64,000 nucleotides of DNA from Auanema rhodensis. Lineage: Eukaryota; Animalia; Nematoda. A model generated the notes under the pieces. The model made no database searches, had not been told where the DNA came from, and saw only the letters and a program-made list of their open reading frames with translations. Location: positions 8,804,001 through 8,868,000 of the forward strand of contig OZ059895.1 of assembly GCA_964057225.1 (NCBI GenBank). Reading direction: 5' to 3'. Both the position numbers and the translations under genes were made by a program. Position 1 is the stretch's first letter. Each line of letters opens with the position of its first letter. This document shows positions 1-64,000 of this stretch, in pieces.

Positions 1-811
1 TTATTGCTGACGAATAATCTCTTTAATCTGACATCCCTTCCATTTCAATCACGAAAGTCAATGTTCTTCTAGTTAGTTGATGTCATTAAATGCTCAACTA
101 GACGTCTTAGTTCGTATTTTCTTCACAAAGAACTCTCTCATGTCAATTTCCATCCATATAAACCTCACAAAATGAACCAAAAATAAAAAAAAATAAATGA
201 AACAATGTCAATTTAAGTGAATTGAAGTTGAAACTTTCAGAGAATAACAACTGTTACAACAAAAGAAAATTCAAAAAGATTTATGTAATTTTCCTTCAAA
301 AAACCATTAGAAACACATCCATCCATCTATGCTATGCTATGCTATACTATACTATGCTATGTGCTTTTACCTATTCAGGAATTTGTCTCTTTTTGATTAA
401 TTTGTCATTTCCTTTTCACATTTTTTTCAACTCCAATTCTACTTTTTTCTGTTTTTCTTAACTATTGTATGTCATGTTATCTGTTAAATTTATTTTTTTC
501 TTTCTCTCTCACTAACTATGCTATGCTTATCCTTTCTTTTCACATGTTTAACACATACCTTTATTCATTTGTTTTTTTGTTTTCAAAGAAATTACCAAAA
601 CTAATTTAAAATTTTAAAACTTATACTATTCAATGTTGATATTTTATCTTTTTTTTATCATTTACATCAACTTTTCCAACTTTTTCTTTTCTTTATAAAC
701 AACCTTTGATGTATTTCGTTGTTGTTCCATTTCAGGAAGTTCACTATCTATATCTATCTATCTATCTATATATATATATATATTTGTGAAATAATACTTA
801 TTCGAATACAA

Positions 812-3107
812 ATGGCTGAGATAAAACCATCAGAAATGGATATACAATCCAGTGCATTTCTAACCTTATATTCAGTATGTTTTATATTTTTTATAAAAAA
901 TAAAAAATATTATATAATCTATTTTATCATTACAGGTTTTTGAAAAAATTGAAAAATCTGAGACTATTCTATGGATGCGTATCAATTCTACACATTTATT
1001 GCCATTTTTCTGTTTAATTGGCATTATTGGAAATTCAATGGCTCTAATTCTTATTCGGTTTGCGAACTGTTGAACTCATTTCCTCAAATAAAATATTATC
1101 TGAGAAAATAAAATAAGAAAAAAAGTAAAAAAGAAAGAAAGAAGAAGAAGAAGAAGAAGAAGATTTCAATAACTTTCTATAATTCTTAAAATCAAAGAAA
1201 ATATAATATTATAATAATAAACTTTGAAATAACAAACTTATTTCAAAAGAATATATGTATAAAATTTCTTTTTAGAACAAATTTTTGGCTTCGACGTCTT
1301 ACATCAAATGTTTATTTATGTACATTATCTATATGTAGTTGTCTATTCTTAACTATGGTATAATTAATATTATATAATTATATTTATATATAATACTTTA
1401 GGTATTAGTTACTTGGGCTGATGCTATTTATCATCTTCCATTATATCGTGAAACAGAAATTGGTTGCAAGTTCTTTACCTTCTTAGCACATTTCTCAGAC
1501 TTTATCTGTGTATGGATGATATCTTGGATTTCATGTGATCGAATGGTAGTACTATATCGTCCAGGTAATAGTTATTTTTAAAATTTTTATTTGTACTTTC
1601 TATATAAGAAAGTATGTGATATATATTATCTATAAAATTAAATATATGAATGTCCTTTGAAAGAAATATTGCAACATTGACCTGAAAGTATATTTGCTGA
1701 TGAATTCAACTACTTAGAAAGAACTAGATAGACTTTGTGAATTAGTTTTATCCTCTTCCAGGAATAAGACGTCATGTCTGCAATCGCAAGTTTGCGGGAA
1801 GGTTAACGATTGGCACTATTCTTACATCAACAATGCTTTATTCGTGGGTATTCTTGTTCGCAGGCTTGGAACGTGTTCAAACAGGAGATGATCAAGTATT
1901 CTGTGGTTTAAGTACAAATGTTACCGTATTTGGGTAAAATATTCAAATAATCTATATAAATCAATAAATATAATTATAATTATAGATATCCAGTACATAA
2001 ACATTATTTTGTTTTTACTATTTTTGATACAATAGTATGTACGGCTGTTCCTTCAATTATTATAATAGTTGTTAATTCATTTTCTATTTGGAGATATAGA
2101 CAATGTATGAAAATCTATTCATCAGGAGTTCTTCGTGTCCGATTTTTCCGAGGACCAACAAGTGATGAAAACATGAGATATGTAAGTAATTTTTTATATT
2201 TATATCAAAACTTATATGCATACATCTTATTTAAGGAAGAAGAAACTGCTAAAAAACTTCTGTTAAGTCAAACACAAACTAATACTCCGACAGCTCAATC
2301 TCAGAGAAGCTTTAATAATTGTGGAAAATTGAGATCATCAGATCTACAACTCAGTAGAACTTTACTTATTGTGACAAGGTAATATTATGACAGATATATT
2401 ATAATATTATTTAATTTATTGGCCTAACACCTGTTTTATCTTAATAGTGCATCTTTAAAACTAAGTTTTAAGTGCTTTTAAGAGACTAAAAATACTAAGA
2501 AGAAGGACAAAAGTAATAAAATGACTTAATCAGTTATTCTAACATAAAACCACAGCTGAGCTATTTACTTTTGTTTTTTCAAAGATGAAAACAATCTTGC
2601 GTGACCTGGAAACTTTAACCACTTCTCGTGCATGTCAACTCATTATCCAAATAATTCTAATGTCTCTTAAAGCATTTTTAAGCTGATCATATATAATAAA
2701 GTTTATACAATTCTAATAAATAAGTCTAAGAGTGAAGAAAGAAGAACAAGAAGAAATTAAAATATTTCAACTTTTTTTTACAGTACATTCGTCCTACTCA
2801 ATGTTCCTAATTACATCATGAGGATAGTACAATACTCGTTCAGTTTTGATTCACATTTCTTCCATTTCTTCCATTATCTCACCTTTCTCATGTACTATCT
2901 TCATCACGCCGTTCTATTTTACATGTATATATTCTGGAGGTATGTTTTATTTTTTTCAATCAATGCTTAATTATACTTTATTTTAGTCCACAAATGAAAA
3001 AACAATTAAAACCAACCGCAGTTCGTCTATTGGAATGCTATTGTCTCAAAAATGTTCCCGAATTTGGTCATCGCTCAACATCTATGCAAAATTTTAATAG
3101 AAATTAA
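812..3107 (+). CDS. Class A (rhodopsin-like) GPCR, probably a peptide receptor; multi-exon
   Basis: Hand-spliced exons give 7 hydrophobic segments: TM1 LPFFCLIGIIGNSMALILIR, TM3 GCKFFTFLAHFSDFICVWMISWISCDRMVVLYRP (DRY-like CDRM), TM6 TLLIVTSTFVLLNVPNYIMR, TM7 YYLHHAVLFYMYIFWS. Ends NFNRN-TAA at 3107. Confidence 0.9.
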
Positions 3108-3719
3108 GCAACTAATTAACTATAGCTCAAATCATCGGGTACTCTGCATACTCGTTCACTATGGCTTCCCGGTGAACTATATCAAATTATAATTATGTGT
3201 ATATGTAATGCTTGAATTAAAATAATATTACGCAATAAAAATAATTAAAAAATGAGAGATTGTTATAATTTATCAAGATTAAGCAATTTGATACATTAGC
3301 ACTAGATCAAGTAGAGATCAGGAGTGCATTGATAAATGGTTAACGAATTCAATACAAAACAAAAAGTTAAGATCATAGGTTCTAGCCAACAAAAAAGCTA
3401 AGATTTGATGGAGGTAACAAAATAATAATTATTATAATAAAAATTATTGTGATAATAATAGTAATACAATGAGATATAGCCAATGTAGTATTTAGGGTTG
3501 AATATGAAAATTCACATACGGCAACCATAGATATGAAGAGCTATTCTAGAGCAGATCGAACTAAGCTCCCGAATCCTTACGGACATGAACAGCAGTAAAA
3601 CAAGAGATGAATTAATGAACTCTTGGAAATATCAGATTTGATTAAGATAAAACAAGGTATCAAACATTCTTTGCAAGAGTATGAGGGACAAGTTAACAAA
3701 CTTGCCAGTAGATATTAGG

Positions 3720-6700
3720 TTAATTCTCAGACGCTGGAGCAGCAACAGCGGTTTCTAGTAAGTCTTCTCCGCTTTTGATATCTCCCTGAAAACAATTCAA
3801 ATATAAGAGGTAATTGCAATATTACTTACCCTAATTTGTTCTTCAAATTGTCTTTTTGACTCACTTTCGGCTATGGCTGTAATATCATCAGTTGTAGACG
3901 TCACTACAGCATCATCTCCGCTGGGGAAGGAAGCGACTAAAACATTAAATTACATTAAAGGTCATACTTCCCAAAAATGTTTACCATTTGGTTCTGTAGC
4001 AGCAGCAGTATGTTCAGAATCATTCACATTTGTCTGATCATTTTCTCCATCGCTATATTTAGGAGACTGAAAAAAATATTTAGTTCGAAAAGCTTTCACT
4101 AACGAACCTCGCGCTCACGCCTTCCTCCACGATCTCTTCTTCCACCGTCATCTCTGTCTCTTCTTCGATCTCTGTTGAACCTATCATCTCGATAGCGATC
4201 TCTGTCCTCATCCCATCTGAAATACAAGCTGTGAGACATTTTCATTGAGGGAATTTTACCTATCTCTACGGTCTCCTCTTTCCTCTCGTGAATCACCCCA
4301 TCTTGAACGACGACGTTCTCCACGATCAGCATCCCGTTCACGTCTTCTATCAGAGTCTCTCTCACGATCATCACGATTTTCCCAACGCTACAAAATCGTT
4401 ATACTACCTCCATTTTCCAAAGATGCCAACTAACCGAATTTCGATCATCTCGACCATTCCACCTACTTTCTCTATCTTTACGGTCATTGCCCCAATCACC
4501 CCGATCACCATCACTACAACCAGCGTTAATACCACCTCGGAATCCGCCTCTTCCAGCATTGCCTCCTCGACTAGGCCCCGGAGCAAACCCTCGTCCGCGA
4601 CCGCCTATAAAATGTATAAATAAGAATTTTTAAAGTAAAATTAACAGACCTCGGAAGTTTCCACGAGTGGGTGAAAACATATTGCCTACTGGGTTATGAG
4701 AATTGAATGGAGGTTGGGGAGTATTAGGAGTTGGAGGGGGGAGAGTTACATTTGGAGGTATCAATGCCTAAATAAAACATTTATCATACTTCCTCAAATT
4801 AAATTATCACCTGGTTTGGAATTGGTGGTCTACCCATTGGGGGTAAGCGCATAGGAAACTGCAACGGGTTTTGAAGCCCAGGGGGTAACACATTAGGATT
4901 TCCAGGCATGGAGTTAAGAGGTAGTGGAGGAGGCACCCCTAAAACAGATTATCTTATTTATAGATCAATAAATCCCACCAAAAGGAGCGAACTCGTGTGG
5001 CTTCATAGGAGAAGTGCCATCAAAAGAAAGACCAGGTACTCTGGGAGGACTGGCTTGTGGGCTTGATAATTCCATGCCAGTAGGATCTGAACCAGAAGGA
5101 ATCATCACGGAAAGGACACCAGCATCACTATACATTCCTAGAGAGGTAAAATAGTTACATAAACCTTAAAGAAAATATATAACCTTTCTTGTTAGGAGGG
5201 AGGGATTCTACATCCAAATAAGCTCCATCACAAAGCCTCTCTAGATCTCCAGGTAATTCATTCCATGGTATGAGAGTAACTCCCTTTTCAGAATCCCACC
5301 ATTTTGAATATGGTTCCACTTTTGCACCATTTCCCTGAGCCCAACCAATCTAAAAACCATTTCAATTCACAATAGGTGGAAAGAAAATACCTTGACGGTT
5401 TTTCCGTTTATTTTCATATCTCTACCAAGTTTGTGCACTACTTCATATGCATTTTTTCGAGAATCCATTGCTACATAGGCACAAGCCTTTGATGATATGA
5501 TACTAATTCTTTCAACTTCTCCAGTTGGACGAAGAGCCATCTAAATTCAAAACTTCGTACCAATCTAATAAACTTAGATGATTACCTTTATTTCATTATC
5601 TGTTATGAGAGGTGGAAGCCTGCCAAACCACAATGTTTTAGATGCGACTAAATGTTGTTGTAAAGATTGCTACATTAAAATGATAGACTTACTCATAGTG
5701 AGCCCTTCTGAATTCGGAGGTAACCCCAACTTTCTTCGTTCTCGATCGGACCTATCCTTATCTTTTGATCGACTAGCTCTGCTTCTTTTATGATCATCTC
5801 GCTCAGTTGAGCGACTTCGTTTACGACGGTGACTATCTTTCTAAATTTGAGATATAGATAAAGCATCTTCTGAATTTATTACATCATCCATTTCTCTTCG
5901 TGGATCTAAATCATCTAAACTGAGTTGAGCATTGGGAACTGTTCCTAACAAGCCGCCAAGTGAAGTAGCATTTTGCGAATTAAGAGAGTTATTCATTTTA
6001 ATTTGCTGAAATAAACAATGGTTACTTCAGCGATATCTAACATTTTTTAAACTTGTTGAGCCATAATTTCCTCTATATTCTGTTGTGATAAACCTTGTCC
6101 TCTGCCTAACCCAGCAGACTGAGGTAACAAGCCCTATAAACAAATTTTTTCTATAATTAGAATTTAATACTGACCAATGGATTGAGCATTCCTAATATTC
6201 CTTGTGCATTATTTCCGTTGTTTGGAACTATCTGTTGTAACCCTGCAAATCCTGTCAATTGGCCAAGCCCAGCCAAATTAGCAATATTGCCCTAAGTAAT
6301 TTACTATTAAACAATATATTCGATTACGACTAACAATTCCCTGTCCTAGTGGGAACCCTGCTGTGAGTCCTGCAATACCACTTCCAGGTAATCCTGGAGG
6401 AATTCCTGTATTAAGTTGCCCCAAGCTGGGCGGGGGAACACCCATAGGCATGCCTACTGTGGTGGGATTCGGCTGTTGTTGCTGCTGTTGTTGTTGTTGA
6501 TGTTGTTGCTGATGTTGGAGATGTGGGTGATGTTGCTGATGTTGCAAATCATTAATTAGTTTTTCGCGTTGCTGGGCTATTAACGCGACCTAAAAAATAT
6601 AAATTCGCGTTTTAAAATACAAAATTATCCTACTTGATTCAGAACCATAACTCGTTCCTGATGTAAAGTTTTAAAGGCGTCCATAACTGTTGGATCTTTT

Positions 6701-8055
6701 ACCAAATTTTCAGCCATTCTAAAATACATTTATAAGATATGAAATGAAAAGTTAACGTACTGAACTACTTGATCATGAGTCATTGGTTTCGGCTCATTAA
6801 CTTCATTCTTTTTAGCTTCGTCACCTGAATCTTCTTCATCACTGTAGTCGAACTGTGATGACAACAAATTCTAAACAATATTCTACTCAATGAAAAAAAG
6901 GGCATTGCTAACCTTAATATTTCCTGCTTTCTGCTCTGCAATTATAGCACTTTGTCTTTGAACCAATGCGTCACAAAAAATCTTAACAATTAGGAAGGTT
7001 AATTAAATTAGATTGAATTTTTTTAAACTTACAGAATGGGCTTTTCTTAAAAGAGCTAAATCGGTGCTAAACGAGCCTCCATAATCACAACCAGCAGATT
7101 GCATAATATTTAATAATTCTCTTTCACTGATACAACCTTAAATTAGATTTGTTGAATAAATTAACGTTTAAAAATAATAGGAAAACAAAATTACCTTGAG
7201 GAATTTCTTCTGAAGGTTCTTCTTTCACTGCTAATTGGCTCTTGTCTCCAGCATTTGGTGGAGGCATGGGTGGAGTTTTGGCCTGGAATAATTGAATAAT
7301 ATCTTTAATTTCTTTAATATATACCTCGTATTTTGAGTGAGATCTGTGCTCCTTTTTAATATATGTTCCTCCATAGATAGTCATATCGGCTCTTTTACCC
7401 TTAACAGCTCGCTCCACTAATTCTACATCAGTTTCTAAAAGAGAAACCGTTTTAAAAATTATTTTGAACATTTAATTACCTATTCCCATATTACGGCACT
7501 GCTCTTTGAACGATGCAAGAACAGACTCTTCAAACACACCATTAGCACCCCAAAGATTTAAGGTACGAACAACCCGGCACTAAAAGTTTTTCAAATAACT
7601 CATACATAACTTATTATAACAAACCTGCTCATTAACAGGACATTGTAAAAAATCATTCAATGTTTTTGCGAAATTTTTTAAAAATCGAGGACCAAAAACA
7701 TCCTTTTCCTTAAATTGATGCTTCGACGCGCGTATAATGCTATCTACAACATATAGCACAGGTATTTTATACTCAACCTTACACTAAAAAAAAATTAATA
7801 ATTACAACAAATATAATAAGAAAACCTTTGCTAAAAATTTTTCAACACTAAAAACAACATGTTTGTAATACGTTTTAGCCTTCAAAGCTGCTTTGCTCAC
7901 ATCTTGAATTTTCTTTTTACTTAAAGGTGGACGTTGGTCATATATTGAAGTAAGCTAAATTAAATATTTTACTTGATGGTTAAAAACATTAGAAAAATAA
8001 ATAATATGTTATAAAGAACCTCTGCATTGAATGCTTTAACCACATCTGTATTCAT
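3720..8055 (-). CDS. nrd-1: SCAF4/SCAF8-like RNA Pol II CTD-interacting (CID) + RRM protein (NRD-1)
   Basis: N-terminal CID (MNTDVVKAFNAE..RPPLSKKKIQDVSKAALKAKTYYKHVVFSVEKF..VLYVVDSIIR), polyQ at about 6470-6547, RRM (SKTLWFGRLP..KACAYVAM..VKIGWAQG), Pro-rich and RD/RS-rich C-terminal region. Confidence 0.88.
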
Positions 8056-8472
8056 GATTGACTAGATTAATCAGATATTAGCCTATTAATGCACTTCTAC
8101 CATTTGAAATTGAAAACTCTGAAATAAAAACTGAAAATAATATTAGAAATATTTAAATGACATTATAAAAATCTTATAAAGCTAGAAAAATATAACCGTT
8201 GTTTTAAAATAAACCACACAAAATGGCGTAAAACAAAAATGGTCCTGCAACGACGACATAAAATTGGACAGCCTCGTTTAAAGCTGGTGTAAGAAGCTAT
8301 TCCAACGTTTGTACTTATATGTATATGTAGCTTTGAAATATAATCTCATAATATTATATTATGAAATATCAAAACACACAATAACATTTCAAATAGTTCT
8401 TAGATTTAGTAACATAAATATATGTACATATCTATTTATATATATATAGTCAACGATTCTTATTAAAGAATC

Positions 8473-9441
8473 ATGCTAACTCCTGCTAATTTGGATCAAG
8501 CTGGAAGCCCATTTCCTCCTCCTCCTGAATATGCACAATTTTATTCATCAGATAGATTAAATGGAACAACGTACCCACCTCCATTACCTCCACCAGCCGT
8601 GCAATCTGAATTCACGGTTTTTGGTGAAGAATATAAACTAAATGACGAAATTATTAGGTTGGAGAAGCTTTATAATAACTTATGATTCATAATTTAAGAT
8701 CGTTGTCTTCTCAAGGAATAAAGCAATTGTATCCAGCTAAATATGACTGGAAAACAGAAATGAAAAAATTAAACAGGTTCGATATCTACAATACTTTTTG
8801 AAGTGTTCGTTTATTTTATTCAGTAGTGCAATGACTGCTTTTTTGGATTTAATTGAATTGTTGATTCGTTGTCCTGACAGTCCTGAGAGAAATGAAAAGC
8901 TTAATGACATTCAAGCAATATTTATCAATATGCACCACCTAATCAATGAGTATCGACCACTGCAGGTATCTATGGTCTCAGTTGTGTTGTGTTTATTTTC
9001 GGTCCTAGGCTCGTGATACATTACGTTTAATGCAAAACATACAGCTTGGAGAATTACAAAATACTGTTACTCGATTCAGGTTTCATTAATGTATTTTTCA
9101 AATACAGGTTTTTTTTTAGAGAACATTTGAAAGCTGGTCGAGAAGCATTACAAGAGGAACTCTCAGTTAAAAATGTTAAGCTTCTTCCTGTGCCTCCTCC
9201 ACTGTCAGGAATTTCTCTAGATTCGGATGATGATAGCGATATGCCTGTTCTGGAAAAAGAAAAGGTATGAAATTACTTTTTTTTCATGTAACTTTCTCAT
9301 ATTGTTTAGAATTATCCAATGGAAGAAGGTGATCACAATAATTCTGTAATGGAACTAATGAAGCGAACGGCAGCTAAGCCTTCTACTCCAAATTTGAGAG
9401 GTCGTCAAAGGATAGATAAATTATTTTTAGACCCGAGTTAA
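8473..9441 (+). CDS. let-49: Mediator subunit MED7
   Basis: SPFPPPPEY, PPPLPPP..FTVFG, SLSSQGIKQLY, ELKKL-like EMKKLN, FINMHHLINEYRPLQARDTLRLM are MED7 signatures. Head-to-head with nrd-1. Confidence 0.93.
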
Positions 9442-9812
9442 GACATTTTGTTATAATTAATTTCGGGTTGCAGTTTTTAAAGGTTTTATTTACTGCATCC
9501 ACTTTGTGATCTGATTTCTTTGTATGTATAATTGTTTTCCTTCTCTTTCTTTATAATGTATCACTGGTTTATTATTATCATAAATATGTGACCTCCTTAT
9601 ATTAATAAGACATTCCCTATTTTTCACACTTTATTTGGAAGGTTTTAACCTTTAAATTATCCCAATTTGTGCATATCGTCGTATTCACATATATTTATGT
9701 TTAAGTTCACCGTTAGCGTTAATTACAGTTGATCGACTTGTCGAGGATTGTTCCCGACTTGGTTTGTTTCTTTTTCTTGAAAAATAATTTAATTAGTATT
9801 TAGGCGTTAACA

Positions 9813-10449
<637 letters not shown>

Positions 10450-10934
10450 ATAATCCTGTAGTTCTACTATTTTTGTACATACATATGTAGCAATATCATT
10501 TCATGACAACCGTTTATCATTCTCCAAAATTGATTAGTGGTTAATCAATTGTAGAATTCAAGCATTTTGTCTGTGTCTCTCCTTTACCCTTTATATCTTT
10601 CTGTTGTTACTCTCTCTCTGCCATAGTTAGTCAGTTTTCATTGTAACCTGTGTTGCCGGTGAATTCTTTATTTCTCTATTATAGTACTTATTCGTATTGT
10701 GTTGATCACGTTATCCGCATGTGTATGTATTTTTTAAAAAAATGTAGTGGTGAAAAATACTCTTTCTAACCCGATGATGATATTTGATACTTCCTTTCAA
10801 TCTCGTTGTGATTTCTTTATTGTACGGTTATATCATAAAAGTTCTTAGATCAAACTTTGTGTTTTACTTGGTACTGCACCAGAGTTATATTAAGAGCAAT
10901 TAAATAATCGGGGATGAAAGATTGAATTTTAGAA

Positions 10935-12335
10935 ATGAGTAGGATTGCAGTCATCGGTGAAGGTGTGATTGGGTTATCAACAGCTCTTGCCATTCAGAAG
11001 CGGTATCCAAATGTTGAAGTTTGTTAGAATTTGTTCTCGAGGGATACTAATGTTTAGCTGACTATTTTTTCTGACGGACCATTCGAAAGCACTTGCAGCT
11101 ATGGACCTGCCGGGCTTTTTAGAGTGGACAATGTAAATTATGAAACAAATCGGTAATTATATTAAACAAGTGTTTGTTACTGACATTTACTCAATAATTT
11201 TATTTCATAGAAAATATGCAGCAGAAACTCATCGTTGGTTTGCTGATTTGTGTAAAAATATTCCAGGATCAGTTACTGGAGTCAAACTTTTATCTGGTCA
11301 CATTCAATCAGATGATAAAAAAAGCTTAGAGATGCAGGTTGTAACTTGAGAAAAAAAAAGAATCCATTTTAAAAGTTAGGAAATAGCTAACAAAGGCTTT
11401 GTTCACAATTTCCGATGGCTCTCAAATCAAGAAATCAACGAACAGTTTGAGAATCCTTCAAAGTATTTCTAAAAATATACAGAAAACAATAATCGCAAAT
11501 CACTTTGAGATATTGTATTCATTTTACCGCTTATGGAGCTGAGGGAGAGAAATATGTTCCGTTTCTACGAAGTCAATTAAACAATATAACATTTATTAAT
11601 AAGAAAGTTGAAAGTATTAATGAGGTGCCTTGTCTTTCTTTCCTGTTTTTTGTTTCATCTGACTTTCTTTTTAGCTTGGAGAACAATATGATATAGTTGT
11701 AAACTGTGCTGGTATAGAAGCAGGTAAATTGGCTGGAGATGATGAGAATATGTTCCCTATTCGAGGGATAGTTCTTGAGGTATAATTAGTTTAAAAAACT
11801 ACAATAATTAAGATTATGGTTTAGGTTAAAGCACCATGGCATAAGCATTTCCTCTACCGAGACTTTGATACCTTTACAATTCCTAAGTAACATGCTTGTT
11901 CTTTATTTATGATTATGTTATACTATTCAAGACAGGATGTGGTAGCGTTAGGATCCGTAAAGCAAACGGGAAATTACTCAAAATCTGTTAAAGAAGAAGA
12001 AATCAAAGAGATCATGAACCGATATTGTCAATTACAACCGGCCATGAAAAACGCTGAAATCTTGAAAGTTTGGTGTCATCTGAGGCCAGCTCGTAATGGA
12101 GGAATACGGTTAGAGAAACTATTGAAGACAACGAGATCGGGAAAGCCATTCACTGTTCGTAAATTTTTTCTTATTTTCACAGTTTGCTGTTATAATATAT
12201 TGTAATAAAGAGAAAAACTTGCAGGTCATACACAACTATGGTCATGGTGGTTCTGGGTTTACACTAGGCTGGGGAAGCGCTCTCGAAGTCGCTAAATTAA
12301 TCGGAAAATCTTCTGCAGAGAGAGCGAAACTATGA
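10935..12335 (+). CDS. D-aspartate oxidase, ddo-1/ddo-2-like, peroxisomal
   Basis: [13 protein letters not shown]-binding motif, [45 protein letters not shown]-terminal -AKL is a PTS1 signal. Confidence 0.92.
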
Positions 12336-13494
12336 AACTAGGTTCATAGTTTATGACTTATTCTATTTCCAAGTTTACACAATCTTGTGACAAGTTATAA
12401 TTCCGTTTACCTAAATAACACTAGTTTGTATAATAGTTTATTATTTGATTTTAATTAATAATTAATAAATATATCTCTGATCTTATTGAAATATTTCAAA
12501 TTAAATGTTTTTCAATAAAGTAATGAATATAGGTAATGATGATTTCACCGATATCAAACTGCTTTATCACACATGAAACTAAGAAAAGAACAATAATAAC
12601 AAAAATTTATTGGAAACATGAAGGTTGGTAAGGCTGGGGTAAAAGGGGTGGGTTTAGAAAACTGAAGATTAGTAGAACGACAAACTGGTTTACACAGACG
12701 TTTAACTGATTTGCCTCTTCCTCTGCAGCTTGTTATTAGCGTATGCGTGGATCCTTGTCGGGTCTGGCATGACAGTGCCATCAGTATTTCTATTATCCAT
12801 TGCAATAGAAGTAAACTTTTACCAAAATGCGTCACTGTTGAGCTATACTTTGAACTATTCTATTTCTTTTGCGTTCAATCTTGTCCAGTTTTATTAGTTT
12901 TCAAATATACTCACTTTTAAATTGAATGTTTTGTATCTAAATAAAGGAATATCCACTATTTGCTATAGAATTTTTTATAACCGAAGCTAGTGAAGAAAAC
13001 TCTACTTCCTCTGGCATTGTCGCGAAGGTCATGCATCTCCCTCTTTCACTACAAAAGCTAGTTTGTAGAGGTGCTGTCTTCATGTTCTCTCCAGGTTCAT
13101 ATAATCAAAACAGTATCGGCTCTATCTAAACATATTCTTTAATTTGTCATATCTGCCTGTGTCACCTCACTTGTATATAATAATTCTTTACCTCACAGAT
13201 ATAAAACCGTCTTAATCTTCTGATATATACCAATTTCGGATACTTTTTGCGAAGTCCAAAACGATACCTATAAAACTGTCGGTTGCGCGCGAAATTTAAA
13301 CTATAAATATAATCAGTTCTCTATAATTTTATGATTAAAGTTGTACTAAGTGGTATTTGAGCATACGTCTATAGCAATTTTGTTATATAATCATATCTTT
13401 ATCTGATCATAAAATCTTTAATTATACGGATTTATACTAAGCATAATAACACCTATTATATTGATAGATTCTGATAATTGGAATAGGGATAGTT

Positions 13495-15089
13495 ATGCGC
13501 CTATTGATATTCTTTCTATGGTTTACGGGTATAACTAATGAACTTTATTAATCTGAATTCCTTTTCTTTTTGAGGCATAGCCGTAGAAGGTAAAATTGCT
13601 ATTATCGGAGAAGGTGTAATTGGTCTCTCAACGGCTTTGGCGATTAAGGAGTTCTCTCCCGAAGCTGATGTATCCTCTTTCGTCTTCGTTTTGGTATTAC
13701 GCACTTATTTACAGATAACAATTTTTCATGATCTTCCATTTGATAAAACTCTTTCAAGGAATATTGCTGGGTTATTTCGTATAGATAATGGCCAATACAA
13801 GTAAGATGACTAACAAAAATTCTAATGTATCATGTTCAGAGAATACGGAAACGCTACTTTTATCCGATTAGCTAAGCTTTGGAGAAATTATGGTGGATTA
13901 TCGGGAGTTCAACTTATATCTGGGCACATACTTTCTCGGAAACATAGTAATCTTGAAACACAGGTTCAAACTCGTCTTCTATTATATTTTTTACTTTCGA
14001 ATTGCTATTAAGAAAGATAATTACGCAGATATAGTTTATAACTTCCGGTACTTGAATGAAAGAGAGCTTCGATCTCAGTTCGAACTTCCCCAGGACGAGT
14101 ATGTATGAGATATTAGTTTTGCTAATTTTCAAGTTTAAGCGAAACTACACAAGCTATTCACTACACTGCATTCACCTCAGAAGGTGCACGTTACTGTCCA
14201 TGGATGAAAAACGAATTAGAGCAACAAGGTGTTCAATTTGTTATGAGATCTATAGCCTCACTAGACGAAGCAAGTTTTTTTCAACGTAAATTTAAAATGT
14301 TGCTAATTAGATCGCTGAAGATGGTTTTGATGTTGTCATTAACTGTGCTGGACTCAACGCTGGTAAATTATCTGGTGACGATTTTAGTGTTTATCCTATT
14401 CGTGGAATATTATTAAAGGTTTAACGTTCTTTTAAAAATAATCATTGTTTTCTTTAGGTTGATGCGCCATGGCAAAAACACTTTTTATACCGTGATTTTG
14501 GTACCTTCACTATCCCTATGTAAGAAATCATGAGCTCTTTTTCTAATACACTCATTATATTTCTTCATTCAGGATCGATTCTGTTGTCGTCGGCACTGTG
14601 AAACAGGAAAATGCCACTAGTGCTTTGTTGTCTGATGAAGAAAAGCATGAAATCTGGAATCGATACATTTCTTTGCAGCCGGCTTTCAAGGTGTCATCAT
14701 CTGAGGCATTTTCGTTATTAAACTTGTTCAGAATGTAAAAGTTCTTGGCACCTATGTCGGTTTTCGACCAGGACGTGAAGCAATTCGTCTTGAAGCCCAA
14801 TTGCGCATTACCAAATCAGGAAAGGTTTACAAGGTACCAAAGAAAATAAAGCGAATAAATGAGACATCGTTTAATTGTCTATATTAAGGCTATCCACAAT
14901 TACGGTCATGGAGGAAATGGGTTCACTTTGGGTTGGGGATGCGGTGAACATGCTGCCAGACTTGCTTTAGAGTTACCAACTGACCAGTAGGCCTTAAGAG
15001 CATGATCTAGTTTTATTTTTACTTTTAGATTTGATAGTGCTTTTAAGCTTAAACACCCTTCCCAAGAGGAAGTGGCTCGTCGACGATAG
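13495..15089 (+). CDS. ddo-3: D-aspartate oxidase, ddo-3-like, with signal peptide
   Basis: MRLLIFFLWFTG leader before KIAIIGEGVIG; [61 protein letters not shown]. No PTS1. Includes a GC-AG intron at 14270. The last intron is inferred; without it the stop is at 14990. Confidence 0.85.
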
Positions 15090-15389
15090 TTGTACAACTG
15101 TAACTTAATTTTTCTGTTCATAGAGCTCTGTATACTAATAAATGTTTCTGTTTTTTCGAAACTGACTTAATCTCCGTGGAAAAACAGCTTTATTGTATCT
15201 TAAAATCATCTGAATCGTGAAGTTCTTCGAAATTAAAACGTTTGCTTATCTGATGAAGAACATCAAAGTACGTTCTCTATTTTTAACTTCAAGTTTAACA
15301 GCAGGTTTATATGAATTATTTGTCGTTTCATTGTCAATAAATAATTACAATTATTAGTAAAATTCATTGTAGAGCGCAGTATCAAATAA

Positions 15390-18300
15390 TTATATAATAT
15401 TGAAGTGTTGACGGAATTGTTCAGAAAGCACAGGCTCTCCTTGTGTGTTGTCAACTTTTTTAATTCGTATGCATCTTTCCTTCGGTTTTTTTACCAATAA
15501 ACATGTGTCTCCTTCATTTTTAATCATATTTCCTACTTGAGATAGTGCTTCTGCTATGATGCTGAGCAATCTATTCGCAGGACAAACTAAATTCTTATCC
15601 AAATCATTCAAATATTTTTGGAACTCCTAAAAATTTATTTTGTACAAGTAACGGAGAAAGTCCAACCTTTTTTATTTTTCCATCTTTATCCCACTCTTCC
15701 AAATCAATCAAATATTGTTTGACTTCCTAAAAATTTATTTTGTACAAGTAACGGAGAAAGTCAAACCTTTTTTATTTCCAAAGATTTAATCCGCTCTTCC
15801 AAATCATTCAAAGACATTTGGTACACCTAAAATTTTATTTTCTACAAGTAACGGAGAAAGTCAAACCTCTGTTATTATCCCATCTTCATCCCACTCTCCC
15901 AAAAATTTTTGTAACTCCTAAAAATTTATTTTGTACAAGTAACGGAGAAAGTCAAACCTCTTTTCTTTTCCAATCTTTAACCAGCTCTTGAAAAAATTTT
16001 TGTAACTCCTAAAAATTTATTTTGTACAAGTAACCGAGAAAGTCAAACCTCTGTTATTATCCCATTTTTAACCAGCTCTTGCAAAAATTTTTGTAACTCC
16101 TAAAATTTTATTTTGTGCAAGTAACGGAGAAAGTCAAACCTCTGTTATTATCCCATTTTTAACCAGCTCTTGCAAAAATTTTTGTAACTCCTAAAAATTT
16201 ATTTTGTACAAGTAACCGAGAAAGTCAAACCTCTGTTATTATCCCATTTTTAACCAGCTCTTGCAAAAATTTTTGTAACTCCTAAAATTTTATTTTGTGC
16301 AAGTAACGGAGAAAGTCAAACCTCTTTTCTTTTCCCATCTTTAACCAGCTCTTGCAAAAATTTTTGTAACTCCTAAAAATTTATTTTGTACAAGTAACGG
16401 AGAAAGTCAAACCTCTGTTATTATCCCAGCTTCAACCTGCTCTTGCAAAATTTTTTGTAACTCCTAAAAATTTATTTTGTACAAGTAACGGAGAAAGTCA
16501 AACCTCTTTTCTTTTCCCATCTTCATCCCACTCTCCCAAAAATTTTTGTAACTCCTAAAAATTTATTTTGTACAAGTAACCGAGAAAGTCAAACCTCTGT
16601 TATTATCCCATTTTTAACCAGCTCTTGCAAACATTTTTGTAACTCCTAAAATTTTATTTTGTGCAAGTAACGGAGAAAGTCAAACCTCTTTTCTTTTCCC
16701 ATCTTTAACCAGCTCTTGCAAACATTTTTGTAACTCCTAAAATTTTATTTTGTGCAAGTAACGGAGAAAGTCAAACCTCTTTTCTTTTCCCATCTTTAAC
16801 CAGCTCTTGCAAAAATTTTTGTAACTCCTAAAAATTTATTTTGTACAAGTAACGGAGAAAGTCAAACCTCTGTTATTATCCCATCTTCATCCCACTTTCC
16901 CAAAAATTTTTGTAACTCCTAAAAATTTATTTTGTACAAGTAACGGAGAAAGTCAAACCTCTTTTCTTTTCCCATCTTCATCCCACTCTCCCAAAAATTT
17001 TTGTAACTCCTAAAAATTTATTTTGTACAAGTAACAGAGAAAGTCAAACCTCTTTTCTTTTCCCATCTTTAACCAGCTCTTGCAAAAATTTTTGTAACTC
17101 CTAAAAATTTATTTTGTACAAGTAACAGAGAAAGTCAAACCTCTTTTCTTTTCCCATCTTTAACCAGCTCTTGCAAAATTTTTTGTAACTTCTAAAAATT
17201 TATTTTGTACAAGTAACGGAGAAAGTCAAACCTCTTTTCTTTTCCCATCTTCATCCCACTCTCCCAAACATTTTTGTAACTCCTAAAAATTTATTTTGTA
17301 CAAGTAACGGAGAAAGTCAAACCTCTGTTATTATCCCAGCTTCAACCTGCTTTTGCAAAAATTTTTGTAACTCCTAAAAATTTATTTTGTACAAGTAACA
17401 GAGAAAGTCAAACCTCTTTTCTTTTCCCATCTTTAACCAGCTCTTGCAAACATTTTTGTAACTCCTAAAAATTTATTTTGTACAAGTAACAGAGAAAGTC
17501 AAACCTCTGTTATTATCCCAGCTTCAACCTGCTCTTGCAAAATTTTTTGTAACTTCTAAAAATTTATTTTGTACAAGTAACGGAGAAAGTCAAACCTCTG
17601 TTATTATCCCAGCTTCAACCTGCTCTTGCAAAATTTTTTGTAACTTCTAAAAATTTATTTTGTACAAGTAACGGAGAAAGTCAAACCTCTGTTATTATCC
17701 CAGCTTCAACCTGCTCTTGCAAAAATTTTTGTAACTCCTAAAAATCTATTTTGTACAAGTAACGGAGAAAGTCAAACCTCTGTTATTATCCCAGCTTCAA
17801 CCAGCTCTTGCAAACATTTTTGTAACTCCTAAAAATTTATTTTGTACAAGTAACAGAGAAAGTCAAACCTCTTTTCTTTTCCCATTTTTAACCAGCTCTT
17901 GCAAAAATTTTTGTAACTCCTAAAAATTTATTTTGTACAAGTAACAGAGAAAGTCAAACCTCTGTTATTATCCCATTTTTAACCAGCTCTTGCAAAAATT
18001 TTTGTAACTCCTAAATATTTATTTTGTACAAGTAACGGAGAAAGTCAAACCTTTTTTATTTCCAAAGATTTAATCCGCTCTTCCAAATCATTCAAAGACA
18101 TTTGGTACACCTAAAATTTTATTTTCTACAAGTAACAGAGAAAGTCAAACCTCTGTTATTATCCCAGCTTCAACCTGCTCTTGCAAAATTTTTTGTAACT
18201 TCTAAAAATTTATTTTGTACAAGTAACAGAGAAAGTCAAACCTCTGTTATTATCCCATTTTTAACCAGCTCTTGCAAATGATTCAAACACATTTGTTTTA

Positions 18301-20210
18301 GCTAAAAATTTATTTTGTGCAAGTAACGGAGAAAGTCAAACCTCTTTTCTTTTCCCATATTCATCCCTCTCTTCCAAATGATTCAAACACATTTGTTTTA
18401 GCTAAAAATTTATTTTGTACAAGTAACGGAGAAAGTCAAACCTTTTTCATTTTCTCAGATTTAATCCGCTCTCCCAAATCATTCAAATACATTTGGTACA
18501 CCTAAAAATTTATTTTGTAAAAGTAACAGAGAAAGTCAAACCTTTGTTATTATTCCAGTTTCACGCCGTTCTTCGAAATGTTTCAAATATTTTTCTTTCA
18601 CCTAAAAATTTATTTTGTACAAGTAACGGAGAAAGTCAAACCTTTTTTATTTTCTCAAATTTAATCAGCTTTTCCAAATGTTTCAAATAGTTTTCGTACA
18701 CCTAAAAATATATTTTGTACAAGTAACGGAGAAAGTCAAACCTCTGTTATTTTCCCAGTCTTAATCAGCTCTTCCAAATCATTTAAAGACTTTTGGTACA
18801 CCTAAAATTTATTTTGTACAAGTAACAGAGAAAGTCAAACCTCTTTTATTATTCCAGCTTCATCCCGCTGTCCAATCAAAAGTTCTTCACAGCCAACTAG
18901 GTAAGACTGAAGAAACCATTTTTTCAACTTCTTATGTTTTTTTTCAAAATTCGACTCTAATAATGTAGTTTTCAACTCTAAGTATTCACCATCTACAAAC
19001 AAAACAATTATCTATATAATACAAATTAAATTACTTGGCAACAAACAATCCACATCTCCTGCATAAAGAACTTTTATTGTTTTATTACTGGTACATATTG
19101 TTGATCGAACAACAGTGTTGAAATCTTCCCGACAATCAACAGGCACATCCGTATCAGGGACATCCTGAACAGAAAAAATTAAAATAATTCAAAATACGGG
19201 GCTGGTATCGTTTCGTCCACCCCCCCCCCCGGATCTGGGATAGAGCACTCCCGCTGGTTTATGCAAAGCTAATGCGTGCCCAAAATGTTATCTTAGATCA
19301 TGCGTTATTTACTCGAAAATACAGTCTCATTTCTGCGAGTTTAATACTTTTAAATTTTGTTGTTTTGTTGAAGCTCTCTCTATCTGGGGGGGGGATACCC
19401 ACAGAGACCCCCCGGATCTGGGATAGAGCACTCCCGCTAGTTTATGCAAAGCTAGTGTGTGCCCAAAATGTTATAAGCGCGCTCTAATGTTAACTCTCTG
19501 ATTATTAGGGGGGGGGGGATAGGCGAAACAATACCAGCGCCCAAAATACATATTGTTATACATACATGAATACTTTTACGGGAAGTTAGATATTGCTCGA
19601 ATTTAGAGCCATGATATGTCCAAAGCTTATCTTGTGCTGTTTCCTTTTCTTTTCTTAAACGAACATAATTAATTTTCATAAAAATTTATGAGAAACTTTA
19701 TTTTATCCTCAGGAGTTTCTATTTGGCAAATGAATACCAAACCGCGTTTACGAACTGCTAATGCAGTCCATGACTCCTCGGGATGACTAGTCGTACAAAT
19801 ACCAATTTTAGTTAGCATGCCCCGATAACACACAAATTCAGCTTCCAGGAGAGCCTATCAATAAAGATTGTTTCATTCAAACACTTCTTACTACCTTATT
19901 CAAGTTACCACCCGGAGGTGACTGTGTCATTATCCACTTTTCTAAGGTCTCCAAGTATTTCTCTTCGTTCTAATATAAGCTTTCATTTGAATATGATAAA
20001 CGGTTATACCTTTTCCACCCATGCTTTAGAATTTGTATTCAAATCTAGATTTGTTTCTTTATTGATGTTATCAACACAAACATATCTGGCTTGCATGCGA
20101 CCAAGAGTGATTTTTCGATCACTGTCATTGGAGAATTCACCTACTCTTATATATTTGAAAGATCTAAAAGCATGATATTTCCTTTCATAATCGGGAACAG
20201 TAACAGGCAT
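15390..20210 (-). CDS. dom-3: DXO/Dom3Z/Rai1-family decapping exoribonuclease paralogue A, with 34 extra tandem micro-exons (about 950 aa if all are included)
   Basis: FVCYRGMLTKI, YHGSKFEQYLT, LYAGDVDC, EYLELKT, KWFLQSYLVG, GQRDEAG. Then 34 in-frame exons between 18801 and 15667, then terminal exon 15626-15390 (EFQKYLNDL...FRQHFNII*). Confidence 0.85.
15627..18840 (-). repeat. Tandem array of exon+intron cassettes: 35 introns (39-40 nt) and 34 exons (25 of 51 nt, 9 of 60 nt)
   Basis: The constant part reads GTTTGACTTTCTCCGTTACTTGTACAAAATAAATTTTTAG on the minus strand, with exact 91-bp period from 15827 to 18011 and mostly 100-bp units at the ends. All variable parts are multiples of 3 and contain no stop codon. 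Confidence 0.95.
19198..19541. mobile_element. Non-autonomous DNA transposon (MITE), Merlin-like, in an intron of DXO paralogue A
   Basis: Terminal inverted repeats GGGGCTGGTATCGTTTCG / CGAAACAATACCAGCGCC (16/18 match, followed by C/G runs). 8-bp TSD CAAAATAC at 19190-19197 and 19542-19549. Internal direct repeat of about 65 bp. Confidence 0.8.
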
Positions 20211-20632
20211 ATTCGTATATCTAAATGTGCGAAAATAAAGTATATATATATAATATGCAAAGTATGATGTGAGATACACAAAAAAAATTTAAAAAACTAG
20301 TATAATTATATGCCGAAAATTTTATAATGTTAGCCTAGTCTAGCTAACAAAGTATGTATGCAGTTGCATTGAACAAAGATAAGAACACATACCTATAAGC
20401 TGATTAACCAAATTACTATTTATAAATTTTATTCGTTAGTTTATCTCTAAACCTACAATTATACTTTTATATTTTGGCTTATCTGATGAAGAACATCAAA
20501 AGTACGTTTTCTATTTTTAAAATCAAGCTTATCAGCAGGTTTATATGAATTATTTGTTGTTTCATTGTCAATAAATAATTACAATTATTAGTAAAATTCA
20601 TTGTAGAGCGCAGTATCAAATAATTATATAAT

Positions 20633-21011
20633 TATAAATAAAACTTTAAGCTAATCTAGCTTGATAAGTACAAAATTATGAATAAAACTTAAAGCTAATC
20701 TAGCTTGATAAGTACAAAATTATGAATAAAACTTAAAGCTAATCTAGCTTGATAAGTACAAAATTATGAATAAAACTTAAAGCTAATCTAGCTTGATAAG
20801 TACAAAATTATAAATAAAACTTTAAGCTAATCTAGCTTGATAAGTACAAAATTATGAATAAAACTTAAAGCTAATCTAGCTTGATAAGTACAAAATTATG
20901 AATAAAACTTAAAGCTAATCTAGCTTGATAAGTACAAAATTATGAATAAAATTTAAAGTTAATCTAGCTTGATAAGTACAAAATTATGAATAAAACTTAA
21001 AGCTAATCTAG
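20633..21011. repeat. 44-bp minisatellite, about 8.5 copies
   Basis: Unit TAAAACTTAAAGCTAATCTAGCTTGATAAGTACAAAATTATGAA; GCTAATCTAG-like cores at 20650+44n up to 21002. Confidence 0.95.
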
Positions 21012-22457
21012 ATTGAAGTATTGACGGAATTGTTCAGAAAGCACAGGATTTCCTTGTGAGTTGTCAACTTTTTCAATTTCTATATCTCTCTGTTTTTTTA
21101 CCAATAAACATGTGTCTCCTTCATTTTTAATCATATTTCCTACTTGAGATAGTGTATCTGCTATGATGTTGAGCATGCCTTTCGTAGGACAACGTATTTG
21201 GTAACTCAAATCATTCAAATACATTTGGTACACCTAAAAATTTATTTTGTACAAGTAACAGAGAAAGTCAAACCTTTTTTATTATTCCAGCTTCATCCCG
21301 CTGTCCAATCAAAAGTTCTTCACAGCCAACTAGGTAAGATTGAAGAAACCACTTAAAACACTTGTTTCGATGCTTTCGAAAGTCCAATTCTCCTTTTTGA
21401 GTTTTCAACTCTAAGTATTCACCATCTACAAACAAAACAATTATCTATATAATACAAATTAAATTACTTGGCAACAAGCAATCAACTTCTCCTGCATAAA
21501 GAACTTTTATTGTTTTATTACTGGTACATATTGTTGATCGAACAACAGTGTTGAAATCTTCCCGACAATCAACAGGCACATCCGTATCAGGGACATCCTG
21601 AACAGAAAAAATTAAAATAATTCAAAATACGGGGCTGGTATCGTTTCGTCCACCCCACCGGATCTGGGATAGAGCACTCCCGCTAGTTTATGCAAAGCTG
21701 GTGTGTGCCCAAAATGTTATAAGCGCGCTCTAATGTTAACTCTCTGATTATTAGGGGGGGGGGGGATAGGCGAAACAATACCAGCGCCCAAAATACATAT
21801 TGTTATACATACATGAATACTTATAGGGGAAGTTAGATATTGCTCGAATTTAAAGCCATAATATGTCCAAAGCTTATCTTGTGCTGTTTCTTTTTCTTTT
21901 CTTAAACGAACATAATTAATTTTCATAAAAATTTATGAGAAACTTTATTTTATCCTCAGGAGTTTCTATTTGGCAAATGAATACCAAACCGTGTTTACGA
22001 ACTGCTAATGCAGTCCATGACTCATGGGAATATCCAAACCCACAAGTACCAATTTTAGTTAGCATGCCCCGATAACAGACAAATTCAGCTTCCAGGAGAG
22101 CCTATCAATAAAGATTGTTTCATTCAAACACTTCTTACTACCTTATTCAAGTTACCACCCGGAGGTGACTGTGTCATTATCCACTTTTCGAAGGTCTCCA
22201 AGTATTTCTCTTCGTTCTAATATAAGTTTTCATTTGAATATGATAAACGGTTATACCTTTTCCACCCATGTATTAAAATTTGTATTCAAATCTAGATTTG
22301 TTTCTTTATTGACGTTATCAACACAAACATATTTGGCTTCCTTGCGACCAAGAGTGATTTTTCGATCACCGTCATTGGAGAATTCACCTACTCTTATATA
22401 TTTGAAAGATCTAAAATCATGATAATTCCTTGTATCACCGGAAACAATAACAGGCAT
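21003..22457 (-). CDS. dom-3: DXO/Dom3Z/Rai1-family decapping exoribonuclease paralogue B (7 exons, about 344 aa, canonical motifs)
   Basis: FVCYRGMLTKI (motif I Arg), YYGFKFEQY (motif II), GEVDC (motif III), ELKT (motif IV), KWFLQS (motifs V/VI). Lies 363 bp downstream of the mes-3-like gene on the same strand. Confidence 0.92.
21631..21788. mobile_element. Shorter copy of the same MITE in the equivalent intron of DXO paralogue B
   Basis: Same TIRs and CAAAATAC TSD (21623-21630, 21789-21796). Has only one copy of the internal direct repeat. Confidence 0.8.
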
Positions 22458-22819
22458 ATTCGTATATCTAAATGTGCGAAAATAAAGTATGTATATATAA
22501 TATGCAAAGTATGATGTGAGATACACAAAAAAAATTTAAAAAACTAGTATAATTATATGCCGAAAATTTTATAATGTTAGCCTAGTCTAGCTAACAAAGT
22601 ATGTATGCAGTTGCATTGAACAAAGATAAGAACACATACCTATAACCTGACACAAGAATGATAACAGTTGGGAATTAATTAAACATTGTAAGTACAATAT
22701 AGGAAGGCAAGAGAAAGAACTATTGACCTTATAGGAGATCTTATTTAATTAAACATTATAATTAAAATACACAAAAGTAGTTTAGGACTTGGGTACGCTC
22801 AATTACTCAATAATAATAA

Positions 22820-25202
22820 CTATGAAAGTGAGAGTAATAACTGATACATATCATTGGCGCTAATTATATCGCCTATAAAGCATTGATTCAGGAATGTAGT
22901 TAGAAGACTCACAAGTTTCTCTTTCTTAATCCAGTCTTTATTTATCCTTATGAATCTTTCCTAAGAAACCAAATTACTATTCGTTAGTTTATCTCTCAAC
23001 CTACAATTTCAAGACGTTTCATTTTCTTCGAAACAGGCTGATGTTTTGTGTGATACGCGAAGAATATATCGAAGCGCTCCATAAACATTTTTTCTTTATC
23101 AGTAGCATCAATAAATTCCCAGATTCTCTGTAAAATATGAAATTGTTTTAAAATTTTTAGGCATATCTCTCACTCTGTGTGTATTGTCGGCATACCAACC
23201 ACAGCTAGGACGGTGAAGAACAAACTCTTCACCTGGATATAAATTCATTCTAAACAAACGTTGATATAAACAAAACAAATAATTCTCAATTACGGTTCAC
23301 GGATAATATTAGCAAATGGCATGCTCATATAGGGAATTAATCCGGGTTCCCATTTTTTTTTTTTATTTTTAACTGCAGGGACCACTGGATCTGTTACGAC
23401 TCTGAAACATTTCAGAATATATAAATGAAAGAAAGTTTAATACATACTTAACAGAACAAGATCCTTCTGATATAGCAATAACATTGGGAGACTAAAAGTG
23501 AATTATACTTTAAAATAGGAATGGAAAACTGAAATACCTCAAGTCTGAATGAAAGCTTACTGAACATTGCATTTAAATATTTTATTAAATGGTTCGTGTC
23601 GGGGAAAGTTTTCAAAGTAAAAGGACAGGAAATACTGTTAACTCCGACAAAAAATCTAGAAGCAGTTTTACTGACTTCTGTAGGTGCTCCATTTTCTTTA
23701 TTGGGCGAGCCGGAAATTTTATCCAGGACAAAGCTGAACAAAACTTTTAGTACGGTAACAAAATAAACTTTTTACTGGAGTTTACATTCCCTGGATGGCG
23801 TAGAAACCCGTTCTTTTTCCCTATGTCTCATATCTTTCTCAATATCTTCCCAATCTTCTTCAACATGTTGATCAGAAGTTTCGAAATTTAAAGATGGCAT
23901 AGTTGTCTTAACACTAGTAGCATGAGCTAGTTGGCATAGTTTTTGAATTTTTTCTAAATCGTCTTTCCATGTTTCTCTATCCAAGTTAAATGGCAAATTC
24001 AATATACCGTCATTACGTCTGAAAAAAATTTCAAATGGTTTGAAATGTGATAAGATATTACATACTCTAATAATATCGATCCATTCATATGCTTTACTTC
24101 AAGTTCATCATTTTTTCGTTGCATAATTTTCTTCACTCCATAAAACGTTTTCTGAAACGAAATTCTATCCCTTTATAAATACAACAAAGCTTACTAATTC
24201 TGTACTCTCTTTTGAAGAAGATCTGGATGCTCGCTGACCCCTACCCTTTCTTCTATCTTCAAAAAAATATTTCTTGCATAAATTCAAAAATATAAACACC
24301 TTTATTTTCATTCACACATACTCCGCGGACAGTACAAACCAAATATACCACTCTAAAGTATTAAACGATTACTTACATTATAATTTATCAACTTACTCAG
24401 CGGATTTTTGGAGTTCAGAAGGAACAGGATAATAAACTACATTTTTACCAACTTCATATTTGGCACAGCTTATTTTACCACGGAAAAGGGAATTCTAAAA
24501 GCAACTCCTTGTCTAGTGCATTTTTATATAACATACTCTATTAAGAACTTTTTTATTCGAGTCGAAGGATACCAATTTTATATCAACATCCACAGTATCT
24601 ATACTTCCTGAACAAATAAAAAAAACAATAAATAAAAACAAAGGATTTACCGGAGCCAAGAGGATCGACAAAATTGAAAAATTCAAAAGTAGTGATTTCT
24701 TCTAGTCCCTTTTGAATCTATACAAAAACCAAAGATTATATCAAATCAATATTAAAACAAACCGCATCTTCAATACGCTTCACCGTCGCAATGCGTTCAT
24801 TAGTCATTTCAACAGAGCTTTTACCTCGTTTGATAACTTCATACTTTTGATAATCATGGTAATGAGTATATTCATTAAAAATATCTTAAATATTTCAAGA
24901 TGTAAAGTTAGTGTTGTAATCACCCACCCCTAACATTGAAACGTGATGAATTTTTTTTTTTGGAAACAATTCCTTTTCCATTATTTTCGATGGTAGCTAG
25001 ACAAAGAGTAATTATTATTGAAAATTATATAAAAAATAAAGATACCTTTAAGAGGGTTATTAAGAATTTTAGGACGTTTTTCCGAAATAGCAGTCTAAAA
25101 TAATTGTGTAAAAGATGGAAACACAACTAATCGAAAAGAGTATATGATAATAACACAAGAATAACTTGCCTCTGAAGCGTACTTTAATCGTCCTCTTTTC
25201 AT
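22820..25202 (-). CDS. mes-3: PRC2 subunit SUZ12/MES-3-like protein with VEFS box
   Basis: Continuous spliced frame from MKRGRLKYASE (GC donor) to MYQLLLSLS*. Degenerate Zn-finger-like SCPFTLKTFPDTNHLIKYLNAMFSKLSF. VEFS-like WYADNTHRRIWEFIDATDKEKMFMERFDIFF..ERFIRINKDWIKKEKLVSLLTTFL. Directly upstream of dom-3 homologues. Confidence 0.75.
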
Positions 25203-25464
25203 AATGAAACCCTAAGATAAGTATCGTCAAATTAAAACCAAAAACCATGATAAAATGTACATAAAAAATAGGAAGATATACGTTTCTCAAATGTTTAAAA
25301 ACATTAGCATAAAGGTGAAACTTGTGTTTGTAACTTAGTACAAGCTTCATCACTTAATCGTTTAGAATTATTACATAAAAACAATATGAAGTTTTGGATA
25401 ATTTAAATTAGTTAAAATAATGCTATGCTTAGATACGCAACAAACCATGTTAACGAGGCGCGCG

Positions 25465-25473
25465 TTTCGCGCC
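25465..25473 (+). promoter_or_regulatory. E2F/DP-type site TTTCGCGCC in a GC-rich patch between the divergent mes-3-like and fucosyltransferase genes
   Basis: Exact TTTCGCGCC inside GGCGCGCGTTTCGCGCC in otherwise AT-rich DNA, about 260 bp upstream of the mes-3-like ATG. Confidence 0.4.
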
Positions 25474-25848
25474 AACAATCGGGTAATCGCGGCGTTCAGT
25501 TGGATATTGAAAGTTAAATTATAATAAACATTGAGAGAAAATTCGAAAGCTTAATGATGAATTTGATAAAGCCGCTGGAAATATCGTGTTATAAAGAAGC
25601 AAGCTTACGAAGGCCAAGCTAATATCGATTTGGCGTATACATTTAGAGTCAATCCTCCACAGACTAGAATAAACCTGATCTATGTTCTCTACTCAAAAAT
25701 ATATGAATTTCCTTATAAATTGTATAATCCACGGAATTGAAGGACGAGAATCTATCTTATCAATGCATTTTCTATTTCATTTGAAGAAAATTGTGTCAAC
25801 CCGAATGATGAAGACAATCAGGGAAGGTCATCAGGTTAGATTTTGGAT

Positions 25849-27864
25849 ATGCGGCGACGTTCAGGTAACATTTATAAAGTTAATTCATTAAAAAATGTTT
25901 TTTAAACAATGTTTCATTGATTTTAAAGTTTCTTAAATTATGTAAGAATTAAAATCATATAAGAATTATAGGTTGTATTGGAATATTCGTTTGCAGCTGC
26001 TTAATATTTTACGCTGCAAGTAGCATTTTCATTAATATCTTTTCTACTACACAGCCAATAAAAGAAGTGTCAAATGTTCATAGAAATATTATAACAAAAA
26101 TGAGAGTTTTCCCACAGGGAGGTAAGATGATGACTTTTCTAACTTATACTAACACATACAAAATAAGACTTAATAATTAGAAAAAATATTACAATGCATT
26201 CTAACAAGAAAACACACAGGTGACTCGGACACTTTCAACCAGCCGTGGCCTATACCTTATCGCTATGGATTAAGCTCTAGAAAAGAATTGCACGCATTAA
26301 ACAAAAATTTAATATTTTCTAATTTCACATATAGTAAAGGTAAATTTGCTATATGAATCAATATAACATATATGCGTTTATAGGATTAGGAAACCTTATG
26401 TTCCAATTGGCATCATTATATGCAATTGCTACAGATAATAATGCTCAATTAGTTATACCTCAAAACAATTTGCTGCTTCGTTCCTTTACGCTATCTGACG
26501 ATATAATAGTAGCTGAGGATTCACTTGTTAATGAAATAATTAAAGAACATAACACAGACATTGATATTCATGTAAGTTTCTATTATAAAAATCTTAAAAA
26601 ATCGAAAATTTGATAGAGAGATATAGACTTTAAAAAAGAAATAACCATTAGATAGAATTAAATAACTAAATTTAAATAGAATATGATGATAAAACGCTAT
26701 ATAATGTCTTGAATTAGCATATCGGGAATAAGTTGGCGCGCATAATAATTATTTACATAACGAGGACTAATTTAAGTAAAAATCAAAACCCAACTCCAAA
26801 ATTAGTCTAATAATTAAAATAAAAAAATAATAAAAGAAATAATATAAAAATTGGTTAATCATAATGTTTAAGGAATGTTGTAAATATGTAAACGTGAAAC
26901 CACACTTCACCAATGGAATATCTGTTATGCTAGGATATTTTCAAAATAAGAGATTTTTCCATTCAAAATATGAGAATGACATTAGACGTCTTTATACATT
27001 TTTACCCGAAGTTCGCGAACAGGTATTTATATTTAATCAAAAATTATAGTTACAATTCAATGTTAAATTTTCTCAATTATAGGCTAGCAACTTTTTAAGA
27101 AATTGTATGTTTGAATATGCTATTTCAACTGGTGAAGAAGTTGAAGGAAACCCTGATGATCAACACATTTTAGTAGAAGATAATCCTTGTTAGTTAATTA
27201 CGATAGTATTTGTTTTATTAATAATACTATTCTAGTGGATTCTGATGTCAATATAGTCGGGGTTCATATAAGACATGGTATTGATATTCGATTAAATTCG
27301 AGAAATCTTGCACATGGTCATGTTGCTGCACCTATTGATTATTACAAGATGGCTATGATGGCTGCTCGTGAACAGAGCACTAAAGTATTAATCTTCAGCA
27401 ATATATTTCAATTTTTTTTGCTATTTCCAGATATTTTTCGTTATATGTTCCGATGATATTGCATGGGCCAAACGTACATTCAGGAAATCCGAATATGGTT
27501 CGTTTGTTGACATAATACAGTTGTGATTTATTGAGAACTAATACATATATTTTCAGGAACAATTTTCTTCTGTCCAGGAAAGTGGCGTGAAACAGATATG
27601 GCCATTTTAACAATGACGGACTGGGTTATACAATCAACAGGAACATTCAGTTGGTGGTCAGCGTATTTGAATGATCATCGAAATCAAGTTAGTTATTTCC
27701 AAGTATATTACTTAAAACTGATAAATAATTAAATATTTAATGTTTCCTAAAGATATGAACTTTAGGTAATTTACTATTCTGGATGGCCACGAAGCGGATC
27801 TGATATGGATCGCATGATTAACCAATCAGAATATTTCTTAGAATCGTGGAAATCTCTATCTTGA
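25849..27864 (+). CDS. Alpha-1,2-fucosyltransferase (GT11), type II membrane protein
   Basis: MRRRSG followed by a TM segment; GGLGNLMFQLASLYAIA, GYFQ, VGVHIRHGID, ICSDDIAWAK, STGTFSWWSAYL. Confidence 0.9.
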
Positions 27865-29441
27865 CGAACAAATAAATCAAGTTGAAGTTTTAATAGTAAG
27901 ATTTTATGCAGCTTTATGTTTATAATAAATTTATTTTATTCATAAATTGTTTTTCATAAATGCTTAAAACGAAACAAACTTTGATTTATCTAGATTTTTT
28001 TATTTGTCTTTGATATGAAATACTATTTTATAAAACAGGAAAAAGAGCCGGATCATGCTTGACTGTAATGTTAATCGTAAGCTTACTAACCAGATAGTCA
28101 ATCAAAGGCATTTCAATATTTTGGGATGTGAGATTTTGTATACAAAGCTCAATTCAAACTTAAAAACAGCGTCTCGAAGCTCTTCCTTTATAATGGGAGA
28201 TGAAAAACCTCTTGAGAAACGATACACTCTTTCTCTTCATTATCCTCAGCTGCTTAGTCGTCCATCTTGTTGGACTCAATATCTGCAAAGCTGCTTCTTA
28301 CGCAGCATTGAATCAAATCTCAATTTCATCTCTCACCATGCCTCTATCGCCATCTGTATATTCTCTCCCAAATTCTTCGCCCTTTTTTCAATTCTTATAC
28401 CTTATTTCTAGATTCACTCATCGTTGGTCTTAGACAGGGATAATAGTATATTCATCTCTATTTCCTCACGAAATACTATGATTGACGAACTGTCACGCAA
28501 GAATTGGTGTTAATAAATGAGTCAAGTTAATATCTTTTGCGAAGTTTTCTATGTTTTCATTCCCTAATGATCAATTTCATCCATGAACTCATCGTGTCTT
28601 CTATGTACCGTTATGATTATCTCGCTTTTTTTGGTCCAAAAAATACACAAACAGCTAATGGATTGTTTTTTAAAAACCTGAATGCTCTAACTAGCTTTCA
28701 TGAAATTCGCTCTTGATTTTCAAAAATGAATTGAAAGAGTTTTATTTAATTATAGCTTGCTTGTATAATCATTAATCAGATGCTGAAGTTTTTTTGTCGT
28801 TTTCAAAAGAGATCAACCATGTTTGTTTTTCTTTTAAAAGAAATGAAGAAGAAGATAAAGAGCATAACATTGATTATACAAGAAGACATTTTATTCTTTC
28901 AACATATTTCATTTTTTAGCTAAAACTTTTATATTTTCATTAAATGTAATATGTTCATTTTACTTGTTTTGAGTATCAAAAAAAGGAAAAAAAAGGTTAA
29001 TTTCGATTTAGAAACAAATATATTTATGTATACATATATATATGTATATTTAAACATTGTCATTACATGTTATTTCAAATATTTTATATATTCCGTCCTT
29101 TAAGGCCACCGATTTGTGCATTTTATATAAAGAATATGACATCGATCATTCTCTTGAAAATGAACCTTACATCTAAAAAGACCATTCTTTACGTATACTT
29201 CATTCATTACTTTTACGGTTGCTAGTCATGCTACTAACGTCATCTAAATATTTTTATTTCCTTTTAACCTTATATTTAGAAGAAGAATATATATATACTA
29301 TGTATATTTGAATATATATCTATATGTATGACATTGTGAAAGCGGAAATGTATTCACATAAGGTTGTGTGAAAAGAGTATAGGAGAGAAAAAGCTGAAGA
29401 TATGGAAGAAGAGCAAGATGAAGACAAGGACATAAAGAGAA

Positions 29442-29447
<6 letters not shown>

Positions 29448-29500
<53 letters not shown>

Positions 29501-29510
29501 AAGAGAGAGG
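29448..29510. repeat. (GA)n microsatellite
   Basis: Run of about 20 perfect GA units plus a degenerate extension. Confidence 0.9.
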
Positions 29511-30672
29511 GCGTAGGCGGGATAAAGAAATATGATGATGAAAAGTCATCCTACCTAGTGGTGCCTTCTGTGCCTATTTGAAGTTATTTGCTAACTTTGT
29601 AGTTTATTTATTATTATTGACGAAAACCTCTAACATATTCGTATACCTTATTCTCTATTGTCTTTCTAAATCTGACAAGCAATTTGGGTCTTCTTAACTC
29701 TTGGACATTGTCCAGCGAAGAATCTTATTCAGAAGTTCTGATGAAAATTTCTTATTTCTTGGCTTAAAATCAACTATATACAAACTTTAATATCTTTTTT
29801 TTGTATATATGTAAAGAATATCGTTTATTTTTCAGCCCATTATATAATATAAATTTATGAGTTTTTTAAATTTTATTTCTTTAGAAATAAATTGTAAAAC
29901 AAGTGATTTATACGTTTAAATATTCCATATATTTCTAAAAAATGATCAAAAAAATAGAAAAATTACTCCTGGAAAACCAAAATAAATATATATAGCGAAT
30001 GTTTTCTTTTAAACTGAGAATAAAGACGTTGACAAGATCAAGCAGAGAGTAGAAGAGAATTAAGAAATAGGAAAATCTTTTTTTTTTAACATGAACTAAT
30101 AATCTTTTTGTTACTTCTAAAAATATAAATAATTAAGTTTTGGCTTTACTGCTTACAGCTTTTCTTCCTTTGCTCCATCCTTCCCCTCTCTCCATCTTTT
30201 CCGATTATCTTTCTCTCCTTTGCTTACTCCTCCTTTCTCATGCTTTCTCGATCTTCATCATCTTCTGTTTTTCGAGAATGTCAGTTCACCGAAAATGTTT
30301 TTTTGTGGCCATTTTCGGCAGTTCTGTAAATGTGGCTATATAAGATAAGTCTTTGCATCATTAAAAGCATTTGGATCCGTTACCAATGTCTTATCCTCTA
30401 TTGCCGGCTACATATTTGGCCACTAATACTATCGATATGTTTTTCAAGATATCCATACCCAAAACAGAATCACTTTTTGCTCAGTTAATATCGTTATTTA
30501 TACTTATAAAGTAATCTTTCTTTCACAATATAACTTTTAGTTGTTTATAATAATATCTATAATCTATATATATATATATAACTTTCTCTTTGAATATCCA
30601 TTTATATATTTTAGCCAAAAAAATAAGTACCAAGAGAGAACAGTCTGCAAAGAAGTCAAACATATTTGAAAA

Positions 30673-31166
30673 ATGAACAGCTATCATTATTTCTTCTTGA
30701 TTTCTTTATTATATTTGACAGTTGATGCTCGTTTTAATAGGATTGGCTTTGTCAGGTATTTATTAAAGTTTATAAATTATTATTTTATATACATATACAT
30801 TATTAGCGATCCCGTCGATTTACTTATGAAAGACAGTTTGGCTTCTCTTCGAGTTAAAAACCTTCAGAGTTTTTCAGAGCCTGAACGTCGTCAGGTATTA
30901 CTTATTCAGTACTTTTAAGATTAAGAGATTTGCTTTTAAAAAATAATGTAATTATGACATCACATATCCATATTTGACGTCATTTTGTCTCTTTTTTTCC
31001 ATTTCAGTTAATTGAAATATATTATTTATCTATTTTTCAGATTCGTAAACGGAAATTTACGGTCTTTCCGCCAACGTTCTATTCCAATTTTGGATTTGGG
31101 CCCATGCCTTTTGGACGACGACAACTAGCATTACCTTATACAGATTTGCTATTTTCTGGTAGATGA
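30673..31166 (+). CDS. Small secreted prepropeptide (neuropeptide-like precursor), 3 exons
   Basis: Signal peptide MNSYHYFFLISLLYLTVDA. Last exon IRKRK-FTVFPPTFYSNFGFGPMPF-GRR-QLALPYTDLLFS-GR* has basic cleavage sites and Gly amide donors. Confidence 0.75.
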
Positions 31167-32140
31167 TTTGATAATCAATCCTTGATTTATCATAATTTTC
31201 AATTACCAATTGTTATTATGAAAGTAGCATATATGTATAAAATGATCTTTAATTTATATTCTCCGGTATGAAACTGCGAGCGAAAGAATGTTCGAGGATA
31301 TATTTAAATTAAAGCAATTTTTCTAATAATATCCAAGAAAATTGACAACAATCTTTATCGAATTTCTAATATTTGATCAACTGTATGTGGTATGTAATAC
31401 AGAATCATTTTTTTTGTATATTATACAACATTTCTTAATAACGTCACTGTACTTATACAAATATGTGTAAATTTAATAAATTTAAATATATTATTCTAAT
31501 GTAATTTCAAAAACATAAAATAGAACTTCAACATGAATAACCAAATAAACAAATAAATATCTATATATAATATATTAAATATTAATTATATGTAAATACA
31601 TATATGCGCCATATATATATATTTATTTATTTTTTAAAGGTCTAAGAACATTAAATTAATATTTAAATTATAATAATTGTTAAATTTTGATATTTAAATG
31701 TGTATCATATATACTTATCATAAAACAAATTTATTTATTCCACTTTATTAAAAAAAAGCAAAAATTTTGACATTTTTTTTGAAAGTTTTGATTTAATTTA
31801 TTTTTCCAAAAGTTTCATGTTGTACTTAAGGTGTAAGACACACAACATGAATTGAATATAAACGTAAACGTCACCATGCAACACATAAGCATAGAACTTT
31901 TCGCAAGTTTTTCTTTTTTCATAAAAGGAAGAAGAAAATAGACTAAAAAATCTGCGATATCGACAGAGAAAGAAAAGAAAGGAGAATTTCATTCTATTCA
32001 TAAACTCCCGTAGCAACGGAAGCTACTTTCTATCTGGAAAGTACCGCCTATTTCTTCAACTTCTTTTAAACTTATCCACTAAGTCATTTTCATCGTTTTC
32101 AAACTTTTCAAAAAAAAAAAACAAAAAACAACAAATCAGA

Positions 32141-32654
32141 ATGAAGTTTCTAAATCTCTTCATCATACTGTTATCATTAATACTTAAATCAACTGCTGAA
32201 GCTACTACTATTACTACTCTAACTGGTGAGGAATTAATTTAATTTCCTTTTTAAAATTGAAAATATTTTAAGGATTTGAAGCAAAACCTGAATCTTCAGA
32301 AGCTGTTATACATGAAGTAAAGCGAGAATGTAAATTTCATTATAAGATTAAAATATAAAATTTTCATATATTTCTAGCTCATGATATGGATCATACTCGA
32401 AATATTGTTCGTCGTCATGTTGAAGTAGATGAAACAATTAAACTTTTGAATGATACAGGTATTATATATTACAAATATTTATACATAACTATATATATAT
32501 AGTTATATAGTTATATAGTTATATAGTTAAATGTTTAGATGATGATCCAGGAGAAAGTTCTGTAACAATTTTAAAAAGAAACAAACGTCGTACAGTTCGT
32601 AAGATGACAAAAGCTAAAACCAAAAGCCAAAAACACAAAGATAATTCTTCATAA
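32141..32654 (+). CDS. Small secreted protein with dibasic sites, 4 exons
   Basis: Signal peptide MKFLNLFIILLSLILKSTAEA. Three phase-1 introns keep the frame open. KR, RR and KRNKRR sites and a basic tail. Confidence 0.7.
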
Positions 32655-34374
32655 GAATTTTAATAATATTTGTCAAATAGTTTTCATATAATTATTTTAA
32701 CTTAACTATCTATATACTCCATTTAATGTTAATTATTTTTGTTTTCGTGATAATACAGAAGACAAGTCAAATTTCGAATTATTTTTATTCTCTATTTGTA
32801 AAAAAAAAGTTTCTGTTTATAAATGATTTATTTTCAAATCTTATATCCTTAGTTACAATTGAAGAACAATTTTCAAAGTCTTAGACAAGCCATTGACTGA
32901 ATTTCCAATCATCGTCGTCGTTTTCTTTTGTTTTCATTGAAGCAGCTTTCTCCAACATCAACCGAATGCAGAGGAATTGTTCAACACAAAAAAATGTTAA
33001 AATCTAAGAATATTTTTTTATTAAAATCTTGAAATTTAAAAGAAAAAAAGAACAAGAACATTTATAATTAAGTTTTATTAAACTTAACTCATTCATATTA
33101 AAGTAAAATAAGTAATTTGAGTTTCAATGTAGTTTAATTTTATTCGAAATTGTGCCAAATCGTTTATGTATATATAACTGTAAAATATATAAATATAACT
33201 ATTTTAATAAGTTTTTAATAATAAATATTTATGTTAAACAACAAAATTTAAAAAAAAAGCAGAAGCATTTTGAAGAAAAAAAAACCTTTTCCGCCATTTT
33301 CCTTAAAATTTTTATAAATCTTTTAAAGATATTATTGATAATATTAGTAACAAGATGAAGAACAAAGTCCACAATATTGAAAAAGCGTTCAAAAACTTTT
33401 TTTTTTCAATATTGTTCATAGGAAGTATGAGTCTTCTCCAATTTCATCAGTAGTTTTAGCGAACAGGCAGTTGGCTTATCATTCTGTTGATATACAAAGT
33501 TCTCACATTTAAATATATAATTAATATATATATATATATATTTAAAATATTTATTATTATTAATAATAATATTATTTATTATATTTTTATAATAAATTAA
33601 TATAAAATAAATATTTAAATTTCAATAGGATTCGCATATGTATTTATAAATTATCATTATGATTTTATCATTATATCCTATATATCTTATATATATATAT
33701 ATACATATATATACACATAAATAGTAAGAGTGATATAGTTAAAGAGAGAGAAAAGATGAAAAAAGGAATTTAGAGAGATAGAAGAACGGAGAGAGCTTAA
33801 TCTTTTCAGCATTTGGGGGCAACCCCCCGAAGATTTACTGAATAAGTTGAAAATTGCTTTTCCGATTTTCATGAAAACATATTCATCTAAACTAGTAGCT
33901 AACACTTGTTTAACACTCTTTTACTATTTGAATCACAAAAAATAGGTTTATACTTAACTTTATATATATATTTTTAAATTTATAACTAAACAAACTTTAT
34001 AAATAATATATAATTATTCTTTTTTTTTCTTATAAAAATATATTTCTATATACTAAACATGACAAGTTCAATACATCTTTAGTACGTTTATTCTAAAAGA
34101 CAATAGATCATATGAAAATCTTTAAAACTTATTTTCTCAGTTAGGTGCTTTTCGAAGCTATTACAACTTTCTCTCCTATTTATTTTTGAAAAAAAAACAA
34201 TAAGAAAAACTCTTTCAAAGGTTTTATGTAGTTGCATTTTTGGTTAGAAGGAAGGAAATAGGAAGTGGGCCGTTGAGTGAGTTCTGCACAGCTTCTCCCT
34301 TCCAAATCCTGATTTTCTCTCTTTCCATCTTTCTTTATCTGTTTCTATCTCTTTCTCTTTTAACCTCTCCCCCC

Positions 34375-34440
34375 CCCTCTCTCTCTCTCTTTCTCTCTCT
34401 CTATCCATCTCTCTCTCTCTCTCTATCCATCTCTCTCCTC
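34375..34440. repeat. (CT)n-rich microsatellite
   Basis: Interrupted CT/CTATCCAT runs. Confidence 0.8.
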
Positions 34441-36455
34441 TCCATTTTTTTTATCTTTTCCAGTCCTGGTTTGATCTATTTTGTCTTTTTTTCATTTCTG
34501 CTACATCTGCAATTCGTTTCTTCTATACACCAATGTATGCACGTTTTAAAAAGCAACTCACAAACTTTATTTCCATATTTTCATTTTCTCCAAACTATTT
34601 TCCGTTATTCTTCTAATTTATTTCTTCATTCTACATCCTATTTTTTACTATTTTTATTTATTTTTTGTCATTTCTTTCTTATTTATCACTAAATTTTTAA
34701 AAAAATTTTATATTTAGCTTCCTTCATCACCCTTCTTCCAAATAATCTCTTCATTCACCCACCTCTTTTTTCCTTCATCGTCATCATCATCATCATCTTC
34801 ATTTATCGTTTAAAGATTTTTATCAAAATACATAGCTGTAATGTTTTTCTGAGGTTTATCTTCATCTGCTTTCTCACTTTTTCTGACACATTCTTAAGTT
34901 TCATGACAATTCATTTCAATATTTTTATCAAATAATTCACATTTTCTTTATACTTTCTTAAGGTATAAGAATCTTATTTATTCTTTTTTTTTTGAGATTT
35001 TAAATATATTTTTTATATTTTATTATAATAAATATTTATTTTATTAAATATAAAGTATATATATATATATAAAATATTTTAATTATTCATTTTTTGAATA
35101 TTATATTTGAATAAATATTTATTCATAAATATTATATAAATTAAATATGCAATTTCCGTGTGTCTTGAACGGAAATCAGTTAAATTCACTGAAGGTATCA
35201 CTTTACTCTTATTTTCAACCTTTTCTCTAACTCACATCCAACACTACTTCATCCGCCCATTTCCTTGCGTTCACAATGTCCTGTGCAAGGTGTCTCTTAC
35301 CTACTATCGACTAGATTACTCTCACTCAATATGTGGAAGATGTTCAGCTTGAACTTTTATATTTTTTATGTAAAATTTTATTTATTTTCCTTATAATCAT
35401 CAATCAATCTGCTAGAAAAACCTTTTCTCTCTCTCTCTCTCTCTAATTTATGAAAAATAAAAAAGAAGAAGAACATACTGTTTCTTCTTTTAAGACATGT
35501 CTTATCTTCATTACCTCACCTTTGAGCATCTCCCTGTTCTATCTGTCATTACCACCTGTTAAACTGATCTGATAACTTGCCGCCCTCCACATGTCATCAT
35601 TTGACATAAACTGTCTATTTCTTAAAATCTCTTAGGGTCTTAAACTATTTTATTTTAAAATGAATTTTGATTGAGATGGACATCATGACACTTTTCAAAT
35701 GATCTGATGAGCATACAAGAAACTTCGATATCTTCATGTCAAACCTTGTCTCTTTCCATGTGTATCTGTCCAATAACCATGTGGTTTTCATCTCTTTAGC
35801 ATAATCTCTTTATGAAAAAAAAAACGAAAATAGTTATATCTTTTCTTCTTTAACTATAAATATGTATATAAACTACTTTAAATATATTTTTATAATATAT
35901 AAATATATGAATATTCATATATATATTCATGTATTTTTCATAAAAATTAAATGTTGTTTCAATGTTTGCAAAGCTATTCGCCTAGTTTGACTTGAGCACA
36001 TTCATCTCGTTTCAAAATTTCAATTGTTATAAATTCCAGTTCTTTCTCCTTGTAAGTGAGAAGGTTTTTTAGAAATTTTGAAATTCTTCCTTCATCTCAT
36101 AGTTTCTTATATACTCTCCCTAGTTATATATATTTTTTCTTCTTTTTTTTTTCTTTTAACTAAAATATTTTTTTCTTTTAAAATCTTTTGTGTTTTAAAT
36201 TTGTTATTATAAATCATTTACTTTTTATCTTATCTGTCTTCTTGTTTCTTTAAGTTTGATAGCAATTTGTTCTTGTTTCAGGACACATTCAGTGGAACTT
36301 ATCTGAGACACCTGCTTCACTATGTTCAAATAGAATTATCAACATGTACTAACAGCTGATTTTTATCTCATTTCTATACTATTTACTTGTTTTCTATTAT
36401 TTTTATTTTTTATATAAATTTTGATAGTCAATTTCAGTTAACTATATCATATAAA

Positions 36456-39400
36456 ATGACTTCGGAGCCATCTACATCATCTCATTTATGTAATAAACGG
36501 GTAGCATTACTATGTTGTGGTGATTTCAATCCTCCAAATATGGGACATATGCGTTTGTTTGGTAATTTCTAATTATATTTATGTTTATATTTATATAATT
36601 ATATTTTTAGAAAGAAGTCGTGATTATTTAGAAAAAACATTAAGCTGTCAAGTTGTTGAAGGAATTATATGTCCAACATCGGATAACAAAACATCATTAG
36701 ATCTTATACCATCTAAACATAGATTACGTATGATAGAAATGACGGTTAGACGTAGTTTATGGATAAGGTTAATTATATTTTTTTTGTAAAATTTATATAA
36801 TTAGTATAGTTATATAATTATTATAAATAATATTTCAAGATGAATATAAAAAAGAAAAGAAACAACCGCTCATATCTTTTGTATAATTAAAAATAATTAA
36901 ATATTATTTAAATATTCTAATTTTTATTTTATAGATGTGGAGATTATAATATTAGGCAAACAGGTTATATCAGTGAATTAGCAATATTAAAATATTATGA
37001 AAAGGTATGATTTTCTTTTATAAATTATAATAAATATAAATTATTTGATAGGAAATTCGTAAAAAGTATGGATCAGATGTAATTATGTTATATCTATGTG
37101 GTAGTGATTCTTTAGAAAGAATCAGTAATTTTAAAGAAAATCAATTAAATAGTTTATGGACGCAAGAAGAAGTATAATATAATCAATATTTTATAAATAT
37201 ATTTAAAATAATATATTAATTAATTATAGTTAATTGATTTATTATCTAATCATGGTCTTATTATAATGAAACGTGGTAAACAACAACCTTCACAAATAAT
37301 TTATTTAATTGATGCTTTACGTAATAATCAGGTTATATAACCTTATTATAATATTATATAATAATTTTATATTTATTTAGAAAAATATATTTATAATTGA
37401 AGATGAAACATATCCATCTGATATTAGTTCAACACGTATACGGTAATTTATATTAATTTTATAAAGATTTATAATAATTATTTGAAGACGTGCTATACGA
37501 CGTCAAGAATCTGTACGATATTGTATTGATGATGGAGTATTAGAATATATTGAAGAACAACATCTATATTCAATGTATATTATAATAATTATTATAATTA
37601 TTATATAAAATATAATTTAAGACGAAATTCTAATATTGGATTTCATGATGTTACAATATCATCAACTGCTACATCAGCTACAACAAGTACTTCATCAATG
37701 AAAGCTGTAATCCCATCAAATCAACGGTAATATATAAAGTATAAACATAAATATTATATAATTTATAAAATTATAGATCAAATATAATTAATAATATATT
37801 TGAAAAAGTTGATCAATCAACAGCTACAGATTCATTATCTGAATTAACTTCACCTATATGGAAAACACCACCATCAAGTAAAGAGAATAGCCATGAACCT
37901 CCTACAACTTCAAATGTTAAATTTTCTGAAAATACTCAGATAGAAAGAAGATCTCCAACTAATTCACAGATTGATAATACAATCAGTGATATCAATCAAG
38001 AACAAAATGACAATTCCAGAAAGCCTCCTTATCTAAAACCTATTTTATCTCAGGTTGGTAACAATTTTATATTAATTATCTATAAATATAAATATATAAC
38101 TATAAATAATATAATTATAATATAAAATTATGATTCTAGCGTCAATTATACGAAGTAATGATGAATCCGGTATGTATAAGAGTAATCATCTTTCTATATG
38201 AAATTGCTTTATTATCTTTTCCTTCCCCCTAATCAATAACAGTTAATATCTTATTCCATCGGATTAACATAAACAAATTATCAATTTAAACTATATTATA
38301 TAATATTATACGTTAACTATATATGTATATGTTTCAGCCTTCTCCAGCATTAGACAGTCCATTACCAAATATCAATTCATCTACATCTGTACTCAGGAAA
38401 CCAACAATCCTACCTCTACCACCAACTTGTCTTTCCAATTCAACTTCATTAGAGAATTCAAAACAATTTAAGAATTTAGCACCTATTGATACAAATCTTT
38501 CAACATCACTTGTAAATATAATATATTGATTAATATTATATAAATATATTTAGAATTTTCCTCCACCAATGGGATCACCAAATTATGATAATGTTACATT
38601 GGATGATCTATTATTAGCTAGTACTTCATGGGCTGAATATTTAAATGAACAAGCTCAAAAATTACAAAGTTAATTATTATTATTTTTATATAATTAATAT
38701 TAATATATTATAGGTGAAAATAGAAAAAAGATTGTTGAAGATATTGAACAAACAGTTCCAACGCAATGTAATTCAGGTCGTGCTACACCTCCAGTTAACT
38801 ATATTAACTCTATTCAAAATTATCCTAATCATTATACAAATGGAAAACCAAAAACCAGTATAATAAAGCAAACATCTCCTATGAAAGTAAAAGAAAAAGA
38901 TGGAAAAATTAAAGAAGAAAAGCCAAAAGAACGAAAAAAGAGCTGGTTTTCATTTAATAACCGATCTAAAAGTCTTAAGGTTTATTACATTTCTTTATTT
39001 TAATAGTTAGTAATGTAAAATCTTTTTATAGGATTCTGTTTCGTTTCAATCACCAAATTCTGATGATGATTCCATTATACGAATTTGTGGGACTGATCGT
39101 CGTGAACAACAACAAACATCACCAGAACTTCTTTGGCGTAAAGTTAAAGATTTTGGAATAACTAAAGAACGGTATATAATATATAATATATTATATGATA
39201 TAATATATATTTAGATGGTCCGAAATTGCTAATAATTCATCTTCAAGAAAATCTTCAGCTCATGCTATTCTAATGTCCAATACAAAAAGTCCAACTAAAA
39301 AGAAAAGTGATTCCCGTAATTTACGTTTTGCTCATCAGGTGTGTATTTAACTTTAATATTATTTATTTATTTAATGTTATTATAATATTTCAAGATGACT

Positions 39401-39595
39401 AAATCAGCAGAAGATCTGAATCGTATAAATTGCTTTGAACCAGCTAATGGATATGCGAACAACTATGAAGATGCTTTATCTCGTTCATATTATAGTGGAA
39501 TGTCCGATGAATGCCGAAATATCTCACCAAAATCCGGAGTTACATTAACATTTCGAAGATATCGTCTAACAGCAACACCAGAAACTACGGTATAA
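36456..39595 (+). CDS. NMN adenylyltransferase (NMNAT)-like domain plus long low-complexity C-terminal extension
   Basis: LLCCGDFNPPNMGHMRLFE, VVEGIICP, HRLRMIE, LCGSDSL, LW, DISSTRIRRAIRR..SVRYCIDDGVLEYIEEQHLY. Ser/Thr/Pro-rich exons continue to ATPETTV*. Confidence 0.85.
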
Positions 39596-39810
39596 GTTAT
39601 AGATTTTATATTAAATAATTTAAACATTATTTATGAATTTGTAGATTTTTTTATTTTAAATTTAACTATAAATGAATGTTTTTAACATTATTTGTTTATT
39701 ACATTGTGATATAATAATATATTTTATATAAATATTTCAAAATATTGTTTCTGAGTTCTTATCTTTTTTCCAGCCTCTTATCTACGACTCTTGAATAATT
39801 GCAAAACTTA

Positions 39811-39882
39811 AGGTTCCACCGAGATTTGAACTCGGGTCGCAGGATTCAGAGTCCTGAGTGCTAACCGCTACACCATGGAACC
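39811..39882 (-). tRNA. tRNA-Gln (anticodon CTG)
   Basis: Reverse complement GGTTCCATGGTGTAGCGGTTAGCACTCAGGACTCTGAATCCTGCGACCCGAGTTCAAATCTCGGTGGAACCT: 72-nt cloverleaf with A and B boxes. Confidence 0.97.
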
Positions 39883-40389
39883 GGTGGTAGGCCTGAACTC
39901 CACTCAATATAAGTCGTTAGTCATACGAATATATATAGTTTGTTTTAGGTCATCTATCTTTTATGCTATTTATAAATACTGAAAAGACTGAAATATATAA
40001 AAAGTTTTCTGAAGTTCGATATCCTTGTTTATGATATTAAAAATGATATTTGATCATTTATTGAGCTAAAAAAAAATGTTTGATTGACAACTCAATTTCT
40101 TTTGACATCACCATATTTTCTTTTAAAAAAATGATGTTTCGTTCGATTATATTCATGAAGAGATTTTATTGAATTCAATTTAAAACAAAAAAAAACTTTT
40201 AATACAATCATATACAATTGAATAAACGAATATTAAAGATGAATATGCGTTTGCATCTGTTATACTCATCTACTATATCTCAATAATTTCTTTTAAGTAT
40301 TCATATATATATATTTTCATAATTTGAATGAAAAACTTTAAGAAATAACTAATAGTTTGAGTATTAAGTAGTATAGTTAAGTATATAAA

Positions 40390-41674
40390 CTACTTTATGT
40401 GAACTCCGAATATTTCCAGATCACCTTCAACTGAGAGTTTATTAATGGTGTGTACAGGTAGACGATGTTCAAATGAACAATAGAAACAATCATTAATGAG
40501 AATCTGAAATAAAAAGAATTTTTTTTGAAATTTTTGAATTAAAACTAACAGTAAAACGAAGATCTTCAACAAAAATTAATATATCAAAGGTTTTCTTTTT
40601 AGTCAACGGGAATTTTCCTTCACCAACTTTCTCTTCTGTTCCCCATTTATTTTCAATTCGTGAGTTACGATAGATTTTCTAAAATAAATTAATTATATTA
40701 TAAAATTATGTAAAATATAAACCTTATCTTTAAAACTTGGATTAATTCTGAAAGCAATATCACTATCAGCAAGAAAATCTATAGTAAATTGTTTTGCTGT
40801 TTTAATAACAACACCGGATATGTATAGTTTTCTTCCACAGAATAGATTACCAGGAATATCAGCTGCATAAGGTACTTGCTAAAGAAAAAAACAAAATGTT
40901 TTCAAATCATAAAATCATTTAAAACAAACATAAAATTTGCCTTCCCAAGCTACGACATATAGTTGTACATCACCATTGACGTATATATGGGAAATGTTGT
41001 TGATAGGAAGATAATGAGCAAAAGTTGCAATTAACTTGTGTTCGATGTAAATCTTAAAAGAATAATTTATATAAATATATATGTATAGTTAATATAACTT
41101 ACAGTAAATACATCTTCAGAGCAACGAATACGAATATCAAATTCATCTCCTTCTTTCCAATTATGACGGAATGCTACTTCTCTACACAACATTTTTTATT
41201 TTTATAATTATTAGTTAACATACTTTCCCCATTCACCGTTTACACATCCATTCAAATAAAGTTTTTTTTTTGAAATATCAGCTCGTAGAGATAATAGACG
41301 ATTATCAAGTTGATCATTATCATTTTCAATTTCAACACAAGGACCAGATGTTAAATTGATCAAAAATTCATTAACTCCTTTAATTATAGGATATAATGTT
41401 ATTTTTTATTATAAACTAACCAGTTATGTAACCACGTACAACTAAGGATTGACCACCTTGAAGTTGATTGCCTTCAAGACGTGAGAGGTACGGTACTGGC
41501 TGAAATTTATTCAAAATTCAAAAATAAAATTCTATTTTTTTAAAGTTTTGTTAGATAGTTCATAGAGAAATAAGCAAAATATCATACAAATGTCTTATTT
41601 CTGCCAGTTACAGAATCTTTTCTCGTCAACATTTTTTTCTTCGGGGCGAAGAATCGACGAAGAAATTCAGCCAT
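40390..41674 (-). CDS. Tandem-repeat galectin, atypical (possibly lec-12-like)
   Basis: Two CRDs: PVPY..GQSLVVRG..FLINL..NGEWGKE..GDEFDIRI and VPY..GRKLYISG..IAFRINP..RNS..KWGTEE..FP..TFDILI..FEHRLP..LSVEGDLEI. Confidence 0.88.
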
Positions 41675-43108
41675 TTTCTATAAATTTTAAATTTTAAAAA
41701 AAATAAATATATACTATATGTATTAAATAAGAAAATATATTAAAATATAATAGAAAAAAATATTTTTAACATATTCTACTTTGTAATAAAAGAAAAAAAA
41801 AGAAATGAAATGTATAATAAAACTTCTATTAAAAACAGAGAAAATTTGTACAAATACTTTCGTTCTAAGGAAAACAAAAGACTTTTTAATTCACATTTGT
41901 CCTTCAACGCCTCTAAATCTATTCCTAGAGAAACTTCATATCTAATTAATTTGAAACAAGATTGTTTAAGTTAGGAGGGATGAAGATTATCTTTTAATAA
42001 ATTTGTAAATATTTATTGGAGTATAATGGAAGAGAATTTCGAGATACATGAAGAAAAAAGGAAAGAAAATGAACTGTTCTGCTATCATTCAGAGCATAAT
42101 AAAGAAAAAAATGAAAATTTAAAAGATTATAAATAAGCCACAAAACGAGTATAAATAGGGTTGGAATTCAAATGATGATGATGAAAAGGTAAGTTGTAGC
42201 ATTAGTATAAAACAGAAAAAGACAATATGGTGTAACAAAAGCGTTAGTTAGAACACAAGGTTGTTAATCAGGCTGTAAGGAAAAAGGGTTGACGGTGGGA
42301 AAAGGAGTAAAGGAGTGGTGGCGGGGGAGAAAGAGAGAGAGAGAACGGGAATGAAGAAATGACCCAATCAAGTATAGGTAGCATTTTGTATTAAAAATCA
42401 TTAATTTCTTTTACAAAAATATATTTAAGCTTTCCCAATTCAACATAATATATAATATGAGAATTTAGAAATATTATATAAAAAAAGAAAAAATAATTTA
42501 TATTTCTTTCAGGTAAAAGTCGGGAAATTATTTAAAACTTAAAGAAGAATTACGGTATAAACCATGCTAAATACTAAAAAGACAAGTAATGAATGAAGAT
42601 AATAGATGAATATAATCAATGATAAATTGAAAAAAACAAACGAACTATCAGTATCTTAGAAAACAACAAGTGAGAAAATGAAGAAGATCAATAAGGTTTC
42701 AGTTAGTTCTGATTTATTATGTGCTGGAACTAAATTAATTTCCATTTCATGTATAAATACATATATAATAAGATTTCATATATGAATTATTTTATTTTTA
42801 AAGAAAAAAAACATTAAAAGCAATTTAAATTTATCATTATTATGATATGTATAAATAATTATTTTAAATTGATAATCTTATTATATTCTAATTGTATTTA
42901 AGATTTGGTTTAATATTAAAAACTATTGATTTATCAACATTCTTCTTAAATTATAAAACGACTTTATTACAAGTTAAATGTCTTTGGAAATTAATTCGAT
43001 TAAAACATGACAATAATTGAACAATAATAAATTAATTCTAGTTTAAAATAATAACAATTACATATACATATATATTATATTTTTTATTTTATTAAATATA
43101 AGAATATT

Positions 43109-43140
<32 letters not shown>

Positions 43141-44347
43141 ACTTAAACAGATAAACCAATAGTTTTTTATAAAAAAATATTTAAACATTCACATTTCCTC
43201 ATTATTATATTCGATTGAGAATACTAATGTTATGCAATAAAGCTATTTTTTTTATTTTTCAATATAACATCACTTGAGCGGTTGCATACTGAACATTCAT
43301 TGACTTCTTTTCAGAATCAATTGAAGCTCGAAGTTTATTTCCATTACTATTTTATTAGAAAATGAATTTTAAGGAGTAAATATCAAGTCACAATTCAATG
43401 TTCCCTCTTTTATTTTGCCACCTAGAACTCTTGTACACGTTATTATTGAAATCAATTACACATGTACATACATGCGAATTGTACTTCCGTTCAAAACATA
43501 ATTGATGATTACTATTCCAAAAAGAATACATATATCTTCAATTTTGAATTAAAAGTTTAAATCGGATGTTCTTGAACTAAAAGTTGTTTACCTTTCCTTC
43601 ATGTTCCATCGTGACAAGAAGTGGCAAACATGAAGCTGGTGGGCTCTATTTGTCTTTTCATATTACAACAAATTTATTACTATCCATTTACTTCAAAGAT
43701 TCAATGTCTTCTTCATTTATCAATATTCCATTGCTTTATCGTTGTATTAATAGAATCGGCTTAGCCAAATCTCATAAGTTTTTTCCTTTTTTTGTTAAAA
43801 TAACAGCTTTTAGGCTCATCTTAATGAGGATCTAATCTCTGTATAGCATTCCGATTTTCTTATTTCGTCCATCTTTTTAATAACCTGATTACTTCCATTT
43901 CGTTTTGGAATTCTACAGCTTTCCAGACAAAATCGTTCGCAAACTTCAATCGGCGCTTTTTTCTATTCTTTTACATGGCTCATATAAACTAAATCAAACA
44001 ATTCTATTGTAAACTTCTGTTTACAAACTCATATTCTATAACCTCATCCTCTATTCAATTTATATTGCAACGGTCAACGATAACAATGCCAAAGCATGAA
44101 CGCCGTATGGTTACAATTATGTCTCCATTAGGCGTCTGTTTCTATTATTTTTCATAGTGGGGATTACTCGGAATTAGGCGCAAGCGGTCTGCGTCGCGTA
44201 TTGCTGGACGCCTGCCAACATGTGTATACAAAACATTGTTTATTATAATATTTATCATAACTTTTAAAGCTTTTATCTTAGAAAATGATCTTATATTGAT
44301 TTAACAGTTTTTAAATATTCCTATTCAAGTTTCAATGTTTAGCCAAA

Positions 44348-45095
44348 ATGCCGACACTTCCTGGTCATCAGCGTAATGTTTCTCAAGGGCAACATGTATG
44401 CTACCTTATCTTGTTATTAGATTATTTTAATAAATCGTTTACAGCTTATTGTCGATCGAACAGATTCTGGAGATGAAGAAGATGTTGAACGTTGTAGTGG
44501 TACTAGAACACCGCCGATATCTCAGGTATTCTTAATTTGTTTTGTGCTCACATATATTTTTAAAAAATTTAATATTTTGTTTAAACGATAGTTTTATAGT
44601 GTTATAATTTTATTTCTATTTTAGGGTGTTTATCCGGGAGGTAGCCCCACCCATGAACATTGCAGACCACAAGATAACAAAGCAAAGTTAGTGTTAATCA
44701 GTTCACTCCAATAATTAAATTAATATTTTAATTTTCAGAGGACTTTGCAGTGATCCACAAATTCGGGCTAACGTGAGGGTCATTTTGGGTTCAATTGTAC
44801 TTACCATAGTTGGAGCTAGTAAAAATCTTAAGATTAATTTTTTTTCTAAAATTTCGTTAATTTCAGTTCTGTTAGTTTTTGGAGTAGTAACATGGGTTAA
44901 CAATAGTGGAGGTAAGACAACTTATGAATACTCTATTATCTATAGCTATGTTTAGAAGGAACAAAAATAGGCGTTCTATTTTTTGCCGGATCAGTGTGCT
45001 TTATACCTGGCTTTTACCATGTTTTTTATATTTTCTGCACATTGTGTGGAAGACCCGGATATTCATTTGATAAACTCCCTACTTTTAATAGATAA
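44348..45095 (+). CDS. TMEM134 (TMEM230/134 family) membrane protein
   Basis: DPQIRANVRVILGSIVLTIVG, then FFAGSVCFIPGFYHVFYIFCTLCGRPGYSFDKLPTFNR*. Confidence 0.85.
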
Positions 45096-46604
45096 TACGA
45101 AATCTCTAAAAATCTCTGTCGAAAGTTTTAGTTTTGTGATAATTGTATATTTCATATATATTTGTTATTTTCTGCTTGCACTTTGACATTAGTGACTATC
45201 AATTCTCAGAATCCACAGGGTACAAGCTATACCGTTTAAAAGTTCTGTTCATTTGATATGTTACAAACTCAGGTTTCTTGTATATTCTTCTTTGTTTACT
45301 ATTTGTACATATTTATATTTATATATGGTTTTCAGAGTGATTTTTTGAAAAAATCCTCGGCTTGATTAGATATTGGTCTCTCTCTCTTTTTTTCTTTCTT
45401 TCGGAAATTATAACTAACCATGTCTCACAGAAGCTTATTCCTTCCCGATGTTGGCATAATCGACGCTGTGATCAGGGTCTCCACATTCTAGTTGCTTGCC
45501 GTTGTCTTCCCAGTTGAACCAACTCTTTTATGTTTGAAAGTCAAGTTTGCACTCAATTTTGCACATTTTAATTTTTGCTTTTCCTCTATATAATAGAACT
45601 GTAGCTATTGATTGAGAGCAGCTTGAATTATGTACGGCTCTAAGCTCACTTCTTCATTGAGATTTCAACGTTGAGATTCTACTTGCTTGTTGCATATAAA
45701 TATTGCGTTTTTTACAACTTTATAAAATATTTAAAGATTAAGAAAGAATACGATGAATACATACAACTTGAATAGTAATAATAAGAATATTGAAAGACAA
45801 AATATATTTAATATAAAATATAAATATCTGATTAAGTTTTCTTTATATTATTTAAGCTATCGGTTACAAGAAATATGTTTAAATTTGATATATTATTCAA
45901 TATACTAAATATTCTCATTGATATTAGATGACATTAAGATATTTTATGACTTACAGTAATGAATTAAATAGAAAATTGAGAAGTGTCAGCATTAATATGT
46001 ACTAAGGTGTTTGACTTCATCAAATTTTCATGAAAAACCGATACATTACCACTTATATCTGGCAATATATGTAACATTAGAATCATCATATTGTCAATAT
46101 TCGTATAAATTCCTTATTAGTTATTCAGTTAAGACAGTATCTCATATATATATATATTCTTCTACATATTGTTTAGAATTTATGAAATTTAAGTGAAAGA
46201 AATTATATTTCATGTACGTATCTTATGTGTATATCTATATATATATACATGTATTCAAATACATAATTGACATAAATAAATTTTTTATTTGAAAAACAAA
46301 AAAAAAACAGAAATCATGATTATATACTATATAAGTCTTAATCATGATGTTCACAATCACACATCATTAGATAAGCTTTAAGAAACATTAGTAACTACAG
46401 TAATCCTTTGAGCTATTTTGCTGAGAATAATCCTAGCAAGACCCGTTTTAATATGATTAGTGTCTGCGAACTTTTAATTGCGTTAGGATTATCAGTAAAT
46501 ACACGAAAAAAAGAGAAACGTATGGAATGAATGATGGAATTATTTGAAATATAGCCTTAAGTATCGAAGCTTCTATGTTCATTTGGTGTTGAAACTTTCA
46601 TGTA

Positions 46605-48533
46605 TCATGAACTGCTTGACTTGATATTTGTCGATTCCCGATTTTGCTTCCGTTCCTTTGCTCGTCGATTTTTGAACCAAACCTGAGAAAAAATATGGAT
46701 AAACCTATATTATCATATTAATTTATGTTAAATTAAGCAGAAACATTAGAGGTCGAGTGACTTAGCCCTCACAAGCCAAGCTCCAGCTGTCTACGGTCTC
46801 AACTGAACCAACTATTAGCCCGAAACAGTTACCGCTAATTACAGGTGACAATAATCTTTTGAGCCATCATATATAGGCTATTGGATTAAGATTATTTCCT
46901 ATCCAATATGGTATGGTAAGATTGTTTCGACCCAGTAATATTTAAAGAGAGAAAAATAAATATTTACCTCGACACGTTCTTCTTTTAAATCACATTGTAC
47001 TGCAAGCTTCTCACGTTGAGCAACATCAGGATAATGAGTGTTAGTGAATGTTTCTTCCAAAATCTGTAATTTATATTGTTTATACCAATAATTATTCAGA
47101 GAGCACAAACTTACATTCAATTGATCTTCAGAGAAAATAGTTCTATGTCGTCGTTTTCTTTTGCCAGAAAAGTGAAATGTTGGAAAACAGTTTGGCATAA
47201 ATTGGTTAGCTGCCATTAAGTTTGGAGCTGAAAAAGACCATGTTTAAGGGTATTAAACCATTTTTCTTTACAAATCACGTGACTTCACTTCTATTTTACC
47301 AATCTGATGGTAACACATGTAAAACTAGTGTGCCAGAAGTATTTGAGACATTCATATATAGTAAAAAAGGATTTATGTTTGCTCATCTACTTGAAAACGT
47401 CTAGTAAACGATTCAAATGGCCTTCCTTTTTACTTTTTTTATTCACTTTACGTATCAAGTATATGATGATGGAAGTGTCAAAAGAAAAGATTGAACAGTA
47501 AAGACTGAAAATTTTTCCAGAAGATGTTATGGTCTTCTAAATATTGCTGAGAAACAACATTTCACTATTTATATGAAATTAAACTTTTTTTTTGGCATGT
47601 AAAGCCCATATACGTTTGTATATCAATGATTATTAAAAATAAAGATGGTGGTCAAGTTATATGCTTTTCCTTTCCTCCATATAAAAATAATTCTTTAAAG
47701 GTGTATTCGAAAGTTCCAATTAACCTAATGACTTCGAATGATTTAAGGTTCTTGATTGAATGTTGTTAGCCGGAAATGTATTTCGTCTCAAGACCAATAA
47801 ACTTTAATTTCAAAAAGTTATATGATATACATAGAAAGGCTGTATCTATTTAAAAGATAACGAGTATCGGAAACTATCTACAGTATGACTAACAAGACTA
47901 AATTTCGCACAATTCATAATGTTCCAGTCATAGCAACTAGGTTTAATTCAAATGAGATGTAAAAGATGGAAAAATTAGCGAATATAATTGAAAGACTAAA
48001 ATAGAGAAACAATTCAGTTTGATCAAGCAGCTAATCGTTCAATCGTAATCGCAATCTCATTTCTAATAAGGTTTAAGAACTATTCTGAATTAAATGATGG
48101 GATTTAAGTCATTAGTAATTAAGAGAATACTATTTTATAGTAAGTATTGTCACTATTAAAGTTTTAAATAACTAAAGAATAAGCTGAAACTTACGGAATA
48201 AATATGGAGCTGGAATAGAGCTCCACGGCTGAGGAAACATGTCATTGATAGGTAATTGAGGAATGGCAAATGGAATTCTAGCTGATAATATGTTTTCAAT
48301 GGAAAATGGAGTAGTAGAACTTGAACTGAAAAAAAAATACAAAAAATGATTTTATTAATTTTTCTATTTTGAAATGAAAAGGATGAATTGAAGTGTAATA
48401 CATACTTAGATGGGACGGTAGACATAGCTGCTGCTTGAAGACAATTTCGAAGTTGATCAACCGTTGCTGCTGCAGAAGCTGAGGCTGGCAGATAATATGA
48501 TGGCTGATAGGAGGATGATGACATGTGTATCAT
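46605..48533 (-). CDS. ceh-45: Goosecoid-type K50 paired-like homeobox protein
   Basis: eh1 motif FSIENIL; homeodomain [45 protein letters not shown]. Confidence 0.9.
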
Positions 48534-51049
48534 CAGAATATTGTAATCAACAATGGGAGCGTCGAAGTTGAAACGTTATATACTGTTGATCTTTGGCACA
48601 AAGAAGTAAACTGAAAGAAAATAAGTTTATAAAACAGTAATAAAATTTTCATATTAAGAAAATAGGAGTCGTCAGAATTATAATGCTTTTACTAAGAAGG
48701 ACAAGCCCGCCAGCTGGGACGGCTACCATAAGACACGCCTCTACGGCGGCCTATAGCGGTTGCTGATTGGCTGACCACGCCCAAAATGCACACAGCCACT
48801 ATATGCCGACTACAGCAAACTATTAGAATAATTAAGAGCAAAATGTAAGATTTAGTTGGTGTTAACGAATGAAAGAGAGAGACAAAGAGAGAATTAGATT
48901 CATATACTTGTAGAAAAAGGGATAAGAAAGCAGCTTAGCTAGAAAATTTGAGTTCAAATTATGAATGAAGGCAAATTCAAATCCACTAAGCAAATCTCAT
49001 CCGTAGAAGCATGAGTAAACAAGTATGGTTTAGGAATATTCGGAATATTAGTTAGTTGCTTTTAAGGAAAATCTTGCAGAGAAAGAGGCCGTTGATCTTT
49101 AGCTTAAACGATTTATAAGAAATCTTTGATTTCACGAATTCAAAGAACTACAATATAAGTTGTTTTATAAAAAAAAGGCAACATTCATATAACTTCTTGG
49201 GAAAAATTAAAAAATGATGAATAGGAACAAGTCAAACATCATTGAAGAGCTCGAAAAACCTATCGGTTATTTATGTTCAAAAGTATAAATCGATGAGTTT
49301 TTCACATTGAAACACGCAATGTTGACTGAAGACTGACAGATTTGTAATGTAAGAGCACTCCGATAATTTTTCCTGTTGTTTCGGTGCAAACTTGTTCGAT
49401 AGAGCACAATACAAGATGTTTGTTTTAGGAGCAGAAGCTAGCAATTAAATCCAAATATGGTCACTTAATACCATAAACCATAACTACAATGCGGGCAAAT
49501 GATTAAGACAACATACTGAATACAAGAAGAAAATACAAGATTCTTATGTGTTTATCGAATAATATAGAAGATAAGTAATAGAAATAAAGAAGATATTGAA
49601 ATATATAAGTTATAGAGACACGTTTTCTCTCAAAAGGAAATTGCCATCTAAGGGTCGGTCTAGCAAATAAAAAATAATATGAAATACCCACTTCAACGAT
49701 ATTTAGTTCTTATAATCAATGCGCCTGAGTTATCGACAGTAGCATGGACGAGGTATGGAAGAGAAAGAAGGTCGTCACCAGCATCAACACTACTCTGCAA
49801 TCCTCCCGCCCCTACAAACATGCACATACAGCTGATTCGATTAGTTCTACTGACACGAATTATACTATCATCGGATGAAATCAGAAGACAGAAAAAACGA
49901 TCGAGCATACATTGCTGATTATTCAAACGCATTTGAGAAAAATCTCTGTCAGCAATATGATGCCAAGCAGATTTCGAAGAGAAAAAAAGAAAACAAAATA
50001 GATAACAGGACACATTAACTAGCCAATTGATGCAATATTTTGATCTACCCATGAGTCTGAACATTGAAGGGGGCGGCTGTCCTTGTGCGTAGCTAGTGAA
50101 CCGAAGTAATTCTAGCCAATGACACAAATGTGTTAACATCATCTTCATACCAAATATCTTCTTTCATTATTGGCGATCCTTTGATTAGGTCTTTCTATCT
50201 TTTCTTAATCAGATAGCTCATTAACATTGGTCCTTAACTATCCCTCATATTCATCTCTTTGCCGCTAATATTTCTAATATTTCATGGCAATGGGTTACAA
50301 TTAAATGATTATCACGTTATCTATCATTATATCTGATATTTATATACAATCGTTCAGTTTTTTTGTAATTTTTTATTTTTTTTTAGTTGAACTTCTAACA
50401 AGATTATATCTTTCTTTAACTAAAATTTGTTCTATTTCTATACTATCCTGCTTTTCTTCGCTGTCAATTTCTCTGAGAGACCCTATTGTATTCTCCCATG
50501 CTAAGCTGTCATAATCCGATCAGCCAATTTCACGGCTTACTGTAACGCATTTCTACTGCATACTGTAGGCAAGCGTATAATTTCGATGAAGCGTTAGTTT
50601 TCTCAAAATAATTATACCAAAATAACGACAAAACAATTAATTATTTTATATTATTCATATAAAACTAATGAGTTTGAAACTATCTTATTTGAAAAATCAA
50701 TAATTTTAAACGAAACAGAAGACTTTTTTGTTTATATTTCCTTGAAACTGAAACAAAAGGAGAATTGAATAGATAGAAGCTTAACACAATAATACTTTTC
50801 TATACCAACATAGAAATGAATTGAAAGTTTTTCAATGCACGATAGTTAATCAAGCTAACAAAGTGAAAACTGTCTCGTTGTATTTGAAGTTGTAACAACA
50901 GTGAGTCTCTGCCAGTTATCTAGTTTTGTAATGTGCTCAAAAGATTGTCTACAACGCACATTCTATTTGGCAGAATTTCCTTTCATAAAATAACTTTCTT
51001 TTTTTGAACATAAAGAAAGCGACCACGTACTAACCTTTAGAATCAAATT

Positions 51050-51640
51050 CTAAGCTCTTGTTTTCTTAATGCTAATGTCAACAGAAGAGGTCGGAAGTGG
51101 CATCGATGGAATCATATATCTGTCAAGACAAGACACCTCATCTTTCTATACATTTCTTCTCTCGATCGCTCTAATATTCTTTGGGAGTTAGTATAGACAC
51201 TCAGTCTTTATATCTACAATCTCATATTTTGAACATTTAATTGCATATTTACAAAGTCTGACAATCTCTAATAAGTTCTTCTGGCAAATATAAACATAAA
51301 CTTTAACCTAGTCATCTCATACTAAGTAGCTTCTACTGATGCTAGTAGCAGTAATACTAATATTACATGTACAAGTAATGTGCAAAAATAATAAAGAAGA
51401 TTTAAAACACATGTGATATGATGAAAGAGAGTTCAAGCAGAGATGTCTCACACGCAACTGCTTTGGAATTATTTGAACATCACTGTTAAGGTTACATACG
51501 CCGTCGGAAGTTGTCGGTAACAAGAAATATGTTGTGTTTTCTTCATAACACCCCAGGAAGCTCTGAACATCAGACAGAGAAAAGGTGCCAGATCCGGCAC
51601 CTTTTCGGCCTATTTTGATCTTTTCATCGAAGTCAAGCAT
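51050..51640 (-). CDS. Possible small 3-exon orphan gene (about 110 aa)
   Basis: The ORF MLDFDEKIKIG...IIPKQL can be spliced in frame to ELIRDCQT and ILERSREEMYRKMRCLVLTDMIP...TRA*. No family recognised. Confidence 0.3.
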
Positions 51641-53315
51641 GATTCTATATACATATATAAAAAATTAGGCTGCTATAAGAATCGGTTAGATTAATATATA
51701 AACTACCAGAACCATTAAGTTATATTCATCTGATCTCCCCAAAATTCCGTTTAAAACGGTTGACTGAGCATAGAAGACAAGAGACGAATATCTTACAAAG
51801 TTTCTCGGGATCGAACAGAAAGATGAATGACAGTGATAAATAATTTCTACCATCTTATGTATACTCCAATGCACAATGATTATAATATTATATAGAAGAA
51901 TTGAGATCGTGAAGTTCTTATAGTCGGTTAAGCCTGCCAAAGTTTACTTAAAGAAAAAGGTTATTGCTCATCTGCGTATCAAGTTTGCAAGAAAAAAACA
52001 TCTCGTTTAATCAGCTGTCAACACCTGGTAGCTTCACACCTACTTAGCTTTCAATATAAGATTCTATTACTCACTTGAATTTATTGGTTTGTTGACTTAA
52101 TTGGTTAAATGAGAGACATACAACCCAATATTGGGATGTAAATGTGGATAAAGAATAAATGTCGCCGATGCTGACGTTTGAAAAGACTTAATTAGCAACC
52201 ATATGAAGGAGATAAACTTAATCCAATCGCTTTCCGTTTTCATATGACTACGCTAGCGACTCTGCACCTTATTTATGGGATTAGTCAATCGTCAGTCCAG
52301 CCTCCCCCCCCTTCTCTCCTTCCAAGACAGCATTCTCGTAACCCTATAAGACAACTTATTTCCATAAAAGGAGAAAGACCCACTAATAAATCCAATATCA
52401 AAGAAATTATTTATATCTTTTTAAGGGTTTACGTCTGTTGAGTAAGAAAAAATAAATATTATTGATTACAACTCACTAATTATTTTTTGTTTTAAACTTC
52501 TTCACACCTTTAACTTTCAAAATTAATGTATGTTAAAACACTAAGCAGATGTTCTATTCTTTCCCAGCTGGATGTTCTTATGACCTCATTGACTAACAAC
52601 ATCTACGTCCAACAACTTCGATTCTAGTTTGAGCACAGAAGCATAATGTTCTTATGAATCTACAAAAGGTTTCAAGTGACTTCTAAACTGTTGTTTGGAT
52701 GAATCATATGCTTGATCACCTATGACTCTTCTCAGTCAGATTGTGTTAATTGCGTAATATCATCTCAAGAGTCTCATCTCATTTATATGGTATTTAAGGT
52801 ATTTGCATTGACGCTATACTCGAGATACAAGGTGTGATGAAGACTATCTGTCTCATTGTTATGTAATAAAATAGGAGAAGAATGGCAGAAATTGGGCTGC
52901 TCCTTGTTTTCTTCTCAAGAGCCTTCTCGTCTGCCCACTGTAAATATGGCCAAGGAAGTGGCAATGACCTTGTTTAATCTACACCTTGTTCTCGACAAGC
53001 TTATTATATTAATGCGAAAGGTGAACACAGATCATCCTACGGTAACCTAATTTGTCCTTAAACAAAGCTTTCACACCAAGCTTACCAGAACAGATTAACT
53101 TAGACAACTTCCAAATATGGAGCGTTCCCACTTCAACTACTAATCCAGTTAGTTATACCAAAACAACTATTGTACACATAATAGATTTTAGATATATTTA
53201 ATTCAAAAGATTGATTGTGTTGAAAAAAAGCTTTATTAGTTAAACCCGTAATTATTATTAAAAATTTCGTCTCATGCAAAATATGACATTTTTATATATT
53301 GAGATGCTTATTAAA

Positions 53316-56300
53316 TTATCTACTACTATCAAATCTATCTCCTTCGAGAGGAGGAGCTGTGCGAACAGCTTGTCGGGGATGAGCAAAAGAATGCATCTGA
53401 TCACGTTCATGATCCAATCTAATATGTGCAACTAAGAGATCTAAATCTAAAAATTTGCGTCTACATATTTTGCAAGTGTAATCAGTAAGTCCTCTGAAAA
53501 ACGTAAAAACTTAAGAGTATTGAAGGCAAAATAAAAATACCTGGGCGGAACGAAAGGCATCGTCTGATTAACTTCCGAAGGTGCTTCTACCGTGGCCAGG
53601 GGATCTATAATCTAAAAATACAAATAAGCAAAGGATTAAGCAGAATTATGCTCGTACTCTAGCTGTTTGAGCGACCTCGTGATCCTCGGAAGCGAAGTGG
53701 CTGTCGCTAATCGCCTGAGTTGGTAAATCAACCTCGCATACATCACACCTGAAACAGCGGGATTAAATAAAGTAAATAATATTGCTATTCAACAAATCAC
53801 CTTCTATAAAAGTCAACAGGCTTAGGAGGTAACAAAGCCACGCATCTATCGTCAAATTGATTATATGGATAAGCGTGAAATGACACTAAATATTAAAAAG
53901 GTTTCTAAAAGTAAAACATCAACTCAATACCAGAACTCTGAGTAGATTTTTGTAGTGTATCCAAAGTATTTTTAGTTTGGATATTCAACAGTTGATTATC
54001 CATTAGTTCAATACGCATACTGTAATTTTGCTCTGCTAAATCTCTCAAATTTGATAATGAAATGGAAGAAGTAGTATCAATCTGAAATATGTAAATATAT
54101 AGTTAAAGAATACAACAAACTAACTCCTTCTCGAATAGCCTGGGGCTCGCGTGAAAATTTGACCACATATTCGGTTAAAGAAATTCGCTTAGCGGTTATA
54201 AAAATAGTGAAATCAACTTCTTCTTCATCACATAAATTCTAAATAAAATTATTTTCAAAACGCTGGAAAATCTGTTCAATACCTCGTGTGGCGCTGGAGT
54301 GAAAGCACTTTCTTTGTTTGAAAGAAGAGTTGCACCTTCAACTCTCGAAAATTGTGCCATAGTATCCAATAAGCTTTTTTGATTGTCCTATAAAATAATA
54401 ATATAGTCACGTTAAATCTTTTTTTTTCATCAATTTACAGCACTTTTTAAAGTTTTCTCTGTTTAAAAAAAAAGAAAATTCATGAAAAAAGGCTTTCAAT
54501 TATAATGAAACTTATGGATATGTAAAAACCCAAAATCAGGACATATCTTAGTCCAAAATGCAGAGCCACATATGCGTTCTACCAGCTAATTAAAAATAAT
54601 ATAGATATATGTATTACCTTAACAACGTTGATAGAGTAGCTTTTAACAGGAAATAAGTTAGCTGATGTTGCAGCAGGCTTATGTTCAATAAGCTGTAATA
54701 ATTTTGATTGAGGATCAACATTTTTAAAAAAAAAACCGTTACTTCAATAGAGGTCTTGTTTAACATTAAATCGGGCTTTGAGTTGTCAATCAAAGAAATA
54801 GGGCGATAATTCTATAAAAATTAAAACCACAATATAAAAAAAGTGTGTTTTTACGGAAGATAAATCATGTGTATTCTTGCTCTTAGGACATTTGGTGGTA
54901 TCATGGTGGTTGGATTCATGTGATTGTCTTGCGGCGCTAGTTCTAAATAGAAAAATAATAAGTAATTAAATAATATAGAATACCTGAAAGTATCCTCACA
55001 GAATCGACATTGTAATGGCTTTTCACCGGAATGTATCCTCAGGTGAAGTGTTAACGCATTTTTAGTATAAAAATTCTATAAACAGCAGTGCTATAAAGAA
55101 GATATTGACTAAAAGATAAAAACCTCTTTGCAAATCGTGCACTGTTCTTCAGGAGCTCCTTTTTCGTGAGTTTTCTTATGTGCTTTCAGAGTACTTTTAA
55201 CACTAAAAGCTCTATCACAAAGATCACATTTGAATGGTCTTTCACCTAAAGAGTATGATATTGAAAATAACTTTTTAAAATATAAAACCTGTATGAATTC
55301 GAAAATGTCTTTCCAAATCAGATCTTTTCGAAAATGAAGAGGTGCATTGGTTGCACATATGCTTTTTCTCCACAGCTGGCTCAACAGTGTGCTTGAGCTC
55401 AGGTAAAAACTCGGAAAATCTTCAAAAACAAATTATTGCTATAAAACCTAGTACTTACGATGTTTCATGAGCATCATCTTGAGAACGAACATATGGATGA
55501 GATTCACGAATATGCTCTGCGGCATTACTAGCGCCAAGTAAACTACATTTACAAAGAGGACAATTCATAACAGTAGAATAATGAAGACTTTCCGAAACCA
55601 TACTAAAAAAAAAGTTGTCAAGCAGTTTTCGATTGCAATTACTTTAGCAAATGTTCTGTCAATTGACCAATACTATTGTAAAGATGGAGACAAACAGGAC
55701 ATCTAGTAGCTCTATCATTCGTAGTTTCTTCAATAACTTCTGAATAATTCATATAAACTTTGCAATTATGAAAGCAGAGGCATACCGCCAGTAGTTTCTT
55801 CATGCAACTCAGGTGTCGACGACGGTGGAGGGAAGGGTGTGCTGTATGTAGCGGCATGGTGGCATGGATCAACCGATTGAGCTCTATTCATGAATAAACC
55901 TTCTGCTAATTCACGTCCGGTGAAGTCAGTAACAGGGTAGGACAAGGCGGAATAGTTTGTTAACATCTGAAGATATTATGAAAAATGAATAGAAAAGTAG
56001 GAAGAAGGAAATTTGTGAGCGTACGCGATCTGTTTCATCAACTCTTGAGTGTACTGCTAAATCCTGCTGATTATGTCGATGATATACTTTAACATGATTT
56101 CCGTATTGAACTCGACCTGCCAGTACCATTGGACAATATTCACAATCAATAGGAAATCGACTATGGATATCCCGATGTATTCTCAATAGTTCTTTAAAAA
56201 AAGGTATGAAGGAAAATCTCAACAAAAAAACCTATGGTTCTGAACGATTTATGGCACCTCCAGCATATGTGTGGTTTTAGACCTTGATGCCAAGCTTTGT

Positions 56301-58720
56301 GTTCTTTATGAGATTTAAATGAATAAAATGAAGCAGAGCATTGCTTACATTCATATGGTCTATAAAAACGTATTCATTGCTTAGCTAAGTCATGAAGAAG
56401 CTTACTTTTTGGATATCATGTTGCTCATAATTCTTTTCGATGAAGAAGATACGCCCGAAAGTTCTATCACACTAATTACTTCATTTTCATTTGAAATGCG
56501 ATTGCATCTATGTTTATCCAATTTATGTATAGTTGAAAAACGCTAAACATTTGGATTATATACAATGCATTGGAAAATACTTACTTGACCGCAATCTCTA
56601 CATTCGTAACTACTTTCATGGGTAAGCATGTGTTTGCGTAAATTAGACTGTGATGATAGCTAAAACATGTTCTCATTATTTAAGAAAGGAAATAGTATAA
56701 TAGTACATGTTTCAAACATATTGTGCACTTTGGATCAGTCAGAACAGGATCATCCACATCTTTGCGAGCATGAAAATCGGAATGTAGTTTGAGCGAAGAT
56801 CGTAATTTAAATCTTAAAAAAAAATTATTTAAAAGAATTACAATAATGATTCTCACCTTTTTGAGCACCGATTGCATTTGAACGGTTTTTCTAACTCGGC
56901 GGTTAAATGAACGCTTTTATGCCGTAATAAGCTAGACTTAGTATGAAACACAAGTGGGCAAACTTCGCAAGACAAAATATTGCTAGCTGAAAGATTAGAA
57001 TAAGCAATGATTTTGATTATGTCATACGTTTGAAACCATGAACTTTAGCAGTATGTCTTCGCAACGTTGCTTGACTTGAAAATTGACAAGGACACAAATT
57101 GCAATCAAATAATACTCTATCACTATCCAACGGATGAATTCTTTTAACATGACGTTCTAAATTGCACGGCTGCAACGAAAATAAGGTAATAATATAAGAA
57201 CTTTAAGCAGTTACTTTTGAAAATGATTGGCCACAGATTTTACAGGTATGAACTTTGGCATTAGATGAATGAGCTTTTTTTTTATGACTTAAAAGACCCG
57301 ATTGATGAGAAAATTTCTTGTCGCAAAGAGGACATGACCAATTAGCACTACCTACAAAGGATTTCTAAAACATTTAGCTAACAGTCAAACCAACTTTCAT
57401 GAACAGCATTATGACGTTTCAATTCCGACGGCCGCCGAAATGACTTTGAACAGATAGGACACATATATACACAATTTTTCTTTTTAGAAACATTTGACCC
57501 GTCAGCCTGCTTTATTTTCGCTGAACGTTTCTTATCAATTTTTCTGTAAAAATTAGAAGTGACTACTAAAATATAAAAATAGCTTACATGTGTAATGAAT
57601 GAACGAGTCGATGCGACTCAACCTTTTCCATTTCTATTAATTTATTGCATTTTGAACAATATCCTACTTCCTTCGAGAACCCCCTTTTTTCCTTTTCCTT
57701 TTCTGAATGTTGTATACGTTTGTGTCGTTGAAGAAGTTCCTATAAAAAAGTAAATAACAAGTTTTAATAAAAATGTAATATTAACTGGAAAATTGAATTC
57801 TTCAGTACAATAATTACATGTAAAGGTATCTGATTTTCCATGAGTTTTAATATGACCTATGTATGAATGATATCGTTGAAAATTCTTTTTTTTTTTTTTT
57901 GGAGCTTCGCAAAAACTACAATACTGTCCAACTGAAAAGTTGTCCTATAACAAAATTAAATAATCCGTTTAAAAATTGAAAAAACTAACAGCTCTAGAGT
58001 GCTCTACAATTTCATGGACTGCCAAATTTTGAGAATAATTAAAGCGATCACCACATATTGCACATCTTCAAAAATTATTAAACAGTAAAAACAAAATAAA
58101 ATGTACTTACATGAATTTTTTCCGCAGAATACAACTTGACTCATCGTGATTGTCTTTTTTAATGTCTACCACTTTATCGCAATCAATACAATGTGCTTTT
58201 GTTATAACTTCCTAAAAAATTTAAACCCTAGTTTGCTCGAATAATATACGACATACATAGTAAACTTGGTTTTCCTCACTACAATTCGGGCCTCCCCTAA
58301 TCCCTGATTGGCCGAAACCATCACCTCCAACGGAAGGAAACGAAAAATTTACCCATTCTAAAGAATTGAAACTTGTCTCCTCGCAAGAAGAATTTGCTAT
58401 ACCTTCATCTTCCCCTTGTTGGTTATCATATGGTATTTCGTCAATTTCGGACCCGTATTCATACTCAGCCTCTTCCTTTAATAACTAATATAATTAGTAC
58501 CCCAATGATTTCACTACCTGATAAACGCTATTCGATTCATAAGGATAATGTATTGCTATAGAGGGTTGCCAATTTGGGTTCTCTTCCTCTACTTGCTCTT
58601 GTAGGACAGCTACAATAATATGTGTTGCAAGTAATCACAATATAACTCACTTTCTGGTTGTAAAGATATCGCAAAACTTTGGGTTGGATAGAATTGAAAG
58701 TCTATGTCCTGTTCGGTCAT
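53316..58720 (-). CDS. Multi-C2H2 zinc-finger transcription factor (ZNF236-like)
   Basis: Many CxxC-x12-HxxxH fingers (e.g. GERPFKCDLCDRAFSVKSTLKAHKKTH, HSGEKPLQCRFC), an acidic N-terminus (MTEQDIDF..) and a final finger CKICRRKFLDLDLLVAHIRLDH. Confidence 0.88.
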
Positions 58721-58820
58721 CACATACTGAAATCTTTATTGTTAAAATCATATTTACAGATAACTCAATCATAAGAATAAATACAATTAAAAAGTACACA
58801 ATAAATTAATAGTAAAAAAG

Positions 58821-59399
58821 CTAAAAAGCATTTTTTAAATTTGATAGTCCAGGAAGATCCGGCAACTTCATATCCTTTAGTTGTTGAGGAAGATTCATAT
58901 TTTTTACAGCAGACACAGCACGTGCAGGAGCTGCTGATATACCAGCTTCTTGTTTTTGAAGTTTCTCTTGTTCTTGTATTCTCATAAGTATTTCATTCAT
59001 ATTAGTTTCTAGTACCATTCCACCCATGACAATTTCACTGAGAATGTGATGAACCTTATCAACGTGAAATATGAGATCCAATTCGCAAACATTTTCAAAA
59101 CAGCGATCCAAAGTTTCTACAAAAACCTGTATGAGATCTAGTATGCCCAATTCGCTTTCAGAAGAATCAACACAAAATATGAAATAAAGTGTAGCATAGT
59201 GTCGATATATGAGTCGATAATCATTTCCATCTATTAGAGTTCCACCCTCAAGAAAGTTACAAACGTTATCATCCCTCTTAGAAACTAATTGAAATGTTTC
59301 ACGAACGATTTGTTGCTGCATTTCTTCTGAATAATGCTGATAAAATTTAAGCAATCTAGGCTTTCCATGATTATTGATAACCAGAATGGCCTTAATCAT
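58821..59399 (-). CDS. aps-3: AP-3 complex sigma subunit, CDS intronless
   Basis: MIKAILVINNHGKPRLLKFY..IYRHYATLYFIFCVDSSESELGILDLIQVFVETLDRCFENVCELDLIFH..PARAVSAVKN. Confidence 0.97.
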   Translation of the reverse strand: MIKAILVINNHGKPRLLKFYQHYSEEMQQQIVRETFQLVSKRDDNVCNFLEGGTLIDGNDYRLIYRHYATLYFIFCVDSSESELGILDLIQVFVETLDRCFENVCELDLIFHVDKVHHILSEIVMGGMVLETNMNEILMRIQEQEKLQKQEAGISAAPARAVSAVKNMNLPQQLKDMKLPDLPGLSNLKNAF

Positions 59400-59820
59400 A
59401 TTACCTAAAATAATAAAATATAAATTTATCCAATTTATCCGAATCAAACAAAAACAAATAAAAATTATTCAAAAAAGATTAAATATACCGTAAAAACGCC
59501 AATAAAATCGAGTGTGTGAAATATACACAGTCGTTTTCGGGGTAGGCGAGTTTTCCAGTCGGGACGAAACAGAACATCTCCCACATTTTCACGGTAATGT
59601 TAGATTATTTTGGGATCCTCTACTTGTTTGACGTTTAAATAATTTTATGTAACCTTTTTCTAATTTAATTTTACATGATTTTAATGAATTAATGCATTGT
59701 GTGAAAGAATGTGTTACTTATGAGTTACCCAATGAGGTATAATCTTAAATTTGGTTGTTATAGTTGTGTTTTGGTTTTAAGCTTTAACTTTTGAGTCTTT
59801 ACAGGTAACCTTGGGGCAAC

Positions 59821-60469
59821 ATGACTAAGATTCATTACACAAGAAACCCCGAAAATAGCACCAAGTCGTGCAAGGCTCGCGGATCTGATCTCCGTGTTCA
59901 CTTTAAGAATACTCATCAGGCTGCCATGGCCCTCCGCAGCATGCCTTTGAGACGTGCTCAACGTTTCCTCGAGAACGTTAAGGAGAAGAAGGAAGTCGTT
60001 CCTTTCTTCAGATTCAACGGAGGAATTGGACGTAAAGCTCAAGCTAAGAACTGGAACACCACCCAGGGACGTTGGCCAGTTAAGTCTGCCGAGTTCCTTC
60101 TCGACCTCTTGAAGTTAGTTTTTCTTACACTATCTTAAGTTATTTTCATTATTATAGGAATGCTGAAAGCAATGCTGAATACAAGGGTCTTGATGTTGAT
60201 CATCTTGTTATCGATCACATCAACGTCCAAAGGGCTGCTAAGATGCGCAGAAGAACCTACCGCGCTCACGGAAGAATCAACCGTATGATTTTTTTTTAAA
60301 CTCTTTGTGTATTTTGTTAATTTAAGCATACATGTCTTCCCCCTGCCACATCGAGGTTATCCTTTCTGAGAAGGAAGATGTTGTGTCCAAACCAACCGAT
60401 GATGCCCCAAAGGCTAAGAAGGAGTCCAAGAGAAAGCAGAGACGCCAATTGGCTCGTGGAGAGTATTAA
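59821..60469 (+). CDS. rpl-17: 60S ribosomal protein L17 (uL22)
   Basis: [63 protein letters not shown]. Two introns and strong codon bias. Confidence 0.98.
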
Positions 60470-60578
60470 GTTGTTTTTGTTGAAATAAACATTTTGTTCA
60501 TAAAATTTCTATGATTTTGACAACTGTTTATGGCATGGTTACTGTTTATCGAACTGAATTATTGAGTATTGGTATTAG

Positions 60579-61398
60579 ATGCATCTTGGAATTGCCTGTC
60601 GATGTGCTAAAAGCTTAACTGTTATTCCTAGTACGCTAAAGTCTTCTTTGAGAAAGTTAGATAAAGCAAATAAGTTGTTTGTTGAGGTAAATCTTTATGA
60701 GCTCCAAATAACAAGTATTTCGATAGGGAAGCGAAAATTCATTGAAAGAGCTTCAACGGTTATCTCATAAAAGAGGTGAAAACGACGAATTGACATCTAG
60801 GGTTGCTGCTTTGTGTGCATACTTGTCTTTGAAACATGTATAGTTGGATTTATTTAGGATGGAATAGTTCTCTAGTTTTTAGAACAATTTCGTCGAAGTT
60901 AATAAGTCATTGAGTAGGGCCTCATGCTCACCTCCTATTATCAAATTATCTCTAAATGTTCTTCTTCTTGTCGAAACAAATGAAATTGATCAAGCTTTAG
61001 ATGTTCTTGAAGATATATTAAACACAGAAAACGAAATTTTTCTGTCAAGCAATGCATCCATTTCAGATGAGGCTGTAGGTTTTTTAAAATATTCAATTTA
61101 ATTATGTGCTGTTTTCTAGTTGGATTGCCTGTATGAAAAAATATCTTCCTCTAGTAATACTTCGCATCAGGTTAGAAATATTAGTCTTAAATATATCATA
61201 TTATGATTGTAGATGAAACGATTCAGAAAACTTCAAAAATTGTTGACAGTATATAAATGTCGCAGTGAGAAATCACTTCGTGAAATTCTTACCTCTCCTT
61301 TAAACACCGATTATTTGACTGATGATCGACACATAAACCCAAACATAGTTTCTGATAAAATTGTGGAGGAAACCCCTTTCTTTTTGAATAAGTCTTGA
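60579..61398 (+). CDS. Uncharacterised helical protein, possibly mitochondrial; likely operon partner of rpl-17
   Basis: Five exons splice in frame (MHLGIACRCAKSL...EETPFFLNKS*). N-terminus is basic and lacks acidic residues. Starts 110 bp after the rpl-17 stop. Confidence 0.65.
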
Positions 61399-61803
61399 GA
61401 AATATAAATACATTGTTTGATGATGTGATCTCGCTGTACATTTACTCAATTTCGGATAAAATACCTTTAAATTTAAATTTAAATTGGCTCAATGAAAATA
61501 AATATTCAAGAAAAATTGTGAAAAAAAGTTTTTTATTTTTAAATTTTGGGTTCATTCGTACTTGTTTTTTTCCTGTACAACAATAAAATGAATGTGGATT
61601 TCAAAGGATACGTGATGTTTTCTCTCGATTTGCATGTACGCAAAATTTGAATTGATGTAGTTACTTTTACTTTTTGGGATTACTTAATAGTAATGCTTAA
61701 CCTGAACACTCTTTTTTGAGTTTTTACTGTATGCATAATTCAGATATTTTGTATAAGGACACCTGCTTCTAAGTAGTTCCATTTTCTGAATTAACAATAA
61801 TAA

Positions 61804-62900
61804 ATGACCCGACGAAAAATAAAGTTTCGTTCAAATGAAACGGAGTCTGATTCTGAAGATATAGTAAGGAATAGTCAAGAGGATTATAGTACTAAACTTG
61901 AAGTAATTACAACACATAGTTTTTAATTCTTAAATGTTCTTTTCAGAATTATACTTCAGTTAATATTAAGCGAGCTGAAATAGATCCAGAAGTTAGGGCA
62001 TTAATTCAGGATATTTATGATTATCATTTGAAAATTTTTGGTGAACCATTAACAGGGCCTGTTGCTGCATCTGAACCATTACGAGACGGTTTTGCTTGTA
62101 TATTTTTTCAAACTATTTTTTTTTCTAGAGTTCCGAATAATTTACCATGCTATTAACAATGCTGAAAAAATTTGTGCTAAAGCGCTGGAGAAAATTAGAA
62201 ATGGTAAAATCGAAATATTATAATTTAATAATTAATGGTTTTAGATCGAAAATATCAGAAAATTAGGGATTGTGCGTTAGGAAGTATGAAAAATGTGTTG
62301 GAAGAAGCGGAAAATAAAATCGAAGATCTACGTGAAGAAACAAAAAGGTTTTTCAAGAAAATTATTTGAAAAAAATTTTTTTTTAGATTCAAATATAATG
62401 ATCCGCAGCAAAGATCTGCTCTCGCCTTGCTGCAAATTAGGTTTGAAGAGTTGGCATTAGATAGCTGCGGAATTAACGAGTTAGAAGATTTTGAATTGGA
62501 TGGAATACCTCAGAGCGCTAACGCATTGGATAAGTATTCTGATTGTGTTATGGAAAGTTTTCTGAATGTGGGTTTTGATATATTATTTTATGAGAAATTA
62601 TTTTTGCCTGCAGGAGCTTGTATTGAGAGAATCGGATGAGCTTTTTAGACTCAAGGAATTACATGCCAAAGGTTTGGAAGAAATTAAAGCGGAAGGTATA
62701 TTGTTTAAAATAATTTGTTTTTTCATTTAAATGATGTAGAAAGAGCAATAGAGAAGGAGCTATCTGCTGTGGAACGCCAAATCAAAAAGGCTAGAAAAAT
62801 TTGTAAATACAGTAGCATCGCAGAAGAGGTTTGGTTATCTCAAGAATGAGAAATACATGATGCTTCCCAGGTGTTTGATAGTCGCCGAAATGAATTATAG
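61804..62900 (+). CDS. Uncharacterised coiled-coil protein
   Basis: Eight exons splice in frame, MTRRKIKFRSNETESDSED...VFDSRRNEL*, with E/K-rich heptad segments. Confidence 0.65.
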
Positions 62901-63071
62901 AAGATTCCATAATTGTAATTTTAGTTGTTTGTATTTATGTCCTCTACTACTATAAGTAGAAAAGTCATCTCTTGATTTTTACTTCACAATATCATTTTCT
63001 GTGAAATTTTAAATTTTAATTATTCTTTAAAGCTGTACAAAATCAATATGAAGAATTAACAAATTTAACAT

Positions 63072-64000
63072 TTAAGCATTAATGCGGGTATGAGATAATC
63101 TAGTGTTCCAATAACCCAACTTTTGAGTCATGACTAAGTAATCAATGTGCTCTTCGCCGGATTTTCTCTTTTGAATTGGGACATTGTACAAAGATCTAAA
63201 AAAAAATTAGATACAGATGACTGGTTTCATCATTACTCATAAGCCTTGAATAACTTTGTTCCACGGGTAGCCCAGGCATCGGCCTGGTATACTGGCTCAG
63301 GGAGAGAGATAGGTGATTCAATAATCTAAAAGTGATTGTATTAGATGGGGTTAACATTTTAGTGAACCTGATGATCGTATGTTAGAGCATGCATTAAGGA
63401 TTGAGCTTCATCCATCGACATGTTGATTTCATCAATTAATATCTGATAGGAAGGTGCTTTACCAGTTCCCTGAACTTACGTTATCAGGGAAAAAACTCTT
63501 CTCACTCGAAACCTGAATAACTCTGTGCGAATGCAAAAAAAATTCAGTAACATCTTTTCTAACAACAGAAGTATCCGCCACAGTTCCCGGAAGCAAATTC
63601 TCATAAACGCCTAAACACCAAATCAATTCCAATTCCAATTCCAGACCGATTACAACCATTTGTATTACGATAAAATCGAAGGTTGTGTCTCTTTGTTACA
63701 ACGAATAAAATAAATTTAGGCCTCCATTTCTTATTAGACTTGCGAGCAAATTCTTCGCAAGCTTCTTCAATGGCAGCAAATTCTTCTTTGACAACCTATA
63801 ACATTCATATTATTAATTAATCATTGGTATTAGCGTGAAAAATACCATATTATATTGACCTTCAGAGACACCGTCTCTAACAATAACAAAATATTCGGGG
63901 AAATTATATTTCTCCACAAAAGAACTTAGCATCATTTTGACATGTTCATTTAACAAATTACTCGAAATCTAAAAAATCCAACGTCTATATAGAAATTCAA
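63072..64000 (-). CDS. Argonaute PIWI-domain C-terminus, worm-specific clade, CSR-1-like (partial; 5' part outside window)
   Basis: LRDGVSEGQY, VVTKRHNLRF, NLLPGTVADT, EFFLHSHRVIQGT, HQIIESPISLPEPVYQADAWATRG, terminal TRINA*. Confidence 0.88.

Follow-up and report, generated by a model that had tools for sequence, protein, structure and literature searches.

A tandem array of 35 near-identical intron-like units and 34 in-frame blocks, predicted mini-exons, in a DXO/DOM-3 paralogue of the nematode Auanema rhodensis

We describe a gene of the DXO decapping-nuclease family (gene A), on the minus strand of the Auanema rhodensis window (the whole 64 000-nt stretch of DNA analysed), whose last two core exons are separated by an array in which 35 near-identical intron-like units alternate with 34 open, in-frame blocks (Table 1). 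Our explanation, to which we assign a probability of roughly 60%, is that the array was born by duplication, is spliced unit by unit and translated, and is subject to concerted evolution, so that the blocks would be the mini-exons of a new repeat domain placed within the enzyme.

A regular-expression parse of the minus strand recovered 35 units (34 of 40 nt and one of 39 nt), every one starting with GT and ending with AG, and 34 symmetric, phase-0 blocks of either 60 nt (nine blocks) or 51 nt (25 blocks), which are the counts given by a first-pass annotation of this DNA. The frame is continuous from the penultimate core exon through the blocks, which contain no stop, and into the terminal exon, leaving a single stop in the 951-codon model, at its end; the alternative frames of the 51-nt blocks contain 25 and 28 stops. 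Full inclusion of the blocks adds 605 aa (25 × 17 + 9 × 20) to the gene A product, a figure that the annotation had also reached and that our recomputation returned, and the peptides that it had quoted from the blocks were found in the translated array. Donor and acceptor are intact in 35/35 units and near-identical among them, with AG closing the exon before the GT of the donor and a T-rich stretch preceding the acceptor AG. Tandem Repeats Finder reports the same region (15826-18855) as 32.6 copies of a 91-nt period (score 3903). The 40-mer consensus occurs, at up to three mismatches, at 36 sites in the window (shuffled sequences expect none), 35 of them in the array and the other being the last intron of the neighbouring paralogue (gene B), as had been proposed; that intron is identical to a variant found nine times in the array. 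AATAAA is present in 33 of the 35 array introns. We ruled out plus-strand coding of the array, where stop-bounded ORFs reach only 57-65 aa. Nor is there support for the conserved 40-mer as a functional RNA: Rfam search of the whole window retrieved one tRNA only, and folding of array units revealed no structure.

Mini-exons 1-6 are older and diverged, and the two length classes are laid out with old units at the array edges and young units in the centre. The 51-nt mini-exons are mosaics drawn from a small set of N-terminal, middle, and C-terminal modules. This organization bears on the reading of the array as an assembly artefact, with repeat copy number or order wrong or the whole array misplaced. 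Tandem arrays of 91-nt units are indeed difficult for short-read assembly, but the units here are not clones (13 distinct variants among the introns and 24 among the 34 mini-exons, in non-periodic order, with the length classes arranged by age), the array joins the flanking exons in frame at both ends, and its 3.2 kb fit well inside single long reads; we therefore consider an artefact very improbable.

Table 1. Coordinates of genes A and B, the array, and neighbouring repeats in the window
Feature	Position	Strand	Remarks
Gene A, array-bearing DXO/DOM-3 paralogue	15390-20210	minus	Intact spliced ORF; Pfam RAI1
Gene A core exons	20210-20010, 19969-19895, 19854-19697, 19653-19566, 19164-19035, 18992-18841, 15626-15390	minus	
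Gene A penultimate core exon	18841-18992	minus	ELK, KW..Q, and GQRD motifs
Gene A terminal exon	15390-15626	minus	78 aa and stop
Array	15627-18840	minus	35 intron copies of 40 nt alternating with 34 in-frame mini-exons
Mini-exons 1-6	18242-18801	minus	60 nt (20 aa); older and diverged; range includes their introns
Other 60-nt mini-exons	18051-18110, 15767-15826, 15667-15726	minus	
Mini-exons 9-32	15867-18010	minus	51 nt (17 aa); 24 of the 25
Mini-exon 7	18151-18201	minus	51 nt; the 25th
MITE-like insertion in gene A intron 4	19198-19541	minus	33-nt terminal inverted repeats, poly-G/C tracts, internal 183-nt duplication
44-nt tandem array, 8.8 copies	20630-21016	minus	Begins within the last codons of gene B; 96% matches
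Gene B, array-free DXO paralogue	21003-22457	minus	344 aa
Gene B exons	22457-22257, 22216-22142, 22101-21944, 21900-21813, 21597-21468, 21425-21274, 21233-21003	minus	
Gene B last intron	21234-21273	minus	Array-intron 'T' variant (9 occurrences)

The earlier assignment of the gene to the DXO family holds for single exons of both paralogues. Against the Pfam RAI1 model (PF08652, cut-off 26.8 bits), the penultimate exon of gene B scores 42.8 bits and gene A 18841-18990 scores 39.2 bits, and further exons align in the correct order with profile positions 6-47, 83-120, and 165-194. In a phmmer search Rai1/DXO structures were matched, the gene B penultimate exon aligning with residues 236-283 of 352 in Schizosaccharomyces pombe Rai1 and 245-294 of 378 in mouse DXO (4j7l). 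We also compared both genes with the catalytic motifs of the DXO/Rai1 family (GhxhE, EhD, EhK, and GxRD): gene B carries GFKFE, EVD, ELK, and GQRD, and gene A carries GSKFE (F to S relative to gene B), DVD (E to D), ELK, and GQRD. Both share with the DXO/Rai1/Caenorhabditis elegans DOM-3 decapping 5'-3' exonucleases not only the profile but also the motif order GxKFE, (E/D)VD, ELK, GQRD. The last exon of gene A gave no phmmer match among 1.84 billion representative proteins.

The predicted gene A product measures 346 aa without the array and 951 aa once each of the 34 blocks is included. A contiguous catalytic domain of ∼350-420 aa fits gene B and the array-skipped form of gene A, but not the 951-aa product, and solved DXO/Rai1 members have 349-417 aa; unlike these, gene A has lineage-specific repeats, of up to 605 aa, splitting its domain after GxRD, and two of its motifs are changed (E to D in one, F to S in the other). 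With the array spliced and translated, gene A would be the first DXO-family member known to us to carry a large internal repeat insertion, and literature searches on dom-3/DXO in nematodes and on nematode tandem exon duplication retrieved no description of such an architecture.

Gene A is, in this explanation, a recent tandem duplicate of a nematode dom-3 (DXO/Rai1) gene. The array was founded by a tandem duplication of 100 nt, which took in the 40-nt last intron together with the final 33 nt of the exon before it and the initial 27 nt of the exon after it. The 33 nt encode GQRDEAGIIKE and the 27 nt encode EFQKYLNDL, the latter homologous to the start of each mini-exon; because 33 + 27 = 60, such a duplication leaves a chimeric, in-frame 20-aa exon between two whole copies of the intron. 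Unit number would have grown thereafter by unequal crossing-over, and a 9-nt deletion would have produced the 17-aa variant that today accounts for 25/34 copies. Gene conversion or unequal exchange would keep the introns near-identical, with the exons free, or selected, to differ in protein.

Each unit retains a full donor and acceptor at the usual intron size of the gene (the remaining introns of genes A and B are 40, 40, 43, and 42 nt), and intron-by-intron splicing is therefore expected. The gene B intron of the same sequence must, by its reading frame, be spliced, since its retention would introduce an immediate in-frame stop, at the second codon. Exons of 51 nt, with a spliceosome assembling on either side, are close to the size at which other systems show skipping, and skipping of any mini-exon would leave the frame intact. 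We nevertheless judge constitutive removal of every array intron to be at least as likely as cassette use, because identical strong sites stand 40 nt apart and the introns of this nematode are typically ∼40 nt. Median intron length has been published as 47 nt for A. rhodensis and as 41 nt for Oscheius tipulae (PMC6469403). The modelled fold of 2.4 array units is less stable than that of shuffled sequences (z = +1.7), and by this prediction the array RNA is without stable structure that would hinder splicing; the AATAAA of the array introns, on the other hand, could bring about premature 3' end formation. The main product would be the 951-aa protein, its 605-aa repeat domain placed ∼78 residues from the C-terminus, directly after the GxRD motif.

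Pi is 0.037-0.050 for the array introns versus 0.119-0.254 for the blocks; column by column, variability stays near 0 through all 40 positions of the intron and rises abruptly with the first base of the exon. In the 60-nt class, 37/60 columns vary within the blocks and 8/40 within the introns beside them (Fisher p = 4e-5; pi 0.254 versus 0.050), with pS ∼0.2, and the array introns are more alike than expected under neutrality. The non-coding 44-nt array at the end of gene B, used as a minisatellite comparator, has a pi of 0.028, near that of the array introns and unlike that of the blocks. Across all blocks we reconstructed 52 substitution events, comprising 46 replacements, 6 silent changes, and no stop, where neutrality would predict 3.0-3.5 stops (P = 0.03-0.04) and 9.5-12 silent changes (P = 0.015-0.09). 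Of the 17 variable columns in the 51-nt class, 16 are first or second codon positions (P = 0.0096), and 53/105 column pairs of the class fail the four-gamete test. The 18/18 replacements of this class (pN/pS ∼11, compared to <0.7 in the other frames) do not represent 18 independent events, since much of its diversity came from the older 60-nt units by inheritance and was then reshuffled; over the unified set, omega reaches only ∼1.5-2, and P is ∼0.03 for the lack of stops. Block lengths change by multiples of 3 throughout, a preservation of frame that comprises two independent events only (the founding duplication and the 9-nt deletion). Through the variability switch at the GT/AG boundaries, the lack of stops, and the replacement excess, sequence evolution sides with the first-pass annotation in treating the blocks as exons. 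The pattern fits a spliced, translated array in concerted evolution with amino-acid identity unconstrained, and positive selection may possibly have acted on the blocks.

The same features weigh on the reading of the region as an intronic minisatellite, under which the donor at 18840 is joined to the acceptor at 15627, the whole 3.2 kb are removed, an ordinary 346-aa DXO is made, and the blocks are never or rarely translated. Such a single intron would leave unexplained the exact switch in variability at the GT/AG boundaries, the 605 stop-free codons (P ∼0.03, with dozens of stops in the other frames), and the shortage of silent changes. Nematode splicing proceeds by intron definition, the basis for preferring the nearest acceptor; given introns of ∼40 nt, a strong acceptor at 40 nt should prevail over one 3.2 kb away. 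The skip product of gene A is, for its part, an intact 346-aa ORF collinear with gene B, minisatellites form readily at the locus (the 44-nt array lies at the gene B stop codon), and insertion of the array would break a compact catalytic fold. We consider this reading unlikely, if still worth taking seriously. Intron 4 of gene B contains a shorter copy of the MITE-like insertion that lies in the corresponding intron of gene A.

It is less probable still that gene A is a decaying duplicate and its array a neutral satellite, whose open frame and replacement bias would be due to chance or left over from the founding unit. Genes A and B are separated by 102 differences and an in-frame 6-nt indel in the core exons, yet at ∼10% exon divergence all seven core exons of gene A are still open, the splice-site pairs of its model are intact (41/41), and indels are in frame only, which together argue against decay; the ELK, GQRD, and GxKFE motifs persist as well. 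Its catalytic motifs are altered (GDVDC and GSKFE), dN/dS between the two genes is ∼1.4, and constraint within the array has statistical support of P ∼0.01-0.05 only, as decay would have it, but a fivefold gap in diversity within one repeat unit is not expected of a neutral satellite. Moreover, the introns and 5' flanks of the two genes are <1% diverged as compared to 7.4% at silent sites (Fisher p = 1e-6). We take this combination of similar introns and diverged exons to be the signature of conversion together with selection on both copies, rather than of decay; conversion templated by cDNA is one conceivable source of identical introns beside diverged exons.

We also doubt that the array is a combinatorial cassette system, in which variable skipping would produce the in-frame isoform ladder that the first-pass annotation had suggested and serve as a functional generator of diversity. 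Phase 0-0 blocks keep each skip product in frame and let it escape nonsense-mediated decay, and the diversity and mosaicism of the exons (24/34 distinct, with the four-gamete failures above) would suit such a role. That symmetry is, however, the automatic outcome of the founding duplication and not evidence of design, the splice sites have no differences able to regulate choice, and neither a selector nor a docking or competing RNA structure is present to choose a cassette. The array differs from Dscam-like mutually exclusive clusters in having near-identical donors and acceptors and no competing RNA structure (z = +1.7 in the same fold).

Several known systems share features with the array. 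The human LPA kringle IV-2 repeats and the 54-bp collagen exons are in-frame exon-plus-intron expansions by unequal recombination, and as in those arrays copy-number variation is expected here; their units, however, are kilobases long or pre-existing domains, whereas the exon of the present array is newly made from parts of two adjoining exons. The introns of primate L/M opsin genes are more alike than their exons through gene conversion and selection. A comparable homogenization of non-coding sequence with persisting exon differences marks the A-B gene pair as well as the units of the array, although the opsins involve two genes and few tuning sites, and the array 35 units and a whole repeat domain. 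In the spider silk genes Flag and Argiope MaSp2, the iterated introns of a gene are near-identical (mean 97.6% in MaSp2), an homogeneity ascribed to unequal crossing-over and gene conversion (PMC9779670). These genes likewise consist of tandem exon-plus-intron units whose introns mark off a protein repeat, but silk exons are highly homogenized too and encode a structural fibre, while in the array the diversity of the exons exceeds that of the introns 3-5-fold; furthermore, the unit is only 91-100 nt and its host is the catalytic domain of an enzyme instead of a repeat protein. Iterated, homogenized introns are thus already known from spider silk genes, and the novelty here lies in the enzyme that hosts them, the period of 91 nt, and the interruption of a catalytic domain.

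K, E, L, and Q abound in the predicted repeat domain, and a single repeat reads as an amphipathic helix, then an N/D-G turn, and finally either a short strand or a KRK segment. Pfam search of a 71-aa spliced repeat stretch gave only weak, short helix-turn-strand (winged-helix-like) matches, which stem from the repeated motif, and no family assignment. With 605 aa inserted inside the PD-(D/E)XK fold, the last 78 residues may be unable to pack back, and the full-length product may for that reason not be an active DXO. Elsewhere in the window, the single-exon AP-3 sigma gene (58824-59399) matches only Auanema melissensis (GCA_943334845.2, contig CALQYR020007291.1) by exact look-up, with no transcript assembly among the matches, and this contig is collinear with the window over 44.3-60.5 kb at 65-85% nucleotide identity, which makes the window that of a related but distinct species. 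The dom-3 orthologue of A. melissensis is predicted some 22-30 kb past the edge of the contig segment that we compared.

In a bolder version of our explanation, which we offer only as a long shot, gene A is a young paralogue of a cap-quality-control nuclease with a fast-evolving, recombining 34-unit domain kept open and diversified by selection, and stochastic in-frame skipping furnishes each animal with a population of DXO variants that differ in length and sequence. The identical 40-nt introns would then be modules of recombination and splicing alike, and in an arms race over RNA surveillance the domain could act in recognition or scaffolding.

If the array is spliced and translated, it would offer a clean, datable case of the birth of a protein domain, in which one 100-nt duplication over an intron created a symmetric exon that was then amplified 34-fold within a catalytic domain. 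It would also be a natural test of the spliceosome on 35 identical minimal introns with 51-nt exons, informative for intron definition, order of removal, and frequency of skipping, and a model for concerted evolution that homogenizes introns while the intervening exons diverge. For the DXO family, it would raise the question of whether gene A keeps its nuclease activity or has taken on another role.

The array-bearing gene of the window (gene A) and its array-free tandem neighbour (gene B) both belong, as judged from their sequences, to the DXO/DOM-3 family, as the first-pass annotation had held: single exons match the Pfam RAI1 profile (PF08652) at 39–43 bits (cut-off 26.8), weaker RAI1 matches of other exons sit at successive profile positions, and the penultimate exon aligns to residues 236–283 of S. 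pombe Rai1 and 245–294 of mouse DXO, including the ELK and GxRD motifs. Gene A has GSKFE in place of GFKFE and DVD in place of EVD. Both models were built by hand from GT..AG introns (40, 40, 43, 215/401, 42, and 40 nt); that of gene A has a single terminal stop whether the array is removed whole or unit by unit.

Positions of the two DXO/DOM-3 genes and other features of the window
Feature	Position	Strand	Description
Gene B	22457-21003	minus	344 aa
Gene A	20210-15390	minus	346 aa if array removed whole; 951 aa if each 40-nt unit removed
Array of gene A	18840-15627	minus	35 units of 40 nt (one 39 nt) alternating with 34 blocks
MITE-like element, gene A intron 4	19198-19541		internal 183-nt duplication
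MITE-like element, gene B intron 4	~21640-21800		
44-nt tandem repeat	20630-21016		8.8 copies, 96% matches; begins within last codons of gene B
D-amino-acid-oxidase-like genes (apparent)	11140-15000	plus	two, in tandem
MED7-like gene (apparent)	~8470-9270		
AP-3 sigma gene	58.8 kb		single-exon

The array has a period of 91 nt (32.6 copies, score 3903; Tandem Repeats Finder). Its units start with GTTTGA and end with TTTTTAG, or close variants of these, and its blocks are exactly 60 nt in 9 of 34 cases and exactly 51 nt in the other 25; the unit, block, and length counts of the first-pass annotation, which had described 35 introns and 34 exons, were thus all accurate. Block lengths vary only by multiples of three, and the one intron length variant differs by a single base. 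The claim that the blocks are stop-free in one frame also held: all 34 are open in the frame continued from the upstream exon, against 25 and 28 stops when the 51-nt blocks are read in the remaining two frames. The 40-mer consensus finds 36 matches in the window at ≤3 mismatches, versus 0 in 100 shuffles, and the 36th (21273–21234) is the last intron of gene B, which had been reported to have the same sequence. The array copy number depends on the assembly, and we consider it very improbable that the array itself is an assembly artefact.

We judged the exon or intron status of the array parts from their pattern of sequence change. Of the 40 intron columns, 32 have a minor-allele fraction of 0, and this fraction goes up at the first exon base. 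Blocks of the 60-nt class are variable at 37 of their 60 columns versus 8 of 40 in the flanking introns (Fisher p = 4e-5), with pi of 0.254 versus 0.050; the 51-nt class gives 0.119 versus 0.037, and the non-coding 44-nt array at the gene B stop codon has a pi of 0.028, similar to the array introns. Counting each derived allele once across the 34 aligned blocks yields 52 events, 46 of them replacement, 6 silent, and 0 stop, where neutral change of the block consensus predicts 3.0–3.5 stops (P of none = 0.03–0.04) and 9.5–12 silent changes (P = 0.015–0.09). Of the 17 variable columns in the 51-nt class, 16 fall in the first or second position of a codon (P = 0.0096), and 18 of 18 events are replacements, with pN/pS ∼11 as compared to <0.7 in shifted frames. 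Much of this diversity goes back to older variants that have been shuffled between units, with 53 of 105 column pairs failing the four-gamete test, which makes the unified 52-event count the fairer test. The kinds of change in the blocks lend moderate support (per-test P ∼0.01–0.04) to a coding frame. These results indicate that selection has told apart the two parts of the repeat exactly at the splice sites, and that it has kept the block frame open without conserving amino acids. Such a pattern fits a spliced and translated array with homogenised introns, a reading to which we assign a probability of about 0.6. Skipping of the whole array, as an intronic repeat that is never included, is unlikely, as neither the switch in selection at the splice sites nor the open frame fits it. 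Less likely still is a decaying gene A whose array is a neutral satellite, which would not be expected to combine that switch in variability with a maintained frame.

In gene B, the 40-nt unit proves to be an intron, since its second codon would be a stop in the reading frame if it were retained. Retention of an array intron does likewise in 34 of 35 cases, the last intron (a GTTGGA variant) being the exception. The unit matches the other introns of its gene in size; published medians for intron length are 47 nt (A. rhodensis) and 41 nt (O. tipulae) (PMC6469403). Splice sites in the array are near-identical, each donor has its nearest acceptor 40 nt away, and the RNA is predicted to be unstructured (z = +1.7 versus shuffles). 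On these grounds, the array introns would be expected to be removed one after another, giving chiefly the 951-aa protein. Any skipping product would stay in frame, and a regulated isoform ladder, a subset within the range of readings, has a low probability. AATAAA is present in 33 of 35 array introns. Of the residues in the encoded insert, 41% are charged; the shares of E, K, L, and Q are 18%, 16%, 14%, and 10%. Hydrophobic residues occupy positions 2, 5, 6, 9, and 10 of each repeat unit, a spacing suggestive of an amphipathic helix, after which come N/D-G and then either IITE or KRKE; Pfam returned only weak helix-turn-strand resemblances for the repeats. With the insert placed ahead of them, the last 78 residues may no longer be able to complete the nuclease fold, which is the chief structural reason to doubt that the full-length product of gene A is an active enzyme.

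In each 20-aa block, the nine residues that open the last exon (VYQMYLNDL in gene B) are followed by the eleven that close the penultimate one (GQRDEAGIIKK). This half-and-half make-up is explained by a single 100-nt tandem duplication across the last intron (33 nt of exon, the 40-nt intron, and 27 nt of exon), which founded the array by producing a chimeric 60-nt exon flanked by two intact introns. The 51-nt class, which lacks codons 7–9 of the 60-nt class and is nearest to 60-nt unit 6, occupies the array centre and is flanked on both sides by older units of 60 nt that have diverged further. Local higher-order patterns (alternating intron variants in units 28–31, and identical neighbours 13 and 14) show that unequal exchange is still going on.

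The contrast found within the array recurs between genes A and B, which were compared over 20210–22700 versus 15390–20470. Divergence stays below 1% in the introns and the 5' flank: introns 1–3 and 5 together have 1 difference in 165 positions, intron 4 has 2 in the 214 that align, and the 190 nt upstream have 1. The exons differ at 102 of 1035 (9.9%; pS 0.074, pN 0.106), and silent divergence exceeds non-coding divergence at p = 1e-6. The exon differences are patchy (exon 6 codons 226–241, first third of exon 7), and the first 75 codons hold 13 replacement and 0 silent changes. Introns that resemble each other more than silent sites do are the classical mark of gene conversion countered by selection on the differences between exons, which implies that both paralogues are functional. 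The pattern suggests that conversion acted together with selection, or else that the donor of the conversion was diverged or had no introns; a mechanism acting across the whole genome, for instance RNA-templated conversion, may also be at work. In both genes, intron 4 carries a MITE-like element whose 33-nt terminal inverted repeats are 85% complementary and which contains long G/C homopolymer runs. Gene B ends in FNLD before its stop codon and gene A in FNII; past the 44-nt repeat the sequence takes up again with 'ATTATATAA', an ending like that of gene A, which suggests that the minisatellite took the place of the original stop region of gene B.

The window has a GC content of 30.8%, against 32.2% for A. 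rhodensis (PMC6469403) and 37.1% for A. melissensis. Positions 44300–60500 are collinear with Auanema melissensis contig CALQYR020007291.1 (GCA_943334845.2; PMC9984802) at 65–85% nucleotide identity, which points to a related but different rhabditid as the source of the window; TMEM230, homeobox, zinc-finger, AP-3 sigma, and rpl-17 follow one another in both. An exact-match search with the AP-3 sigma gene returned A. melissensis alone; at the protein level AP-3 sigma shows 100% identity between the species, as compared to 82.6% in nucleotides. The D-amino-acid-oxidase-like pair, identified only by visual inspection of translated ORFs, apparently adjoins gene A downstream in convergent orientation.

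In spider Flag and Argiope MaSp2, iterated, homogenised introns delimit repeat-encoding exons, as predicted for the gene A array, and are ascribed to unequal crossing-over (PMC9779670); given this precedent, the evolutionary process behind the array is already known. Literature searches on dom-3/DXO in nematodes and on tandem exon duplication in nematodes yielded no DXO of such architecture. What is unusual in the array is its extreme compactness, at 91–100 nt per exon-plus-intron unit, exons more diverse than their own introns, an exon made from two half-exons, and its position within the catalytic domain of one of two DXO paralogues.

Follow-up and report, generated by a model that had tools for sequence, protein, structure and literature searches.

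Within a 64,000-nucleotide window of the Auanema rhodensis genome (contig OZ059895.1, positions 8,804,001 to 8,868,000; features are numbered here from its first letter), the minus-strand span 15867-18201 holds the core of an array of small exons and introns in which the exons are 3-7 times as diverse as the introns. On balance, the most plausible reading is that this core is a transcribed and spliced coding minisatellite within a derived DXO/Rai1 copy, in which short-tract conversion or unequal exchange has acted together with accelerated or diversifying coding change. The locus separates processes that are usually joint in coding tandem repeats, with homogenisation falling on the introns and diversification on the exons. 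It also has a built-in control, a second cassette array in the same genome that behaves conventionally.

The whole array (15627..18840, minus strand) consists of 35 introns and 34 phase-0 exons arranged in units of 91 or 100 bp, and occupies the C-terminal part of a DXO/Rai1 gene, here gene A. The core, bounded by the end of array exon 32 and the start of exon 7, contains 25 exons of 51 nt (17 aa), built of mosaic blocks, plus the 60-nt exon 8 (18051-18110). It is flanked by older edge units. Those on the 5' side (18242..18801, minus strand; exons 1-6, 60 nt or 20 aa each) combine an exon diversity of ~25% with near-identical introns; on the 3' side (15667..15826, minus strand) lie exons 33 and 34, both of 60 nt, the former identical to exon 8. 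In all, 25 array exons encode 17 aa and nine encode 20 aa. The introns measure 40 nt in 34 cases and 39 nt in one, are all GT..AG, and share the form GTTTGAC...TTTTTAG. A 31-mer from the intron occurs 36 times in the genome, 35 times in the array and once in gene B, a neighbouring paralogue. No RNA family was found when 15000-23000 was scanned against Rfam, so a known functional RNA within the array intron has no support. The intron motif CTGTTAC, which we took to resemble the nematode piRNA upstream motif, has two mismatches to it, and the piRNA reading was dropped.

Gene A (15390..20210, minus strand), a derived DXO/Rai1 paralogue, is supported by an open frame, GT-AG borders, the Pfam RAI1 domain and RNA contigs. 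Five 5' exons (20210-20010, 19854-19697, 19653-19566, 19164-19035 and 18992-18841, minus strand) are followed by the 34 array exons and a last exon (15390..15626, minus strand; 78 aa plus stop) that encodes the C-terminal portion of the DXO fold and has its homologue in the last exon of gene B. The predicted protein has 243+605+78 = 926 aa. Gene B (21003..22457, minus strand; 319 aa) is a canonical DXO/Rai1 paralogue in tandem with gene A; it lacks the array and carries a single copy of the array intron (21234-21273). The catalytic motifs of the DXO/Rai1 family are G-h-x-h-E, E-h-D and E-h-K. Gene B has GFKFE, EVD and ELK, and gene A has GSKFE (with G and E kept), DVD (the first acidic residue changed from E to D) and ELK. 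Against Pfam RAI1 (PF08652, cut-off 26.8 bits), exon 5 reaches 39.6 bits (E 4.9e-10) in A and 41.4 bits in B, and a genome search with the same profile gave 56.8 and 62 bits, respectively. All PDB matches of the host gene are Rai1, Din1 or DXO. It keeps ELK and the KWFLQSYLVG...GQRDEAGI segment, which aligns to residues 237-284 of S. pombe Rai1, and the array is inserted after residue ~284 of the 352-aa chain 3FQD_B. An exhaustive protein search with the 78 aa of the A last exon gave 0 matches.

RNA contigs support the exon/intron reading of the array. In a single contig of RNA run X11, exon 5 of gene A is joined to array exons 1-4 with exact 39/40-nt CT..AC skips, and these joints are absent from three DNA runs (X2, X4 and X7). 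Unambiguous joining within a single RNA contig covers the first four array introns only; core exon-exon junctions are seen at loose contig ends. RNA contigs also support the 2|3, 3|4 and 4|5 junctions of gene A and match its A-specific patches with 0 mismatches; B-type contigs occur in the RNA run as well. Two longer skips were considered as exon skipping and set aside. One of 339 nt most likely reflects gene B mRNA placed on A, the last exon of B sharing its first 27 nt with array exon 4. The other, of 140 nt (18201>18342; exon 6, in frame; side of 25 nt), may stem from the core e17|e18 junction placed on e5/e7. RNA depth has holes, for example at exon 8, and the constitutive exon 2 shows one too.

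Selection on the reading frame, proposed in the preliminary description, is upheld. At least 65 exon substitutions have accumulated without any stop codon, where 5.05 stops would be expected (P=0.005); exon lengths are 51 or 60 nt only, all divisible by 3; and the gene yields spliced transcripts. It is barely credible that the array is an artefact of assembly or annotation, that is, a collapsed or mis-polished noncoding satellite with a chance open frame, and this explanation is largely refuted. All that speaks for it is that 91-bp repeats extending over 3 kb are generally hard to assemble. However, the RNA contigs skip exactly the predicted introns and the DNA runs do not; the stretch is present in DNA runs of four studies under three organism labels; a single frame is open across all 34 exons while the other two contain stops; and the absence of stop codons is itself improbable by chance.

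The 17-aa exons had been described as a mosaic of a few alternative blocks, and all the named blocks are present exactly, making 16 peptide types in the 25 core exons. Position 5 is F (15 exons), I (5) or C (5). The middle consists of QELV followed by KD or KN, QEQV followed by EA, or GEWD followed by ED, with QELVEA, QKQVEA and GKWDED found once each, and the end is GIITE (14) or GKRKE (10). The earlier block list lacks the E/K alternative at position 1 and the singletons FF and WKRKE of exon 31. Recombination between units, and with it the shuffling of blocks by recombination or conversion, is borne out by several measures. In the core exons, 68 of 136 informative-site pairs fail the four-gamete test, which places the recombination minimum (Rm) at no fewer than 5 events inside the 91-nt unit. 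Linkage disequilibrium decays within the unit, r2 falling from 0.40 at 1-6 nt to 0.04 beyond 30 nt (rho=-0.51 with distance), and at 13 of 17 core variable sites both alleles are also found in the older edge units or the ancestral sequence. Along the core, no significant similarity between neighbouring units emerges, and a simple higher-order-repeat origin of the block combinations was rejected on that ground. A few 182-bp dimers recur (exons 23-24, 27-28 and 29-30).

The preliminary description had also called the introns homogenised. This stands as to their identity, which averages 96.3% between pairs of the 35 introns (pi 0.037; 8 of 40 positions vary, four of them as singletons, and there is one 1-nt deletion), but not as a special property, since a noncoding 44-bp array next door is equally identical (~96%). 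Moreover, the introns are only ~2.5 times tighter than those of the control array. The latter lies in a GLH/Vasa FG-repeat gene and is likewise a cassette array, with a unit of ~100 bp in ~21 copies, 21 serial 43-nt introns and in-frame exon length variants of 48 and 57 nt. Both arrays thus amplify one short intron and one small exon per unit, but their diversity runs in opposite directions. GLH is conventional (exon pi 0.064, intron pi 0.091), whereas the DXO array is reversed, with a per-site diversity of 0.119 in exons against 0.037 in introns of the core units (Mann-Whitney p=0.009) and of 0.254 against 0.0375 in the 100-nt edge units (p=6e-7). Because introns vary more than exons in the control, it is the excess exon diversity of the DXO array that is anomalous; its introns are homogenised about as expected.

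Exon changes had further been said to be almost all amino-acid-altering, and this holds for the core but is not matched in the older units. In the core exons, each of the 17 variable sites is nonsynonymous (P≈0.02, or ~0.06-0.09 when multi-nucleotide blocks are counted as single events), with pN 0.1425 and pS 0.013 beside an intron pi of 0.037. In the edge units pN is 0.27 and pS 0.19-0.21, with introns at 0.0375-0.05, and the resulting pN/pS of ~1.3-1.4 is not distinguishable from neutrality. The dN/dS evidence for selection on the array exons is therefore modest, and its formal support weak.

A similar signature separates genes A and B outside the array, where radical exon patches lie amid introns that are ~99% identical. 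Their noncoding DNA differs at 6 of 644 positions (0.9%), and their exons have a pN of 9.2% and a pS of 6.7% (pN/pS ~1.4, not significant). Nonsynonymous differences exceed noncoding ones (Fisher test p=2e-12), and synonymous sites also stand ~7-fold above the introns. Amino-acid selection alone does not explain these raised synonymous sites, which would fit old or templated patches or constraint on the introns. The patches themselves would fit positive or diversifying selection on a surface of the DXO paralogue.

Intron constraint combined with neutral drift is an alternative explanation of this pattern. The insert would then be a dispensable linker with near-neutral exons in which only the frame is kept, and the 35 minimal introns would be under purifying selection because each must splice efficiently for the C-terminal DXO segment. 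The near-neutral pN/pS ratios of the edge units and of the A/B comparison are compatible with such a history, as are the synonymous sites that exceed intron divergence, the intron length of 40 nt, near the lower limit in a gene whose other short introns measure 42 and 43 nt, and the invariant stretches of the intron (positions 1-3, 5-13, 15-21 and 36-40). We regard it as unlikely, however. The 21 serial introns of the control array tolerate more diversity than the exons they separate, and ~99% identity between A and B extends over all other noncoding DNA (including introns of 155 and 215+ nt, and 190 nt of 5' flank), so that no constraint specific to the array introns is needed. None of the 17 core variable sites is synonymous, and an exon divergence of 25% reached by neutral drift would imply an age far above that indicated by the A/B noncoding divergence.

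Another alternative is that the radical exon patches, among array units as well as between A and B, were templated by a diverged donor absent from the assembly, or arose by an exon-directed mutational process, with selection in a minor part. The differences do form multi-nucleotide blocks with sharp borders in otherwise identical DNA (for instance ~24 changes in 50 nt at 18890-18945), synonymous sites have changed along with nonsynonymous ones, and the pattern resembles the 'accelerated segment switch in exons' of snake toxin genes (PMC2474615). Against this, no donor is visible: a search for a third RAI1 paralogue found only A and B in the genome, and the array intron occurs in these two genes alone. 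Length and reading frame are kept in all patches, and most core variants trace to units of the same array. Segment switching is accordingly judged quite improbable as the main cause.

The origin of the array can be reconstructed from the units themselves and from gene B, where the ancestral intron survives as one copy together with the exon ends on either side. A 100-bp tandem duplication across one 40-nt intron fused the opening 27 nt of the downstream exon with the final 33 nt of the upstream exon, forming an in-frame chimeric exon of 60 nt. A later 9-nt deletion produced the 51-nt exon unit that was then amplified in the centre of the array. Under the preferred reading of a recombining coding minisatellite, misaligned units would trade sequence through unequal crossing-over and gene conversion over short tracts. 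The intron plus ~17 flanking nt, the longest identical stretch between units, would supply the homology for exchange and so stay homogenised. Heteroduplexes extending into the exons would be mended in short patches, bringing a few old founder variants into many combinations, namely G.(R/W)DE(A/D) against QELVK(N/D), GII.E against GKRKE, and F/I/C at position 5. In gene A, coding segments would also have changed faster than neutral DNA and, once diverged, would have escaped homogenisation.

The insert of ~605 aa lies within the DXO fold, between the strand ending ...GQRDEAGIIKE and the final 78 residues. Its composition is free of proline and rich in E, K, L and Q, and from local composition and amphipathicity statistics each unit is predicted to build an amphipathic helix, a G-turn and then a hydrophobic (IIT) or basic (KRK) tail. 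Such an insert would most likely be a multivalent binding or scaffolding arm rather than a new catalytic element. In C. elegans there are 10 DXO homologues; tandem DXO duplication is known there, and EOL-1 is virus-induced and antiviral (PMC7735679). By analogy gene A may have an immune role, borrowed as this is from a different paralogue. A more elaborate proposal would make the array a variable arm for recognition or binding on a DXO nuclease of immune type, its diverse 17-aa helical variants kept by diversifying selection as a Dscam-like isoform repertoire attached to an enzyme of RNA 5'-end surveillance. Given that the 35 introns match one another and that every exon is in phase 0 with a length divisible by three, splicing from any donor to any acceptor could preserve the frame, and one gene could thereby give many isoforms with different sets of units. 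The in-frame joint that skips exon 6 is compatible with such a repertoire, although it may be a misplaced core contig. We consider this proposal highly improbable.

Should the exon diversity be adaptive, a nematode DXO paralogue would have gained a 600-residue variable helical arm, and the locus would offer a tractable case of innate-immunity enzymes acquiring new binding surfaces, in a family whose member EOL-1 is tied to antiviral RNA surveillance in C. elegans. Should it be neutral, the array would still show, in an uncomplicated natural case, how stretches of only tens of nucleotides escape concerted evolution.

Compared with its own family (DXO/Rai1/Dom3Z, including C. elegans EOL-1 and dom-3), gene A differs in the repeat insert of ~600 aa and in having DVD for EVD and GSKFE for GFKFE; neither the DXO literature consulted nor the PDB matches contain a member with an internal repeat insertion of about this size. 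A likeness to recognition repeats had been suggested for the array. TALE, PPR and PUF proteins are made of tandem helical units of 33-36 aa, in each of which one to three residues confer specificity on a fixed scaffold. The DXO array resembles them in having tandem units, predicted to be helical, with variable residues. However, its units have 17 aa, of which 11 positions vary (1, 5, 7-12 and 14-16, with singletons at 6 and 13), and hydrophobic residues are swapped for charged ones (IIT/KRK, LV/WD). The suggestion fails on this point, there being no fixed scaffold with one or two specificity residues, and a TALE-like recognition code is not supported by the unit sequences.

In spider silk genes (flagelliform spidroin, Argiope MaSp2), a single exon encodes each repeat, and the introns of one gene share ~94-99% identity; unequal crossing-over, with these repetitive introns as its guide, has been proposed to homogenise them (PMC9779670). 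Near-copy introns bound each coding repeat in both systems (96.3% identity in the DXO array, ~94% or more in spidroins). However, spidroin exons are homogenised along with the introns, whereas DXO exons are more diverse than their introns and mosaic. The DXO units are also tiny (exons of 17-20 aa, introns of 40 nt), and their host is a nuclease and not a fibre protein. Snake venom toxin paralogues (ASSET) keep similar introns while short exon segments are radically replaced, altering surface and charge (PMC2474615, PMC2711939). The A/B exon patches and the alternative blocks of the array, set amid highly similar introns, are alike in this respect. However, the toxins are secreted and encoded by separate genes, whereas the DXO segments vary among tandem units of one gene for an intracellular-type enzyme, and are recombined among them.

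On the minus strand, the 91-bp tandem repeat found by TRF at window positions 15826-18855 consists of a 40-nt GT..AG intron (GTTTGAC...TTTTTAG) in 35 copies, the first of them only 39 nt long, in alternation with 34 exons. Twenty-five array exons measure 51 nt (17 aa) and nine measure 60 nt (20 aa); by sequence reading, the core at 15867-18201 takes in all the 51-nt exons, and the 60-nt exons are array exons 1-6, 33 and 34, at the two edges, together with exon 8. A single frame in phase 0 is open across all array exons, stops interrupt both other frames, and a retained array intron leads to a stop at once (GTT TGA). Exons 8 and 33 (18051-18150 and 15767-15866) are identical 60-nt exons, and the intron before each is the same rare variant, with G at intron position 25 and A at 34; they are two copies of one older segment and flank a 24-unit core.

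The array (15627-18840) belongs to gene A (15390-20210, minus strand), whose model with GT-AG borders comprises five exons, the array and a 78-aa last exon, with a predicted product of 926 aa. The exon 5' of the array matches Pfam RAI1 (E 4.9e-10, above the profile cut-off), and its alignment with Rai1 of S. pombe covers residues 237-284 there (YVELKT...FLLG...GFRDDNGI). Gene B (21003-22457, minus strand), the tandem paralogue immediately upstream, encodes 319 aa, has no array and contains one copy of the array intron, at 21234-21273. A 31-mer of this intron has 36 occurrences in the genome (181 Mb), all but one of them in the array and the last in gene B, and a genome search detected no RAI1-family genes beyond A and B. 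Joining the start of the last exon of gene B to the end of its exon 5 gives a virtual unit, VYQMYLNDL+GQRDEAGIIKK; since the edge exons follow its pattern (e.g. LKQMCLNHL+EERDEYGKRKE), the array unit arose by a 100-bp duplication spanning the intron, and the 51-nt form is a derivative by a 9-nt deletion.

Fifteen public runs contain the stretch; one putative RNA run and three DNA runs, with three organism labels, were mapped on 17955-20300. In one RNA contig (depth 34.5), gene A exon 5 is followed directly by array exons 1, 2, 3 and 4, with skips of 39, 40, 40 and 40 nt and plus-strand ends CT..AC, so that four array introns, and only four, are linked in a single unambiguous contig. The 42-nt intron 4 of gene A is likewise skipped, and the splice joints are absent from all three DNA runs. 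Among the loose ends, the two at 18150 and 18241 (ATTTTTGTAACT) represent exon-exon junctions that enter core-type exons; others reproduce the exon 2|3 (AAG acceptor) and exon 3|4 junctions. The match to the former is exact, and the non-canonical-looking AAG acceptor is therefore used; a 43-nt intron with this acceptor (gtttctc...gtttaag) lies at 19654-19696 in gene A and 21901-21943 in gene B. Some RNA contigs match the A-specific patches without a single mismatch, which shows that gene A is expressed as well as gene B. A 339-nt skip was rejected as exon skipping, being best explained by gene B mRNA mapped onto A. One RNA contig passes straight from array exon 5 into exon 7 (18201 > 18342), an in-frame skip of exon 6 over 140 nt; this joint could reflect a genuine skipping isoform or a misplaced core e17|e18 junction, and is too ambiguous to count as skipping.

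What is unusual about the array is the diversity of its exons, which is 2-4 times that of control exons and 3-7 times that of its own introns. In the core units (91 nt), pi is 0.119 for exons and 0.037 for introns, pN is 0.1425 and pS 0.013, and variable sites number 17 of 51 in exons, all nonsynonymous, and 5 of 40 in introns. The 100-nt edge units give an exon pi of 0.254 and an intron pi of 0.0375, with pN 0.27, pS 0.19-0.21 and variable sites at 37 of 60 exon and 6 of 40 intron positions. The exon-intron contrast per site is significant in both (Mann-Whitney; core, p=0.009; edge units, p=6e-7). That almost all exon differences change amino acids, as the preliminary description had it, is true of the core, with no synonymous change among 17 variable sites (P about 0.02); in the older units pN/pS is only about 1.3. 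Selection on the reading frame, also proposed there, follows from the absence of stop codons among at least 65 exon substitutions (5.05 expected, P=0.005) and from exon length variants that are all multiples of three.

The control, measured identically, is a GLH/Vasa FG-repeat cassette array 323 kb away in the same genome (L013:1517-3603; G000:C3:9191016-9193102). Its 21 units of a 43-nt intron and a 57- or 48-nt exon show the conventional order, exon pi (0.064) being lower than intron pi (0.091). A noncoding 44-bp tandem array between A and B (20630-21016; 8.8 copies, 96% matches) is about as uniform as the DXO introns. Judged against both, the claimed homogenisation of the introns is ordinary, exceeding that of the control introns by a factor of about 2.5 at most. 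The 44-bp repeat is inserted directly after the gene B stop codon, and past it lies homology to the gene A 3' flank (20540-20640 vs 15290-15389).

Outside the array, noncoding DNA of A and B (four introns and 190 nt of 5' flank) differs at 6 of 644 positions (0.9%), and their exons show pN 9.2% and pS 6.7%. The exon differences are clustered in short patches with up to half of the nucleotides changed (e.g. TLLESNFEKKHKKLKK vs QKGELDFRKHRNKCFK), for example near 20150-20200, 19790-19815 and 18890-18945, in the comparison of 18841-20210 with 21274-22457. Coding segments, and only they, are diverged, in the 34 array exons and in the A/B patches alike, a placement that chance cannot produce. The main alternative, in which the 35 serial minimal introns are under purifying selection and the exons are near-neutral, would suit the pN/pS of the older units and the raised synonymous divergence; we consider it unlikely, as the GLH array behaves otherwise and all other A/B noncoding DNA is equally high in identity. 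Gene A is the more derived copy, with DVD for the EVD of B and the family, GSKFE for the GFKFE of B (19060-19075, 19600-19615) and slightly lower RAI1 scores. Two adjacent synonymous changes lie within 12 nt of its E-to-D change. Both A-type and B-type patch-1 sequences are found unchanged in the DNA runs of all three organism labels, so the A/B split is older than the separation of these samples, which appear to be very close relatives. Array exons 2-3 (18508-18744) have little or no contig depth in the DNA runs labelled organisms B and C and are covered in that of organism A, a hint that the array edge differs between close relatives, although a contig hole alone proves nothing. Intron 3 of both genes holds an inverted-repeat element with C and G homopolymer runs at its borders (A 19226-19540, B 21600-21800), 186 nt longer in gene A; its contigs occur also in the RNA run, and its depth in thousands in DNA runs indicates a high-copy (MITE-like) family.

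The 25 core exons encode 16 distinct peptides. The alternative blocks listed in the preliminary description (F/I/C at position 5, middles such as QELVKD or GEWDED, ends GIITE or GKRKE) are present exactly, with E/K at position 1 in addition, and their free combination is upheld by 68 of 136 informative site pairs showing all four gametes. At least five recombination events fall inside the 91-nt unit, r2 declines from 0.40 for sites 1-6 nt apart to 0.04 for those more than 30 nt apart, and unit order is about random as to similarity. Both alleles of 13 of the 17 variable sites are found also in older edge units or ancestral flanking exons; the combinations therefore come from the reshuffling of founder variants and not from recurrent new mutation. 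The mosaic sets ancestral-like G.(R/W)DE(A/D)GII.E segments against derived QELVK(N/D) and GKRKE segments. A templated or exon-directed switching of coding segments is a further, unlikely alternative, no donor being present in this assembly.

The array would add 605 residues between the strand ...GQRDEAGIIKE and the final 78 residues of the fold. By local statistics the peptide contains E 18%, K 16%, L 14%, Q 10% and no proline; its charged fraction is 0.41, its net charge near zero and its hydrophobic periodicity 4, and ELQKFLQELVKD has a strong helical amphipathic moment (0.66). The unit looks like an amphipathic helix with a G-turn after it, ending in a short tail that is hydrophobic (IIT) in some units and basic (KRK) in others, and the array could serve this derived DXO copy as a multivalent binding or scaffolding arm. 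The suggested likeness to recognition repeats, in the sense of a fixed scaffold with a residue code as in TALE or PPR proteins, is not supported, as 11 of 17 positions vary, including hydrophobic-to-charged swaps. C. elegans has 10 DXO homologues, and its EOL-1 is induced by virus and stress (PMC7735679); by analogy with that species only, gene A might have an immune context.

The pattern needs two ingredients, exchange between misaligned units and a reason for divergence to be confined to coding segments. On balance we prefer the reading that coding segments underwent accelerated or diversifying change and subsequently escaped homogenisation. Misaligned units would exchange sequence by unequal crossing-over and short-tract conversion, the accepted mechanism for the iterated introns of spidroin genes (PMC9779670). 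Because the longest stretch identical between units is the intron with about 17 flanking nt, exchange should begin and remain there; heteroduplex reaching the exons would be repaired patchily, giving block mosaics and a very short range of LD, and fast-changing coding segments would then escape homogenisation. The closest described parallel is that of snake toxin paralogues, which combine conserved introns with accelerated evolution and a 'segment switch in exons' (PMC2474615).
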